A stretch of 64,000 nt of DNA from Ignavibacteria bacterium RIFOXYB12_FULL_35_14 (GTDB lineage Bacteria > Bacteroidota > Ignavibacteria > Ignavibacteriales > Ignavibacteriaceae). The notes beneath the pieces are model-generated. The model was not told the DNA's origin, did not search any database, and saw nothing but the letters and a program-made list of their open reading frames with translations. Of this stretch, positions 1-64,000 are shown piece by piece (the stretch's first letter is position 1; each line of letters starts with the position of its first letter). Position numbers and translations under genes: made by a program. The stretch covers positions 3,498 through 67,497 of the forward strand of contig MHAR01000090.1 of the NCBI GenBank assembly GCA_001803045.1, given 5' to 3'.

Positions 1-377
1 ATAAGGTAGGCAATGATGATGTTAGCATCTTTGTAATGTTCTCTCAAAAATCTTGTCTGTGCACCAATATGCTGAATATCAAAATGCCAATCGTTTCCGG
101 GTTCAAGTTTTTTACCAATTGTCCATTCAATCGAGTTGCCGTTTGGCAAAGCATAGAGAATAAGCAAAGTTTTCTTGGTCGATTCAAAATTATTTTTGGA
201 AGGAGAATTGATGTGAACAGAAACTTCAGGATCAAACCGAAGATTTAGAGTTCTTTCATCAAAGTGTTCGCTTCTGATAAATTTTTCGAAGACATTTCTA
301 TCTTCTAAACTCTGCGAGATAATAGAAGTATTAAGCAGAAACGAAGCAATAACTGAAATGTAGGAAGAGTGTATCAT
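1..377 (-). CDS. hypothetical secreted protein, 5' part only (gene runs off the window start)
   Basis: My own minus-strand translation from the ATG at 377 (MIHSSYISVIASFLLNTSIISQSLEDRNVFEKF...LILYALPNGNSIEWTIGK...) stays open to position 1. The N-terminus looks like a signal peptide. It is absent from the ORF track because there is no stop in the window. Confidence 0.4.
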   Translation of the reverse strand, partial: MIHSSYISVIASFLLNTSIISQSLEDRNVFEKFIRSEHFDERTLNLRFDPEVSVHINSPSKNNFESTKKTLLILYALPNGNSIEWTIGKKLEPGNDWHFDIQHIGAQTRFLREHYKDANIIIAYL

Positions 378-420
378 ACAAAAATATTTTTCATTCATTT
401 AAATAACTCACAAATATAAT

Positions 421-620
421 AGTCCCGACATTCATGTCGGGGATTAGATGAACCCCTAATACGGGGCTTTAACCACATCAAAGTTATTATTGTGGCTATC
501 CGAAGGATTCCTTTGGAAAAGCCAATACTCGTTCTCTTTTCATTAACAGTTGACTGAAGTCAACTGCAAAGAGATGGATTTCCAGAGTTATGCAACAGAC
601 CCTAAAGGTCGTGGCTATTT
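421..620. repeat. mosaic of short GC-rich hairpin modules; its 3' part resembles the right arm of repeat family Y
   Basis: Hairpins cccgacattcatgtcgggg, cccctaatacgggg, cagttgactgaagtcaactg and gaccctaaaggtc. The segment agagttatgcaacagac matches the 3' arm of the elements at 13229-13369 and 31310-31450. Confidence 0.5.
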
Positions 621-759
621 AAAACTAACAACCTCTTAATAAAATTTTGCTTCACCTTAATTTAAGAAAATGTGCTTCTTAGTTTATAATAAATTAAATT
701 TCGATAGCCATTAAAGTAAAATATGTAACAAGTAATAAATATTAAATAATAAATTAAAA

Positions 760-1161
760 ATGAAATGCCCTGCTTGCGATGAACTGATGATAGTTCTCGA
801 ACTCGAAGAAATAGAGATAGATTACTGCACTGAATGCGAAAGCATTTGGCTCGATGGCGGTGAGCTTGAGCTATTGCTTGAGGAAGCATCTGAGAAAGAA
901 GAATTATTAACCTCATTCAAAGTTGATGATAATTCAGTTGAAAAGAAGTATCGCTGTCCGATTTGTTTTAAGAAAATGGATAAGGTTTTTGTTGGATCGG
1001 AAAGTAAAGTCTTAATTGATAGATGTAAGAACCATCACGGGCTATGGTTCAACAAAGGTGAACTTTATGATGTCGTAAAACTCGGCAGCTTAGATGAAGA
1101 GAACAAGGTTCTAACTTTGCTCAGAGAAATTTTTAAACATAAACTTTCCGGAGGTTCATAA
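760..1161 (+). CDS. double zinc-ribbon protein (TFIIB-type zinc-finger-like)
   Basis: Two CxxC...CxxC units (CPACD...CTEC and CPICF...) each followed by WLDGGELE or WFNKGELY. The stop overlaps the start of the LemA gene. Confidence 0.6.
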   Translation: MKCPACDELMIVLELEEIEIDYCTECESIWLDGGELELLLEEASEKEELLTSFKVDDNSVEKKYRCPICFKKMDKVFVGSESKVLIDRCKNHHGLWFNKGELYDVVKLGSLDEENKVLTLLREIFKHKLSGGS

Positions 1162-1712
1162 TGGCTTTAATAATTGTACTTGCAGTTATTGCATTCTTGG
1201 TTTTCTTTATTATGTCAATATACAATTCATTGATACGGCTTCGCAATCAAGTAAAGAATGCCTGGTCGCAGATTGATGTTCAGCTTAAACGCCGGCATGA
1301 TTTAATACCCAACTTGCTGGAAACTGTAAAGGGATACATGGTTCACGAAAGAGAAACTTTACAAAACATTACAAATGCCCGTGCACAAGCAATGTCTGCT
1401 GCAAGCATTCAGGATAAAGCCAAAGCTGAAGGGCAGTTAACTGATGCAATGACAAAGTTTAACATTGCGGTCGAGAATTATCCCGACTTAAAAGCAAATC
1501 AAAACTTCCTTGCACTTCAGGAAGAGCTTTCATCGACAGAAAATAAAATATCGTTCTCAAGGCAAAATTATAACGATCAAGTTCTGTACTATAACAACAA
1601 GATTGAAATGTTTCCTTCAAATATTCTTGCGGGAATGTTCAACTTTACAAAAGAAGCATTTTTTGAATTAGAAGATAAAGGTGAAAGAGGCGTTCCCAAA
1701 ATCAGTTTCTAA
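1161..1712 (+). CDS. LemA family membrane protein
   Basis: N-terminal TM helix, then NAWSQIDVQLKRRHDLIPNLLETVKGY and the ENKISFSRQNYND region typical of LemA. Confidence 0.85.
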   Translation: MALIIVLAVIAFLVFFIMSIYNSLIRLRNQVKNAWSQIDVQLKRRHDLIPNLLETVKGYMVHERETLQNITNARAQAMSAASIQDKAKAEGQLTDAMTKFNIAVENYPDLKANQNFLALQEELSSTENKISFSRQNYNDQVLYYNNKIEMFPSNILAGMFNFTKEAFFELEDKGERGVPKISF

Positions 1713-2123
1713 GGAGAAAAAAGAATTTGCAGAAACCCCACGCTTCTCCCATAGGGATGCCTCTGGCAAGCGTGGGGTGTGTAAAACTAAAAACAAAATT
1801 GGCTTTAGCCCTGATATAAATATGACTTGTGTGGTAGATCAAAATATGGATTCATATTATTGGGGGTAAGAAGAACAATCAGAGTATTTTAACTAATGGC
1901 GGCATGAAACAATTTTTTCAACGCATTCTTGAGAACTAAAAGAAGGAACCTATTCACATTTAATATGAAAAGTTATTTACTGGATCTGAATTTAATTTTT
2001 AAGGCTAATGCCTCAATTTCACTTCTTACTTATCCCCACGATAAATCGTGGGGTTAATTCAAGTTAAATAGCAATATGCTGAAACACGATTGTATTATTA
2101 TGAAATAATTTTTTAATAGTTGT

Positions 2124-3362
2124 ATGTGGGAATTAATTAGAGCAAACCAGCGCAAGTCCTTCTGGCTTTTCATAGGCATGAGCATACTGCTTTTGCTTTT
2201 GGGTTATGCAATTGGAAGCAGTTTTATTCCGGAAGGCGGCGGTTCATTCGGTGTTCTTGTTGCTTTGGGAATTTGGATGGTACTTTCAATTATCAGCATT
2301 GCATTCGGCAGCAATATACTTTTAGCAATCAGTGGTGCAAAAGAAGTCACCTCTGAAGTTCATCCCCAGCTTTTTAATGTTGTTGAAGAAATGAAAATTG
2401 CTGCGGGTCTTCCCAACATTCCTAAAATTTATATTATTAATGAAGAAGCCCCGAATGCATTCGCAACAGGAGTAAAACCCGAGAACAGTGCAATTGCTGT
2501 TACGGCAGGACTTTTATCAAAGCTTAATCGAGACGAGCTTCAGGGAGTTGTAGCTCACGAAACGGCTCACATCTTCAACCGTGATATACGATTTATGACC
2601 TTGGCAGGAATTATGCTTGGTGCTATAGTTCTTATTTCCGAAATATATTTTAGAGGAATGTGGATTTCCGGTGGAGGCAGAAGGTACAGCTCTAAATCAT
2701 CAAAGAGCAGCGGGCAGGGGCAAGTAATCATTATGATTGCCGCAATTGCACTTGCAATCTTAGCTCCCATTCTTGCACGCTTGCTTTATCTTGCGATCTC
2801 TAGAAAACGCGAATACCTTGCCGATGCAACTGCAGTGCGCTTTACAAGATATCCTGAGGGATTAGCTTCAGCTTTAGAAAAGATCTCCGAATCAACGTTA
2901 GATTTAAGAAGTGCAAACAAAGTTACTGCACCGATGTATATTGTGAATCCATTGAAAGAAAAAGGAATGAAGATTGCTGATTTGACAAGCACACATCCTC
3001 CTATCTCTGAGCGAATTAGAATTTTGCGAAGCATTTCACAAGGCGCAGGATTCATTGATTACCAAACTGCTTTCGATAAGATAAAACGAAAAGCAACCCC
3101 GATTATTCCTGCATCTGCATTGACTAATCCAGAAAAAGTTGAAATAAAAATACCGGGCGAGGCAACTGTTGCTCAAGAATCAACCAAGCAGCAAAAAAGA
3201 ACGCTTGGAGACTTGATGATGACGGTGAACAATTACTCTTTTCTTGCTTGCGTCTGTGGAATGAAAATAAAAATTCCCGCAGGCTTTGGAACAAATAGAC
3301 CAAAAGTTACTTGTCCAAGATGCGGGCATGTGAGTGCTGTTGCTGCAAACAAAACCATTTGA
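2124..3362 (+). CDS. M48 family (HtpX-like) zinc metallopeptidase with C-terminal zinc ribbon
   Basis: HETAH (HExxH) motif, multiple TM helices, downstream EYLADA and THPPISERI motifs. The C-terminal CVCG...CPRCG is a four-Cys ribbon. Confidence 0.85.
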   Translation: MWELIRANQRKSFWLFIGMSILLLLLGYAIGSSFIPEGGGSFGVLVALGIWMVLSIISIAFGSNILLAISGAKEVTSEVHPQLFNVVEEMKIAAGLPNIPKIYIINEEAPNAFATGVKPENSAIAVTAGLLSKLNRDELQGVVAHETAHIFNRDIRFMTLAGIMLGAIVLISEIYFRGMWISGGGRRYSSKSSKSSGQGQVIIMIAAIALAILAPILARLLYLAISRKREYLADATAVRFTRYPEGLASALEKISESTLDLRSANKVTAPMYIVNPLKEKGMKIADLTSTHPPISERIRILRSISQGAGFIDYQTAFDKIKRKATPIIPASALTNPEKVEIKIPGEATVAQESTKQQKRTLGDLMMTVNNYSFLACVCGMKIKIPAGFGTNRPKVTCPRCGHVSAVAANKTI

Positions 3363-3524
3363 ATTCGCTATTCATTGAGTTAATAAGTTTACTTTCAGTT
3401 TTGACGGCTCGTTATTATGATAACAATTTATCCTATGACAGTTATATTATTACAAATGAAATAGCAGCTTAAAAATGAAATGTAAAAAAAAGATTAATCC
3501 ATTTTATGGAAGATCTAATCCGGT

Positions 3525-4406
3525 ATGTCAAACCCTTCTCACTTGAGAGCAACGCTGCAGGCGTTATTAGTTACATTCCTATGGTCAACATCATTTGTAA
3601 TTATTAAGTTGGGTCTGGAAGAAATTCCGCCATTAACATTTGCCGGTTTACGCTATGTGATAGCTTTCATTTGTCTTCTGCCTTTTACTTTCACGAAAAA
3701 GAAGATCGGCGCTATAAAAAATATTGAAAAGCGCGATTGGCTTAGACTAATTTATCTGGGTATAATGTTTATAACAATTACTCAGGGAGCCCAATTTATA
3801 GGTCTTTCGCTTCTCCCTGCTGTTACGGTAAGTCTTTTGCTGAATTTTACACCTGTAATTGTAGCGGTGCTTGGAATTTACCTTCTCGCAGAAAAACCTG
3901 GTTTGGTGCAATGGACCGGCATTGCTTTGTTCATTACCGGAATCCTGATTTACTTTTTCCCGGTTTTTCTCTCAGCTTATCAAGGTTTAGGAATTATTGT
4001 AATGCTTATCGGTGTTGCAGCAAATGCAGGCTCTGCAATTCTAGGAAGAGGTATTAACCGTGAAGCTAAATTATCTCCACTGGTGGTTACGGTTGTTAGT
4101 ATGGGAATAGGTTCTATGCTGCTTCTTGTAATAGGAATACTTACGCAAGGTTTACCTTCCATAAACCTTAAAAACATGTTTTATTTATTATGGCTTTCTG
4201 CTGTTAATACCGCTTTTGCTTTTACACTCTGGAATTCAACGCTTCGTTCATTAAGAGCTATGGAATCAAGTATAATCAACAGTACGATGCTTATTCAAAT
4301 CGCGGTTCTTGCATGGATATTTATTGGTGAACCGATAACCTGGAAAGAAGGCTTGGGAATGATTATTGCCGGAATCGGTGCGGTAGTTGTACACATTAGA
4401 AAATGA
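3525..4406 (+). CDS. EamA/DMT superfamily transporter
   Basis: About 10 predicted TM helices in a duplicated EamA-like layout. Confidence 0.8.
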   Translation: MSNPSHLRATLQALLVTFLWSTSFVIIKLGLEEIPPLTFAGLRYVIAFICLLPFTFTKKKIGAIKNIEKRDWLRLIYLGIMFITITQGAQFIGLSLLPAVTVSLLLNFTPVIVAVLGIYLLAEKPGLVQWTGIALFITGILIYFFPVFLSAYQGLGIIVMLIGVAANAGSAILGRGINREAKLSPLVVTVVSMGIGSMLLLVIGILTQGLPSINLKNMFYLLWLSAVNTAFAFTLWNSTLRSLRAMESSIINSTMLIQIAVLAWIFIGEPITWKEGLGMIIAGIGAVVVHIRK

Positions 4407-4442
4407 ACAAACAAAGATCATCAAATCATTAAACTATAAAAT

Positions 4443-7400
4443 ATGAATAAAGCACTTATCAAAACACATTTATTCTTTTTAATCTTATTAATTGGAATTG
4501 TTGGATGTTCTTCTAAAGATGTTATTAAAGAGCAAGATAAGGAGCAAGAAGAGGAGAAGCTTGAAGATATTTCGGAAATGACAGAAGAAGTTTTGGAAGT
4601 AAAATTTGAGCATGTAGCTAAGTCTCTGCCGGTTATCTTTCCGCCTTCAGCTAAAATAGAATCTATAAATGCTGATCGAATGAATCGACTTTTAGAAATA
4701 AATCTCAGCAAGGAATTTTCTTATGTTCCTTTTAGGAACGAAACAGTTGAAATGTTATATGAAGAATTCCGTGATGAATTTGGTTCCGGTTATGAAGATT
4801 ATAAAATGCAGATAAAAGCGTTGGGCTATCCCATTGAACAGCTTATTCCCAATTATTTTAGAAGCGGATATGCTGAATATGATCAGAGCAGAATTCCATC
4901 GAGCAGATTTAAAAGACCAGATCCAGTAGTTAGGAATGTCAATTCTAAAAATAATTCATCGAAAGGGCTTGCCGGCAAAAACATTTTACTTTGGCATAGT
5001 CATGGCTGGTACCACAATTTAAAGCTTGAGAGATGGGAATGGCAGCGTCCAAGATTATTTCAAAGTGTAGAGGATTTGATTCCGATGTCATTCACAATTC
5101 CATATCTTATTCCTATGCTGGAAAATGCAGGTGCAAACGTTTTTATTCCGCGAGAAAGGGATGTTCAGACAAATGAAGTTATTGTTGACAATGATTCTCC
5201 TACTAATCTGATAACAAAATCGAGATTCATAGTTCGCGATGGAGAAAGATTAGTCTGGCAAAAAGAGAATGAACCTGCCTTTGGAATTGGTGAACCTCCG
5301 TATAAAGAAAATGAAAATCCATTTAAACTTGGCAGCAGCTTGTTTACCTATTCGAATCTTACAGGTGATGCACAATGCGAGTGGATTCCAGAAATTCCTC
5401 AAACAGGTGAGTATGCAATTTATATATCCTACAGACATTCTTCTGAAAATGTTTCGGATGCGCGTTACACAGTTTATCATTCTGGTGGTCAAACCGAATT
5501 TGAAGTTAATCAGCAGATTGGCGGCAGTACTTGGATCTATCTCGGCAAGTTTAAATTTGAAAAGGGTTATAATCCTAAAAGCGGAAAAGTTGTTCTGTCA
5601 AATAAGAGTAAAGAATTAGGAATGATAGTTTCTTCAGATGCAGTTAGATTTGGCGGTGGAATGGGAATAGTTGAACGGAATGGAACTACAAGCGGCAGAC
5701 CAAAGTTTGCTGAAGGCGCTCGATATTGGCTTCAATATGCAGGAATGCCTGATACACTCGTTTACAGTCTTAACCAAAATGAAAATGATTACAATGACGA
5801 TTACCAAAGCCGTGCAGAATACGGAAATTATTTATATGGTAATCCCAATGGACCAAATAAAAATCGGGGTTTTAAGGGTTTAGGAATCCCAATCGATCTA
5901 TCGCTTGCTTTTCATACTGATGCTGGAATTTCGCGAAGCGATACAGCGATTGGAACATTGTCAATTTACAGTCTTACTTCAAGCGATACACAGTATGTTT
6001 TTCCGGATGGAATGTCACGGCTTGCTAACAGAGACCTGGCAGACCTTGTTCAAACTCAGATAGTTGATGACGTTAGAACAAAATATGATTTGATTTGGAA
6101 TAGGCGCCAATTGCTTGATGCTCGCTACAGCGAATCTGTCCGTCCAAATTTTCCATCGCTCCTGCTTGAGCTGCTTTCTCATCAGAATTTTCTTGATATG
6201 AAATACGTTCTTGATTCTCGCTTCCGGTTTGATGTATCGAGGGCGATTTACAAAGGCATGCTAAGATTTTTATCCGTACAGCACAATGTCGATTTTATTG
6301 TTCAGCCGCTGCCTGTAACACATTTCTTTACAGAGTTCGATAAAAAAGGCAATGTAATTCTGAAGTGGCAACCGCAATCCGATCCTTTAGAGCCAACTGC
6401 ATTACCAAATAAATATATTGTTTACACAAGAATTAATGGCGGTGGATTTGATAATGGAATTTCGGTTGAAGAGAATTCTTTTGTAAAAGAAATTGAAAAA
6501 GGAAAGATTTATAGCTTTAAAGTAACGGCTGTTAACGATGGTGGTGAAAGTCTTCCTTCCGAAATTCTTTCCATTTGTAGAATGGAGAACGGGAAAAGCC
6601 CAATTATGATTGTTAATGGTTTTGATAGAATTGCTCCACCCGCAATAGTTGAGGACACTTCATTCATCGGCTTTGCAAATTTTATTGATGCAGGTGTTCC
6701 GGATAAGTATGATATAAATTTTACTGGAACCCAATATGATTTCAATCCTAATTCATCGTATGTTTCAAATGATGCACCCGGTCATGGTGCAAGTCATGCC
6801 GATTATGAAACTAAAATTATAGCCGGCAACACTTTTGATTTTCCATACATTCACGGACAATCAATTAAGAATTCCGGTTATTCTTTTGTATCGTGTAGCG
6901 ACGAATCAGTAATGGAGGGTAAAGTTGATCTAAAAAAATATAAAATGATTGATCTAATTCTTGGTGAAGAAAAGAAAACAAACTGGCAAAAACCTTTTGC
7001 GGATTCTGTAAATGGGATTCAGTTCGAAGCAATTCCGACTCAGCTTCAAAAGCAGCTAGTAGATTTTTTAGAGAAAGGAAAAAGCTTATTCGTTTCAGGT
7101 GCTTATGTTGGTTCTGATCTTTTTTCAAGTAACGATAGTTTAAGCATTCAGTTCGCAAAAAACACTTTACATTTTAATCTGGTGACAGATCATGCGGCAA
7201 AAACGGGAGAAATATTCCCGACAAGATCATCGTTCTTAAAAAACATATTTAGCATTAAGTTTAGTTCTGAATTAAATGATTCCATTTATGCTGTTGAAGC
7301 ACCTGATGCCATTGCTCCAACCAATGGTGCAGAGACAATTCTTAGATACAAAGAAAATCAATTTAGTGCTGGAGTTAGTTACAAAGGAAGTTATAATGTT

Positions 7401-7490
7401 GTTGTCTTTGGCTTTCCATTCGAGACAATATCGAAATCTGAAGTTAGAAATGATATTATGAAGGCTGTAATTAAATACTTTGGATTGTGA
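4443..7490 (+). CDS. large lipoprotein with amidase_3-like core and FN3-like domain
   Basis: Lipobox IVGC. The segments AFHTDAG...LLELLSHQNF resemble N-acetylmuramoyl-L-alanine amidase (Amidase_3) metal-ligand regions. An FN3-like segment reads KWQPQSDP...YSFKVTAVNDGGES. Confidence 0.5.
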   Translation: MNKALIKTHLFFLILLIGIVGCSSKDVIKEQDKEQEEEKLEDISEMTEEVLEVKFEHVAKSLPVIFPPSAKIESINADRMNRLLEINLSKEFSYVPFRNETVEMLYEEFRDEFGSGYEDYKMQIKALGYPIEQLIPNYFRSGYAEYDQSRIPSSRFKRPDPVVRNVNSKNNSSKGLAGKNILLWHSHGWYHNLKLERWEWQRPRLFQSVEDLIPMSFTIPYLIPMLENAGANVFIPRERDVQTNEVIVDNDSPTNLITKSRFIVRDGERLVWQKENEPAFGIGEPPYKENENPFKLGSSLFTYSNLTGDAQCEWIPEIPQTGEYAIYISYRHSSENVSDARYTVYHSGGQTEFEVNQQIGGSTWIYLGKFKFEKGYNPKSGKVVLSNKSKELGMIVSSDAVRFGGGMGIVERNGTTSGRPKFAEGARYWLQYAGMPDTLVYSLNQNENDYNDDYQSRAEYGNYLYGNPNGPNKNRGFKGLGIPIDLSLAFHTDAGISRSDTAIGTLSIYSLTSSDTQYVFPDGMSRLANRDLADLVQTQIVDDVRTKYDLIWNRRQLLDARYSESVRPNFPSLLLELLSHQNFLDMKYVLDSRFRFDVSRAIYKGMLRFLSVQHNVDFIVQPLPVTHFFTEFDKKGNVILKWQPQSDPLEPTALPNKYIVYTRINGGGFDNGISVEENSFVKEIEKGKIYSFKVTAVNDGGESLPSEILSICRMENGKSPIMIVNGFDRIAPPAIVEDTSFIGFANFIDAGVPDKYDINFTGTQYDFNPNSSYVSNDAPGHGASHADYETKIIAGNTFDFPYIHGQSIKNSGYSFVSCSDESVMEGKVDLKKYKMIDLILGEEKKTNWQKPFADSVNGIQFEAIPTQLQKQLVDFLEKGKSLFVSGAYVGSDLFSSNDSLSIQFAKNTLHFNLVTDHAAKTGEIFPTRSSFLKNIFSIKFSSELNDSIYAVEAPDAIAPTNGAETILRYKENQFSAGVSYKGSYNVVVFGFPFETISKSEVRNDIMKAVIKYFGL

Positions 7491-7638
7491 CACACTTTCC
7501 TATTGTTAAAGAATTGAATTGCCGAAAACCTTTGCTAAAATGCTCAAACTGCACTAAAATTTTATTATAACAATTGTGCAGCACATCATTTTTTTGCATT
7601 TTTGAACAACACAAATTCACCTTTATGAAGGGGCTTAC

Positions 7639-8643
7639 ATGAATCCAAAACAGATTAAAGTAGTTCAATACGGTCTGGGACCAATCGGCTTACAAATCAC
7701 CAGATATCTTTTAGAAAGAAAAATTTTCACGATAGTCGGGGCAATTGATATTGATCCACGAAAAGTAGGTAAAGACCTTGGGACGGTTGCGGGATTAAAT
7801 AAAAAACTCAGAGTTAGAGTTTCTTCCGATGCGAATAAGGTGCTTAAAAACTCCCATGCCGGAATTGTGGTTTTAACAACTGCTTCAAGTTTGAAAACAA
7901 TTAAGCCTCAAATTCTTCAAGTAATCTTTCATGGTAAAAATGTAGTATCCACATGCGAAGAGCTTGTTTATCCGTGGTTAACTAATCCACAAATTGCTAA
8001 AGAAATAGACCTTGCAGCGAAGAAAAAGAAAGTATCCGTTCTTTCCACCGGAGTTAATCCTGGATTTCTAATGGATTTTCTTCCAATGGCTGTTACTGCT
8101 GTTTGCAAAGAGGTAAACAATATTACCGTCGAGCGAATTCAAAATGCAAAGTACCGCAGAGTACCTTTTCAGCAAAAAATAGGAGCGGGAATAACGAAGA
8201 ATGAGTTTAATAAAAAAGTTAAAGATGGAACGCTTAGGCATGTTGGACTTACGGAATCAGTCCATCTTATCGCATCAAAACTTGGATGGAAACTCGACAA
8301 GACACAAGATATAATTGAACCGGTAGTTGCAGCTAAAAATGTTTCGGCAGGAAAAATGAAAATTGCAAAAGGTAATGCACTTGGTGTTCAGCAAACGGGA
8401 CTTGGAATTAAAAATAATGAAGAGAAAATAAAACTTTTGTTTCGTGCAACAATTGGCGAGGAATCTCCGAGAGACAGAATAATTATTGATGGTTTACCTC
8501 CGATTGATATGACAATTAAAAACGGAGTGAATGGAGATATTGCAACTTGTGCTATCACAATGAATGCTATTCCAATTGTTATAAATGCTAAGCCAGGTTT
8601 AAGAACTATGGCGGATGTTGAGCCGATATCATGTTTTATTTAG
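7639..8643 (+). CDS. NAD(P)-binding DapB-like / amine dehydrogenase family protein
   Basis: N-terminal Rossmann-type motif VVQYGLGPIGL. The length and C-terminal half resemble the dihydrodipicolinate reductase-like / 2,4-diaminopentanoate dehydrogenase family. Confidence 0.5.
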   Translation: MNPKQIKVVQYGLGPIGLQITRYLLERKIFTIVGAIDIDPRKVGKDLGTVAGLNKKLRVRVSSDANKVLKNSHAGIVVLTTASSLKTIKPQILQVIFHGKNVVSTCEELVYPWLTNPQIAKEIDLAAKKKKVSVLSTGVNPGFLMDFLPMAVTAVCKEVNNITVERIQNAKYRRVPFQQKIGAGITKNEFNKKVKDGTLRHVGLTESVHLIASKLGWKLDKTQDIIEPVVAAKNVSAGKMKIAKGNALGVQQTGLGIKNNEEKIKLLFRATIGEESPRDRIIIDGLPPIDMTIKNGVNGDIATCAITMNAIPIVINAKPGLRTMADVEPISCFI

Positions 8644-8673
8644 TTTATAGCTATGCCAGATTTCCAAATGTAG

Positions 8674-8720
8674 ATATGCCAGATTTCTGTTGCGTATACG
8701 AAATCTCAAATCTGGCATAT
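8674..8720. terminator. 13-bp-stem hairpin between convergent genes (candidate bidirectional terminator)
   Basis: atatgccagattt pairs with aaatctggcatat. An extra direct copy, ctatgccagatttcc, lies just upstream at about 8651. Confidence 0.5.
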
Positions 8721-8735
8721 CTTAACTGCATGTAC

Positions 8736-9122
8736 TTACAAACTGTCAACAACTTTTCTAAGCTTGCTTTGAACTTCGCTTGCAACCTTACCAAGATTTG
8801 GATTTGAAACAGCTTGCATTGATGCAATTGGATCTACGGCAGCAACCTCAATTTTTCCTGGTGCCTGCTCGATTACGATAACATTGCAGGGAAGCATGGT
8901 TCCAATTTTATCCTCAGACTTTAATGCCTCGTAAGCAAAAGGTGGATTACAAGCACCGAGGATTTTGTATTTCTTAAAATCAACATCAAGCTTTTTCTTT
9001 AATGTTTCTTTCACATCAATCTCGGTGAGCACCCCGAATCCTTCTTTCTTAAGCTCATCGGTTACCTTGAGAATGACTTCATCAAAGTTGCCCGTAACAG
9101 TTTTATTAAAATAGTAGCTCAT
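8736..9122 (-). CDS. DUF302 domain protein
   Basis: FDEVILKVTDELKKEGFGVLTEIDVKETLKKKL...ILGACNP is a typical DUF302 sequence. The start is moved to the ATG at 9122, which has AAAGGA upstream; the track start is a TTG. Confidence 0.75.
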   Translation of the reverse strand: MSYYFNKTVTGNFDEVILKVTDELKKEGFGVLTEIDVKETLKKKLDVDFKKYKILGACNPPFAYEALKSEDKIGTMLPCNVIVIEQAPGKIEVAAVDPIASMQAVSNPNLGKVASEVQSKLRKVVDSL

Positions 9123-9450
9123 AAATAATCCTTTCAAATTTTTGTTAGTGAGATGAGTGAAAGCATAAAAAGTTGCTTATGTTTTAAAGTGACGAAAATG
9201 ATAGATAATTTTATAGCTGACCTTAGTTTCTTCGTGCCTTAGCGGCTAATTCTTAATCTTTATTTCTAAATTAAGGATAAGTCGTAGTTGCCACAAAGAC
9301 ACCAAGACTCAAAGAAACACTATGAAATTTTATTTAAACCGTTCCTATTAATTTAATCTTAGTAATTGAAACTCTTACTCATCTTAACAAACTTTTTAAT
9401 AACTTTGCTCACCTCAAATCAATTTTGTTAAAAGGATTTTAAGTACCCAA

Positions 9451-9954
9451 ATGAAAATCAAAACTAAAAAACGTCCATCGTGGGATGAATATTTTCTTAA
9501 GCTTGCAATGCTTGCATCGGAAAGATCTACTTGTCCGAGAATGCATTGTGGATGTGTGATTGTAAAAGATAAATTTGTGCTTGCAACTGGGTATAACGGT
9601 TCATTGCCTGGCTTACCTCATTGTGAAGATGAAGGATGCCTAATTGTTGACAATCATTGTGTAAGAACAAATCATGCCGAGATAAACGCATTAACTCAAG
9701 CTGTGACCCATGGAGTGAATCTTAAAGGATCAACCGCATACATAACCAACATGTCTTGCACAACATGTGCTAAAGCAATGATAGCTGCCGGTATAAAAAG
9801 AGTTGTCGTATTTTCGGAATATCATGATACGCTTGCTACAAAATTCTATACGGAATCTCACGTAGAAATTGTTAAGCTCAAAATGCCGGGAAAAGAGATT
9901 CACTATGATTTGAAGAGATACACATCGGCACGCAAAACCAAAAAGTCTAAGTGA
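9451..9954 (+). CDS. deoxycytidylate (dCMP) deaminase
   Basis: CDA zinc motifs HAEINAL and CTTCAKAM. Size and N-terminal WDEYFL are typical of ComEB/dCMP deaminases. Confidence 0.85.
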   Translation: MKIKTKKRPSWDEYFLKLAMLASERSTCPRMHCGCVIVKDKFVLATGYNGSLPGLPHCEDEGCLIVDNHCVRTNHAEINALTQAVTHGVNLKGSTAYITNMSCTTCAKAMIAAGIKRVVVFSEYHDTLATKFYTESHVEIVKLKMPGKEIHYDLKRYTSARKTKKSK

Positions 9955-10871
9955 AAGCTAAACTGCTCTTCTATTGGAAACCGCTTGCAGCAGTTGTGGT
10001 TTGGGGAGTCTCATTCATTGCTACTAAAATTGCTCTTGAAGAAATTGCTCCGCTGTCAATCATATTCTTACGGTTAATTCTCGCTTCAATATTTTTAGTT
10101 GTACTCGCAGTTTATTCAAATAAAAAGTTTACCATAAGCTGGAAGAATCATGGCAGCATTTTCATTCTTGCACTAATTGCAGCATTTCATCTTTGGATAC
10201 AAGTAACCGGAATGCAGTATACTACTGCGGCAAATACTGGTTGGATAATCGGAACAGCGCCGATCTTTATGGCAATTGTCGGTTTTGTTGTCTTCAAAGA
10301 ATCTCTTTCACCAATTCGAATCTTCGGAATTCTTCTTGCGTTCTTTGGTTTGTTAACGCTTATGAGTAAAGGAGATTTTTCATCAATTGATTTCCTTTCT
10401 AACCAGGGTGATTTCCTGATTCTTGCAAGCGCATTTACCTGGAGCATTTACTCTGCAGTAAATAAAAAAATATCCTTAAGTTACTCTCCGCTGCTTACAG
10501 TTCTGTTTCTTTTTGTGATGATGGCAATAATAATCTCGCCATTCTCAATTCACGCTAAGGCAGTTCAATCAGTAATTGTATTATCGTCTAAAGGATGGAT
10601 TGCAATTTTATTTTTGGGAATATTCTGCTCGGGAATTGCATATGTGCTGTGGGCTCAAGCTCTAAAAGAAATGGATTCGGTGAAAGTTGGTGCCTTTCTT
10701 TACTCTGAACCTTTTGTCACTGTTTTTGCTGCATGGATTCTGCTTAAAGAAGAAATAACTTTTATGATGATTTTGAGTGGAATTATAATTTCAATTGGAG
10801 TATTGCTTGTAAATTTTAACGTTCGCAATCTTTTTCGTGATTTATTTCACACGCTTAAATCATCAGAATAA
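9951..10871 (+). CDS. EamA/DMT superfamily transporter
   Basis: About 10 TM helices in an EamA repeat layout. It overlaps the stop of the upstream gene by 4 nt. Confidence 0.8.
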   Translation: MKAKLLFYWKPLAAVVVWGVSFIATKIALEEIAPLSIIFLRLILASIFLVVLAVYSNKKFTISWKNHGSIFILALIAAFHLWIQVTGMQYTTAANTGWIIGTAPIFMAIVGFVVFKESLSPIRIFGILLAFFGLLTLMSKGDFSSIDFLSNQGDFLILASAFTWSIYSAVNKKISLSYSPLLTVLFLFVMMAIIISPFSIHAKAVQSVIVLSSKGWIAILFLGIFCSGIAYVLWAQALKEMDSVKVGAFLYSEPFVTVFAAWILLKEEITFMMILSGIIISIGVLLVNFNVRNLFRDLFHTLKSSE

Positions 10872-10971
10872 GTTTTCCCAAGAAAAATCTTGCTTATATA
10901 GCTTGCAATACTTAGTTTATTCGGCGTGGGTATTTTCTAATTCACTTTTTTCAATAATATAAGAGGTTCAC

Positions 10972-11397
10972 ATGAACACAAAAAAATTTCTTACTGCGTT
11001 TGTCGTCGTGTTTGTTCTTCTTGAAATCACCAATTATCTAATACATGGAGTGATTCTTAGCTCTACATATGCCGAAGAGGGAGTTAAGCAGATATTCCGG
11101 CCCGTGGAAGAAATGCAGAGCAAAATGTGGATTGTCTGGCTTACCGATCTTGTTTGGGCGTTTTTCTTCACATTTATTTTTGTTAAAGGGTATGAGAATA
11201 AAGGCATAATTGAAGGAGTAAAATACGGAGTCTATATCGGTTTGTTTTATAGTTTAGTAATGTCATATCAAGGTTATGCGATGTTCCCAATGCCGTATTC
11301 TCTAGCGCTTTTATGGTTCATAATCGGTTTTGTCCAAAGCATTGTCTTTGGGGTTGCAGCGGCAATGATTTATAAGCCGAAAGAGGCTGCAGTTTAG
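10972..11397 (+). CDS. small integral membrane protein, unknown function
   Basis: Four hydrophobic segments. No motif recognised. Confidence 0.45.
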   Translation: MNTKKFLTAFVVVFVLLEITNYLIHGVILSSTYAEEGVKQIFRPVEEMQSKMWIVWLTDLVWAFFFTFIFVKGYENKGIIEGVKYGVYIGLFYSLVMSYQGYAMFPMPYSLALLWFIIGFVQSIVFGVAAAMIYKPKEAAV

Positions 11398-11406
11398 TTT
11401 TGATAG

Positions 11407-11435
11407 GTGAGACTCACTTTTAAAGTGAGTCTCAC
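11407..11435. terminator. perfect palindrome between convergent genes (bidirectional terminator candidate)
   Basis: gtgagactcactt/aagtgagtctcac forms a 13-bp stem, located between the stop at 11397 (+) and the glgA stop at 11445 (-). Confidence 0.7.
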
Positions 11436-11444
11436 TTATGTTTC

Positions 11445-12911
11445 CTATCTTCTTTTCTTAATTGCTTTTTCGTAGAGAGAAATATATTCTTTAGCAGAGT
11501 TTCGCCACGAGTAATCCCTGTTCATTCCATTAAGCTGGATTTTTTTCCAGGCATCTTTATGATGAAACGCGTTTACTGCTCGCTGCACAGTTAAAAACAA
11601 TGCATAGCTTGTGTAATCATTAAAAGAAAATCCGTTACCTGTTTCATAACCATGATAATTCAGCTCATCCCAATCTTGAACTGTGTCTGCAAGCCCTCCG
11701 GTTTTTCTAACAACCGGCACTGTTCCATATTTCATACTGTAGATTTGGTTCAATCCACAAGGTTCATACCTTGATGGCATTAGAAAAATATCTGAAGCTG
11801 CTTCAATTAAATGAGAGAGTTCGTTATTAAAGCCAATGTATGTTGATACTTTGTCAGGAAGGATATGAGAGATGTGCCTGAACATTTCTTCATATCTATC
11901 CTCACCGCTTCCAAGAATTACCCATTGAGCATCAAGCTGCATTAAATCCTGCAATGCACCGGCAAAAATATCAAAGCCCTTTTGATTAACCATTCTGGAT
12001 ACTATTCCAATTAAGGGAACATTTTCATTAAATGGAATACCAAAATGTTCTAATAAAAATTTTTTATTCTTATGCTTGCCGAGTAAATTTTCCTTCGAAT
12101 ACCGGAACGGAAGATGTTTGTCTGTTGCGGGATTCCATGTAGTGTAATCAACGCCGTTAAGAATTCCGAAAAGATCATCTTTCCTTTTTGATAGCACACT
12201 GTGGAGTCCTGCGCCGTATTCGGGAGTTAGAATTTCAGATGCATAGGTTTTGCTTACAGTATTAATCATATCGGAAAAAAAAATTCCCGTTTTTATGAAA
12301 GAAACTGTGTCTTCAAACTCAACAGGTCCGCCGGGATAAAATAAATTACTGCGTATCTCAGCGCTTAAAAGAGTTGACTTGGAGAATCTTCCCTGATATC
12401 CGATGTTATGAATTGTAAATAGTGATGCTGTGTGATCAAACATTCTATCCCAATTGTAATTATCCTTTATAAAAAGCGGTACAAGTCCGGTTTGCCAATC
12501 GTTGCAGTGAATAACGTCAGGTGCCCATTTTAAACGCTGAAGTGCTTCTATCACACCTTTGCTGAAAAGAATGAATCTTTCGTCTTCATCGTGATCATTA
12601 GTATAAATAAGTCCACGGTGAAAATAATGAGGGCAATCAATAAAGTTTACTTCAACATTTGAACTATTCAAAGTAGTTTGAAGAAGATGAACCGATCGCA
12701 GGTGTCCGGAAATCCGAATAAGCATTTCACCTACGCTCCAATTGTACCGTAAACCGAACTTGCTTTCATCAATGTAGGAATATTTTGGAAGAAATAGTTT
12801 GACTTCACATCCCAGTTCACTAAGTGCTTTAGGAAGAGAGCCGGCAACATCTGCGAGTCCCCCTGTCTTTGCAAATGGAACTGCTTCGGAAGAAAGAATG
12901 GCAATTTTCAT
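11445..12911 (-). CDS. glgA: glycogen synthase (ADP-glucose type)
   Basis: N-terminal SEAVPFAKTGGLADV motif, GT5/GT1 layout, 488 aa. Confidence 0.9.
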   Translation of the reverse strand: MKIAILSSEAVPFAKTGGLADVAGSLPKALSELGCEVKLFLPKYSYIDESKFGLRYNWSVGEMLIRISGHLRSVHLLQTTLNSSNVEVNFIDCPHYFHRGLIYTNDHDEDERFILFSKGVIEALQRLKWAPDVIHCNDWQTGLVPLFIKDNYNWDRMFDHTASLFTIHNIGYQGRFSKSTLLSAEIRSNLFYPGGPVEFEDTVSFIKTGIFFSDMINTVSKTYASEILTPEYGAGLHSVLSKRKDDLFGILNGVDYTTWNPATDKHLPFRYSKENLLGKHKNKKFLLEHFGIPFNENVPLIGIVSRMVNQKGFDIFAGALQDLMQLDAQWVILGSGEDRYEEMFRHISHILPDKVSTYIGFNNELSHLIEAASDIFLMPSRYEPCGLNQIYSMKYGTVPVVRKTGGLADTVQDWDELNYHGYETGNGFSFNDYTSYALFLTVQRAVNAFHHKDAWKKIQLNGMNRDYSWRNSAKEYISLYEKAIKKRR

Positions 12912-13043
12912 TATAATTCATTACAATAATTTGAAGTTGTTCAAACTTAAAAAATATTTTGTTGAATGAGAATGAACAAACTATGTATTCTAAGATTCAC
13001 AACAATGTGGCTAATGCCAAATATTTATCATTACTTCCTTTAT

Positions 13044-13196
13044 GAGGGTGACCAAAAAGTAATATTTATCAATAAATGGAACCACATGGTGGCAGGCCAC
13101 ATGGTGGCAGGCCACATGGTGACAGGCACTGATGATGCTGAGTTTAAATGATTTTCGGAGATTTTTTAACTGAATAATTACTTTTTAGTCACCCTC
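13044..13196. mobile_element. MITE-like element, family X copy 1, with 20-bp terminal inverted repeats
   Basis: The 5' end gagggtgaccaaaaagtaat and 3' end attactttttagtcaccctc are inverted repeats with 1 mismatch. A second copy is at 56153-56303. There is no coding capacity apart from a spurious 61-aa ORF. Confidence 0.65.
13082..13126. repeat. 15-bp tandem repeat x3 inside element X1
   Basis: ccacatggtggcagg ccacatggtggcagg ccacatggtgacagg. Copy X2 has a single related unit (ctacacagcggcagg). Confidence 0.9.
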
Positions 13197-13228
13197 CAAT
13201 AGAAAAATTATATTAAAGATTATAATTG

Positions 13229-13369
13229 CAGTTCACTTTAGGGAGTGTTGCATAAGTTTTAAATGTCATGCTGAATTAATTTCAGCATCTAAATTTTTAC
13301 TATAATAAGACCCCGAAACAAGTTCGGGGTGACAAATTCGAGTTACGCAACACTCCCTTTAGTGAACTG
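13229..13369. repeat. structured repeat family Y copy 1 (long stem enclosing two hairpins)
   Basis: The 5' arm cagttcactttagggagtgttgcataa pairs with the 3' arm ttacgcaacactccctttagtgaactg. Internal hairpins are atgctgaattaatttcagcat and ccccgaaacaagttcgggg. A near-identical copy is at 31310-31450. Confidence 0.7.
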
Positions 13370-13981
13370 TTTTAAAAGCCTGAATTACTATTCGGCTTTA
13401 GCCACATGATATACTCGTTTTCATTTCCTTATGAGCGCCATATTTTTTATCCTTTTACAGAGAATTCTGTTTGATAAACCATTTTAATAGTATATAAAAG
13501 AGCTTTATCATGAAAAATATACTGATTGATAATAAAGTAATAAGCCTTAAACTTGAGGCGCTTACTATAGTTACTAAGTACCTACGTTCATAAATATTGA
13601 GATTTATTGTTTATAGCATGTAAAAGACTAACCATTTATCCTTTCATGGTACGTCAACGTATTCATGAATTAGAATACTAAGATTAATTACTTTGAAATT
13701 GTTGTTCCTACCTTTAACCAAAAAACACCCGAATATTTTCTTGGATCATTCCAATTTTTCGATGTTAATTCCAAAACCCTATCAATTTTTTCTTAACCTT
13801 TGTAACAATCCAACATGAATTGGCTTGGGCTTATTACCATACCGGATAGATATTAAGCTTATAATTTATGTTTGCACTTATCTTCGCGTTATGTTATGCA
13901 ATTATAAAGAAAAAATGTATTTCCAATTATTCTCTAAAATCTTTATGTTAAAATCTGGATTAATAACTTACTGAAGGAATT

Positions 13982-14779
13982 ATGGAGATAAGCAGAACCG
14001 ATCTTTCAATCTTTACAGAAGGTAATCTCAATAACAAACCAATAGTTTTCGTGCATGGGTTTCCTTATGATCATACAATGTGGGATAAGCAAATTGATGA
14101 GCTGAAATCAATTTATTATTGTGTTGCTTATGACATCAGAGGGTTGGGCCAATCCCCCATTGGTGATGGACAATATACCATAGAATCATTTGTTGACGAT
14201 CTGGAAACAATAGTAAGCGAGTTGGAGCTTGATAAGCCAATATTGTGTTCGTTCTCAATGGGAGGATATATTTCTCTACGTGCGGTTGAAAGAAATGAAT
14301 CAAACTACAGTGGATTGATTTTGTGTGATACGCGTTCCTCGGCAGATTCCGATGAAGGTAAAATAAAAAGAGCAGAGGGAATAAAGAAAATAAATACCTT
14401 TGGAGTGAAACAGTTTGTAAATGATTTTGTTCCGCTTTGTTTTGCCTTTAAATCAATAACCGATTCAAACGAAGAATATTCTCTTGTATTAAAAAAGTCG
14501 CTAAGCTCGAATGCGCTTGGAGTAAAAGGATGTATCCTTGCTATGGCAGGAAGAACAGACACCACTTCTCATCTGTCTAAGATAAAAATTCCAACATTAC
14601 TTTTATGCGGAGAAGACGACCACTTAACTCCTCCCGATGTTATGGAGCTGATGGCAGAACAAATTCCAGGTTCGCAGTTTGAAATTGTACCCGGGGCAGG
14701 ACACATAGCGCCATTTGAAAATGCGGCTTTTGTGAATAATAGAATTAAAAAATTTTTAGGAAGAATTTCATGGGTATGA
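13982..14779 (+). CDS. alpha/beta-fold hydrolase
   Basis: HGFP oxyanion region, nucleophile elbow FSMGG, C-terminal GAGH. Confidence 0.8.
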   Translation: MEISRTDLSIFTEGNLNNKPIVFVHGFPYDHTMWDKQIDELKSIYYCVAYDIRGLGQSPIGDGQYTIESFVDDLETIVSELELDKPILCSFSMGGYISLRAVERNESNYSGLILCDTRSSADSDEGKIKRAEGIKKINTFGVKQFVNDFVPLCFAFKSITDSNEEYSLVLKKSLSSNALGVKGCILAMAGRTDTTSHLSKIKIPTLLLCGEDDHLTPPDVMELMAEQIPGSQFEIVPGAGHIAPFENAAFVNNRIKKFLGRISWV

Positions 14780-14880
14780 TTATTTGTATCAAATTTCTTT
14801 CTACTTTATTGCAATTATTTCAAATTAATGTATTAGTTTATTATCCAAATTAATATTTATATCAAAGGACTATAGATTTG

Positions 14881-16701
14881 ATGCACAAGTTTCACATCCC
14901 AGTTATGGGGCTTGGGTTTACAATCGACACACCGGTTAAAGTAGCACCTTACGGAATTTCTTCCGTTATTTCAATTGTTGACGATGGTTTGATTGAAAAG
15001 ATGAGGGAGTATTACAGCCGGAAAATCGGTATTCCATATTCTGTTATTTCTGAAAAGGTGAAAGATTATAGAGCTGAGCGGATTACAAATTATCTCAACT
15101 TAATTGATCAACTTGTGAGCGAGAAATTTGCGGAAGTAAAAAATTCTATCCATGAAAAAGGCGAAGAGATTCATAAATACATCGAAATGCTGCCCGATGT
15201 TTCGGAGATTAAGAAAAAATTTTATGAGTTAATCGAAAGCGGAAGCGCGGTTAAAAAGGATATACAAAAATGGATTCATGATAATATTCGTGCCGGCAGT
15301 ATCGATGTAAACATCATGACAAAGGTTGATTCGGAAAATTACAGCGGAGATGAAAAACTTCCCGTCGAGTTTAATGATGCACACGCTGCTTTGAGAGGAT
15401 TTGCAAATAGTAAGTTGAATTCATCCCTTGTATTGTCTGCGGGAATGAATCCGAGACTCTACGGCTATCTTGAAAAATTTGATGATTTTTATCCTGACGT
15501 CAACGGATTTCTCCGTAAGAAAATTACCTTAAAAGTGAGTGATTACAGATCTGCAATTATTCAAGGAAAATTTTTAGCCAAGAAAGGTTTGTGGGTTTCT
15601 GAATATAGGATTGAGTCTGGACTTAATTGCGGCGGACATCTTTTTGCAACCGATGGTTTTTTGATGGGACCTATTCTCGAGGAGTTTAAGAACAAACGGG
15701 ATGAATTGATCAACACTACGCATGAAATTTATATCGGGGCATTAAGAAATAAAAACCGTTATTATCCATCCTCGCCGTTTAATATAAAAATCACCGCACA
15801 AGGAGGCATAGGAACTTCTAAAGAACAGGACTTCCTTTTGAATTATTATCAGCTTGATTCGGTTGGCTGGGGGACACCGTTTTTACTGGTTCCTGAGGTT
15901 GTAAATATTGATCCTCAAACAATGGAACTTCTGCGCAATGCAAAGGAATCTGATCTTTATTTGAGCGATATTTCTCCTTTAGGTGTGCCGTTTAATAGTG
16001 TAAAAAACAATTCGCAGGATTTAGAGAAACAGGAATTAATCGATAAAGGAAGACCGGGAAGTTCTTGTCCGAAAAAATTTCTTACTTTTAATACTGAGTT
16101 TACGGAAGATCCTATCTGTTCTGCTTCGCGTCAATATCAGTATCTGAAAATAAAAGAATTAGAAAGCAAGAATTTAAGTGAAGCAGATTATAATCGGGAG
16201 TTTGATAAAGTTGTTGATAAGGCATGTCTCTGCGTTGGTTTGGGAAATTCTGCTATGCTGAAAAATAATTTGGAGATAAAAGGTAACAGCAAAGGAGTTT
16301 CTGTTTGCCCTGGACCGAATATGGCATATTTTGATAAAATATTATCCCTTCGGGAAATGGTAGATCATATTTACGGTAGGAAAAATTTTCTTAGTGCAAA
16401 TGAGCGCCCTAATTTTTTTCTGAAAGAATTGAAACTTTATATTGAATATCTGAAAAAATTAATTGCGGAGAGCGGAACACAAATTTCCGAAAAGCAGATT
16501 AAGTATTATCAAACTTTTCAATCTAATTTGTCAAACGGTATTGAGTATTATAAAAAACTTTATTTGGATTATAAAGAAAAGTACGAACACTTTAAAAGTG
16601 ATTTTCTCCACGAACTAGAACTGCTCCGTAGTGAGTTAAGCAAAGTAATTTTTGAGAAGGAGTTAGAAACGGAGGATAGTTTTATGGAGCATCATAGATA
16701 G
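14881..16701 (+). CDS. conserved hypothetical protein (possible TIM-barrel enzyme)
   Basis: Long clean ORF. The ATG at 14881 is preceded by AAAGGA; the track start at 14878 is a TTG. Segments GLNCGGH, AQGGIGT and GWGTPFLLVPE are reminiscent of FMN/TIM-barrel enzymes, but no family is recognised with certainty. Confidence 0.5.
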   Translation: MHKFHIPVMGLGFTIDTPVKVAPYGISSVISIVDDGLIEKMREYYSRKIGIPYSVISEKVKDYRAERITNYLNLIDQLVSEKFAEVKNSIHEKGEEIHKYIEMLPDVSEIKKKFYELIESGSAVKKDIQKWIHDNIRAGSIDVNIMTKVDSENYSGDEKLPVEFNDAHAALRGFANSKLNSSLVLSAGMNPRLYGYLEKFDDFYPDVNGFLRKKITLKVSDYRSAIIQGKFLAKKGLWVSEYRIESGLNCGGHLFATDGFLMGPILEEFKNKRDELINTTHEIYIGALRNKNRYYPSSPFNIKITAQGGIGTSKEQDFLLNYYQLDSVGWGTPFLLVPEVVNIDPQTMELLRNAKESDLYLSDISPLGVPFNSVKNNSQDLEKQELIDKGRPGSSCPKKFLTFNTEFTEDPICSASRQYQYLKIKELESKNLSEADYNREFDKVVDKACLCVGLGNSAMLKNNLEIKGNSKGVSVCPGPNMAYFDKILSLREMVDHIYGRKNFLSANERPNFFLKELKLYIEYLKKLIAESGTQISEKQIKYYQTFQSNLSNGIEYYKKLYLDYKEKYEHFKSDFLHELELLRSELSKVIFEKELETEDSFMEHHR

Positions 16702-16796
16702 AACAGTAACCACAATTTAAGTCTCAAGTTCTTTTATTTCATATACTGTCTTTAAGTTTCCACAATATTATTAGTCCCAAAATAGGTTTTTGTCTA

Positions 16797-19577
16797 TTAT
16801 TTATCTCGCCATTTCTTTTTCGGTTCTGCAAAGTTAAGCGGTGATGTGTATTGCTTATACAACTCAAAAAGATATTCAAGCCGCTGTAATTCTGTTGTAA
16901 ATATTTCTTTGCGGTAGCATTGATCAACCGCATCGTTAATTTCTTTGTGTGCATTAGTTAAATCTTTAGGCATTGCAACCGGGTCATACAAATCGGCGAG
17001 AGTTGCTCCTTTTGCAAAGTGTTTTTCTCTAACAGAAAGCATTTCTTTAACTGCTTTTTCAATCCGTGTAATTTGCTTTTCACTTGGATTTTGTGGAAAG
17101 GGGAAGTTGTTGTAAACTAATTTGTTTGAGTATCTATAGTCACTTTTTAATCTTCCGCAAACTTGTCTCATCCATGAGTTGTGCATAAGGGAAGTTAGAA
17201 TTCCGAAGTGGTAATAATTAGCTTTTTCAATTACACTGCATGTGTTGTTAACAATATTATCTTTACTAAAGAAAGACATTGGGATGTATTTTCTATTCTC
17301 AGATGAAGTTAATGGAATAAAAATGAAATTAGATTTTGGTTGTCTTATCTCTCCAAAAAGGTAAGGAATCTCAGCTAATTTAACAGTAGTTTCCCTTTTG
17401 CTGCTCAAACGATATTTCTTAACGTTTTCAACTCTCATTGCAATTTCTGGTAATGCTCTAATTTCAGTCGGAGAGACATCTTCTAACCAAAGGCACCACC
17501 TTGTTTCACCCTTAAGATATTCCTTAGCGCTAATTAGAGGTTTAACATATTTCTTTGCTTTTGGTTCTCTTTTGAGGAACTCTTCTTTTTCCTCATCTGT
17601 AAATAGAAAATTACCATCATCATTCGGCATGCTTCCAAATGAAATTGAAGGAACATGCGAAATCGGTTCGTTTCTATTTTCAATTATAAGATCCTGAGTA
17701 TCAATTAGGTAAGGATTTATATTCTTTGCTTTGATTAAATGCGGTTCGGATTTTGGGGTTTCATAATCGTAGATAAATTTTTCACTCACATCGTAATTTA
17801 AAAAACCAATAATAACACAGTAAACAGCGGCTTGTCCTCGTGCTTCATTACTCCATTTAAAAGTTCTGTGCGCAAAATGAATTTTGATATTTTGTTTAAG
17901 AAGATAATTCCATAAAACGCCGACTTGCTCGCCCTGTGTAATTGAATTTGTAGAAACAAACGCCACTTTTGTAGAGACATGCCATGGCATGTCTCTACGT
18001 TGGGTATCATTTAAATATTGAGAAGTTTTAACGTACCAAGAACAAACATAATCCAACAAACCGTAATTCTTAATGGAACTGCAAACCAAATCCATATCAT
18101 CGTTTTGTTCTTTTATTCGATTAGCTTTAGAAACAAATGGTGGATTGCCTAAAATAAAATCAAATCCAGATGATGACAGTTTGGCCCAATCAATCCTTAA
18201 TGCGTTGCTATGGATAATATTGGGAGATTTTTTTAATGGCAATCGGCGGTAATACTGCCCGAACTCTTCTGATAATTTTGTGTTACAAAGATGATCACTC
18301 AAATAGAGGGCAACTTCAGCGATGCGAGCAGGAAATTCTTCATATTCAATTCCGTACATGCAATCAACATCTATTTTAGAAAGTAATTCGACGTTAAGTT
18401 CAAGCTGCTGAGTTTTTTTGAGCTTTAATATCTGCTTGAGAACTTCAATTTCAAGAAGTCGAATTTCACGGTAAGTAATAACAAGAAAATTTCCACAACC
18501 GCAGGCAGGATCAAAAAATTTGAGATGGGCAATTTTTTCATGAAATGCTTCCAGTTTTCTAAGATTGTTTTTGCAACTTTCAAATTCTTTATAAAGCTCA
18601 TCAAGAAACAAACCTCTTACAACTTTTAAGATATTTTTTTCAGAAGTATAATGTGCTCCAAGGTTACGGCGTTTTTCTTTATCCATTACAGATTGAAACA
18701 TCGAGCCGAAAATAGCCGGTGATACTTTGCTCCAGTCAAATCCCGCACATGCAAGGAGAATCTTTCTCATTTCACTGTCAAAAGCGGGAACAGAAAATTG
18801 TTCCTCAAAAAGTTTCCCATTTACATAAGGAAATACCGCAAGATCTTCATCCAGATTATTAAGCCTGAGATTTTCTTCTGTATTAAGCACTTGAAAGATC
18901 ATGGCGATATGCATTCCAACATCTGAACCATCTTCGTTAGTTTTCTTTTCAATGTAAAAGTTGAAATGATCTTTAGTGAAAATTCCCGTATCATCAGCAA
19001 AAAGGCAGAATAACAATCGAACAAGAAAAACCTCCAGTTTGTGACCAGTATAGCCAGTGCTAAGCAAAGCATCGTGAAGTTTGCCCATCATTTCGGCAGC
19101 TTTAATATTTACAGGGTCTTCGTCTTTATAAACTTTCTTTTGGTAACCAAGAATGAATCCGAAACGATGAATGTTTTTAGGTAATTCGTTAAGTGTGAAT
19201 TCATGAAAAGTATCTCCTTCAATATCGTAAAGCCGGAATCGTGAGAAGTCAGATACAATAACATACTTTGGTAGTTCTTCTTCATCCAATCCGTTGAAAT
19301 AAGCAAGAGCTTGACTGTAAGCTTTGTCTAAACTTTTGCCTTTAGATTTATGCTCAACAATTAAATTACTTTTCCAGAAAAGGTCTATGAAGCCATATTC
19401 TTTATCAAGCAGCTTGACGGGTTCTTCGAAAGAGGCAATTCGGCGGCGTGTAATTCCGAAAATATTAAAGAACGAATCCCAGAAAGTTTTTGCTTCAGCG
19501 TGTTCTCGCTCTTCACCTTCAAATTCTTTTACAAATTCGATTGAGCGTTTTTTAATTTCGTTCCAGCTAAGAGCCAT
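16797..19577 (-). CDS. MmeI-family type IIL/IIG restriction-modification enzyme (endonuclease + N6-adenine methyltransferase + specificity domain in one chain)
   Basis: The N-terminus MALSWNEIKK...GFIDLFWKSNLIVEHK carries a D-X9-E-X-K nuclease motif. Other matches are LVRLLFCLFADDTGIF, SAM motif I FFDPACGCGNFLV, motif IV NPPF and FVSTNSITQGEQV. It appears collinear with MmeI as I recall that sequence. Confidence 0.9.
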   Translation of the reverse strand: MALSWNEIKKRSIEFVKEFEGEEREHAEAKTFWDSFFNIFGITRRRIASFEEPVKLLDKEYGFIDLFWKSNLIVEHKSKGKSLDKAYSQALAYFNGLDEEELPKYVIVSDFSRFRLYDIEGDTFHEFTLNELPKNIHRFGFILGYQKKVYKDEDPVNIKAAEMMGKLHDALLSTGYTGHKLEVFLVRLLFCLFADDTGIFTKDHFNFYIEKKTNEDGSDVGMHIAMIFQVLNTEENLRLNNLDEDLAVFPYVNGKLFEEQFSVPAFDSEMRKILLACAGFDWSKVSPAIFGSMFQSVMDKEKRRNLGAHYTSEKNILKVVRGLFLDELYKEFESCKNNLRKLEAFHEKIAHLKFFDPACGCGNFLVITYREIRLLEIEVLKQILKLKKTQQLELNVELLSKIDVDCMYGIEYEEFPARIAEVALYLSDHLCNTKLSEEFGQYYRRLPLKKSPNIIHSNALRIDWAKLSSSGFDFILGNPPFVSKANRIKEQNDDMDLVCSSIKNYGLLDYVCSWYVKTSQYLNDTQRRDMPWHVSTKVAFVSTNSITQGEQVGVLWNYLLKQNIKIHFAHRTFKWSNEARGQAAVYCVIIGFLNYDVSEKFIYDYETPKSEPHLIKAKNINPYLIDTQDLIIENRNEPISHVPSISFGSMPNDDGNFLFTDEEKEEFLKREPKAKKYVKPLISAKEYLKGETRWCLWLEDVSPTEIRALPEIAMRVENVKKYRLSSKRETTVKLAEIPYLFGEIRQPKSNFIFIPLTSSENRKYIPMSFFSKDNIVNNTCSVIEKANYYHFGILTSLMHNSWMRQVCGRLKSDYRYSNKLVYNNFPFPQNPSEKQITRIEKAVKEMLSVREKHFAKGATLADLYDPVAMPKDLTNAHKEINDAVDQCYRKEIFTTELQRLEYLFELYKQYTSPLNFAEPKKKWRDK

Positions 19578-19659
19578 AAAAGTAGTTATTGTTTTATTGA
19601 AAAATAAAGTAAAGAGGTGTTAAATGGAAACAACATTTCAGTTACAGTATGTTTTAATT

Positions 19660-20097
19660 TTACACAGCAGTCCTTACCCAAGTACTTTTATCCATTTCGT
19701 AAATGAAGCTTAAACGCTCATTTTCACTGGGATATACGATTTCTTTTTTTCCAATATATTTCGCACCTAATTTTTCAATAGCTTTTTGTGAGCGAATATT
19801 CTTAACCCCAATGTGAAAGATTACTTTTTCAACAAACTTAAAAGCATAATTGAGCATCAAGTTTTTCAATGCTCTATTGTAAGTAGTTCCCCAATATTTC
19901 CTAGCGAGAAAAGTATATCCGATTGCAATGGAATTTTTATTTTCATCAAAATCATAGAATCTCGAACTTCCAATCACTTCATCTGACTTTTTCCCCACGA
20001 CAAGAAATGCTCCACCTGATTCAATTGCACCTCTGAAGAATTTTTCGAACACAGGTTTTTCATAACGATTCCTATCGGGATGTTGTTCCCAAATCAA
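19660..20097 (-). CDS. GNAT family N-acetyltransferase (annotated from the TTG; the true start is unresolved, see findings)
   Basis: NIRSQKAIEKLGAKYIG is an acetyl-CoA-binding-type segment. The GNAT-like N-terminal strand ELIKLVPHKAEDCGILYQAASDP is encoded upstream of the TTG, in frame. Confidence 0.75.
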   Translation of the reverse strand: MIWEQHPDRNRYEKPVFEKFFRGAIESGGAFLVVGKKSDEVIGSSRFYDFDENKNSIAIGYTFLARKYWGTTYNRALKNLMLNYAFKFVEKVIFHIGVKNIRSQKAIEKLGAKYIGKKEIVYPSENERLSFIYEMDKSTWVRTAV

Positions 20098-20214
20098 TGG
20101 ATCGGAAGCAGCTTGATAAAGAATTCCACAATCCTCGGCTTTGTGTGGAACTAACTTAATAAGTTCATTTTCAACTATTGGCTGAAGTTCAAAATTAATC
20201 TGGTTATTCGGATT

Positions 20215-20838
20215 CTATTTTTCAAACACGAATGAAATCAGTCTTGGAATTTCATTTTCGGTCTGATTATCAAACCACTCATTTATATCGATGAGCTTAA
20301 GGTCATTTTTCTTTGCAGAGCTAAGATAGTCCGAGAGGTGATGAACATAAACCTCTAATTCTTCAATTCCATTCGCTGTTTCATATCTTGCCTTGCTGCC
20401 GGAATATTGTTTAACTGGATGAAGCTCGGAAATGAAAAACTTACCGCCTGTTTTTAATTTTTGATAGGCTTGATTGAATATGAAATCTAAATTCTTTATA
20501 TGTTCTAATGTTAAATTACATGTAATTAAGTCGGCAAAATTATTATCTATTTCCCATGTCTTTGTTAAGTCGGCTCTTTGAAATCGTACTTTATCGGTTT
20601 TGGTTTTATTCCTTGCCTTGTTTAACATTTCTTCGGAGAAGTCGAGTCCAATAATAAATTTTGCCTTTGTAATCAGCCACTCAGTATTTTTGCCGGTGCC
20701 GCAGCCCAACTCCAAAACGTTTTTAAAATCATACTTAGATAAGGTTTCAGTCGTAACTTTTCGATCTAAGTCACGAGTTTTATTTTCATTCGTGTCATAT
20801 TGTTCTGCCCAAGAATTGTAAGATTTTTCAATGCCCAT
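20215..20838 (-). CDS. class I SAM-dependent methyltransferase
   Basis: Motif I VLELGCGTGKNT, motif post-I GLDFSEEML, about 200 aa. Confidence 0.8.
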   Translation of the reverse strand: MGIEKSYNSWAEQYDTNENKTRDLDRKVTTETLSKYDFKNVLELGCGTGKNTEWLITKAKFIIGLDFSEEMLNKARNKTKTDKVRFQRADLTKTWEIDNNFADLITCNLTLEHIKNLDFIFNQAYQKLKTGGKFFISELHPVKQYSGSKARYETANGIEELEVYVHHLSDYLSSAKKNDLKLIDINEWFDNQTENEIPRLISFVFEK

Positions 20839-21048
20839 TATCAGGTTTTCAGATAAAAATAAAAATGTGGTTTTTCAATTTTGTATTTACTAGCTCACCT
20901 TTCGCGTGTGGGTTTAAAACCTCCGAGGTTTTGTAATTAGTATATTCTTAAAGTTACCTTTTGGCTCTTAATTGAAAATATTTTCATAAAACCATTCATT
21001 GAAACCTCGGGGGTTTGTCATTTTGCGTAATGTGAGTCACTTAGTTCT

Positions 21049-21567
21049 TTAGGATGTTTCCAGCAGCAAATCGCTGTATGAATTCGAAATCAAATCTTCT
21101 TGCCTAATCTTAAAAAGATTTAGGTAATAATTGCATTGTTCAATAAGTTTTTCTTTTCCTATGCTTCCATCGGAATCTATTGCTTCAATTTCTACGAATG
21201 TTCCCAAATCTTGAATTAAATCTATATGAAATTTAACATTATCAATGAAATATATCTCCCGTGATTTATCTACCACAATCAAAACTCCAAAAGCTTTGGT
21301 TAAGATTTCTTTTAGCGAAGATTTATCTGCCGGCTTGTAAAACGTTACGTTCGATTGCTTAGGTCCCTCTCTATTTTCTCTTTGATAGTGAATCAGAGAA
21401 TTTTCAATATTTCCTTCTCTCAGTTTTAATCTTCCCGAATTAACATTAAAGTAGGTATCAATTTGATGATCAACTCCTTTGAATTCTGCTCTATGTGCCT
21501 TGAGAATTTCTCTAATCAAATCTTGTTTATTTGACCTTGCTTTAATTTCGATGTTTAGCTGTGTCAT
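21049..21567 (-). CDS. CYTH domain protein / class IV adenylate cyclase-like
   Basis: The EIKAR start of the CYTH fold (LNIEIKA), then QIDTYF, GRLKLRE and FVEIEA motifs. The start is set at the internal ATG 21567 (MTQLNIEIK); the upstream extension is hydrophobic and looks spurious. Confidence 0.75.
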   Translation of the reverse strand: MTQLNIEIKARSNKQDLIREILKAHRAEFKGVDHQIDTYFNVNSGRLKLREGNIENSLIHYQRENREGPKQSNVTFYKPADKSSLKEILTKAFGVLIVVDKSREIYFIDNVKFHIDLIQDLGTFVEIEAIDSDGSIGKEKLIEQCNYYLNLFKIRQEDLISNSYSDLLLETS

Positions 21568-21797
21568 AAAGCCCAACTTTCTTAGAAATAAAATAATCAA
21601 AGGATTACATAATGAACTAGAAACAACAGTAAAATTGTTCATTTTAACTCAAAATCAAAACCTTAAAAGATTTTTTTACAAATGGAACTAGTGCATAATA
21701 ACATATGTTGCAACATTAGAAGTTATAACATATATTTGTCACGTCAACAAATTATAATTAACTAATAAAAATCAAAAACAAAATAAAGGAGCGTAAA

Positions 21798-22385
21798 ATG
21801 CGCAATCTTAAATTTCTTGCAGTCATGTTGGTTCTAGTATCAACATCATTATTTTCACAAACAACCTGGATAGTAGACAAATCTCACTCCAAAGTTGGTT
21901 TCAGTGTTACCTATTTAGTCATTTCCGATGTAGATGGTTTCTTTAAGGATTACGATGCAACAATTACTACAAGGGGCGATGATCTTACTACTGCTAATAT
22001 TGATTTCACAATAAATACGAGCAGTATTTTCACAGATAACGACAAGAGAGATAATCATCTTCGTTCGGATGACTTCTTCAATGCAGAAAAGTATCCTCAA
22101 ATGGTATTCAAGGGCAAGTCCATGAAGAAAGTTGATGATAAAAATTATAAGCTCATTGGCGATTTTACTATCCGCGATGTAACAAAGCAAATTGAGCTTG
22201 ATGTTAAGTATAATGGAACTGTAAAAGATCCATGGGGGAACACAAAAGCCGGATTTAAAGTTACCGGAGAAATCGATAGGTTCGATTATAATTTGAAGTG
22301 GGATAAAGCCATAGAAGCCGGTTCGCTTGTAGTTGGCAAAGAAGTTGAGCTCGTAATTGATTTACAACTTGTTAAAAAATCGTAA
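21798..22385 (+). CDS. YceI family periplasmic protein
   Basis: Signal peptide, then W.VDKSHSKVGFSV and the typical YceI C-terminal half. Confidence 0.85.
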   Translation: MRNLKFLAVMLVLVSTSLFSQTTWIVDKSHSKVGFSVTYLVISDVDGFFKDYDATITTRGDDLTTANIDFTINTSSIFTDNDKRDNHLRSDDFFNAEKYPQMVFKGKSMKKVDDKNYKLIGDFTIRDVTKQIELDVKYNGTVKDPWGNTKAGFKVTGEIDRFDYNLKWDKAIEAGSLVVGKEVELVIDLQLVKKS

Positions 22386-22835
22386 ATGAAGCTGGAAGAA
22401 GAAATAAAGCAAAAAACATTTAGGAATGAATATCACAAGCTGGCAGTGAATATACTTTATACTCACGGCTGGCTTATTAATCACCATGCAGCATTCTTAA
22501 AAAAATGTGGAATTACTGCCGCACAATATAATATTCTAAGAATACTCCGCGGGCAATATCCGAATCCTGCATCTGTAAATCTTCTTAAGGAAAGAATGCT
22601 CGATAAAATGTCTGATGCATCACGACTCGTTGAAAGATTAAAACAAAAAGAGTTGGTCGATAGGGAAATTTGTCCTGAAGACAGAAGAAGGGTTGAGGTG
22701 GTGATTACAAAGAAAGGTCTGAAACTGTTGAAAGACATCGATAAGCTTGATGATGAGGCGGATCAAATATTTAATAAATTAAGTGCGAGCGAAGCCAAGA
22801 CTTTAAATGACCTGCTCGATAAAATGCGAGGATAG
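22386..22835 (+). CDS. MarR family transcriptional regulator
   Basis: Winged-helix segment ITAAQYNILRIL...ASRLVERLKQKELVDR...DRRRVEV. It starts immediately after the yceI-like stop. Confidence 0.85.
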   Translation: MKLEEEIKQKTFRNEYHKLAVNILYTHGWLINHHAAFLKKCGITAAQYNILRILRGQYPNPASVNLLKERMLDKMSDASRLVERLKQKELVDREICPEDRRRVEVVITKKGLKLLKDIDKLDDEADQIFNKLSASEAKTLNDLLDKMRG

Positions 22836-22846
22836 GAAAAAACCAA

Positions 22847-23806
22847 ATGGAAAATGCAATTAACGGAATACATCATATTACAGTTATGGCGAGTGATCCG
22901 CAAAATAATTATGATTTTTACGCTCAAATACTTGGAATGCGATTCATTAAAAAGACAGTGAACTTTGACGCACCCGATGTTTATCATTTGTACTATGCCG
23001 ATGAAGTTGGAACTCCAGGAACAGTTCTCACTTTTTTCCCTTTCCCGGATGCAAGAAGAGGTAAGCGAGGAGCCGGTGAAATAACTGTAGTTTCATTTAG
23101 CGCACCCTCAAATTCATTACAGTATTGGATGGAAAGATTTGCGAATCTTGGAATAGACTTCGATGGACCTAAAAGCAAATTCGGGTATGAATTTATAAGT
23201 CTTCTCGATCCCGATGGAATGAAAATAGAAATTGTTGCCGATCCGAATGTTGATTCAACTATGGGGTGGTTTAACGGCGAAATACCCGCCGAACATTCAA
23301 TCAGAAAGTTTTTTGGTACAACATTTTATTTGAGAGACTCAAAGCCAACGGAAGATTTGTCATTGGGAACCTTGGGAGCTAAGCTTATTTCCACCAGCGG
23401 TAACATTAGGAGATATTCCTTGGGAGAAAATGAAAGTCAATCATTTGTTGATATAATTGAAGATGCAAAGGCTCCAAGAGCTGTTGGAGGTGCAGGAACA
23501 GTTCATCACATCGCCTGGCGAACGGCAAATGACGAGGAACAGCTTAACTGGAGAAAAAGAATTTTAGACCACGGATTTTACCCAACTGAAGTTGTTGATA
23601 GAAATTATTTCCACTCAATTTATTTCCGTGAACCCGGAGGAATTCTATTCGAAATTGCAACCGACCAACCGGGGTTTATGATTGATGAAAGTTTTGAAAA
23701 TCTCGGAACAACTCTGAAACTTCCAGCATGGCATGAACCCAAAAGAAAATTAATTGAGCAAATATTATTACCGCTTAAAACCAAAAACTATGTAAGACAA
23801 AATTAG
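22847..23806 (+). CDS. VOC-family ring-cleaving dioxygenase (MhqO/MhqA-like)
   Basis: Two glyoxalase/VOC modules, IHHITVMASDPQ...FY..LGMRF and VHHIAWRT...YFREPGGILFE. Confidence 0.8.
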   Translation: MENAINGIHHITVMASDPQNNYDFYAQILGMRFIKKTVNFDAPDVYHLYYADEVGTPGTVLTFFPFPDARRGKRGAGEITVVSFSAPSNSLQYWMERFANLGIDFDGPKSKFGYEFISLLDPDGMKIEIVADPNVDSTMGWFNGEIPAEHSIRKFFGTTFYLRDSKPTEDLSLGTLGAKLISTSGNIRRYSLGENESQSFVDIIEDAKAPRAVGGAGTVHHIAWRTANDEEQLNWRKRILDHGFYPTEVVDRNYFHSIYFREPGGILFEIATDQPGFMIDESFENLGTTLKLPAWHEPKRKLIEQILLPLKTKNYVRQN

Positions 23807-23813
23807 GTCGATA

Positions 23814-24506
23814 ATGAATACGCTTGATTTAAATAGTATTTCAAAAAATTATAAAGATGTAACAGGTCCGCATCAAAATCAGCACATTGTTCATTACGGA
23901 ACTATACTCGACGAGGCAAAAGCAGCAATGATTATGATACATGGAAGAGGTGCTTCAGCTCATGATATTTTATCGCTTGCTTATGAAATTGACCTGCCTG
24001 ATATCGCATACATAGCACCGCAGGCAAAAAATAACAGCTGGTATCCCCTCAGCTTTCTCACTTCAATTGAACAGAATGAACCCGGACTTACATCGGGTTT
24101 GGCGGTTATTGATTCTATTGTTGAGATGGTTTTACAAAAAGGATTTACAACCGAACAAATTTATCTGCTCGGATTTTCTCAAGGAGCTTGCTTGAGTTTG
24201 GAATATGTTGCACGTAATCCCCAAAAATTTGGCGGAGTTTTTGGTTTAAGCGGCGGATTGATTGGTGATAAAGTAGTGCCCCAAAACTATTTCGGTAATC
24301 TGCAAGGGACAGAAGTTTTTCTTGGCTGCAGTGATGTTGATCCGCACATTCCGCTGAAACGTGTTGATGAAACAGAGGAAGTTTTTATAAAACTTGGAGC
24401 AAATGTTACAAAGAGAATTTATAAAGGAATGGCTCACACAATAAATCAGGATGAGATTGATTTTGTAATTGCGCTGATGAAAGCACGAGTGTCTGATTAC
24501 TCATGA
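23814..24506 (+). CDS. phospholipase/carboxylesterase family hydrolase (MhqD-like)
   Basis: MIHGRGAS, nucleophile elbow GFSQGA, and a C-terminal D...H pair. Confidence 0.75.
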   Translation: MNTLDLNSISKNYKDVTGPHQNQHIVHYGTILDEAKAAMIMIHGRGASAHDILSLAYEIDLPDIAYIAPQAKNNSWYPLSFLTSIEQNEPGLTSGLAVIDSIVEMVLQKGFTTEQIYLLGFSQGACLSLEYVARNPQKFGGVFGLSGGLIGDKVVPQNYFGNLQGTEVFLGCSDVDPHIPLKRVDETEEVFIKLGANVTKRIYKGMAHTINQDEIDFVIALMKARVSDYS

Positions 24507-25180
24507 TTTATCGACCTATCAAATGCAGTAATGTACTGCGAAATGTACGAGTCAATTTTCTTCTTTCTGTACTGCATAATGAATCGTGGGTGATCTAATG
24601 TTTCAATTTTATCAAACAGCATAAGTTCATCATTCAAGATTTTTAAATATTCCGCATTCTTTTTTCCAAGGCAGATAACAATTCTTCGGTCAGCTCCAAA
24701 TTCTATTTGTTTCTTCAACGAAGTTTTTAGATGAGGTTTAATAGATGAAAATAATTTTTTGTCGTCGTAGTAATTGTAGTTCTTTCCATCTTTAATTAAT
24801 GCAAGCGGATATATTGCTGATAGAAAGAAGTATGAGAAGAATTTCTTCACTCCGCCAAAGTGATTGATTACCTCGTAAACAAATTTACTGGATAGCTCTG
24901 CTTTGTTTCCGAGTTGGTTATCAATCCCGCAATGTTTTCTAAGTGCAACAGGATCGGTAAAAGATACTCCTGTTAATCCACCACCAAATCTTCCCGGGTT
25001 TATTCCTAAGACGAAAATTCTTTTTCGTTCATCATCATAAAATATTTGGTAGAATTCCTTTACGGCAGATTTAACACTTTCATTTTCATAGGGATTTAAG
25101 ATTTGCACTCCAGATGGAAGTTGAGCTGGTGCCTTTAATTTTGTGAAATATTTTATTGCTGTATCTGCGAAAGTGGGCAT
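24497..25180 (-). CDS. uracil-DNA glycosylase superfamily protein (MUG/SMUG-like motifs)
   Basis: GINPGRFGGGLTGVSFTDP is a motif A-like sequence (GINPG); the C-terminal LDHPRF is a motif B-like sequence. Confidence 0.5.
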   Translation of the reverse strand: MPTFADTAIKYFTKLKAPAQLPSGVQILNPYENESVKSAVKEFYQIFYDDERKRIFVLGINPGRFGGGLTGVSFTDPVALRKHCGIDNQLGNKAELSSKFVYEVINHFGGVKKFFSYFFLSAIYPLALIKDGKNYNYYDDKKLFSSIKPHLKTSLKKQIEFGADRRIVICLGKKNAEYLKILNDELMLFDKIETLDHPRFIMQYRKKKIDSYISQYITAFDRSINHE

Positions 25181-25396
25181 AAACGAAATTAATAATTATT
25201 ATAAACAAGTAAATAATTTTCCGGGTTGGGGTAATGCAATCATAACAACCTTTTAATTTTTGCTTTACGAAAATATTAGTTTTAATTTTAGAAAGGAAAA
25301 ATCTAGATTCAAAAAATTTAACCTTATGAGATAGCACTATTTTTAGTGTTACCCCACTTAATTATGGAACTTATTTCATAATGGAGGAGATTTTGT

Positions 25397-26710
25397 ATGG
25401 CAAAATTTTGCAGTAATTGTGGTAACGAATTACGTGAAGAACATAAATTTTGTGATAAGTGCGGGGCTAAGGTTTCAGCTAGATCCGAGTTTAATAAAAC
25501 TTTTGAGGAGCGGATAAATGCTGATGAGTTGAATAAAATACAAGACTTGAGTACTCACACAAAAGAGAAAGAAGAGTTTCATTCAACTCAAGAAAATTTG
25601 TATGAAAAAGGGATGGATATAATAATCTCCAGTTCAATTTTATATTCCACACCATTTTTGATGGCGGGGAAACAGATATTAGAACAATTTGAAATCCTAA
25701 ACGAAAAAACTGCTGAAAATCTATCTTCTCATCTCATTAAAAATATTCCTTTAGAAGAATTCCTTTCTGATTTTTATAAATACTCAAATGCGTTTGTCGA
25801 GAGAGTCGCTCAATATTTTTCTGATACCATTCGGAAGAATACGCAAAGGGGAGATGTTAAAGCAAAAACTTCGGAAAGTATTTCAGAAGAAATTAGAAAA
25901 GAATCCTTTAAGAAGTTCGATGAGGTTTTATCAAAATATACTATTACCATGAAAGATCTTGGTGTCCAATTAGAAAGTGTCTCTTCTATTAAATCTGCTG
26001 TACAAGGAACTTTAATGGGAGGTGGTTTGCAGCTTATGGGTAGTAGAGGAAAATCCAGTGGTGCAGGGATGCTTGCAGGTGCTTTAATCGGTGCTGCTCT
26101 TGCAGAAACCGAAAGAATTCAACTTCGAGAGTCGTTGTTGAAAACTGCTTTCGATGGTATAAAAGAAACAGTTGAAACATTACCTAATTGCAATCAGAAA
26201 CTTATGGATCAGTATTGTTCTTATATTTACGGTAGTAATATAGATTTTGAAAAGCGTGATTATCAAATAGAACGGGGGAAAAAAATACTACTCGATATAA
26301 AAAATAATTGTACAGATATTTTAGGTAACATAGTTACTGGAAATTCTTTTTGGCATTTTGCAATAGCAAGAATTAATGAAGTTCAAAAAGGTGTTAAAAT
26401 TGAAAAATTCTATGGATGGGGCTGTTTAGTAAATGTCATAATTGGTATCATTATTTTCAGTATTATTGGTGATTATTCATATCAAGAAAAGCAGTCTGCC
26501 TATAACATTATAACACCGCTGCTTCTTTTTACGGTTTTAATTGCGCCAATTTTAGTGTATCTCTTTTATAACTTATTCGTTAAAAAGAAAAGAACTAATA
26601 AACAAAAAGAAGTAATTCTTAAAGAAATAAGAGCTAAAAAAGCTGAGTTCATACAACTAGAAAATTCTGTTAACTCAATTATGGGTTATAAAGATAAAAT
26701 AAACTTATAG
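25397..26710 (+). CDS. zinc-ribbon membrane protein, unknown function
   Basis: N-terminal CSNCG...CDKCG ribbon, glycine-zipper stretch GGGLQLMGSRGKSSGAGMLAGALIGAALA, two C-terminal TM helices and a basic tail. Confidence 0.5.
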   Translation: MAKFCSNCGNELREEHKFCDKCGAKVSARSEFNKTFEERINADELNKIQDLSTHTKEKEEFHSTQENLYEKGMDIIISSSILYSTPFLMAGKQILEQFEILNEKTAENLSSHLIKNIPLEEFLSDFYKYSNAFVERVAQYFSDTIRKNTQRGDVKAKTSESISEEIRKESFKKFDEVLSKYTITMKDLGVQLESVSSIKSAVQGTLMGGGLQLMGSRGKSSGAGMLAGALIGAALAETERIQLRESLLKTAFDGIKETVETLPNCNQKLMDQYCSYIYGSNIDFEKRDYQIERGKKILLDIKNNCTDILGNIVTGNSFWHFAIARINEVQKGVKIEKFYGWGCLVNVIIGIIIFSIIGDYSYQEKQSAYNIITPLLLFTVLIAPILVYLFYNLFVKKKRTNKQKEVILKEIRAKKAEFIQLENSVNSIMGYKDKINL

Positions 26711-26751
26711 TTCAATAATTAAAAATTTCAAATAAATCATTGGAGTTTGTC

Positions 26752-27492
26752 ATGCAACCATTTAACAAAAACATTCTAATTAATTTTATTGAGAAATTCT
26801 ATGGATATGGTAATTACAAATCTCCAATATGGTTTGTTGGAATGGAACCGGGTGCACCAAAGGAAAGAAAAAAGATTAAAAAATTTTTTGATGTTTGGAA
26901 AGACAGAGGTGAACTGGAAACTGATAATGTTAGGGAATCACATCTCGAAATAGGCATAAAACATTATACTGAACTTTTTAGTGATAATCCAAAATATCAA
27001 CGTACTTGGGGAAGTTTAATAAAAATATTATTCTATGCAAATGGTAAAAGTAATTTTACAATCGATGACATTAAGGATTATCAGAAAGATAAATTAGGAC
27101 AAAAGAATTCAGATCATTGCTTGATAGAACTTTTACCACTGCCTTCATACAGTACAACGACATGGCAATATTCAAATACTGGGATTAAAGAGTTAAAGGA
27201 TAGAGATACGTACGAATCATATTATATACCAAGAAGAATAATTGGTTTAAGAAATCGTATCAAAACACATGTTCCTAGAGTAGTCATATTTTATAGTTTG
27301 AAATACAAGATGCATTGGGAAAGATTAGTAGACAAAGGATTTATACTTTATGATGAAATTGATAATAGGAAAATTTGGTACGCGGAATTAGGTAAGACAT
27401 TGTATTTAATAATTGCACAACCCTCTCAAGGTGTTAGCAATAAATATTTGTATGAAGTTAGTGAACTAGTTAAAAAGCATCTAAATAAATAG
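26752..27492 (+). CDS. hypothetical protein (weak UDG-superfamily-like motifs)
   Basis: The ATG at 26752 has GGAG 7 nt upstream; the track start at 26740 is a TTG. The motifs FVGMEPG and ELLPLPS are only suggestive. Confidence 0.45.
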   Translation: MQPFNKNILINFIEKFYGYGNYKSPIWFVGMEPGAPKERKKIKKFFDVWKDRGELETDNVRESHLEIGIKHYTELFSDNPKYQRTWGSLIKILFYANGKSNFTIDDIKDYQKDKLGQKNSDHCLIELLPLPSYSTTTWQYSNTGIKELKDRDTYESYYIPRRIIGLRNRIKTHVPRVVIFYSLKYKMHWERLVDKGFILYDEIDNRKIWYAELGKTLYLIIAQPSQGVSNKYLYEVSELVKKHLNK

Positions 27493-27495
27493 AAT

Positions 27496-27840
27496 TCATC
27501 TGATGCGCCCATTCCATTCGTGAGATACCTTCCAACCGGCTTGGTTTTTATATTTTACGAAATGAACTTTTAAGTCTGCCTCATTGGGATACTTAACAAA
27601 AATAATCTTCACATCAGCTTGATTGGGATATTTAACGTAGTGCCAGATTTCGTCTTTATTTTTTGCTTCACTAGAGTACTTGGCAACATAAACTAATAAA
27701 TCTGCTTGATTTGAATAATCCGTAACATACATTTTCAGATCAGCTTGACTTTTATTATGTACTACATGAATTTCCCCAGCATTCAACTCAAAAATAAAAA
27801 CAACAAATAAGATTATGGTATGTAATAAGCTTCTATACAA
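27496..27840 (-). CDS. secreted small protein built of ~13-aa (N/S)QADLKVYFVKY-type repeats
   Basis: Signal-like N-terminus, then five repeats: SQADLKMYVTDY, NQADLLVYVAKY, NQADVKIIFVKY, NEADLKVHFVKY and NQAGWKV. Confidence 0.5.
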   Translation of the reverse strand: MYRSLLHTIILFVVFIFELNAGEIHVVHNKSQADLKMYVTDYSNQADLLVYVAKYSSEAKNKDEIWHYVKYPNQADVKIIFVKYPNEADLKVHFVKYKNQAGWKVSHEWNGRIR

Positions 27841-27950
27841 TTTTACGACTAAACCGTTCTCGAATATCTCGCTTTATTTTCTTTTCTCTCGATATAACCG
27901 TCAAGACTCATGGCAATGTTGCGGATTAATCATCTGCCCACTGGGCTTAT

Positions 27951-28400
27951 TTATCGTTTATGTAATTCATTCTGATGTCTAATTCCTTTATTCTGTTCTG
28001 AAATTGGACTTTGTAAAAAAACACTTCCAAGATATTTTTCATTTTTTCGAATTATATATTCATCTCCACCTTTACTTTTAGATTCTTTCGTCTTACTTAT
28101 GGTAATGTAACTCCAAGGAATCATGACCGGTTTATAAAATTTTATTGGCTCATACTTTAAATTATATTGAAGATATAAACCAAAATTTGTTATACCTAGT
28201 TTTAGGAGCTTATTACCCAATGGATAACTTTTAGGAGAATAACGAAATTCAGACCAAAATCCATAAATTGGTTTTAATTCTAGTCTTTTCTCAGATTCAA
28301 AATCTTCCGCAAATTTTTCCCAACGAGTCAATTTAAATCTTATGTACTGAATGACCACAACAGCAGGGAAAAGCAAAAGTAGAAACAGTATCTTTTCCAT
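27951..28400 (-). CDS. hypothetical membrane-anchored protein
   Basis: One N-terminal TM helix. No motif recognised. Confidence 0.4.
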   Translation of the reverse strand: MEKILFLLLLFPAVVVIQYIRFKLTRWEKFAEDFESEKRLELKPIYGFWSEFRYSPKSYPLGNKLLKLGITNFGLYLQYNLKYEPIKFYKPVMIPWSYITISKTKESKSKGGDEYIIRKNEKYLGSVFLQSPISEQNKGIRHQNELHKR

Positions 28401-28469
28401 ATTTGTCCATTAAATACTAATTCTTTGACAAACTCTTAATTCGCAACAGTTCAAAAAGAGCGAAAGTTT

Positions 28470-29339
28470 TTAATTCCCACCCAGTATCAACGGCAAACCA
28501 TCTTTTCCCGATCCTATAACGATAACCTTTGTATTTGGAGAATTTGCTAACTTTTCTGTCGCTTCAATACCTTTCCATTTCAGCAGCTGGTCGCTTATGC
28601 CTTTTGCAACAATATTCTGGAAATCGGAAATTCCTTTTGCTTCAATTCTCTTTCTGTCTGCTTCCTGTGCTTCTTTTAGCAGTATGAATGCCATTCTCTG
28701 GCTCTCCTGTTCGGCTTGTAATTTCTCCTCGATGGATTTTGTTAAGCGGTCTGGAAGTTTAATTTGTCTTAAAGGAGCCTGCTCTACAGTTATGCCTCTT
28801 GGACCAACTAATTTTTCTAATTCGCTTAAGATCTCTTCGGCTAACTTTTCACGGGAAGCGGTGTAAAGAGCTTTTGCTTCGTAACGCGCTGTTACACCTC
28901 TTACAACAGAACGAAACTGCGGGACTAAAATAATATCGACATAATTTGGCCCCACGGTTTTATAAATTTGATTTGCCATCTCAGAATTCAACCTGAAAAG
29001 CAAGCTTATTTCCAGATCAACGCTTAATCCTTCTTTAGATGGAACTGACATCAATTCTCTCATTTCCTGTGTTTTGATACTCATCTTCTCAATGTTTGCC
29101 ATGGGATTGACCAGGTTAACTCCGGGTTTCAAAGTCTCATCGCTAACATTTCCCAGAAAATCTATAACGCCAGTATGCCCCGCAGGAATTATAGTCCAGC
29201 ATTGCACTAAGACAATGAATGCTGCCACAGCTAAAGCAACTAACGCTAATGAAGACTCTTGTTTATTTGCCCTCCTCTTAGCATTAAAATAAACTATGCT
29301 TGCAGCAACAACAGCGAGTATAGCAATTATAAATAACAT
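28470..29339 (-). CDS. SPFH/band-7 (prohibitin-like) protein
   Basis: N-terminal TM helix, SPFH core (IIPAGHTGV...VDLEISLLFRL) and a C-terminal coiled-coil EAQEADRKRIEAKG. Confidence 0.85.
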   Translation of the reverse strand: MLFIIAILAVVAASIVYFNAKRRANKQESSLALVALAVAAFIVLVQCWTIIPAGHTGVIDFLGNVSDETLKPGVNLVNPMANIEKMSIKTQEMRELMSVPSKEGLSVDLEISLLFRLNSEMANQIYKTVGPNYVDIILVPQFRSVVRGVTARYEAKALYTASREKLAEEILSELEKLVGPRGITVEQAPLRQIKLPDRLTKSIEEKLQAEQESQRMAFILLKEAQEADRKRIEAKGISDFQNIVAKGISDQLLKWKGIEATEKLANSPNTKVIVIGSGKDGLPLILGGN

Positions 29340-29349
29340 TTTTTACCTC

Positions 29350-29802
29350 CTATTTTTTGTATTCTTTTAAGAAACCTTTAAATTCAATTCTGTGAGACTC
29401 TTCCATTCCAAGAAGTCGTATACATAAATCTTGAGTCACGTAATCTTTACCCTCACATAGTTTTATTAATTTATTGTATTGCTTTACAGCACCATCCTCG
29501 GCTTGAATTACACCTTCAATTACGGATACCACATCTGTAGTATCTTTTAAAGTTTGTAAGTATTTCTGTTCTGCTTTAAGTTCCATTGAACCGGGAACAC
29601 TTCCACCCAACTCTTTAATTCGCTTGGCCAACGATTGAGCGTGAGCAATCTCTTCTAATATATCTACGCTCAGAGATTTTTTTATTTCTTCTGCTCTAAC
29701 CCCATCAAGATTAACGGAATTTGATATGTAATTTATTACTGTTTCAATTTCCATCCAGTAACTTTTAATCAAATTACTAATTATTTCCTTATTTGCAGCC
29801 AT
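29350..29802 (-). CDS. ferritin-like superfamily protein
   Basis: Four-helix-bundle-like spacing with E..H ligand pairs (LEEIAHAQ and MEESHRIEF). Confidence 0.65.
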   Translation of the reverse strand: MAANKEIISNLIKSYWMEIETVINYISNSVNLDGVRAEEIKKSLSVDILEEIAHAQSLAKRIKELGGSVPGSMELKAEQKYLQTLKDTTDVVSVIEGVIQAEDGAVKQYNKLIKLCEGKDYVTQDLCIRLLGMEESHRIEFKGFLKEYKK

Positions 29803-29816
29803 AATGTTTCTCCTTT

Positions 29817-31121
29817 TTAGTTTATAATTTTTTTAATGATTTTGAGTTTCTTCGTTTTTGTATGTGAAAAAGTTAAAGAATTAAGAATCTTATCCCGTGC
29901 TATCTCCAACTTAGCTTTATTATCAGTGAAAACTTCTGCTATAACATCGCCTTTGTTAATTTTGCTGCCAATTTTTGAATAAAAAATAATACCCGCTTTA
30001 GGATCGATTTTATCCTCTTTCGTTCTTCTTCCGGCACCCAATTCCAAAGCAGACATACCAATATCGTAATTATTTATGACAGATAAATGTCCTGTCTTTG
30101 GAGAAAATATTTTTTTTGAAAATTTGGATTTTGGATACAAATCAGGATTGTGTATATACTTCAAATCTCCGCCTTGATTCTTAACTATTTCAATAAACTT
30201 TTCAAAAGCTTTACCGTTCTTTATTAATTCAAACGATATTTTTTTTCCTTCTTCAATTGAACCCGCTTTGTTTCCCAGATAGATCATTGCTCCCGATAAA
30301 GTTAAGCTTAATTCTAAAAGATCTTCAACATTTTCACCCTGCAGTACTTTTATTGATTCATGAACCTCAAACCAATTACCAATGTAATTGCCAAGCGGCT
30401 GGTTCATGTCCGTGATAAAAGCAATTACTTTTTTATCAAAAGATTTTGCTGTTCTTATCAAAGACTCAGCAAGTTTAGCGGCATCTTTTTCGTCGGACAT
30501 GAAGGCACCGCTTCCGGTTTTCACATCTAATACGAGTCCATCAATTCCTTCCGCAATTTTCTTGCTCATTATACTTCCGGTAATGAGCGGGATTGATTCA
30601 ACAGTTGCAGTTACATCACGAAGAGCATAAATTAATTTATCTGCAGGTGCAATTTCCTTGGTTTGCCCGATTAAAACAGCTCCGCATTTCTTTAAAATAT
30701 TTTTGAATTGAGATAAAGATAAATCTGTTCTGAAACCTGGAATAGAGTCTAACTTATCCAACGTTCCCCCGGAATGTCCAAGCCCTCTTCCTGAAATCAT
30801 AGGAACTTTCACTCCTGCTGCAGCGGCAATTGGGGCGATTATCATAGAAGTTTTATCTCCAACTCCTCCGGTTGAATGTTTGTCGACTTTTACACCTTTA
30901 ATTTTTCTGAGATCAACAATTTTACCCGAGTTGATCATCGCATCAGTTAAAGCTGATTGTTCTGTTTCATTCATTCCTCTGAAATAAACTGCCATTAGGA
31001 AAGCGGAGAATTGGTAGTCGGGAATTTTTTTATTTTGATAAGAATTGATTAAAAAATGTATCTCGCTTTTTGTGAGCGGTAAGCCGTTTCTTTTTTTGCG
31101 GATGAGTTCTACGGTATTCAT
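29817..31121 (-). CDS. thymidine / pyrimidine-nucleoside phosphorylase
   Basis: DKHSTGGVGDKTS phosphate-binding motif, 434 aa, C-terminal PYNP domain. Confidence 0.9.
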   Translation of the reverse strand: MNTVELIRKKRNGLPLTKSEIHFLINSYQNKKIPDYQFSAFLMAVYFRGMNETEQSALTDAMINSGKIVDLRKIKGVKVDKHSTGGVGDKTSMIIAPIAAAAGVKVPMISGRGLGHSGGTLDKLDSIPGFRTDLSLSQFKNILKKCGAVLIGQTKEIAPADKLIYALRDVTATVESIPLITGSIMSKKIAEGIDGLVLDVKTGSGAFMSDEKDAAKLAESLIRTAKSFDKKVIAFITDMNQPLGNYIGNWFEVHESIKVLQGENVEDLLELSLTLSGAMIYLGNKAGSIEEGKKISFELIKNGKAFEKFIEIVKNQGGDLKYIHNPDLYPKSKFSKKIFSPKTGHLSVINNYDIGMSALELGAGRRTKEDKIDPKAGIIFYSKIGSKINKGDVIAEVFTDNKAKLEIARDKILNSLTFSHTKTKKLKIIKKIIN

Positions 31122-31309
31122 ACTATAAATTTAACAATTATTAGGTTAAGTCGTGGTACTAAAAACTCAATTTCTCTGCACGATTGGGTTCATTCTTTAG
31201 AAACTGGATTTATTAAAGTGTGTTAAATGCGGCTAAAGTCGTTTTTATCTTTTTCATTGCCTCAGTCAGCTAAACCAGACTGCAATAGAAAATGTTTTTC
31301 TTTTTATAA

Positions 31310-31450
31310 CAATTGACCCTAGGGAGTGTTGCATAAGTTTTAAATGTCATGCTGAATTTATTTCAGCATCTAAATTTTTACTATAATGAGACCCCGAAAC
31401 AAGTTCGGGGTGACAAATTCGAGTTATGCAACAGACTCCCTAGTAAACTG
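31310..31450. repeat. structured repeat family Y copy 2
   Basis: Near-identical to 13229-13369, including both internal hairpins. Homology continues about 40 nt further, to ctttagccacat, in both copies. Confidence 0.7.
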
Positions 31451-31563
31451 ATTTAAATAATAGCTTAATGACTTTGTCTTTAGCCACATACTAAATTACC
31501 TGATATTTGTTTGCCCTATCTTATTTAATTATTTTTAGCCCTCAAAAACAGTGTTTAATTACC

Positions 31564-33348
31564 ATGACAACGAATGAAATGCAATTTAATAAAAGAACTC
31601 ATACTTGCGGCGAACTTAGAGAAAGTAACATTGGGCAATCAGTTGTTCTTAACGGATGGGTTGATACGAGAAGGGATCTTGGCGGATTAATTTTTATCGA
31701 TTTACGCGATCGTTATGGAATCACTCAAGTTGTTTTTGAACCAAACTTTAGTGAAGAGGCTCATAATTTTGCTAAAGATTTAAGAAGTGAATATGTCATT
31801 TCCATCGAAGGCAGCGTAAGAAAAAGACCGCCGGAAACAGACAATCCTTCTTTACCAACAGGCCATATTGATGTAATGGCGAAGAAGCTTGTTATTCTAA
31901 ATGAAGCAAAGACAACACCATTCCCGATAAAAGATAAGATTGATACAAACGAAGATATCAGATTGAAATATAGATACCTCGACTTAAGAAGAGCATCTGT
32001 TCAAAAAAATCTTTTGCTTCGGCACAAAATGTATCAGATAACCAGGAAATATTTTGATGAAAATAATTTTGTTGAAATAGAAACTCCTGTGCTAATGAAA
32101 AGCACGCCCGAAGGTGCAAGAGATTATCTTGTGCCAAGCAGAATTCACAAAGGTAAGTTTTACGCGCTGCCGCAATCTCCGCAAACGTATAAACAATTGC
32201 TTATGATTTCGGGCTTTGATCGTTATTTCCAGATTGTAAAATGTTTTAGGGATGAAGATCTGCGTGCAGACAGGCAACCGGAGTTCACACAGATTGATGT
32301 TGAAATGTCTTTTGTAGATCAGGAAGATATTTTCCAAATGGTTGAAGGTCTAATGAAGTTATTGTACAAAGAAATTTGGAATTTGGATTTGCAGCTTCCT
32401 CTTCCAATGTTTTCTTTTGATGAAGCAATGGAAAAATACGGCAGCGATAAACCGGATTTACGATTTAACCTTTCACTAACTACTCTTAATAAAGTATTTG
32501 CAAGCACCACATTTAAGGTCTTCAAAGAGCAAATTGATGCCGGCGGAATCATTACAGGACTTTTAGCTAATGGCTGCGGAGACTACACAAGAAATCAGCT
32601 TGATGTGCTAACGGATTTTGTTAAGAAACTCGGCGCAGGCGGTTTAATTTGGATGAGAGTGAAAGATGGCGGTGAGCTTGAAGCACCTATCGCAAAATTT
32701 TTAACCGATGAGGAAAAACAAAATCTCATCATGAGTATTAATGCCAAACCAGGAGATTTGATTTTTATTCTTACTGGAAGCAGAATAAAAACACTCAACA
32801 TAATGGGTCTGCTAAGATTGGAAATGGCAAGACGACTCGATTTAATTAAAGCTGATTCACCGCCAAAATTACTTTGGGTTACTGACTTCCCGCTATTCGA
32901 GTGGGATGAAGAGTCCAAGCGTTTTTATGCAATGCATCATCCATTTACTTCACCAAGACTCGAAGATGTCAAGCTTATGGATTCGCATCCGGAAAAAGTT
33001 AAAGCCCGTGCATACGATCTTGTACTTAATGGAAGTGAAATTGCCGGTGGAAGCATCAGAATTCATAATGCATCTTTACAAGCCAAAATGTTTAAAGCAT
33101 TAGGAATTAGTCATGAGGAAGCCGAACATAAATTTGGTTTTTTAACAAAAGCGTTCAAATATGGTGCGCCGCCTCATGGAGGAATAGCTTTTGGGTTCGA
33201 CAGGATGGTAATGATATTTGTAGGGGAAAGCTCAATCAGAGAGGTTATAGCTTTTCCCAAAACTGCCAGTGCTATATCGCTTATGGATGATTCGCCTTCA
33301 AATGTAAGTGAAGAGCAATTAAGAGAATTGCATATTAAGATAAGATAA
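31564..33348 (+). CDS. aspS: aspartate--tRNA ligase
   Basis: OB-fold N-terminus (HTCGELR...V.L.GWV..RRDLGGLIFIDLRD) and class II motifs FRDEDLRADRQPEFTQID and GGSIRIH. The start is set at ATG 31564 (MTTNEMQFNK); the track start is an upstream TTG. Confidence 0.95.
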   Translation: MTTNEMQFNKRTHTCGELRESNIGQSVVLNGWVDTRRDLGGLIFIDLRDRYGITQVVFEPNFSEEAHNFAKDLRSEYVISIEGSVRKRPPETDNPSLPTGHIDVMAKKLVILNEAKTTPFPIKDKIDTNEDIRLKYRYLDLRRASVQKNLLLRHKMYQITRKYFDENNFVEIETPVLMKSTPEGARDYLVPSRIHKGKFYALPQSPQTYKQLLMISGFDRYFQIVKCFRDEDLRADRQPEFTQIDVEMSFVDQEDIFQMVEGLMKLLYKEIWNLDLQLPLPMFSFDEAMEKYGSDKPDLRFNLSLTTLNKVFASTTFKVFKEQIDAGGIITGLLANGCGDYTRNQLDVLTDFVKKLGAGGLIWMRVKDGGELEAPIAKFLTDEEKQNLIMSINAKPGDLIFILTGSRIKTLNIMGLLRLEMARRLDLIKADSPPKLLWVTDFPLFEWDEESKRFYAMHHPFTSPRLEDVKLMDSHPEKVKARAYDLVLNGSEIAGGSIRIHNASLQAKMFKALGISHEEAEHKFGFLTKAFKYGAPPHGGIAFGFDRMVMIFVGESSIREVIAFPKTASAISLMDDSPSNVSEEQLRELHIKIR

Positions 33349-33558
33349 TACTCTAGTTTATTTAAAGGGAGGATCTAAAAACTCCAAATCACAAAAAGCA
33401 AATCTCAAATAATCTCCAATAACCAAAATTCAGATGACCGAAACAAAACCCCTCCCTGGCGGGTATTTTTTTGTAAATTTGGTTTTGTGAATTTGTAATT
33501 TATTTGTCATTTGGCGCTTATTGTTTGAGATTTTATAGATTCCCTTATGGTGATTTTG

Positions 33559-35184
33559 TTAAAGGGTTTTAGTGTAATCATCAATTAGATAATCGTACTT
33601 TCCAACATTAAAATTCCAAATTTCTTTTAGGCGATTTAACTCCCACAAATCACCTTTAATTATAATAGATAGTCTCTCATAATATTTTGCCAAACTTGGA
33701 TGAGCTATTTTATTATCTCCAGTCTTTAGTGTTTCCAGATATCCTTCCGGAATCTTACGGGCAAAATGTCCGATTCTCCAAAATTTTTCATTCCTTGGTT
33801 TGTCCTTTCCTATTAGCCAATATTCAGTTGAGGGAAGTCTTGCAAGTAGTGGTTCAGTTAATGCATATTGATCTATGATATGCACATTATTCTCAGCATA
33901 AAAGCCAAACATTCCAATAGTTGGTTTTACAACAAAATTATTCTTTACTTCTTTGACTGCATAAGCATGCTTAATCCATGGATGTTGTTCAACTTTATTT
34001 TCAGAGAGATTATTTAACAGACCCGTGTTTTCGTAATACCAAAATCGTTCATCGGTTATACCTTCATTCATTCCGCTTATCATTGGACCAAATCTAAACG
34101 CATGAATTATTTTCGGACCTAAACTATATTGTTGTGTGCTAAATAAATTTGGCCGGGGAGAGAGCAAACCCAATCCAATAATTATAACTGCAGATACTAT
34201 CGCTAGCTTAATAGATTTGATTTCTATTTTTGAAAATATAATCACTGCACAAAGCAACGGAACGGAAAGAAATCTACCACTCATAAAATCACCGCCGATA
34301 TTTATGATGTAAACAATATAAAATATTATTCCTGCAGTTAGTGGTAATAATTTTTTGTTTTTTAGGATAAGGGAGATAATTATTCCGGTAATCATGACAA
34401 GAATGGTCAGTGGGTCTAAATAAAGAGAATCGAGTAGATAAAGCAATCCTTGTCGTAACAATTCAATTTGGCTTATACCGGTATTTAGTTTTGCGTAAGC
34501 CGTATTGGGGAAAAAAAATCCATAATAAAAGAGCGAAAACAATTCCCAGAGAAGTAAGGGAGAAAAACCTATTAGGATAATTGAAAGATTTTTAAGCTTA
34601 TCCTTTTCTTTTAAATAGATAATTACTAAAGCAGGCAAAAAAATTATGAGAATATCCAATCTGTTTAGGACTGCAAGACAAAAAAGAAATGAAAGCAGGA
34701 ATAATTTCTTCTTGCCATCTGCGCTACGGAAATAAACTATAAAAAATAACACAATGAGTAAGTGTGCGAGCGGATTTTCTAATCCTGAAGTAGAATAATC
34801 AACAAATGCTTTTGAGAATACCAATATTAAGGCTGCAATTATTGAATTAAGCGGAGCGATAGAAATCTTTTCCAGGAGAAGAAAAAAAGCTAATAGTGAA
34901 ATACCAATTGAAATAGTAATGCTTGTAAAATAAAATTCATTTGTTAAAACATAAAGTCCTGAGATAAGAAACATCCAAAGCGGATGAGTGTAAGCTTGAA
35001 CTCTTTCACCAATATTCCATGTTAAGCCGAAACCATTTATAAAATTATCTATGCTTCGGAAGGTAATATATGCATCGTCTGAGAGCCAAGCAGTTATAAA
35101 GACTATAATCAGATATAAGAATATTAATGGAACGTACATCCATTTAATTTGAAGATATTTTTGTTCATTTAATATCACAGTCAA
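33559..35184 (-). CDS. GT-C fold polytopic membrane glycosyltransferase
   Basis: At least 10 TM helices, with a DDAYITFR motif in the first extracytoplasmic loop (the DD/DxD hallmark of GT-C enzymes) and a soluble C-terminal domain. Confidence 0.6.
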   Translation of the reverse strand: MTVILNEQKYLQIKWMYVPLIFLYLIIVFITAWLSDDAYITFRSIDNFINGFGLTWNIGERVQAYTHPLWMFLISGLYVLTNEFYFTSITISIGISLLAFFLLLEKISIAPLNSIIAALILVFSKAFVDYSTSGLENPLAHLLIVLFFIVYFRSADGKKKLFLLSFLFCLAVLNRLDILIIFLPALVIIYLKEKDKLKNLSIILIGFSPLLLWELFSLFYYGFFFPNTAYAKLNTGISQIELLRQGLLYLLDSLYLDPLTILVMITGIIISLILKNKKLLPLTAGIIFYIVYIINIGGDFMSGRFLSVPLLCAVIIFSKIEIKSIKLAIVSAVIIIGLGLLSPRPNLFSTQQYSLGPKIIHAFRFGPMISGMNEGITDERFWYYENTGLLNNLSENKVEQHPWIKHAYAVKEVKNNFVVKPTIGMFGFYAENNVHIIDQYALTEPLLARLPSTEYWLIGKDKPRNEKFWRIGHFARKIPEGYLETLKTGDNKIAHPSLAKYYERLSIIIKGDLWELNRLKEIWNFNVGKYDYLIDDYTKTL

Positions 35185-35619
35185 AATCTTTTTAATTTAT
35201 CAAAACAATAATAAAGCCAGTAGATTCGCCTTGTAAAAAAATATCGGAGCTGTTTCAGATTAAATTAGCCTAAATGGTAGAAAATTTACTCATAGGTGTT
35301 TTCCATCAAATTAGCTCCCATAGGGACAGGCATAAAATTTTCGCATACACATTTTACGGCTGCGATTTTTAAATACAACAAATCTCATATGTAACATTAT
35401 TACTTAAGCATTCATTGAAATTGTAAAATTTACTTTGAAAAAGTTAAGTTTTGAGTAAAACTTTCCGAGATTCGCCCATAGGTAAACCTTACATCCTTAT
35501 CACAAAAGGTGTATTCGGTAATTTCGAACCGCATCGAACATATTACTTGTAAAAGTTTCAAAGGTTTAGTTCTTTTATAAAAATCTATCAATCAGAATTA
35601 AAATCACAATTATTTCCGG

Positions 35620-35635
35620 TGGCACATTTTTTTCT
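35620..35635 (+). promoter_or_regulatory. candidate sigma-54 promoter (TGGCAC-N5-TTTC)
   Basis: TGGCACatttttTTC lies about 45 nt upstream of the pilin-like gene 1 start. The -12 GC is replaced by TC. Confidence 0.3.
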
Positions 35636-35679
35636 GGACTCTTTACGAATGTTTTCAGAAATAATGTATAGAATGAAAC

Positions 35680-36063
35680 TTGGGTCAGCAGCAATTATTA
35701 TTAATTCTTCTTGGGATCGTAGTTATTGCAATAGCAGTAGCTATAGGCATAAGCTTGTTCAGGGCTCATGCGATATCCTCAAAACGGGATATACTAACAA
35801 ATGAAACGATTGATATGGCAGCACAAGCAATTGGCTATTACAAAAGAGCAAGAGAATTTGGCGGAGGAGGTAAGTCATTTATTGGCTGGCAAATTCCTCC
35901 TCAATTACAAAACACGGTTAATGGCTCATACGTTATTGATGCAATTAATAAAGATGAAGTGGTGATAATTGCAACAGGAACTGAAGTGGTAACCGGGAGC
36001 GATTCAATACAGGTTAAAACGACAGTTTACTCGGATAACTATCAAATAGAAGTAATTCACTAA
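35680..36063 (+). CDS. type IV pilin-like protein 1 (atypical, TTG start, no leader)
   Basis: (M)GQQQLLLILLGIVVIAIAVAIGISLF hydrophobic N-terminus, GGGG run, 127 aa. An in-frame TGA lies two codons upstream. No clear SD, so it may be weakly expressed. Confidence 0.5.
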   Translation: MGQQQLLLILLGIVVIAIAVAIGISLFRAHAISSKRDILTNETIDMAAQAIGYYKRAREFGGGGKSFIGWQIPPQLQNTVNGSYVIDAINKDEVVIIATGTEVVTGSDSIQVKTTVYSDNYQIEVIH

Positions 36064-36129
36064 TTAACAGAATGGATAAAATTTTAATCCATCTTATAAC
36101 TAACAATAAACTAAAATAGGAGATCTAAA

Positions 36130-36510
36130 ATGGGTCAACAGCAGCTTCTTTTAATCGTGCTCGGCGTTATCGTAGTAGGTATCGCAGTAGTTGTGGGTAT
36201 CAACTTGTTTAATGCTAACGCAGTTTCTTCAAACAGAGACGGAGTAGTTTCTGATTTGAATAACTTAGGTGCAATGGGGCAACAGTACTACAAGAAACCA
36301 ACTTCAATGGGAGGCGGCGGAAACACATTCACTGGCTGGACGCTTCCTGCAGAATTAGATACAACTGCAAACGGAAATTATGTACTGACAGTAAATGCAC
36401 AGTCACTTACAATTGAAGGATACGGAACTGAACTAGCGCCTAACGGAAGCAAGATAAACCACACAGCCACAGTGGGACCGTCCTCAATAACAGTGGTAAA
36501 AACTAACTAA
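36130..36510 (+). CDS. type IV pilin-like protein 2 (atypical, no prepilin leader)
   Basis: AGGAG SD, then ATG. In-frame TAA at 36112-36114. MGQQQLLLIVLGVIVVGIAVVVGINLF, followed by an amphipathic segment and a Thr/Asn/Gly-rich C-terminal half. 126 aa. Confidence 0.65.
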   Translation: MGQQQLLLIVLGVIVVGIAVVVGINLFNANAVSSNRDGVVSDLNNLGAMGQQYYKKPTSMGGGGNTFTGWTLPAELDTTANGNYVLTVNAQSLTIEGYGTELAPNGSKINHTATVGPSSITVVKTN

Positions 36511-36561
36511 TCACATGATAGTTGGAAAATTAAATTAAATTTAATTTAATAAATTCTTAAG

Positions 36562-36596
36562 GGCTGGTAAAACAAGTTTGTATTATCAGCCTTTTT
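36562..36596 (+). terminator. candidate intrinsic terminator after pilin-like gene 2
   Basis: ggctg...cagcc stem followed by tttttacttttt. The homologous site after pilin 3 (about 37423-37460) has a stem mismatch and an interrupted T-tract. Confidence 0.4.
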
Positions 36597-36614
36597 ACTT
36601 TTTAAAGGTGAAAA

Positions 36615-36744
36615 ATGATTGTAGTCAAATTTGCAATTGAAAAACAAGACCGATAGACCCTAAGCTGCTAGTTATCGGTTTTTTTATTCGGAGAGGGTAG
36701 GAAAAGAAATCAAAAGTATTTGGCAGAAGAGGTAAATCATATAC
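36615..36744 (+). pseudogene. decayed 5' fragment of the pilC-like gene
   Basis: atgattgtagtcaaatttgcaattgaaaaacaagaccgatag aligns to the pilC start at 37475 (atgattgaagtcaaatttacagcagaaaagcaagacgga) but contains stops. Confidence 0.65.
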
Positions 36745-36923
36745 CGGCTGGTAGATTCTAGCACGGATTCGAGTCATAGTGAATAACTTTTACACCAATA
36801 ATAAAATCAATGATGATAAGATGGGGTAATTACAACTGGCACTGAAGTTGTTAGCAGAGATGATGAAATGCAAGTTAAGACAATAGTTTACGCAGATAGT
36901 ATCAGTTGGCAGTAATTTGCTAA
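36745..36923 (+). pseudogene. decayed 3' fragment of a pilin-1-like gene
   Basis: Aligns to 35884-36063 (ggctggtagattc... versus ggctggcaaattcc...; ...actgaagttgttagc versus actgaagtggtaacc) and has in-frame stops. Confidence 0.6.
36837..36852 (+). promoter_or_regulatory. candidate sigma-54 promoter (TGGCAC-N5-TTGT)
   Basis: TGGCACtgaagTTGT lies about 140 nt upstream of pilin-like gene 3, inside the decayed pilin fragment. The homologous site in the intact gene (aggaactgaagtggt) lacks the motif. Confidence 0.35.
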
Positions 36924-36992
36924 TTCATAGAATGGATAAAATTTAAATCCACCAATAACTGGTAATCAATAAGAAAATATAGGAAATCTACA

Positions 36993-37373
36993 ATGGGTCA
37001 ACAGCAGCTTCTCTTAATTGTGCTTGGCGTTATCGTAGTGGGTATCGCAATAGCAATTGGTATTACTTTGTTTAGTGCTAACGCTGTATCTGCAAACAGA
37101 GACGGAGTAGTTTCTGATTTAAATCACTTGGGTGCAATGGCGCAGCAGTTCTACAAAAAACCAACCTCACAGGGCGGCGGTGGAAACGCATTCACAGGCT
37201 GGACACTTCCTGAAGAATTAGATACAACTGCAAACGGAAATTATGTGCTGACCGTAAATGCACAGTCAGTTACAATCCAAGGATATGGAACTGAGTTAGC
37301 GACTAACGGAAGTAAGATAAACCATACAGCAACAGTAGTGCCCTTTGCTGTAACAGTGGCAAAAACTAACTAA
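36993..37373 (+). CDS. type IV pilin-like protein 3 (atypical, no prepilin leader)
   Basis: About 86 percent aa identity to protein 2 by my count. AGGAA, then ATG. In-frame TAA at 36963-36965 with no ATG/GTG/TTG between it and the start. Confidence 0.65.
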   Translation: MGQQQLLLIVLGVIVVGIAIAIGITLFSANAVSANRDGVVSDLNHLGAMAQQFYKKPTSQGGGGNAFTGWTLPEELDTTANGNYVLTVNAQSVTIQGYGTELATNGSKINHTATVVPFAVTVAKTN

Positions 37374-37474
37374 TCAAATGATTGTTAGAAAATTAAATTT
37401 AAACCAGTTTAATAATCTTTTAGGGCCGAAAAACAGTTTGTATTTTCAGCCCCTCTACTTTTTAAAGGTGAAAA

Positions 37475-38848
37475 ATGATTGAAGTCAAATTTACAGCAGA
37501 AAAGCAAGACGGACAGGCAATAAGCGGTTCACTATCGGTTTCCTCTTATGGTGAGGGGAAGAAAAAAATTCAACGTCTTGCCGAGAAAAATCATTTGAAA
37601 ATAAAAGCAATTGAGCGTAAGGTAACCTATCTCTACAAAGCCAGGAAAGGTACAGATAAACCAATTAGGGGCGAACAAAAAGCATATTCAAAAAAAGAGG
37701 TAGATGATGCTTTAACTAGATTGGGTTTTAAAGTTCTGTCCGTCAATCGTAAATTAATTGACTTTCAAAGAAAACCACCAACGGCTGAAATAGTAACTTT
37801 TGTCAAAATCAGTGCAGAACTCTTGGAACAGAAACTTGCTTATGGCGAAATATTATCGCTTCTGATAAATGATACTCAGAACAAAACTCTTAAGGATACA
37901 TTAAAGGAAATTAATAATGATCTAAAAAAGGGTGCTGATAGTGAGGCAACATTCTTGAAGTATCAAAATGTTTTCGGAAAGTTCACTGCTTACATGCTTG
38001 GACTGGCTTCTAAAAGCGGTAACATGTCTGAAATTTATAAAGCCACTGCTAAATTTTTAGAGAGACGACAGGAATTCAAAAAGAGTTTAAGAAGTGCTTT
38101 AATAACTCCAGCAGTTACAATATTTGTCTTATTCTTAGCGGTTGTGTTTTATGTTGGATACATCTTTCCGGAAACAGCTAAACTATTCGTAAAATTTGGA
38201 ATCGAGCTTCCGCCAATGACAGCGTTTACCCTAAAGATGAGTGATTTTCTTACAAGTTATATTTTAATTATCATGGGATTAGCCGCAATACCACCGATTG
38301 TTCTTTGGCAAATGTCGAAAACTAAAAAGGGAGGAATAATTCTTGGGCGGATGATGTTGAAATTGCCTGTAATGGGTTCGCTCATACACAAAACATTAAT
38401 TGAGGTTTTTTGCAGAGTATTTTATACTCTTTACAGCGGTTCGGCTGAGAGTATCGAACCGATTAGAATTGCATCAGAGGCAGCAGGTAATAAATATTTC
38501 GAAGACCGAATAAAAAATGTTGCTATTCCATTAATGCTTAAGAAAGGGACAGGACTTACAGAGGCATTCGAAGCTTCCGGAGTTTTTACAGAAACAGCAC
38601 TATCAAGATTGCATTCAGGCGAAGAAACCGGAACGGTTAAAAACACTTCGCTGCAGCTTGCAAATTATTATGAAAGTGAAACTGTTTACCGTTTGAAAAA
38701 CTTGATTGAAGTGATTCAGGTAGCAATTGCGATGATAATAATGGTTGTAATGATTCTCTTGACATTAGTATCTGCAGAAACGGCTACAGTAAGACCGCCG
38801 ACACCTGGAGCATCAAATCAAATTAATGTTGAAAGAAATATAGGATGA
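37475..38848 (+). CDS. pilC: type IV pilus / T2SS platform protein (PilC/GspF family)
   Basis: Two GspF-type repeats, each ending in a TM pair (…GNMSEIYKATAKFLERRQEFKKSL… and …GEETGTVKNTSLQLANYYESE…). The N-terminal cytoplasmic domain is of the KF.A..QDGQ..SG type. Confidence 0.9.
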   Translation: MIEVKFTAEKQDGQAISGSLSVSSYGEGKKKIQRLAEKNHLKIKAIERKVTYLYKARKGTDKPIRGEQKAYSKKEVDDALTRLGFKVLSVNRKLIDFQRKPPTAEIVTFVKISAELLEQKLAYGEILSLLINDTQNKTLKDTLKEINNDLKKGADSEATFLKYQNVFGKFTAYMLGLASKSGNMSEIYKATAKFLERRQEFKKSLRSALITPAVTIFVLFLAVVFYVGYIFPETAKLFVKFGIELPPMTAFTLKMSDFLTSYILIIMGLAAIPPIVLWQMSKTKKGGIILGRMMLKLPVMGSLIHKTLIEVFCRVFYTLYSGSAESIEPIRIASEAAGNKYFEDRIKNVAIPLMLKKGTGLTEAFEASGVFTETALSRLHSGEETGTVKNTSLQLANYYESETVYRLKNLIEVIQVAIAMIIMVVMILLTLVSAETATVRPPTPGASNQINVERNIG

Positions 38849-40635
38849 TCGAAACCAATCTGGGCATGTCCGATAAAATTGGTTACCTCCTTTTTAAAAA
38901 AGGAATAATCGATACACAAATTCTCGAAAAGTCGCTGAATGTTAAATCGGAAGAGAAGGGGAAAATAAAGCGAAACCTCGCCCAGATATTAGTACAAAAT
39001 TTTGATTTTGATCATGATACAATATTTAAAGAAGTTGCAATACTTTATGCTTTCCGCGAACTTGAATTACCGGAAGGTGAGCCATTACAACATAAAATTG
39101 AAACAATAAAACAAGCGGTTGATAAAGTCAGCGATCAATTAAAACAAATGATGGCTGAGCATAAGGTAATTCCTTATGCTTATGATGAAAGGTTAAGAGA
39201 CAAATTAATTCTCGCAGCAATAGACCCGACCGATCGAAGTATTCCCAAAATAGCTTATGCATTAAATGCCAGGAAATATGAAGTAGTCTTCCTAAAAAAG
39301 AAAGATTTTGATAAAATAAGTCAATCAATACTTCCGGTCGAAAACGTTTACTTAAAAGCAATTGAAGACTCATCAGTGGAAATGGATATTGAAAGCGATG
39401 AAGCGTCTCTTGATGAGCAAGAACTTGATGCCGAAATAAATAAGAGTGCATTAATAAATCTCGTGGAAGGTGCCTTGGTAGAAGGAGTTCGAAAAGATGC
39501 CAGTGATATCCACTTTATACCCAAAGCAGGTCATAAAACCGAAATTCTTATTCGTATAGATGGAAATCTTCAACCATGGCATATCCAGGAAAACACCCTT
39601 CCCGAAGCAGTTGTTGCAGTTATTAAAGATCGTTCAAAAGGAATGGATAGATTTGAAAGAGAAAAAGCACAAGACGGTTTTATCCAGAGAGAGATTGACG
39701 GTCAAATAATAAGATTCAGAGTTTCAGTTCTTCCAATGGTGGGCACTGAATTAAGAAATAAATTTGAAAGCGTAGTAATAAGAATTCTTGATGACCGAAA
39801 GGTTGTTAAAGATTTAAGTAAGCTTGGACTTACGGGCTATGCTCAAGATGCTTTTGTAAAAGCCATCAGTCAGCCGCAAGGAATGGTTATTCTAACAGGA
39901 CCAACTGGAAGCGGTAAGAGTACCACATTAGTTGCAGCACTTTACCAGGTAATTGATCCAAGCGTAAACGTTCTCACCGTAGAAGATCCCGTTGAATATG
40001 TAATTGAAGGTGCCCGTCAGCTTAAAATTGGATACAAGATGGATTTTGAACAGGCAATTAGGTCCATTCTGCGTCATGACCCGGATATTGTTTTGGTGGG
40101 TGAGATGAGAGATAAAGAAACTGCTGAGGTTGCTATAAAGTTGGCAAACACAGGTCACTTGACCTTTTCAACTTTACATACTAATGATGCACCAAGTGCT
40201 GTTGCCAGATTGTATAAAATGGGTATTGAGCCGTTTTTAATTGCGTATGCAATAAACATCATAATGGCACAAAGGTTAGTTCGCAAATTATGCGAAGCTT
40301 GTAAAACAAAGGTTACTAAACTGGATGAGGATTTATTGTCAGCTGCTGGTATAGATATTAATGAATTAAAAAAGCATACAATCTTTGCAGCAAAAGGATG
40401 TGATAAATGTCATGGAACTGGTTACAAAGGTAGAATGGCGATACACGAAGCACTTTATTTCACAAAAGAAATACGACAAATCATCGTGCGCTCAGGTATT
40501 GAAGTCGATGAAGAGAAGATAAGAATTCAAGCTAAAAAAGACGGTTCAAAATCATTAAGAGACTCTGGAATAGAAAAAGTAATGTTGGGTCTTTCCTCGA
40601 TAGAAGAGGTACTTGCTTCAACTACCGACGAGTAG
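38845..40635 (+). CDS. pilB: type IV pilus assembly ATPase (PilB/GspE family)
   Basis: Walker A GPTGSGKST, GEMRD (Walker B/Asp box), TGHLTFSTLHTND His box, tetracysteine CEACK...CDKCHGTGYKGR, and a GSPII_E N-terminal domain. Confidence 0.9.
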   Translation: MIETNLGMSDKIGYLLFKKGIIDTQILEKSLNVKSEEKGKIKRNLAQILVQNFDFDHDTIFKEVAILYAFRELELPEGEPLQHKIETIKQAVDKVSDQLKQMMAEHKVIPYAYDERLRDKLILAAIDPTDRSIPKIAYALNARKYEVVFLKKKDFDKISQSILPVENVYLKAIEDSSVEMDIESDEASLDEQELDAEINKSALINLVEGALVEGVRKDASDIHFIPKAGHKTEILIRIDGNLQPWHIQENTLPEAVVAVIKDRSKGMDRFEREKAQDGFIQREIDGQIIRFRVSVLPMVGTELRNKFESVVIRILDDRKVVKDLSKLGLTGYAQDAFVKAISQPQGMVILTGPTGSGKSTTLVAALYQVIDPSVNVLTVEDPVEYVIEGARQLKIGYKMDFEQAIRSILRHDPDIVLVGEMRDKETAEVAIKLANTGHLTFSTLHTNDAPSAVARLYKMGIEPFLIAYAINIIMAQRLVRKLCEACKTKVTKLDEDLLSAAGIDINELKKHTIFAAKGCDKCHGTGYKGRMAIHEALYFTKEIRQIIVRSGIEVDEEKIRIQAKKDGSKSLRDSGIEKVMLGLSSIEEVLASTTDE

Positions 40636-40730
40636 TATCCCTTTTACTAAGGTAATAATTACTAAGAATTGCTTTCGATTTCGCAATAAATTTATATCAC
40701 TGACTGGAATTTACTTGCATAAAATTTGAT

Positions 40731-42053
40731 TTGAATCCTACGGCACAGATACTTAAAAACAAAATTAAAGGCAATAGTGTGGCAGTCCAAGCTCTAGATC
40801 AAGTTCCTTCGAAAAGGAAAGCAATTCCTGTAGAAGAAGTAAAAAGAGTTCTTTCGGAATTTACTGAAAGCATTCCGGGCGACCTGAGAGGTCCTGATAA
40901 AGTTCTATATCTTTTCGAAAACAGTGTGAAGCTTCCAACCGAGAGCAAAGTACTATTGAAAGAGTACTTTGATCATTTATTAATTAATATGATTGAGCGA
41001 GATGCCTCTGACATTGAAATCGGTGGGCATGGCAACGAGGGGTATATATGGTTTAGGATTTATGGAATTAAAGAAAGAGCAATGGACCTGCCTCGTTTTA
41101 CCGAAGATGAATCTACAATGATCATCATCAATTTATTAAATGCCAACCAAAAGAAATATATATCGGTCGCCAAAAATCTTGATTTCAGTTACTCATGCTA
41201 TTACGAAAGGAAAAAGTTAAACATTCGTTTCAGAGCAGATGCATACTTTGAGCTTGATACTCTTGCCCTAAACATGCGTGCAATCAATTTGAATATAAGG
41301 CCTCTCGACTCACTTGGCTTTCATCCAAACGTTGTAAGAGTAATGAGCCATAGCTACATCAAGTTTGGCTTATCGTTAATAACAGGAATTACCGGTTCGG
41401 GTAAATCGACTACGCTTGATGCGATAATTGATGAGCATAATAAGTGCGATCCGGCACATGTTATTGTTATTGCTTCGCCTATAGAATATGTACATCGTTC
41501 GAACAAATGTATAATTAAACACAGAGAAGTTGGCAGAGATGTCATCTCTTTTAAAGATGGTGTTATTCAAGCGATGAGACAGGATCCGGATATTATAGTA
41601 ATTGGTGAAATGAGAGATCCCGAAACAATTTTAGCAGCACTTGAAGTTACCGATACGGGGCATAAAGTGTTCTCAACTCTCCATACTTCATCTGCGGTTG
41701 AATCAATTGATAGAATTGTTGCTGAGGTTAATCCTCATGAACAGGAGAGAGTAAGACATAGATTGGCTGATGTTTTAGTGTCCATAGTCTCACAAAAATT
41801 GCTTCCGGGTGTAGATGGTAAATTAGTCTTAGCAAAGGAAGTATTGGTAGTTACCCCCAGTGTAAAAGCCGCAATTAAGAACAATACCACAAGTGAAATT
41901 TACCTTATGATAAATCAAGGCGGCCCAATGGGTATGTTGACAATGGAACAAGATTTGAGGCGATTATATCTGAATAAAAAAATATCATTGGAAAATGCCA
42001 TTGCATATGCCAATAATAAAACAAGAATTCAACAACTTTTATCGGCTATCTAA
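40731..42053 (+). CDS. pilT: PilT-like retraction ATPase with ~100-aa N-terminal extension
   Basis: Walker A GITGSGKSTT, IGEMRDPETI, GHKVFSTLHTSSAVESIDRI. It lacks the Zn-binding Cys motif, as PilT/PilU do. TTG start. Confidence 0.8.
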   Translation: MNPTAQILKNKIKGNSVAVQALDQVPSKRKAIPVEEVKRVLSEFTESIPGDLRGPDKVLYLFENSVKLPTESKVLLKEYFDHLLINMIERDASDIEIGGHGNEGYIWFRIYGIKERAMDLPRFTEDESTMIIINLLNANQKKYISVAKNLDFSYSCYYERKKLNIRFRADAYFELDTLALNMRAINLNIRPLDSLGFHPNVVRVMSHSYIKFGLSLITGITGSGKSTTLDAIIDEHNKCDPAHVIVIASPIEYVHRSNKCIIKHREVGRDVISFKDGVIQAMRQDPDIIVIGEMRDPETILAALEVTDTGHKVFSTLHTSSAVESIDRIVAEVNPHEQERVRHRLADVLVSIVSQKLLPGVDGKLVLAKEVLVVTPSVKAAIKNNTTSEIYLMINQGGPMGMLTMEQDLRRLYLNKKISLENAIAYANNKTRIQQLLSAI

Positions 42054-43600
42054 TGAAACCTATTGTATGTGTATTTTGCGAAGGCAATGACACAAAAATT
42101 GCTGTCGTAGAAAAAGAAAAAGAAAAAATTAGAGTCCTCATAACTGGTTCGTATAATGTGATTCAACCTCCCGTTGTGGTAACCGAAGGTATTACAAATC
42201 TTAGAGTTGATACTGACGATCTTTCTTTTGAAGATTTGGATAAAGCATCTCCTATTACTGATGTAGAAGTGGTTAGCACTTCTGGTTTAGCATTAATAAG
42301 TACATCTCTCAAAGGAATTAATCTGAATAACAGCGTATTTATTCCGATTCTTACCGAACCAGTGCTTCATTACCATGTTTATGAGGGAAGTAAATTAGGC
42401 AAATCATCAAAATTCACTCAAGAGCTTATTAGAGATATTTATGAAACCAAGAACATAACAGTAAGCAAAGATGAATTAGCGTTTGTTGAACTTGCTGATA
42501 AATCTTCTCTGGCTGTTTTTCTTAACGGAGAAATAAGCTGTGTTAAATTGATAAACTCTCTTGCCGGATATAACGGTAAAAAGTTTTACAAAATACCAAC
42601 AATTAAAAGTGCTGAAATATCACTTGCAAATTATGTTGCTAAGAAAAAGAAATTTTTCCCCGATGATCAATCTCTTATTGTATATATCGGTAAAGAGTAT
42701 AGCAAGCTTATCTTTTTACAAGGAAGAAAATTAAAGCACATTGGTACAACGCTTGATATTGGTACCACAAACCTACACACTTACGATGTTTACTTCTCCA
42801 AAATTTTACTTGAAATGGATAATGGCGGTATAACATCACTTGATAATATAATTGTTTGCGGTGAAGATGATTCTGAAAATTTAATTCTTTCTTTTTATGG
42901 TACCTTTCCCGAAGCCAATGTTTCTAGATTAGAATTTGATGAGATAGATTATTCATTATTGAGCACCGAAGCTCAAACCTCAATTTCTGCATACAGCATA
43001 ATGCTGGCTATAGCAAATGAATACTTCGACGATCAAGTACAAAAACACTCGGAGAGTATAAACCTTTTACCAAGATATGTTAAAGAAGAACAGAAGGTAT
43101 TTCAGTTTGCATGGCACGGTTATGCTATTCTTCCATTATTATTTGGAGCAACTTTCTTTTTAACACTTCAGATACTGATGAACAATAAAAAGGTTAATGA
43201 ATTAGAAAAAGAAATTGCACAGCAAACGGTATTGCTTAGGCAGAATCAGGAAATACTTGGGCGTATTGCAGCCCTTGAAAGCAAGATAAGCGGATTTGGT
43301 CAAACTCAGGCAATATTAGATTCTGCATCCGTTGGAACTGGTGTTTGGTCAAAAGTAACAGAACATTTTTCTGATTTCTTTGGAGCTAAACAAAATATTT
43401 GGCTTACAAAGGCAGGTGCAGATGGGAATAACATAGCTCTGGAAGGTTTCACATTATCAAAGCTATCGCCAACAGAATTTGCATACTCAATCGATGGTTC
43501 GGAATTGAAAGGAATTTATTTCGAATCGATTCGTGAGAAAAACGCTTATCGTTTTAACCTAAATTTTAATCTATCACAATTTCCCAAAGTGACACAATGA
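42053..43600 (+). CDS. PilM-PilN fusion-like alignment protein
   Basis: The N-terminal ~340 aa has actin-like segments (VYIGKEYSKLIFL...LDIGTTNL). It is followed by the INLLPRY motif, a TM helix and a coiled coil, which is the PilN hallmark. Confidence 0.6.
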   Translation: MKPIVCVFCEGNDTKIAVVEKEKEKIRVLITGSYNVIQPPVVVTEGITNLRVDTDDLSFEDLDKASPITDVEVVSTSGLALISTSLKGINLNNSVFIPILTEPVLHYHVYEGSKLGKSSKFTQELIRDIYETKNITVSKDELAFVELADKSSLAVFLNGEISCVKLINSLAGYNGKKFYKIPTIKSAEISLANYVAKKKKFFPDDQSLIVYIGKEYSKLIFLQGRKLKHIGTTLDIGTTNLHTYDVYFSKILLEMDNGGITSLDNIIVCGEDDSENLILSFYGTFPEANVSRLEFDEIDYSLLSTEAQTSISAYSIMLAIANEYFDDQVQKHSESINLLPRYVKEEQKVFQFAWHGYAILPLLFGATFFLTLQILMNNKKVNELEKEIAQQTVLLRQNQEILGRIAALESKISGFGQTQAILDSASVGTGVWSKVTEHFSDFFGAKQNIWLTKAGADGNNIALEGFTLSKLSPTEFAYSIDGSELKGIYFESIREKNAYRFNLNFNLSQFPKVTQ

Positions 43601-44490
43601 ACAGGAAACTAAAAAATACGTTTGCTCTTGCAGGGCTGTTGTTATTTATTTTGATAGCCGGTGGAGTATATATTTTAATTTTACAACGCGGTGAATTGTC
43701 CGCTAAAGAAGAAAAACTAAGAGAATTAAAGGCAAATGATTATAACACAGAGCAATTAACTCTTCAATATGAAGATCTTTACCAAAGATCTGTAGTTCTC
43801 GATTCAGTACTTGCAGCTAGAAAATTTAATATTCCACAAAATCTATCTTCCATAAAATTTTATGATTTCGTAACTCGGTTAACTAATTTACTAACTGAAG
43901 ATACAAAGATTGATGTTGAATATGGAGAACAAAAACAAGAGCGAGATTTTTATTACTACGAGTATAAAGTTAAAGGTATAGCCCCTTACAACGATCTATA
44001 CAAATTCATTTATGGAATTGAACAAAGCAAAGAGCTTAAGAAAATTACATCGATCACTCTAGGAAGTCTTGTTAAAAATGAAAAAGAGGAAGGTCCGAAA
44101 TTCCTTGTTGCTTTTGCGTTCGTTGTTCATGTTTATTTTTCGAACGATAATCGTTTTGCCACAGCAGAGTTTGTAGAAAACAACCTATCAGCGCGCCCTT
44201 TGTATGATGCATTCTATCCATTACTTAGAAACGAAATTCCTTTAAATACCGAAGGTCTACTTGATATTCAGGGTGCAAAACTTCTGGCACTTGTACCTGA
44301 AGGTGCATTTCTAGCGGACGCAACTGGCAGTACATTCTTACTGTGGGAAGGTGAACCAGTTTACCTTGGGTATTTGACCAGCATCGATTATAAAAATAAT
44401 AAGGTGAAGTTTATTATTAACAGGGGCGGTGTAATCGAAAAAGTAGAGTTGTTTTTGGAAAAAGAAGAAGCAAATAAGAAAAATAAATGA
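43597..44490 (+). CDS. PilO-like protein with PilP-like C-terminal beta domain (possible fusion)
   Basis: N-terminal TM helix plus coiled coil (PilO layout). The C-terminal LLALVPEGAFLADATGSTFLLWEGEPVYLGYLTSIDYKNNKVKFII resembles the PilP/GspC HR-type beta-sandwich. Confidence 0.45.
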   Translation: MNRKLKNTFALAGLLLFILIAGGVYILILQRGELSAKEEKLRELKANDYNTEQLTLQYEDLYQRSVVLDSVLAARKFNIPQNLSSIKFYDFVTRLTNLLTEDTKIDVEYGEQKQERDFYYYEYKVKGIAPYNDLYKFIYGIEQSKELKKITSITLGSLVKNEKEEGPKFLVAFAFVVHVYFSNDNRFATAEFVENNLSARPLYDAFYPLLRNEIPLNTEGLLDIQGAKLLALVPEGAFLADATGSTFLLWEGEPVYLGYLTSIDYKNNKVKFIINRGGVIEKVELFLEKEEANKKNK

Positions 44491-45734
44491 GAGTAGAAAT
44501 TATGAAAACAGTAATATTATCATTGGTGTTGTTTTCGTTTGTCACTGTAACTGGATTATCTCAGCAATACCTTGAAAGGCAATTCAAGGGTTATATAAAT
44601 CCAGATGAGTTAGTTACTATGTCCGCAAATCTGCCATTTGACCAAGCAGTTGATCTCCTAAGCAAGGTTAGCGAGAGCTTGAGAGGAAAAAGGATAGTAT
44701 CAACCTACCAAAGCTCGGAACCAATCGGGTTAGAAATCGAGAACATGCAATATGAAAAGGCATTGGTTGTTTTGGTTCAGTATCGTGGATTAATGTATGA
44801 AGAAAAAGAAGATGTAGTCATTATTAAAAAGAGGGGCGAGAAAATAGATAATAGAACAGCCGAAAATTATGTCTCTGTTGATTCGCGAGAAGTAAAAATT
44901 TCAGCTGTATTCTTTGAAATGGATGTTAATGAGGCGCGGAAACGTGGGGTAGATTGGAAACTAATTTTTGAAAAGAAGGGATTAGACATAGGCGGACTTT
45001 TAGGTGTAGATAAAACCAAGACTCAAAGTCAAGGAACAAGCACTTTGCAAGAACCAACTTTTGATCTGGGCGTAGCCGGCGATTTTAATATAGGTAATTT
45101 CTTCGGTGAAGCCACGGCAATATTTAAGTTTTTTGAAACTGAAAATATAGGAGAAGTAATTGCAAGTCCTACGATAGTTGTTCGAGATGGTCGCCCGGGA
45201 AGAATTCAGGTTGGTTCGGATATATCTATTAAGCAAAAAGATTTTGCGGGAAACGTTATCGAGAATTTTTTCTCAACCGGTACAATCATTAATGTAACAC
45301 CTTATGTAATCAATGAAGAGGGTGTGGACTATACCCTCTTAAAAATTATTGCCGAAAGAAGCACCTTCGTGCCCGATCCATCTAATACTATAATCAATAA
45401 AACCCAAGCTTCTACGGAAGTTATTATGCTTAATGGTGAAGAAACTGTGATAGGTGGATTATTTGTAAATGATGAGGTAAAAATACGTTCAGGTGTCCCG
45501 ATTCTTAAAGATCTTCCGTGGTATGTATTAGGACTTAGGTATATCTTTGGTTCAGATGAGGTTCGGTTAAGTAAAAAAGAACTTGTAATTCTTCTTAAAG
45601 CAGAACTTGTTCCAGCATTGAAAGATCGCTTAGCCGGCACAAGCTCTACTACTCCTGTTCGTGATGAAGTTTTAAAACAGAGAGAAAAATTAAAAATGTA
45701 TCAATTCAATCAACAATTTGGTAACGGGAATTAG
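44487..45734 (+). CDS. secretin (short PilQ/GspD family)
   Basis: The C-terminal secretin core reads VIASPTIVVRDGRPGRIQVG...TEVIMLNGEETVIGGL...SGVPILKDLPWYVLGLRYIFG. The signal peptide begins at the internal MKTVILSL, so an alternative start at 44502 is possible. Confidence 0.8.
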   Translation: MRVEIMKTVILSLVLFSFVTVTGLSQQYLERQFKGYINPDELVTMSANLPFDQAVDLLSKVSESLRGKRIVSTYQSSEPIGLEIENMQYEKALVVLVQYRGLMYEEKEDVVIIKKRGEKIDNRTAENYVSVDSREVKISAVFFEMDVNEARKRGVDWKLIFEKKGLDIGGLLGVDKTKTQSQGTSTLQEPTFDLGVAGDFNIGNFFGEATAIFKFFETENIGEVIASPTIVVRDGRPGRIQVGSDISIKQKDFAGNVIENFFSTGTIINVTPYVINEEGVDYTLLKIIAERSTFVPDPSNTIINKTQASTEVIMLNGEETVIGGLFVNDEVKIRSGVPILKDLPWYVLGLRYIFGSDEVRLSKKELVILLKAELVPALKDRLAGTSSTTPVRDEVLKQREKLKMYQFNQQFGNGN

Positions 45735-45743
45735 AGCCTGTTT

Positions 45744-46109
45744 ATGGAATCAATTTTAATTGTTGATGACGATTTAGGAGTATGCACAACTTTAAAGGAA
45801 GAGCTGGCTGAAGTTGGTTACGAAGCAGATTTTCTTTTAAGAGGTACAGAAGTATATGATTATCTGAAAACCAATTCGGTTGATCTTATACTTCTGGATT
45901 TAGTACTGCCCGAAAAAGACGGTTATGAGGTTTTAAAAGAAATCTCGGAAAATAAATTTGATGTGAAAGTTGTAGTATTAACAGCATATGCCGATGTGAA
46001 GAGTGCTATCGATTCGGCAAGGCTTGGTGCGAGTGATTTTATTAGTAAACCATATGATTTAGATGAATTACTAATAACAATTCGTAAGGTTCTGCAGCGA
46101 GATGATTAG
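45744..46109 (+). CDS. single-domain response regulator (CheY-like)
   Basis: DD...D (LILLDLVLPEKDG)...T...K receiver motifs, 121 aa. Confidence 0.85.
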   Translation: MESILIVDDDLGVCTTLKEELAEVGYEADFLLRGTEVYDYLKTNSVDLILLDLVLPEKDGYEVLKEISENKFDVKVVVLTAYADVKSAIDSARLGASDFISKPYDLDELLITIRKVLQRDD

Positions 46110-46111
46110 TA

Positions 46112-49100
46112 ATGAAAATAAGCTACCGAATACTTTTTATTAACTTTTTTGTTGTAGTATTAATTATAGGAAGCGCCTCCTTTGCTTTCTATTCCATAAT
46201 GTATAATGTTCTTACCAGTCAACAATCCAAATATCTACTTAAATCCTCCAATGATTTTATTTTTGCATACAATGAAACTTTTCAGAACACAGAAGATGAT
46301 TTTAATCAATTATCAAGAACAGAATTATTTTCTGGGGAAAGATTAAAATCTACCAGCATTGATTTTATCCTGGAACAAGATTCAAAAAACGTAAAAATCT
46401 ATTCACGCTCAGTTGTAAAAGCGGGAGTAAATCTCTCGCAAAAGTTCTCGTCGCTTGAAGAATTCATCAGCAATAATCCATCGGCAGTAATTAAAAGCCA
46501 TACATTTCCGGATGGAACTTCGGTTTATTATGGTCGTTTGCTTACGGATGAGTTCCTTAATTCCATTGCTCAAAAAATAAATGCTCAAGTTGTAATCATA
46601 ACAGGCAACTCAACACTGCAGGTATCAAATCAGTCGGCTAATCAGCAGTACATTTACTTTCTGAATAAAGCCTATAATAATTTATCCCGGCGAGAAAAAT
46701 TTAATGTTTATTCTGAAGATTCAGGTCAAGCTGATATCATATCAACACTTTGCAATATTTCGTCTAATATAAATGAAAATCAAAACCTCAAATTCCTAAT
46801 ATTCTCAACACTGAATGAAGCGGCAGATTTACGATCTAGCATTAAGTATATTTTAATCACAGTTGGAATAGCAGGTGTATTACTTTCACTCATTTTGACT
46901 TTCATGTTTACGCAAAAAATTAGAAGTCAGCTTCATTTGTTAAGTAATGCAACTGAACTTACAAAACAGGGAAACTTCAAAAATAAAATCGAAATTAAAT
47001 CAAATGATGAAATCGGACAATTAGCTTCGGCCTTTAACAACATGCTTGACGAGCTAGATAAACATGATCGAGCAATTACGGACTATTCCGATTTTATTGC
47101 TCTCATCAATAGAAATGCTTCTTTAAAGGAAATTGCAGATGCGGCATTGAATAAAATTATTAAAACGTGTGGATTTGCCGTCGGTGCAATCTATGCAGTA
47201 AAAGGCAGTTCCATTACGCTGATTCGTTCGTATGGTATTAAAGGAAAAACCGCCGCGGAAGATTATGAGTTTTTCGATTCAGCAATTAAGAATCGTGAAA
47301 TGCTCGAGCTTAATTTTGAAAAGAATTTTCCGACAGTTTCATCGGGAATTATCTCTCTTGAAATCAAGCACATGCTGTTGATTCCAATTATTTATAACAA
47401 CGAGGTAATTGCACTTCTGGAACTTGGCGGTTTGGATAGTCCATCTCAGGCAGTAAAGAATTACCTATCAAAGATTCAAGAACAGCTTGCGATTGGCTTA
47501 ACAAATGCTTTTGCATTTGTGCAGCTTGAAAATCTTGTTGTTGAGTTGAAGCTTTTGAATGAAGAATATCAAAAACAGAATCAACAGGTAAAGCAGCAAA
47601 ACGAATCATTAATAAAATTACACGATCAGCTCAGGGATAAAGCACGCGAACTTGAAGTTCAAAAATTGAGAGCTGAGGAATCTACAAAGCTAAAATCCCA
47701 ATTCCTGGCAAGTATGTCTCATGAGCTGCGAACTCCAATGAATTCTGTACTTGGATTAACAGAGCTAATACTCGATGAATCAACGTTATTAAACCCCAAA
47801 ACTAAAGAACGGTTGGAAATTGTTCATCGCAGCGGTAAACGTTTAATGAGTTTGATAAATGATATTTTAGATCTGTCCAAAATCGAGGCGGGGAAAATGG
47901 ATCTTAAACACGATGACGTTCTGCTCGAGGATATAATTCTTGATCTGGAAGCTTCAATAAGGCCATTAGTTGTAAAAAAGCATTTAGAACTTAAGATTGT
48001 TAGGAAAGCAAACACAAATGTTTTCATTGCTACCGACAGAGGAAAAGTAACTCAAGTTTTAATCAACTTACTGGGCAACGCAATTAAGTTTACTGAGCGG
48101 GGATTTGTTGAGCTTCATGTGGATGATTTGGGTGAAAATCAATTAAGATTTGATGTTGTTGATTCGGGAATAGGAATATCGATTGAAGATCAGAAAATAA
48201 TTTTTGAAGAATTCAGGCAGATAGATGGAACTGCCGCGCGAAAATACAGCGGCACAGGTTTAGGATTATCAATCTGTAAAAAAATTGCAGAGATGCTTAA
48301 CGGTTCGTTAAGCGTTGAAAGTCAGCTTAACAAGGGTTCGGTTTTCTCATTCATAATTCCTTTTAAAGTTTCATCAGAAAAAGAGCGACAAAAACAATCC
48401 GTTAATGTTGAAACCTTGAGGAAGAATAGAAAAAATCCAATCCTGGTAATTGATGATGATGCCGATATTAGAATTACTATTGGGCAATACTTGGAATCAA
48501 GGGGCTACAAAGTTGTTTATGCCGATAATGGTGCAAGCGGTGTTAATCTTGCAAAAGAACTGCAGCCGTTTGCAATAACTTTAGATTTGCTATTGCCTAA
48601 CAAAGATGGCTGGACCGTTCTTAAAGAATTGAAAGAGAATCCTGCAACTAAGAATATACCGGTTATTTTAGTTTCCATTATTGGCGATAAAAATCTTGGT
48701 TACGGGCTTGGAGCTTTCGAATATTTCGTAAAGCCAATATCACACAATGAGCTACTTTCAGCATTTAACAAACTAGAGAATTACGCTAGAAAAAAAATAG
48801 AAAAAATTATTTTGGTTGATGATGATGAATTAGAATTTGAGAGATTCAAGCGAGTATTGCATAATGATGGGGTTACCGTTCATTTTATTAAAGATAGTCA
48901 GTTTGCGTTTAATAAGATAGTTGATATTCAGCCCGATCTAATTGTTCTTGATTTACTTATGCCCGGAATAGATGGAATTACACTGACGCATGAACTAAGA
49001 AATTATAAAGAAACCAAACACATACCGATAATTATCAGCACAGCAAAAGATTTAAATGATGAAGAAAAAAATTCGCTTCGGCATATTGTTGAAGACATTA

Positions 49101-49660
49101 CGGTAAAATCTAAAGGTCATCCTCACGATGTTCTAAAAATTGTTAGAGATAGGATAAGAATGGATGAACTTTCATACTATGTTGAAGATACCGCAGGAAA
49201 ACAGCCTTTGGAAGAGATAGAAATTCTGAGTGACCAGATTCGGAATGTTTCTTTAGATGAAAAAAAAAACCGCAAAGAATTGCTCGGAGAAGTTTTAATT
49301 GTTGATGATGACCCTGACACTTTGTTCACAATCAATGAAATCGTTCAATCGTGCAATTGCACAACTTTTGTTGCTAAAAACGGACTTGAATGCCTTAACA
49401 TCTTAGAAAAAAATTTACCCGATCTTATTTTACTTGATATCATGATGCCGGAGATGGATGGTTTTCAGACCATAAAAAAAATACGCGAAAACTCAAATTG
49501 GAGGCATGTACCGGTTTTTGCAGTCACGGCACGCGCTATGCTGGAAGATCGGCAGATCATCCTTAAAAATGGATTTGATGATTATATAACTAAACCTGTC
49601 AATGCAGGGGTTATTTCATTCAAAATTGAAAAATTATTTTCAAAGATAAGGGCAACATAA
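46112..49660 (+). CDS. hybrid sensor histidine kinase: 2 TM + extracytoplasmic domain, HAMP, GAF, HisKA, HATPase, three receiver domains
   Basis: H-box SHELRTPMNSVLG, N/G boxes (NLLGNAIKFT, DSGIGI, GTGLGLSI), and three REC modules with LDLLLPNKDG, LDLLMPGIDG and LDIMMPEMDG. Confidence 0.9.
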   Translation: MKISYRILFINFFVVVLIIGSASFAFYSIMYNVLTSQQSKYLLKSSNDFIFAYNETFQNTEDDFNQLSRTELFSGERLKSTSIDFILEQDSKNVKIYSRSVVKAGVNLSQKFSSLEEFISNNPSAVIKSHTFPDGTSVYYGRLLTDEFLNSIAQKINAQVVIITGNSTLQVSNQSANQQYIYFLNKAYNNLSRREKFNVYSEDSGQADIISTLCNISSNINENQNLKFLIFSTLNEAADLRSSIKYILITVGIAGVLLSLILTFMFTQKIRSQLHLLSNATELTKQGNFKNKIEIKSNDEIGQLASAFNNMLDELDKHDRAITDYSDFIALINRNASLKEIADAALNKIIKTCGFAVGAIYAVKGSSITLIRSYGIKGKTAAEDYEFFDSAIKNREMLELNFEKNFPTVSSGIISLEIKHMLLIPIIYNNEVIALLELGGLDSPSQAVKNYLSKIQEQLAIGLTNAFAFVQLENLVVELKLLNEEYQKQNQQVKQQNESLIKLHDQLRDKARELEVQKLRAEESTKLKSQFLASMSHELRTPMNSVLGLTELILDESTLLNPKTKERLEIVHRSGKRLMSLINDILDLSKIEAGKMDLKHDDVLLEDIILDLEASIRPLVVKKHLELKIVRKANTNVFIATDRGKVTQVLINLLGNAIKFTERGFVELHVDDLGENQLRFDVVDSGIGISIEDQKIIFEEFRQIDGTAARKYSGTGLGLSICKKIAEMLNGSLSVESQLNKGSVFSFIIPFKVSSEKERQKQSVNVETLRKNRKNPILVIDDDADIRITIGQYLESRGYKVVYADNGASGVNLAKELQPFAITLDLLLPNKDGWTVLKELKENPATKNIPVILVSIIGDKNLGYGLGAFEYFVKPISHNELLSAFNKLENYARKKIEKIILVDDDELEFERFKRVLHNDGVTVHFIKDSQFAFNKIVDIQPDLIVLDLLMPGIDGITLTHELRNYKETKHIPIIISTAKDLNDEEKNSLRHIVEDITVKSKGHPHDVLKIVRDRIRMDELSYYVEDTAGKQPLEEIEILSDQIRNVSLDEKKNRKELLGEVLIVDDDPDTLFTINEIVQSCNCTTFVAKNGLECLNILEKNLPDLILLDIMMPEMDGFQTIKKIRENSNWRHVPVFAVTARAMLEDRQIILKNGFDDYITKPVNAGVISFKIEKLFSKIRAT

Positions 49661-49661
49661 T

Positions 49662-50363
49662 ATGAAACGAATATTGGTTATAGATGACTTACCTGAAAAT
49701 GTATTTATGCTTCAAGATCGGCTCGAAAATGAAGGTTATGAAGTAGTAACAGCTTACGACGGAAAAACCGGTATTGCCAAGGCAACAAACGATATGCCCG
49801 ATCTTATTCTTTTAGATGTTATGATGCCTGAAATGACAGGTATAGAAGTTTGTAAAATTCTTAAACAAGATCCCGGTACAGCAGACATTCCAATAATAAT
49901 TGTTACAGCTAAATCCGGTGCTGATGATGCTAAAGAGGGATTAGATGCCGGAGCATTGGATTACATCAAGAAGCCATTTGAAAAAGTAGAAATGTTAGCA
50001 AGAATAAATTCAGCTTTGAGATTGGCAGAAGCACATAAGCAAGTTATTGAAGCTGAAAAAAGAAGCACCTATGCGGCTACCGTTGTAACCACTAATCATA
50101 AAATTAAACAGCCGCTAACATTGATGAGCCTTTCTTCTGCGGCGATTAAGAGAGAATTAAATAAAGAACAGATTTCTAAAGAAGCAATCTTAAATCGGTT
50201 GAATTATATTGAAACAGCAATTAATGAGATTACTAACATTCTTAATCAGCTTAATGCAATAAAAAAACCACAGACTTCAGAGTATGCAAAAAATGTAAGG
50301 ATGGTAGAGGTTGAAAAGGATTCTGCGGAAAATTTCTCAGATAAACTTGCGGATAGTGGATAG
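49662..50363 (+). CDS. response regulator receiver fused to a DHp/H-box-like helical domain (no ATPase domain)
   Basis: REC motifs (LLDVMMPEMTG, VTAK, KP), then NHKIKQPLTLM, which resembles an SHELRTPL-type H-box, and helical sequence to the C-terminus. Confidence 0.7.
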   Translation: MKRILVIDDLPENVFMLQDRLENEGYEVVTAYDGKTGIAKATNDMPDLILLDVMMPEMTGIEVCKILKQDPGTADIPIIIVTAKSGADDAKEGLDAGALDYIKKPFEKVEMLARINSALRLAEAHKQVIEAEKRSTYAATVVTTNHKIKQPLTLMSLSSAAIKRELNKEQISKEAILNRLNYIETAINEITNILNQLNAIKKPQTSEYAKNVRMVEVEKDSAENFSDKLADSG

Positions 50364-52316
50364 CATAGTATCGAACTCATAGGGTTTTGTGACTAAGCTT
50401 GTAACCCCCACTTTTTTAACATCAGGGCTCGATTCTACGGACAAACTGCCTGTTGATAAAATAATTGGTATTTTGTAATTAAGTTTTCGCACTTGTTCTA
50501 CGCAATCCAATCCATTCATACCTGGCATATTGTAATCAATAATAAGTAAATCCACCTTCATTTCTTCAGTTAACACTCTTAATACCTCGGTACCGGAGGT
50601 AACCCTGATCACATTAAATCCACTGGATTCTAAAAGCTCAGCGAGCAAATCTCTCAGCATAATTTCATCATCGGCCAATAAAATTATTTTTTCAGAAGGC
50701 TCTGCCGTTATTTCATGAGAGATTGGTTCATAAGCCGGAATGTATACGTTAATCGTTGTTCCCTCATTTAATTTACTTGTAACATCAACGTGTCCTTTGT
50801 GAGCTTTGATAATTCCGTAAGTAACATATAATCCTAAACCCGATCCTGTATCCTTTTTCTTTGTGGAGAAGTATGGATCAAAAATTTTGCGGATATTTTC
50901 TTCCGATATTCCTTCTCCGGTGTCAGTGACGGAGAAACAAACGTATTTACCCTTATCAAGCCATGGAAAATTTGAAATGTTTTTAGCATCAACAAAAACA
51001 TTTTTAGCTGACAAAGTTATTTTTCCCGCACCAATAATAGCTTCCTTAGCATTAACACATAAGTTTAATAGTATCTGGTAAATTTCAGTTGGGTTTCCTA
51101 AAATATCGCTTATTTTTTCTTCAGTGACGCTTTCAAAAGTAAGTTCTTTGGAAAATGTTTGATTGACTACTTTGGAAAGTTCAGTGATAAGTAGGTTGGG
51201 TTTTATTAACTCCTTTTGTTTAAGGGTAGGCTTCCCGAAAGATAATAATCCTTTTGTTAGATCTCTTGCCCTCACGGCACAATTCTCTATGTTATCAATC
51301 ATTCGAGTAATATTATCTGTTTGAGGGACGCGCTTCTTCAGTAGGGTTAAACTTCCGAAAATGCTTGACAGCAAGTTGTTGAAATCGTGAGCCATACCGC
51401 TGGACAATTTTCCGATGGTTTCAAGCCTTTGTCCCTGCAAAAGTTTTTTTTCAATTTCAGTATTTAGGTCACGTGCTTTTATGCCGCTTATTATGAAGGC
51501 GAGCAGAGAGGATAATTGTTCTATGTTACCCATCTCATGATGCGAAAATTTATTTTCTTTTTTACCAAGAATAACCGCAGCTAATAATTTATTTTGAATA
51601 AAACATGGTGAAATTAATATATAGTTGCATTGCAAAACGTGAGCTAAGTTAAAGCCAATACTATTTGGTGCAGATGTAATTGTTAAGGGTTTTTTATTTA
51701 CCATTAACCACTTAGTAATAAAAGAAAAACTTGCTTTCAATTCTTTTTCTACGTCTGGTTTGTTTTGTATTTGATTGTTCGTGTCATTAAAAAGTATTTC
51801 ATATCTCGTATCTTCTTCACAAAAGACTATTAGCCCTGAATTGCTCTCTGTTATTTTTTCGCCTCTCGTCAATATTTCTTTACATAGCACAGTTAAAGAG
51901 TTTTCTTTTACAAGCAGGCTGAGAATATCGTGCAGCTCTTTCTGAAATTCAACATTTTTTTGAATAATGTTTTCGTGTTTTTCGTTTAGAGTTCGCTTTG
52001 TTTGAGGTGAATAAATTCTTATAAAATAACCTTCGGGTTTATTCTTTTTAACTAAGGGATAGACGCTTAAGTTTTGATGTGCGGGTAAAGTAATATTGAG
52101 AGGTTTGTTTTTTTCTAAAATCCTCAGATCATCTTCATCTTTTATTATGAAAAGATCATAAAAGGATTTGCCTTTAATTTTTGCAAAACCAGAATTTTCT
52201 TTGAAACTTTTGTTGAACCATAGAATATTTCCGTCCTTATCAGCAATAGCCAGAGAATTGCCTTCAACTTCTAAAAGCTCCGAGAGAGCAAAGTTAGAAA
52301 TTATTTTATTCAGCAT
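50337..52316 (-). CDS. hybrid sensor histidine kinase (PAS/GAF, HisKA, HATPase, receiver)
   Basis: H-box MAHDFNNLLSSIFG, G boxes DTGEGI and GSGLGL, C-terminal REC (LLIIDYNMPGMNG). The start is set at ATG 52316, 4 nt after the activator's stop; the track ORF extends to 52382. Confidence 0.85.
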   Translation of the reverse strand: MLNKIISNFALSELLEVEGNSLAIADKDGNILWFNKSFKENSGFAKIKGKSFYDLFIIKDEDDLRILEKNKPLNITLPAHQNLSVYPLVKKNKPEGYFIRIYSPQTKRTLNEKHENIIQKNVEFQKELHDILSLLVKENSLTVLCKEILTRGEKITESNSGLIVFCEEDTRYEILFNDTNNQIQNKPDVEKELKASFSFITKWLMVNKKPLTITSAPNSIGFNLAHVLQCNYILISPCFIQNKLLAAVILGKKENKFSHHEMGNIEQLSSLLAFIISGIKARDLNTEIEKKLLQGQRLETIGKLSSGMAHDFNNLLSSIFGSLTLLKKRVPQTDNITRMIDNIENCAVRARDLTKGLLSFGKPTLKQKELIKPNLLITELSKVVNQTFSKELTFESVTEEKISDILGNPTEIYQILLNLCVNAKEAIIGAGKITLSAKNVFVDAKNISNFPWLDKGKYVCFSVTDTGEGISEENIRKIFDPYFSTKKKDTGSGLGLYVTYGIIKAHKGHVDVTSKLNEGTTINVYIPAYEPISHEITAEPSEKIILLADDEIMLRDLLAELLESSGFNVIRVTSGTEVLRVLTEEMKVDLLIIDYNMPGMNGLDCVEQVRKLNYKIPIILSTGSLSVESSPDVKKVGVTSLVTKPYEFDTMLSTIRKFI

Positions 52317-52320
52317 TTCG

Positions 52321-53691
52321 TTAGTCTTGCCTGATCTCGTATTTTTTAATTTTTGTATAAAGTGTTTTAGGACTGATGCCAAGCTGGTTAGCTGTCTGAG
52401 TTCTATCCCACTTGTTAAGTTTAAGAATTTTTGCGATATGATGCTTTTCCATCTCGTCCATACTAAGTATTTCAGCTATGCGAATATTCTCTTCATTCAT
52501 TAGCGGCTGTGATGCCCTTGCGGTTGCACTTACAGGAAGATTGAGGTCGTCCGGTTCAATTAGTTCGCCTTCCGAGAAAATTATTGCCCGCTCAATTGTG
52601 TGTTCAAGCTCGCGGACATTGCCGGGAAAATTATAATTCAGAAGAGTCAATTCGGATTTTGGCGAAAGATTTTTTGGCGATCTTATTGGTGATTTTGCTT
52701 CAAGAAAAAATTTAGCAAGTACCGGTATATCATCTCTTCGATCTCTTAGCGGAGGAATTGTTAGCGTTATAACATTCAAGCGGAAGAGTAAATCACGTCT
52801 AAAATTTTTATTATCAGCTTCTTCTAAAAGATTTCTGTTCGTTGCCCCAATTACTCTAACATTAGAATTGAGATTTGCAACTCCACCGATCCTTCTGTAT
52901 TCACCATTCTCAAGAAAGCGTAAAAGTTTGGGTTGAAGCGATAAGCTCATTTCACCAATTTCATCTAAGAATAAAGTGCCGCCATTGGCTATCTCTACTA
53001 AACCTTGTTTTGTATTTTTTGCATCTGTAAAGGCTCCGCGCTCATGTCCGAAAAGTTCGCTTTCAATTAATTGATCGGGAAGCGAGGCACAGTTGATTAC
53101 AACAAATGGTTTGTCTGCACGGGTGGAATGTTTATGGATATATTCGGCAAAAAGCTCTTTACCGGTACCGGTTTCTCCTTCAATAAGAATGTTTGAATCG
53201 GACATAGCGGCTTTACTGGCAAGATTAATAATTCTTTGAAGCTGCGGGCTATCGCCTACAATGTTATGAGGAAGTTTTTTATTTACAATATCTGTGAGAA
53301 CAGTATTCTTAACTAAAAGAGATTTATGATCTGCCGCATTATTTATTGTCACCAGCAATTCGTCAAAATCGTAAGGTTTAGTAATGTAATCATAGGCACC
53401 CATTTTTATGCAATCTATAGCTTTGCGAATTTCATTTTGTGCTGTGAGGATAACAACAATTAAAGACGGGTTATAATCATTTACAAACTTTAGAACTTCT
53501 TCTCCGGGAACTTCCTGCATATTCAAATCAAGAAGAAGCATATCATAATTTTTACGTTTAATTGCTTCTATAGCGTATTTACCGTCATAAACGGTATCAA
53601 CCGAGAAACCCTCTTCAAGAAGCTGTTCCTTCAGAAGATAGCTTAGGGTTTCATCATCATCACAGACTAAAATTTTTGAATTTTTAGACAT
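52321..53691 (-). CDS. sigma-54-dependent response regulator (NtrC/PilR-type enhancer-binding protein)
   Basis: REC domain, AAA+ core with GETGTGKE, the sigma-54 contact loop variant GAFTDA, an ESELFGHE-type segment and a C-terminal Fis-type HTH ([20 protein letters not shown]). Confidence 0.9.
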
Positions 53692-53775
53692 ATCTTAACT
53701 TAGTTTTATTGTACTAATTTCACAATTTATTTGAATTAAAACCTCAAATTTCTATATTTGTGCTCAAAAAATTGA

Positions 53776-53847
53776 GGGCGTGTAGCTCAGTGGTAGAGCA
53801 TTTGCCTTTTAAGCAAAGGGTCGGTGGTTCGATCCCACCCACGCTCA
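53776..53847 (+). tRNA. tRNA-Lys (anticodon UUU)
   Basis: Hand-folded cloverleaf: acceptor gggcgtg/cacgctc, D arm gctc-agtggta-gagc, anticodon arm tttgc-cTTTTaa-gcaaa, T arm ggtgg-ttcgatc-ccacc, discriminator a. No encoded CCA. Confidence 0.9.
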
Positions 53848-54125
53848 CTTTTTTAATAGTAACCGAAATATTGTACTAAATTTTCCATCCGGTATTTAAC
53901 AAAATCATTTTGAAAGTCTTGTTAAAGAACGCAATACTCTCAAATTGCCAGCAAATATAACTATAAAATTTTTAATTCACATCTGTTGATTTTCCAAATC
54001 CCAAAAGAATAATCTGCCTTTTTAACTTTTTTTAAATTATCCTAACCGGATTATTAAAATGTTCTTTATTATTAATAAAAGGAATTATATCTTTCGAAAA
54101 AATTAAAAAACATTTAGGAAATAGA

Positions 54126-54470
54126 TTGGGCGAAATTGTATTTTGGACTATTATGCGAACGGCAATAACCATTCCTTTGGTTTGGCTTCTTCAAGGTTAT
54201 TTGGACTTTCAGTTTTGGTGGGTGCTTAGCTTATTTGCTATATACGGGGTGATAGTTCATCCTGCAATCATTCATTATAGATTGTTTGAAGAAAAAAATA
54301 AAGAAATTATTGAATCAACTTTATGTTCTACTTGTATGCATTTTGATAAATCGGCAGTGCTTTGTATGAAACATGATACACATCCCACACAAGAGTTTTT
54401 GCCTTGTGAGGGTTTAGACTGGGAACCAAATGCATTTCAAACAAGTAAAGACGAGCTGAAATCCGAATAA
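54126..54470 (+). CDS. small membrane protein with Cys-rich C-terminus, unknown function
   Basis: Two TM helices, then CSTC...C...C. The start is uncertain (TTG 54126 or ATG 54153). Confidence 0.35.
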   Translation: MGEIVFWTIMRTAITIPLVWLLQGYLDFQFWWVLSLFAIYGVIVHPAIIHYRLFEEKNKEIIESTLCSTCMHFDKSAVLCMKHDTHPTQEFLPCEGLDWEPNAFQTSKDELKSE

Positions 54471-54766
54471 TGAATTTGCTAAATGATAGTCTACCAAACC
54501 ACTCTCAATCATCCACAGTATAATCAAATCTAAACTTAATTAAATCGGGATCGAATTTCCTCTTTCTTATCAACTCATAATCATAAATAACCTTTCCGAT
54601 GTTTGGAAGGAAAGGAAAAACTATTTGATCATATTTTTACTTACCATTATCAATTAAGTAATAATTGATGTATTCATAATAATTTAGTTCATCTTAAAAA
54701 TTTTCTGCTAATTGTGTCACTTATTTCCCTTGAAAGTAACTATACAGATAATAAAATAGAGAAAGA

Positions 54767-55285
54767 ATGTTTGCTCAATCTCGTAGAAAAGTCGTTATAA
54801 ATATTTTTGCATTTCTGATTATTGTATCCACCTTAATTATTTATGCCAAAGAAGAAGGTGTGGTTGGAAGAACTCAAAAGAATCGGAAAGGTTGTACTTG
54901 TCATAATGAAGTTCCCTCAAGCGATGTTTTAGTTTCCATCTCGGGTCCGGATACGTTACAAGTTAGTCAAACTGCAGTGTATAACGTTACAATCTCTAGT
55001 AATTCTATAAAGGCGGCAGGAACTAATATTGCTGCTTCCGATGGAGAATTATATCCTGTTTCAAATGACTTAAAAATACTAAAGGGAGAGCTAACGCACA
55101 CTTCTCCAAAATATTCTTCTTCAGGAAAAGTCACATTTCAATTTTCCTATTCCTCACCTCAAATTGCCGGTACGCAAAGTCTCTATGCCAGTGGTAACAG
55201 CGTTAACATGAATGGGAAAAAGACTGGTGATTCATGGAATTACGCTCCGACTAAAACAATTTCAATTATCGGTAAAAAATTTTAA
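54767..55285 (+). CDS. secreted/anchored protein with conserved G-C-T-C-H motif (paralog A, no sorting domain)
   Basis: N-terminal signal/anchor. It appears roughly half identical (estimated by eye) to the N-terminal 170 aa of the next gene. Confidence 0.5.
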   Translation: MFAQSRRKVVINIFAFLIIVSTLIIYAKEEGVVGRTQKNRKGCTCHNEVPSSDVLVSISGPDTLQVSQTAVYNVTISSNSIKAAGTNIAASDGELYPVSNDLKILKGELTHTSPKYSSSGKVTFQFSYSSPQIAGTQSLYASGNSVNMNGKKTGDSWNYAPTKTISIIGKKF

Positions 55286-55305
55286 ATACCTTTAGGAGGT
55301 CAAAA

Positions 55306-56136
55306 ATGTTTGTTAGTTTTCAAAGGAAAAATGTTATTAATGTAGCGGCATTTTTCATCATAGTTTCAACAATAATTATTTATGCTGAATCAGGTGGAAT
55401 TGTCGGCAAAACCCAAAAGAACGGATTTGGTTGTACATGTCATAGCGAAATACCATCAGTTAATGTTTTGGTGGCAATTACAGGGCCTGATACGCTTGCA
55501 GTTGGACAATCGGCAACTTATACGCTAACAATACAAGGAGGACCTTTAGTTGCAGGTGGTACCAATATCGCCGCTTCAGACGGTAACTTGCTTCCAATTG
55601 CCGGCGATTTAAGAAAAGCATCCGGAGAATTAACTCATGTTTCACCCAAATCTTCCTCTGGAGGACAAGTATCTTTTCAGTTTACCTTCACAGCCCCAGC
55701 AACGTCTGGGACGCAGACGCTATTTGCTAACGGAAACAGTGTTAATTTTAATGGTTCAAACAACGGAGACCAATGGAATTTTGCTGCTAACAAAATTATT
55801 AATGTAGTTCAGCCAACAGGAATTGATGATCAATTTTTAGTCAATTCATTTGAATTAAGACAGAACTTCCCCAATCCGTTTAACCCAAGCACAATTATCA
55901 GTTGGCAGTCCTTAGTCGGCAGTTGGCAAACTTTGAAAGTATACGATGTACTTGGAAATGAGGTTACAACGCTTGTTAATGAATGGAAAGAAGCAGGCTG
56001 GCATTCGGTTGAGTTTTCTACCAATGGCGGAGCCGCCTCTGGCGGAGAAGCAAGCGGTTTATCTTCAGGGGTGTATTATTATAAACTTACTACTGATAAA
56101 TTTTCTTCAACGAAGAAGATGATACTGACAAAGTGA
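55306..56136 (+). CDS. paralog B of the CxCH protein with T9SS (Por) C-terminal sorting domain
   Basis: It has the same N-terminal domain, plus a CTD with LRQNFPNPFNPST...LKVYDVLGNEV...SGVYYYKL...KKMILTK. Confidence 0.7.
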   Translation: MFVSFQRKNVINVAAFFIIVSTIIIYAESGGIVGKTQKNGFGCTCHSEIPSVNVLVAITGPDTLAVGQSATYTLTIQGGPLVAGGTNIAASDGNLLPIAGDLRKASGELTHVSPKSSSGGQVSFQFTFTAPATSGTQTLFANGNSVNFNGSNNGDQWNFAANKIINVVQPTGIDDQFLVNSFELRQNFPNPFNPSTIISWQSLVGSWQTLKVYDVLGNEVTTLVNEWKEAGWHSVEFSTNGGAASGGEASGLSSGVYYYKLTTDKFSSTKKMILTK

Positions 56137-56152
56137 TTTAGACTCAGAGAAG

Positions 56153-56303
56153 GATTAAGGCTGACTAAAAAGTAATATTTTTTAGTAAATAGAACTACAC
56201 AGCGGCAGGCACTGATGACACTGATGTTTAATGATCCTCCAAAGGCGGATAGGTTTTCACAGATTTTATAATTGATGAATTACTTTTTAGTCACCCACTA
56301 AGG
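56153..56303. mobile_element. MITE-like element, family X copy 2
   Basis: The ends ggctgactaaaaagtaat and attactttttagtcaccc are inverted repeats. The internal ggcaggcactgatga...ttttataattgatgaattac is homologous to 13044-13196. Confidence 0.6.
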
Positions 56304-56439
56304 ATGAGGTCTTTTATTAAGGTGGTCTTCGGACCGCTTTTTATTTTATCCCTGTTGTCATGATGCGGAGTATCATGACAACCTTATTACGTTAATCTAT
56401 TCTATGTTAAGATTTTTCTTTTTGTAAACCGATTCTGTT

Positions 56440-56771
56440 ATTGTTTCCGGCGTGAGTTCTGATATGTTTTATTATTCGTTGAGAGCCCAACCAATTCTTT
56501 CTTAAAATTTACGTAATTGAAATGTGTTATAGTTGTAAGGAGGTTGACCAGCAGGCCAATATGGATGAGGTGACACATCATCCTTGAACCGAATAAAAAC
56601 AACAAGTACTTTAAATTCACCTTGTGCAGTTAGATAAATACCACCTTCGTAAGTTAAATCAATTGACTCACCGGCTGGTCGTGTAATACTTCAATCTTTA
56701 TCTATTTGTGCAAATATATATCGTGAAGTTAAGATGAAGATAAAAACAAAAAATGTTAATAACTTTTTCAT
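56440..56771 (-). pseudogene. decayed 5' remnant of a secreted protein gene
   Basis: The ATG at 56771 gives MKKLLTFFVFIFILTSRYIFAQIDKD, then an in-frame TGA (56691-56693). The same frame continues SITRPAGESIDLTYEGGIYLTAQGEFKVLVVFIRFKDD...WPAG, then a stop and a frame change into the 60-aa track ORF. Confidence 0.4.
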
Positions 56772-56792
56772 GATAATTTCCTTTTAAAGTTT

Positions 56793-57677
56793 TTATTTTA
56801 TTAAAATCATTGAGTGGGTTACTTTTACCGAACCGTTTATAAGCCGGTAATAATAAACCCCGCTTAAAACAGGTTGATTTGAATTGTTATTACCATCCCA
56901 GACAATTTTATGTGAACCATAATTAAACCATTCATTATCAATCACTCTCTTTATTTCATTACCCATCACATCATAAATAATAAGTGAAATGCTTTCTGAG
57001 CTTTTAAGTTTAAAACTTATTGTTGTTGATGAATTAAATGGATTAGGGTAGTTTTGATGTAAAACGAATTCAGTTGGCAGTTTTTCTTCATCGCTAATAC
57101 CAACAGTTGTGGTATCACCGTAAACTACTCCCTCTATTACACAACCCTTGAGAATATCCTCGGCTTGCTCGTATAATCCGTTAAGCATGCCGAATTCTTC
57201 AGTCCAGTATTCCCGGCTACCAACTACACCACTATCAGTACGGTCAACTACAAAAATTAATGTACTTATATTGAACACTTGTGCAGAAAAAGTATCAATT
57301 ATAGTACTATATAAGGTTGCCCCCTCTAATGCTAAATTCTGTTCCCATTCATCTCCTATTTTTGGATTTATTTTAAAGTACTTATATAGCGAATCCGGCA
57401 TTGATTCATCATACCTTGCATAAAATTCATTATTCAATAAGGTCATATAAGTCACATCATTATAAGGTGTATTAAAAATTAAAAAAAATTGAATGTCGTT
57501 TATTATTTTCATTGTGTCCGTGACTTCATACTTTTTTATATCTCTCTGAAATAGGATTTTTGAATAGTAAATCCACTTGTTACCGGGTTTAAGGGGTGCA
57601 ACAGCAGTTACAACCTGCGCGGATATATGTGTCTGGGCTAATATTATTATTAGAATTATTAATATTGATTCTTTCAT
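56793..57677 (-). CDS. T9SS C-terminal sorting domain protein, unknown N-terminal domain
   Basis: Signal peptide, plus a CTD LHQNYPNPFNSSTTISF...IYDVMGNEI...SGVYYYRL...MILIK. Confidence 0.7.
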   Translation of the reverse strand: MKESILIILIIILAQTHISAQVVTAVAPLKPGNKWIYYSKILFQRDIKKYEVTDTMKIINDIQFFLIFNTPYNDVTYMTLLNNEFYARYDESMPDSLYKYFKINPKIGDEWEQNLALEGATLYSTIIDTFSAQVFNISTLIFVVDRTDSGVVGSREYWTEEFGMLNGLYEQAEDILKGCVIEGVVYGDTTTVGISDEEKLPTEFVLHQNYPNPFNSSTTISFKLKSSESISLIIYDVMGNEIKRVIDNEWFNYGSHKIVWDGNNNSNQPVLSGVYYYRLINGSVKVTHSMILIK

Positions 57678-58440
57678 TTTACAATTCCTTGGTTTAAATA
57701 ATAATTATTGTTCTTCTTATGCTACGTAAACCCACTAGGAAAGTAATAAAAATTAATTATTTCTGTTGCAAATTGTGAGTTATTCTTTAAACTCACAATT
57801 GATGAAATTATAGCTACAATGGTGCATTTAAAGAGGATAATATACATTCTATTAATCCCTTTTTACTAAAATCTAGTTCCCAGTCAAACTCCTAGATTGT
57901 GACAGGCTGCAGTTGTAAGAGACGTGTTACGATAATTACAATTCATGATATTATTATTAAAATTCGACTCTATATTTTATTTACACCATACGCTATACCT
58001 TAAATAATTTTTACATCCGCTACAACTCTGCAAGAATACACTATGTACACCTTATTGGTAACCACTAAACAAAAGGAATAATCACGATAGATGCGTTAAT
58101 TATCCAGTCATTCAGCGTAACCTGTCAAAGAAAATTTCGTTGTTTCTATAACAAAAAATCAGTCCATGAACAAGATTGTTTATGCAACTATTGGTACTGT
58201 AAGTGAAATGTTTAGTGGTCAACTTCTGATACTTAAAGAATCTGGTACAGAGTTAGAGTAGATTGGATAGAACAAGTATGATAATTGGAATCAATGCAGT
58301 AGGAGGCATAGATGACGAATTACTAACAATTTTTATCAGGTCCGTTAGAAAATGGTTGAATAATTTAGATCTGACAACCTACTCTTAAAGCATTAAATGT
58401 ATTAAAAAAACCATACAATCATATTCTTTAAAGGTCCAAA

Positions 58441-60105
58441 TTATAATCCGTAATGAATCAAGAACGAGTATTCCCTTATCTGTTCATTCATAAATAAACC
58501 GTCCTTTTGCTCATTAGATATATTGGTTAATTTAAAACTGGTTTCAAAGCTTAATTCATGTATTAATTCATATTTCAAATCCAAACCAAAATAATTATAG
58601 TTATTCCGTAAGCCAAATAAAAAGTCGGGTTCAGGTTGGGTGTATTGTCTGCTATAACTCTGACTCCCTTGCCTGATGTAAGCTCCCCAAAGATTTGCTT
58701 CTAATCCTCTTAAGAATCTATAATTTAAATCTAAATAGATGAGGTCAGAATTATGACCCATCCAATGCCCCATCAAGTAATCTGAATTCCTATAAGTCTG
58801 TGCAGGGTCATGATGCCCATATACAAAAGGGTAGAGCTTTGTGTACTCACCATTCAAAGTTAAATTATCAATTGGTATATCAGTGACAGATAGTCCTAAA
58901 GTGAATCCAAGCTGTGTTCTCTGCCTTCTTGTGGTAGCGCCTCCGTAAGTTGGGTTAATAGCTAAAGAGGCGTTTAATCCTCCAATCGTCAACTCATCTA
59001 TAAAAAGAGTTCCATAAAAATGTGTATTTATTAAATGATCTTTTGAACTTATGGAAAGAAATATCTGCTGATTTGCATCTCCCGGTTTATTTTCTCTATT
59101 GCTGATATATTCATCTGCCAGATAATAAACCATGACAGGCATTAAATATAGAAATTCAATCTTGTCGCTGTATACGACGGACTCACCGATAGAAATATCC
59201 AGCCCTTTTAATGGTGTAACGGTGAGAGACTGCCAAGCCATATATTTATCCCTAAAGATATCTCTCTTATATTCGATAAGTTTAGCTGAGTCAATCACAG
59301 TTGACGAAAGCCATGCATGAAAATAAGTAAACTTAAACCAATCAACTGGTTTTAAGTCAATACGTATATAGGGAAAAGATGGAGCTTTATTTGAAAGAAC
59401 GAGGTTTCCGAATTTTGCATAACCGTATTCGATGTAATCTTTTGCAATTACTACATTTCCCCATCCCCAATCAGCAGATATGGAAGATGTAACTTCAGTA
59501 TAGGAAATATCTCTTCCATAATCACTAACCTCAGGAATAATCCCGGTTTCAGGTGTAAATTCCTTTTTGATATCTAATTTATTTCCTTTTTCATTATTAG
59601 TTTGGAAATGAAGACTTATCCCAATATTATTTAGAAGATAACCATAAGTGGAGATTCCCATCCATGTATGCAATATTCTTTCTTTTTCAGGATATTTTAG
59701 CTTAAAGCCCAAAATAGGGTTAGCATTGAGCTTAAATGTTTTATCACTGTAGGAAAAAAAACGAAAACGTTCGGCTTCATCACCTTCAAAATAGCTTAAA
59801 TATTTCTTATCTATATTTTTTTCAGCAAATCCTTCAATCTCTAAAAAATAATCCTTCTCAAAAAATTCAAGCTCTTCTTTCTCAAGGTCAGTAAGCATTT
59901 CAACTTTACTTTTTGCTTCTAATAACTTATCAGCTATATATTTTTTTGATAGGGGTTTAATCAAATCATTTAGCTCTATTATTCCTCTATGGCTTAATCT
60001 TTCCATGAATGGGTAAACGGTTTTATATAAGGGTTCGTAAACAATTTGAGCCGCTGTACTTGAAATGAAGAATAAAAATAAAAGAAGTAAAATTATTGTT
60101 TTCAT
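58441..60105 (-). CDS. outer-membrane beta-barrel protein, Wzi-like (capsule assembly) candidate
   Basis: Signal peptide, an N-terminal helical part (VYPFMERLSHRGII) as in Wzi-family proteins, then alternating aromatic beta-strand-like sequence ending in ...FLIHYGL. Confidence 0.4.
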   Translation of the reverse strand: MKTIILLLLFLFFISSTAAQIVYEPLYKTVYPFMERLSHRGIIELNDLIKPLSKKYIADKLLEAKSKVEMLTDLEKEELEFFEKDYFLEIEGFAEKNIDKKYLSYFEGDEAERFRFFSYSDKTFKLNANPILGFKLKYPEKERILHTWMGISTYGYLLNNIGISLHFQTNNEKGNKLDIKKEFTPETGIIPEVSDYGRDISYTEVTSSISADWGWGNVVIAKDYIEYGYAKFGNLVLSNKAPSFPYIRIDLKPVDWFKFTYFHAWLSSTVIDSAKLIEYKRDIFRDKYMAWQSLTVTPLKGLDISIGESVVYSDKIEFLYLMPVMVYYLADEYISNRENKPGDANQQIFLSISSKDHLINTHFYGTLFIDELTIGGLNASLAINPTYGGATTRRQRTQLGFTLGLSVTDIPIDNLTLNGEYTKLYPFVYGHHDPAQTYRNSDYLMGHWMGHNSDLIYLDLNYRFLRGLEANLWGAYIRQGSQSYSRQYTQPEPDFLFGLRNNYNYFGLDLKYELIHELSFETSFKLTNISNEQKDGLFMNEQIREYSFLIHYGL

Positions 60106-60203
60106 AAATTCACTTATTAGATTTTAGTAACACACTTTACGTAAAAGTGTTTGTTTAAACTGCCCATTCAGTATCTTGCATAACATGACTAAATAAAATT
60201 TAC

Positions 60204-60980
60204 TCAAGCTTTATTTCTATAAATTTGTGTTGATGATGCTTGGCAAATCGGTGTCAAAACGATCTCATTTATATTTACATTTTTCGGACGATTGGCACTG
60301 AAGAGCACTGCCTCTGCAACATCTTTAGGAGATAACGGAGTAACACCCTCATAAACTTCATTTGAGCGATTCTCATCACCCGAAAATCTTACTTTAGCAA
60401 ATTCGGTTAATACCATTCCAGGATCGACTGAAGTAACCTTAATATTTTTATCAAGAACATCCACGCGTATACTTTGAGTTAGAGCTTTGACCGCAAATTT
60501 GGTTGCGCAGTAAACATTCCCCATCACATTTACTTCATGTCCGGCGGTGGAACCAATATTTATTACATGCCCGCGTTTTCTTTCTACCATTTGCGAAAGG
60601 ATAGCTCGTGTTACATACAATAGCCCTTTCACATTTGTATCAATCATTTCTTCCCAGTGCGTGATATCGGCTTCGTGGACTTTACTAAATCCGCGGGCAA
60701 GGCCTGCATTATTAATCAGTATATCGATTTGTTTCCATTGTGTTGGTAATGAACCAATAACTTTTTTAACGTCATGTGATTTTCTTACATCAAGCTGTAG
60801 GATGAGTACTTTTACTTTGTATTTTTTTATAAGGGTTTTTCTCAATTCATTTAGTCTATCAATTCGGCGGGCACATAAAATCAAATTTGTGCCTTTACTT
60901 GCAAATATTTCTGCACAAGCTTTACCAATTCCCGAAGAAGCGCCTGTTATAAAAACTATTTTATTCTTAAGACTCGCCAT
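60204..60980 (-). CDS. SDR family NAD(P)-dependent oxidoreductase
   Basis: TGASSGIG cofactor motif, NNAG, catalytic YCATK. Confidence 0.85.
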   Translation of the reverse strand: MASLKNKIVFITGASSGIGKACAEIFASKGTNLILCARRIDRLNELRKTLIKKYKVKVLILQLDVRKSHDVKKVIGSLPTQWKQIDILINNAGLARGFSKVHEADITHWEEMIDTNVKGLLYVTRAILSQMVERKRGHVINIGSTAGHEVNVMGNVYCATKFAVKALTQSIRVDVLDKNIKVTSVDPGMVLTEFAKVRFSGDENRSNEVYEGVTPLSPKDVAEAVLFSANRPKNVNINEIVLTPICQASSTQIYRNKA

Positions 60981-61512
60981 TAATTAATTCTTAAATAATG
61001 TGGATAATATTTTAGCTGATTTACTGGTATTACAAACAAAATAAAGTTAAAAAGAGATGACATCTTTATTCTTTATAAAAGATATCATCTCTCCGTTTTG
61101 CATAAGGTGTGTAAATTGAACCCTAGTTAAAATTAACCATTGTTGAAAAGCCCTCTTTTAATCATATCTGTCCAAAATAAATTGAACTCACTCTAGTCTC
61201 TCTCTTAAAAAGAGAGAGACTTATTGTCAATAAAACGACATATGACTATGTTATGACAGAATATTAACATTAAGACATAAGATTTAATCAGCCCTTCTCT
61301 TACAAAGAGAAGGGTTGGGATGAGTTCCATTATTGTCTAAAAACATTAGAATATTTTAATTATTCTAAATAATTTTTTATTTGCAAATTTATTTTGGACA
61401 CCACTGCTTTTAACAATCAATTCATAAAGCTATGATTTTTCTCATCCCCGAAGGGCTGGCAAACCAAACCCCGTTGGGTATGAAAATGTTCAATAATCAG
61501 ATCAGGGTAAAA

Positions 61513-63090
61513 TTACTTAATTCGCTTGAATTCTATTCTTCTGTTTAACCTCTTGTTTTCAGATGTATCATTTGCAACTCTTGGACTCTCTTCACCATGA
61601 CCAACAGCAGATATTCTACCAGCAGAGATTCCTTTTGTAACAAGCCATGCTTTAACAGCTTCAGCTCTGCGCTGTGAAAGTTTCTGATTTGAAATATTGC
61701 TGCCAACATTATCAGTATGACCACTTATTTCAACTTCGATGTCAGAGTGTGTCTGTAATGTCTTAAGAGCGCCCATTAGAACCTTTTCCGATTCAGGAGT
61801 GATATCAGATTTATTGGTTTCAAAAGTAATACCTTCAAGAACAATAAGAACGCCTATCTTTACCACATCATCTGTAGGATCAAGCGGATCTGTTCCACGT
61901 CTGATTTCAGTGCCGTCTTCAACTGTACCGCCATCGGTATCTTTCTTAAGTGGATCTGTCTTAAAGTTATTAACTTCTTCGCCGTCTTTCAATCCGTCAT
62001 AATCAGTATCAGCCATCAATGGATCAGTCTTATATTCATTTACTTCTTGACCATCATTCAATCCATCGCCATCAGTATCAGCTTTTAACGGATCGGTTTT
62101 GTATTTGTTAATTTCATCTCCATCATTTAATCCATCTTTATCCGTATCGGTTTCTAACGGATTTGTTTTATACTTAAAAATTTCTTCACCATCCTTTAGC
62201 TCATCACTATCGCTATCAGAAACCAATACATTTGTTTTAGTTTCCATAACCTCATCATAATCGCTCAATCCGTCAAGATCGGTATCTATCTCTAATGGAT
62301 TAGAATTAAATTGGAGAACCTCTTCCCCATCATTTAATCCATCGCCGTCTGTATCAGGATTATTTGGATCTGTTCCGATTTTTTCTTCGTCACATTTTCC
62401 AAGTCCATCCATATCTTTGTCAGCTTCGCAGTTTTCACCAGTAAAGGTTAAACCCAATGATGCATTAACATATGAATCCCATGTACTGTTTGAACGAGCT
62501 TTGAAGGCATCTAAATCATAACTAGAAGAAAGTGCACCTCCTAAACCAAAATCTAGAAGTACTCTGTCAGAAAGTGCAAATTCTGCACCGATACCGGCAG
62601 GAATGATTGCAACCCAGCCATTATCTTGAGGCGGATTTTTTGAAACAATATTTGGTTTAGTATCAACATTAAAATTCATAACGCCACCGCCAAAGTAGAA
62701 GTAAGGATTCCATCCTTTAATTTCAAAAGGGCTGACTCTGAATCTTAAATAAATCGGAATGATTGTAGTTTCATATTCTCCATAGCTTATAACATTTGTG
62801 CTACCACCATATGCCTTACCAGCATATTTACCGTAACCACCATTTATTGCCATTTCTAATGCTTTTGTCAATTCATAAGCAAAGAAAGCTTCACCAAGCC
62901 AAGAAGCTTTGAACCAATCAAAGCTAGTGTTATCGCTTCCACTGAATCCTAAATTAGCAAAGTCATTTTCTGGAAATAAAATACTTCCACGAAAACCGAA
63001 TTTGGTTCCCCAATCTTTAAATTGAGCATAGTTTAGTTGACATATTACAACTAAACCAACGAGAACTAGAAAGAAGACTGTCTTTTTCAT
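61513..63090 (-). CDS. OmpA-family outer-membrane protein with thrombospondin type-3 (TSP3) Ca-binding repeats
   Basis: Signal peptide and N-terminal beta-barrel, about 7 repeats of DTDxDGLxDGEE, and a C-terminal OmpA domain (GHTDNVGS...NQKLSQRRAEAV...NRRIEF). Confidence 0.85.
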   Translation of the reverse strand: MKKTVFFLVLVGLVVICQLNYAQFKDWGTKFGFRGSILFPENDFANLGFSGSDNTSFDWFKASWLGEAFFAYELTKALEMAINGGYGKYAGKAYGGSTNVISYGEYETTIIPIYLRFRVSPFEIKGWNPYFYFGGGVMNFNVDTKPNIVSKNPPQDNGWVAIIPAGIGAEFALSDRVLLDFGLGGALSSSYDLDAFKARSNSTWDSYVNASLGLTFTGENCEADKDMDGLGKCDEEKIGTDPNNPDTDGDGLNDGEEVLQFNSNPLEIDTDLDGLSDYDEVMETKTNVLVSDSDSDELKDGEEIFKYKTNPLETDTDKDGLNDGDEINKYKTDPLKADTDGDGLNDGQEVNEYKTDPLMADTDYDGLKDGEEVNNFKTDPLKKDTDGGTVEDGTEIRRGTDPLDPTDDVVKIGVLIVLEGITFETNKSDITPESEKVLMGALKTLQTHSDIEVEISGHTDNVGSNISNQKLSQRRAEAVKAWLVTKGISAGRISAVGHGEESPRVANDTSENKRLNRRIEFKRIK

Positions 63091-63362
63091 TTTTCACTCC
63101 TTTTGTTAATGAAATAGTGTACAAGATATTTCGCACTATAACGTGCTTATTTCAAAATATATTTTTTTCATTTTTATAGTTAGTTACCTTGTAATGGTCA
63201 TGCTGTAATGACCTGCCCCATGTAAATAAGCGTCAACTTAATTGTTTGATTCCTCAAGATTACAACTTTATCTCAAAAGCAAAAAGACATAATTAGGAAA
63301 TTATTTTAACTTTTATTCGATCTTAACTAATTTTTCTTTAATGCATTTGATTCGTCTATATC

Positions 63363-63495
63363 ATCCCTAAAGGGATTCTAACTATACCGTTTTACTTTGT
63401 GCTAGAAATATTTAATCCCTAACGGGATAGTCCCGGAGGGATGACATATTTATAGATAAATGAACAAAAAAAGCAAACAAAATCCCGTAAGGGAT
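63363..63495. repeat. cluster of four short ATCCC-loop-GGGAT hairpins
   Basis: atcccTAAAgggat (63363-63376), atcccTAACgggat (63415-63428), tcccGGAggga (63431-63441) and atcccGTAAgggat (63482-63495). Confidence 0.6.
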
Positions 63496-63754
63496 GATAT
63501 ATAGTGACCCTTATTTTGTTAGATAAATCAGATAAATTGTACTAATTCTAAGAAAAAATGGATGTTGGGTTGACGCCTATGTGCCCCACATGGTTGTACC
63601 GATGCATAAATTGAATGTAAATTGACAGAGATATCCAGTTTACAAACCGACGGGTCATTTATAGATGATAAGATAAAGGAATTTTTATTCTCAATTTATT
63701 ATGGATTGTAGTGATAACCTATAATGTTAAAATAATTCAGAGCTGATTAAAAAA

Positions 63755-63859
63755 ATGAGTAAACAAGAAACCATAATTATGATAGCAAAAAAACTGCTCA
63801 ACAGGATAAGGTTTGTTTGGAAAAATAATACGAGATACTGTTTTGCTTTAGTGGCTTAA
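63755..63859 (+). pseudogene. possible C-terminal remnant of an IS110-family transposase
   Basis: The 34-aa ORF MSKQETIIMIAKKLLNRIRFVWKNNTRYCFALVA resembles the conserved IS110 C-terminus (...A.vA.ARKLL..i.a.lk....y). No upstream catalytic part is visible. Confidence 0.3.
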
Positions 63860-64000
63860 TAGAAGAAGACCTATAAATGAATAAATAATTTATGTTGACC
63901 GTTGCCCACTACCTTTAAAGATTTAATTGTTTTTTGCTCTGTAAAGAATACGGCAATACTTAAAAAATATTTGTGAGATCTTGCAGCACGTCAAAAACCG

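Follow-up and report, generated by a model that had tools for sequence, protein, structure and literature searches.

Type IV pilus control is known mainly from Proteobacteria, in the form of the PilS–PilR pair and the Chp chemosensory system. What, then, is the function of five signalling genes that adjoin a type IV pilus operon in Ignavibacteria bacterium RIFOXYB12_FULL_35_14, and how are their products connected to one another? The analysis covers 64,000 nucleotides of contig MHAR01000090.1 (the window, whose numbering is used below) and homologous loci across the class. A literature search on pilus regulators of Ignavibacteria gave nothing relevant. The locus shows a deep Bacteroidota-related lineage, here with neither a Che system nor flagella, in which extracellular-ligand and cytoplasmic sensors would be wired to a pilus.

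The pilus operon and its signalling genes

The pilus operon (35680-45734, + strand) comprises the genes for three MGQQQ pilins, PilC, PilB and a PilT-like ATPase, two scaffold genes and the secretin gene (Pfam T2SSF, T2SSE twice, Secretin). Three more + strand genes follow the secretin with spacers of 9, 2 and 1 nt. They encode REC121, a single-domain receiver of 121 aa (45744-46109; Pfam Response_reg, E 2.9e-26); HHK1182, a membrane hybrid kinase of 1182 aa (46112-49660; assigned with Pfam, and with AF2 and Foldseek for the sensor); and REC-DHp, a protein of 233 aa in which Pfam finds a receiver and a sub-threshold HisKA match at residues 146-202 (49662-50363). On the − strand, the first gene of a convergent operon encodes EBP456, an NtrC-type activator with the Pfam domains REC-Sigma54_activat-HTH_8 (52321-53691; Sigma54_activat, E 1.1e-67). 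It is followed by the gene for HHK659, a soluble kinase with the Pfam order PAS-GAF-HisKA-HATPase-REC (50337-52316), whose 3′ end converges on REC-DHp with a 27-nt overlap. The five genes lie where the first-pass annotation had placed them, and Pfam bears out its domain count, with seven receivers, two full transmitters and one DHp without a catalytic domain. The 4-nt gap that it gave between activator and kinase holds if HHK659 starts at ATG 52316; the list of open reading frames also offers an upstream TTG (52382), and we favour the ATG because the orthologues are 658–661 aa long. All NCBIfam matches of the five proteins fall below the curated cut-offs, so none can be named as an equivalog. 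Scans for sigma-70 promoters and terminators over 35000-54600 stayed at shuffle level and are uninformative on operon structure.

The phospho-acceptors of the block are all present: DD/D/T(S)/K in seven of seven receivers and the H-box His in three of three transmitter modules, together with the N, G1 and G2 boxes of both kinases. Almost all of the Asp/Lys and His phospho-acceptors are invariant across 22–24 orthologues. Degenerate receivers had been named as a finding that would undo the reading of the block as a relay; all seven are intact in this genome, and receivers 1 and 2 of HHK1182 are degenerate in about a quarter of its orthologues.

HHK1182 carries HAMP (270-316), GAF (336-461), HisKA (528-594) and HATPase (642-752) domains followed by three receivers (Pfam). 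The extracytoplasmic sensor assigned to it earlier is borne out by the AF2 model (pLDDT 79.6), which predicts a transmembrane helix, two PDC-like modules, a second transmembrane helix and then HAMP; the dCache domain covers residues 35-240, approximately. Foldseek matches this region to the dCache domains of TlpA, Tlp3, PctA-D, LuxQ, DctB and KinD, at E-values as low as 2e-5 and TM-scores of 0.3–0.5; Pfam gives no Cache match on the protein. As modelled, HHK1182 thus has a double-PDC periplasmic module between two transmembrane helices, as in dCache sensor kinases. Its H537, its N/G1/G2 boxes and receiver 3 (D1109) are unchanged in all orthologues that cover them (22–24 of 25 at these sites, the remainder being alignment gaps and one X).

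The sequence of HHK659 shows no hydrophobic segments at the N-terminus. The H-box of the kinase is of the CckA type (AHDFNNLL), and the NCBIfam models that it matches best are VirA-like and CckA. H310, the N/G1/G2 boxes and the receiver residues D594 and K644 are invariant in 23 sequences; in Melioribacteraceae the sensor half is shortened or lost, leaving a protein of 341–481 aa. In EBP456, D55, Walker A/B and the GAFT motif are invariant, and identity across the class is 52–92%.

REC121, in which D8, D9, D52, T80 and K102 are invariant (24 sequences), had been taken for a CheY-like receiver of the PilG/PilH kind. This identity has to be given up, since its best matches are NtrC-type receivers (NtrC1) and, among PDB entries, Spo0F; within the block, the receiver of the activator is the closest to it (39%).

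REC-DHp, a receiver fused to a kinase-less histidine-relay hairpin, is the only really unusual part of the block. Its AF2 model (pLDDT 80.8) has a continuous helix (108-166) that carries His146 and joins the receiver to the hairpin, a second helix (173-199), and then a disordered tail of about 30 residues (pLDDT <50) up to the C-terminus. Neither Pfam nor the model reveals a HATPase_c or other catalytic ATPase domain; REC-DHp, therefore, cannot autophosphorylate. The orthologues are 226–234 aa long, HisKA is sub-threshold in 18 of 18, and the His of the motif ATVVTANH[KE]IKQPLTL is invariant in 24 of 24 sequences. Receiver matches dominate a Foldseek search with the whole model, in which LvrB (8vc9, ranks 23–38) aligns over the full length. 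The DHp profile alone, run against PDB sequences, returned only coiled-coil noise (E >0.08) and no similarity to Spo0B, and no homology to ChpT was detected. Relatives of REC-DHp make up hundreds of sequence clusters, and TPR, PAS and GAF are among the sensor domains found in the broad family of CA-less proteins with a C-terminal DHp.

Conservation and linkage to the pilus

The block is syntenic in 24 loci anchored on the secretin. REC-DHp, which is single-copy in this genome, has an orthologue in all 17 genomes of its own order, in 16 of them within 6.5 kb of a pilus scaffold gene. The linkage recurs in a second order: in family f15, the orthologue lies within 3 kb of a scaffold gene in 10 of 11 genomes, and the minimal locus there consists of exactly REC121, REC-DHp, a CckA-like hybrid kinase and the activator. 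HHK1182 is absent from the f15 loci and, by spacing, from two genomes of its own order; it is itself dispensable. In one genome (G002), the activator and kinase genes have moved in front of the pilin genes and are still at the pilus locus. Across the two orders and this rearrangement, the link between block and pilus persists while the outer flanks change, and the convergent gene ends stay touching or overlapping from order to order.

The association of the block with the MGQQQ-pilin locus, which the first-pass annotation had put forward for comparison, holds throughout the order and in one further order and breaks down in many genomes of the class. In 53 of the 82 class genomes that have homologous filament genes, a REC-DHp orthologue is missing. 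Filament genes without the regulatory block in related genomes had been given as grounds for refutation, and these genomes bear that out in part. The block-less loci that we sampled have a small receiver only after the secretin, or nothing; in L053, an unrelated hybrid kinase follows the secretin at a distance of about 1.7 kb. REC121 is the regulator kept most widely beside this type of pilus, with homologues 3′ of the secretin in more distant families, and is missing from two Melioribacter loci (L025 and L029). Given these block-less filament loci, the putative relay is a lineage-specific add-on and not a part of the machine. Three extra pilus loci of one genome (L026–L028) also lack the block; we do not count them against the linkage, since the fourth pilus locus of the same genome carries it. 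In sum, the block is intact, pilus-linked and modular, and the pilus does not need it. Small receiver only, four-part core and full five-gene block form a natural series, which is convenient for studying how a phosphorelay grows by the addition of parts.

Is there a sigma-54 promoter for the activator to act on? The genome has RpoN and 16 sigma-54 activators, so the target of EBP456 is assigned through linkage only. A candidate promoter, TGGCAC-N5-TTTC (35620-35635, + strand), lies 60 nt upstream of the first pilin gene, and the same element stands at -58/-59 in loci L002 and L005. Comparable intergenic TGGCAC elements are found at -55 to -81 of pilin genes in four further lineages (five in all), and a sixth has a GGCA[C/T]-N5-TTGC match with C instead of T as its first base. 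The -12 element is degenerate (TTTC/TTGT), and many loci have no intergenic TGGCAC upstream of the pilins. We have discounted the raw 24-fold enrichment of TGGCAC upstream of pilin genes, about half of the sites being 'GTGTE' codons in pilin paralogues or remnants. The promoter is suggestive at the level of sequence, and from the linkage and the -24 TGGCAC with its poor -12 we infer that the activator may control pilin transcription.

A proposed relay and its alternatives

Both hybrid kinases end in a phosphorylatable receiver (receiver 3 in HHK1182), with DD/D/T(S)/K unchanged in the orthologues that cover it, and REC-DHp, with its predicted DHp hairpin and invariant His146, could be the separate His carrier of a phosphorelay. 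Because hybrid kinases that end in receivers cannot phosphorylate a response regulator directly, and because the genome has almost no Hpt domains (two, both inside large proteins), we propose a transfer role for His146. CckA-type hybrid kinases are known to employ a DHp-fold transferase (PMC9981736). We see about an even chance that the block forms a branched His-Asp-His-Asp relay dedicated to the pilus, with REC-DHp as its transfer node and a wiring like that of CckA–ChpT–CtrA/CpdR. His146 of dimeric REC-DHp would take phosphoryl groups from the terminal receivers of the kinases and hand them on to the activator, for a transcriptional output, and to REC121, for an output on the machine or as a phosphate sink. 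The receiver of REC-DHp would gate this transfer through the continuous helix, as in Rec-controlled kinases. Such a relay would be built in layers. The NtrC/Spo0F-like REC121 after the secretin would be the oldest; the activator and the soluble, CckA-type HHK659 would be a PilR/PilS-like pair that switches on pilin transcription from sigma-54 promoters; and REC-DHp would stand in the middle, joined in most genomes of the order by HHK1182, which would be able to sense an extracellular ligand. What counts against the relay is that REC-DHp is without the CA-like domain that Spo0B and ChpT have, that many families of the class have the pilus and not the block, and that REC121 and HHK1182 are each missing in places.

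It is also conceivable, though we find it rather doubtful, that there are two separate systems with no relay between them. The activator and HHK659 would form an ordinary PilR/PilS-like pair, with the receiver of HHK659 serving only to modulate the kinase or to drain phosphate, while REC121, HHK1182 and REC-DHp, co-transcribed with the machine, would tune pilus activity after translation. The two gene sets do lie in opposite, convergent operons, and they vary independently, as seen in the variability of HHK1182, the loss of REC121 in the Melioribacter loci and the activator pair that moved alone in G002. Moreover, paralogous REC-DHp cassettes come with adjacent kinases of their own and no activator. 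From a hybrid kinase that ends in a receiver, however, the signal normally passes to a separate response regulator by way of a His-transfer step, for which only the two Hpt domains would otherwise be available, and in the minimal f15 locus REC-DHp is retained beside the activator pair although HHK1182 is gone. The convergent gene ends that remain in contact across orders likewise speak for a connection. We regard it as most improbable that adjacency reflects neighbourhood only and that the block regulates something else, such as the neighbouring T9SS-type proteins or envelope functions. The number of sigma-54 activators in the genome and the distant pilus loci without the block would agree with this, as would the broad tie of sigma-54 to cell-exterior functions that is drawn in PMC3162934; yet the linkage to the pilus has survived two orders and a rearrangement in which the outer flanks changed, and three + strand genes follow the secretin directly, 1–9 nt apart.

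As far as its sequence goes, a phosphatase role for the DHp of REC-DHp is equally possible. The pattern H-[E/K]-x-x-Q, contained in the invariant H-[E/K]-I-K-Q-P motif, resembles the E/DxxT/N phosphatase motif of HisKA; the protein has no CA domain and hence no kinase activity; and a small receiver accompanies it in every case, REC121 in the block and a 131-aa receiver in the paralogous cassettes. If it were a dedicated phosphatase or a phosphate sink, it would dephosphorylate REC121~P or the activator~P and drain phosphate through its own receiver, giving faster signal termination in a cell pictured without CheZ/CheX-type enzymes. We think it unlikely that this, and not forward transfer, is its role. 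The route from the hybrid kinases to the activator or REC121 would be left unexplained; in several HisKA kinases the His is not essential for phosphatase activity, whereas it is strictly invariant here; and the sensor domains of the CA-less DHp family fit regulated transfer equally well.

To return to the branched relay, parts of it may have a life outside the pilus. The paralogous pairs of a small receiver (131 aa) and a REC-DHp protein adjoin kinases elsewhere, and one lies inside the flagellar cluster of a genome of the same family, after a second MotA/MotB stator pair; the pair therefore behaves as a reusable unit. It is tempting to propose, if only tentatively, that this cassette is an undescribed, Che-independent motility-control module, a regulated Spo0F/Spo0B-like transfer unit that is plugged into pilus and flagellar machines, and that the sensor-DHp family consists of regulated His-transfer nodes. 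In any event, REC-DHp is easily purified and offers a concrete candidate for a His-transfer or phosphatase node of a new type.

Comparison with known systems

In domain order, REC-DHp resembles LvrB (Rec-DHp-CA; PMC13269768, PDB 8vc9), the prototype of the Rec-controlled histidine kinases, in which helix alpha5 of the N-terminal receiver likewise continues as the DHp helix; LvrB, however, has an ATP-binding CA domain, whereas REC-DHp stops after the hairpin. The Spo0F–Spo0B couple of Bacillus sporulation offers a parallel in a Spo0F-like small receiver encoded together with a DHp-type His protein, here a recurring two-gene cassette. The predicted hairpin of REC-DHp, with the His on its first helix, is that of Spo0B and ChpT, but Spo0B ends in a CA-like domain and lacks a receiver, and REC-DHp is the reverse.

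The CckA–ChpT–CtrA/CpdR relay of Caulobacter (PMC9981736) shares with the block, on the wiring proposed here, a hybrid kinase with a CckA-type H-box, a DHp-fold His carrier and two outputs, one a transcription factor and the other a single-domain receiver; the minimal f15 locus comprises just these four. ChpT, for its part, has a CA-like domain, which REC-DHp lacks, and REC-DHp has an N-terminal receiver. In Caulobacter the output is OmpR-type and concerns the cell cycle; here it would be a sigma-54 activator and the pilus. In ShkA–ShpA–TacA (PMC6969517, PMC7010744), a hybrid kinase feeds a sigma-54 activator via a separate His carrier, as is proposed here. ShkA has a true receiver and a pseudo-receiver, which binds c-di-GMP and recalls receivers 1 and 2 of HHK1182 with their degeneration in some lineages; what sets the ShkA relay apart is its carrier, an Hpt protein, and its known use of c-di-GMP.

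As for pilus regulation proper, Pil-Chp with PilG/PilH resembles the block in having a single-domain receiver associated with the pilus machine, on which it may act. Pil-Chp also has CheA/ChpA, an MCP and PilI-type coupling, all of which this genome lacks. The absence of MCP, CheA and CheW genes that had been reported for the window is confirmed, and genome-wide there is no MCPsignal match above the Pfam cut-off; the lone CheW-like ORF, of 164 aa, leaves the genome without CheA. The genome has no flagella either. PilS–PilR of Pseudomonas, Myxococcus and Geobacter shares several features with the block: a histidine kinase and an NtrC-type sigma-54 activator are encoded at the pilus locus, Pfam finds the REC-AAA+(sigma-54)-HTH make-up of PilR in EBP456, and RpoN and a candidate -24 TGGCAC upstream of the pilin genes are present, here with a poor -12. 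PilS, though, is a polytopic membrane kinase and non-hybrid, whereas HHK659 is soluble, with PAS and GAF domains and a terminal receiver, so a His-transfer step seems to be needed here, unlike in PilS–PilR. The earlier conclusion that the system is neither a simple PilS–PilR pair nor a Chp system therefore stands, and the block is best described as a more elaborate version of known two-component control of the pilus.

Gene order and integrity of the signalling block

The source genome is an Ignavibacteriaceae metagenome assembly of 4.1 Mb in 95 contigs, with about 35% GC. Its type IV pilus operon (35680-45734) encodes three pilins starting with MGQQQ, PilC, PilB, a PilT-like ATPase, two scaffold proteins and the secretin. 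Downstream of the secretin, in the same direction and separated by 9, 2 and 1 nt, lie three genes: REC121, a single receiver of 121 aa; HHK1182, a hybrid kinase of 1182 aa; and REC-DHp, 233 aa, a receiver joined to a histidine-bearing helical hairpin (DHp). Convergent with these, on the opposite strand, are the sigma-54 activator EBP456 (52321-53691) and the PAS-GAF hybrid kinase HHK659 (50337-52316). The most likely start of HHK659 is ATG 52316, since its 659 aa then match orthologues of 658-661 aa; given this start, the 4-nt gap between activator and kinase described in the first-pass annotation is borne out. A tRNA-Lys gene (anticodon TTT; 53776-53848, + strand), 85 nt from the activator start codon on the opposite strand, marks the outer boundary of the block.

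The first-pass count of seven receivers is correct, and the transmitters are two full ones plus one DHp without a catalytic domain. Alignment to CheY finds the acidic pair, phospho-acceptor Asp, Thr/Ser and Lys in all seven; for HHK1182 receiver 2 this takes in its N-terminal strand, seen where the slice aligned for receiver 1 ends. Among 22-24 orthologues from secretin-anchored loci, these residues are invariant, alignment gaps aside, in REC121, REC-DHp, HHK659, the activator and HHK1182 receiver 3. Roughly one HHK1182 orthologue in four has degenerate receivers 1 and 2; these are the more distant, Melioribacteraceae-type sequences. The objection that the receivers might be degenerate thus fails for five of the seven and holds only for the internal receivers of HHK1182, in some lineages only. 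In the same sample both kinases keep an invariant H-box His (the phospho-acceptor) and N, G1 and G2 boxes, and the orthologue alignment of the activator retains the Walker A/B and GAFT motifs.

Pfam detects no dCache-like domain in HHK1182. The AF2 model of residues 1-330 (pLDDT 79.6) has a transmembrane helix, two alpha/beta PDC-like modules, a second transmembrane helix and a HAMP domain; in Foldseek it resembles the dCache ligand-binding domains of the chemoreceptors TlpA, Tlp3, PctA-D and McpB, and also those of the kinases LuxQ, DctB and KinD. From this model, HHK1182 is predicted to sense something extracellular. A near-consensus sigma-54 motif, CGGCAC-N5-ATGCT (49527-49542, +), lies in the part of its gene that encodes receiver 3, 135 nt ahead of the REC-DHp start; because it overlaps conserved codons for VTARAM, it is probably a coding coincidence.

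The genome encodes RpoN and 16 full sigma-54 activators. At the first pilin, TGGCAC-N5-TTTC lies 60 nt upstream, and it occurs at -58/-59 in the two closest pilin-including loci (L002, L005). Up to 200 nt from pilin starts, sense-strand TGGCAC is 24 times commoner than in the rest of the loci; on inspection, about half of these copies proved to be Gly-Thr codons of pilin paralogues or of their decayed copies. Clean intergenic copies at -55 to -81 are found in five lineages (window/L002/L005, L015/L016, L018, L023 and L036), and L024 has GGCA[C/T]-N5-TTGC sites that depart from the consensus only in having C as their first base. The -12 element of these candidates is weak, and several loci show no candidate site near their pilin starts. 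The pattern is no more than suggestive of a sigma-54 promoter at the pilins.

Linkage of the block to the pilus across the class

When the window's proteins were mapped onto 29 loci found through the secretin (identity 90-42%), REC-DHp, the convergent kinase and the activator were in the same order in 22, of which two, both Melioribacter (L025, L029), are missing REC121. Three more loci end at a contig edge after REC121 or the start of HHK1182. The three without the block (L026-L028) all belong to G001, a metagenome-assembled genome with four pilus-locus copies; they are near-identical to each other and carry no regulatory genes, and the fourth copy, L036, which is closer to the window's locus, has a complete block. 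Several tblastn matches in the G001 pilus loci are split, suggesting long-read indel errors or decay. At the remaining locus (L020, genome G002), REC121, a truncated HHK and REC-DHp are still downstream of the secretin; the activator, at 61% identity, and an HHK659-like kinase of 450 aa have moved elsewhere at the locus, immediately before the first pilin gene and co-oriented with it. No other observation argues as strongly for a role of the activator pair at the pilus as this persistence of linkage through a rearrangement.

A DHp profile was run against 151 genomes of the class; strong REC-DHp orthologues (E ≤ 2e-32) turned up in all 17 genomes of the window's own order, 16 of them on the contig of the pilus scaffold gene and within 6.5 kb of it, and in 11 genomes of f15, a family in another order, 10 of them on that contig within 3 kb. 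The gene order in f15 (L039, L040) is secretin, REC121, REC-DHp, then convergent kinase and activator; HHK1182 is absent from both loci. In G017 and G123, of the window's order, the spacing is only 2.4-3.3 kb, and there is therefore no room for the 3.5-kb HHK1182 gene. The sensor half of HHK659 is trimmed in Melioribacteraceae, where the protein has 341-481 aa. The 3' ends of the HHK659 and REC-DHp genes overlap by 27 nt in the window (50337-50363), and at the equivalent junction they touch or overlap by about 4-20 nt in L001, L006, L025 and L039, in both orders, so that no room is left for a terminator between the two operons. The block is well conserved and cleanly modular, with HHK1182 optional.

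Homologues of the pilus scaffold protein occur in 82 of the 151 genomes. The objection that related genomes might carry the filament genes without the block fails for the own order (17 of 17 with REC-DHp) and holds for the wider class, where 53 of the 82, from about a dozen other families, have the filament genes and lack a REC-DHp orthologue. Eight loci were sampled among these 53 genomes. In four (L051, L052, L054, L058) the secretin is followed by one or two REC121-like small receivers and by nothing else of the block, L053 has an unrelated hybrid kinase nearby, and at L055-L057 no regulatory genes of the block type were found. The two tandem receivers at L054:9463-10587 (G010, a more distant family) are reminiscent of a PilG/PilH-like pair. 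On this distribution, the small receiver is the oldest and most general partner of this type of pilus; the relay is an elaboration specific to two lineages.

The receiver-DHp protein and its relatives

The C-terminal 116 residues of REC-DHp give a sub-threshold HisKA match in 18 of 18 orthologues tested (best E 3.7e-5), and the His of the motif ATVVTANH[KE]IKQPLTL is invariant in 24 sequences. In the AF2 model (pLDDT 80.8), receiver alpha5 runs on as one long helix (108-166) bearing His146, followed by a turn, a second helix (173-199) and 30-odd disordered residues. The model contains no catalytic domain, and autophosphorylation is therefore impossible. Among solved structures, Foldseek aligns LvrB (Rec-DHp-CA, 8vc9; CA, catalytic ATPase domain) over the whole model, ranked below many receiver-only matches; REC-DHp has the LvrB architecture without the CA domain.

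The DHp domain of REC-DHp is single-copy in the window's genome. A profile search of 1.84 billion representative proteins recovered 749 clusters (50% identity) with a DHp of this type, at the extreme C-terminus in almost all. Ten examples comprise TPR-DHp, PAS-DHp, PAS-GAF-DHp, beta-propeller/YYY-DHp, REC-DHp and REC-DHp-REC architectures, and Pfam found HATPase_c in none of the ten. These matches define a broad family of sensor-DHp proteins that have no kinase domain, of which we found no description in the literature searched.

Within the class, weaker paralogues of REC-DHp (about 30% identical, 218-250 aa, HisKA above the Pfam cut-off) directly follow a 131-aa single receiver and adjoin kinases. 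At L048 (2242-12588), in G048 of the window's family, FlgK, FlgL, MotA, MotB, FliW, REC-Hpt, MotA2 and MotB2 are followed by a 131-aa receiver, a 218-aa REC-DHp paralogue, a 219-aa ORF without a Pfam match and a PAS kinase, a phosphorelay embedded between stator genes. Because the same pair recurs at the pilus and in this flagellar cluster, small receiver and REC-DHp behave as a unit attached to two different motility machines. A more novel reading builds on this: the pair may be a module for motility control that is independent of Che components.

G048 has this flagellar cluster and the window's genome has none: no flagellar genes came up there in tblastn searches with FlgK, FlgL, MotA and FliW of a relative. 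It is possible that the family has seen a loss of flagella and chemotaxis. The window's genome as a whole has no MCP match above cut-off and a single CheW-like ORF, of 164 aa, hence no CheA. This leaves the pilus as the one motility organelle that can be recognised, and it rules out a Che pathway for pilus control.

Proposed phosphate flow and comparison with known relays

Hybrid kinases ending in receivers normally pass phosphate onward via a His carrier. The genome has only two Hpt domains, both within proteins of 877-990 aa. The H-box of HHK659 is of the CckA type (AHDFNNLL), CckA is among its best NCBIfam matches, and its receiver, aligned to CheY, is without the aromatic switch residue. 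With CckA-type kinases, the DHp-fold carrier ChpT supplies two outputs, a transcription factor and a single-domain receiver (PMC9981736). At the minimal f15 locus the parts list is the same as that of CckA-ChpT-CtrA/CpdR: a CckA-like hybrid kinase, a DHp His protein, an activator and a small receiver. REC121 has its closest relative within the block in the activator's receiver (39%) and its best matches overall in NtrC-type receivers and Spo0F; the likeness is consistent with REC121 and the activator drawing on the same donor.

There are two main alternatives: either the convergent operons are independent of each other, or REC-DHp serves as a phosphatase or sink, a role that agrees with its H-[E/K]-x-x-Q motif. 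We favour a branched relay, with steps that we infer, because the f15 parts list matches a CckA-ChpT-type relay, the kinases end in receivers and REC121 resembles the activator's receiver. In such a scheme HHK659, together with HHK1182 at loci that have it, would phosphorylate the terminal receiver of its own chain, from which phosphate would pass to His146 of REC-DHp. His146 would in turn supply the activator, giving sigma-54 transcription of the pilins, and REC121, whose part would be either to act on the machine or to serve as a competing sink. As in LvrB, the continuous helix may allow the REC-DHp receiver to gate the DHp.

The view that this is neither a PilS-PilR pair nor a Chp system holds: the block differs from the former in its soluble, hybrid kinase and from the latter in having no CheA, CheW or MCP. 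Lacking a CA-like domain, REC-DHp is no member of the Spo0B/ChpT family, nor, lacking a CA domain, of the LvrB-type kinases. By analogy, the closest functional parallel would be a CckA-ChpT-CtrA/CpdR or ShkA-ShpA-TacA relay set at a PilR-type output. The block is a new form of known kinds of system, in which only the kinase-less receiver-DHp protein is truly under-described.
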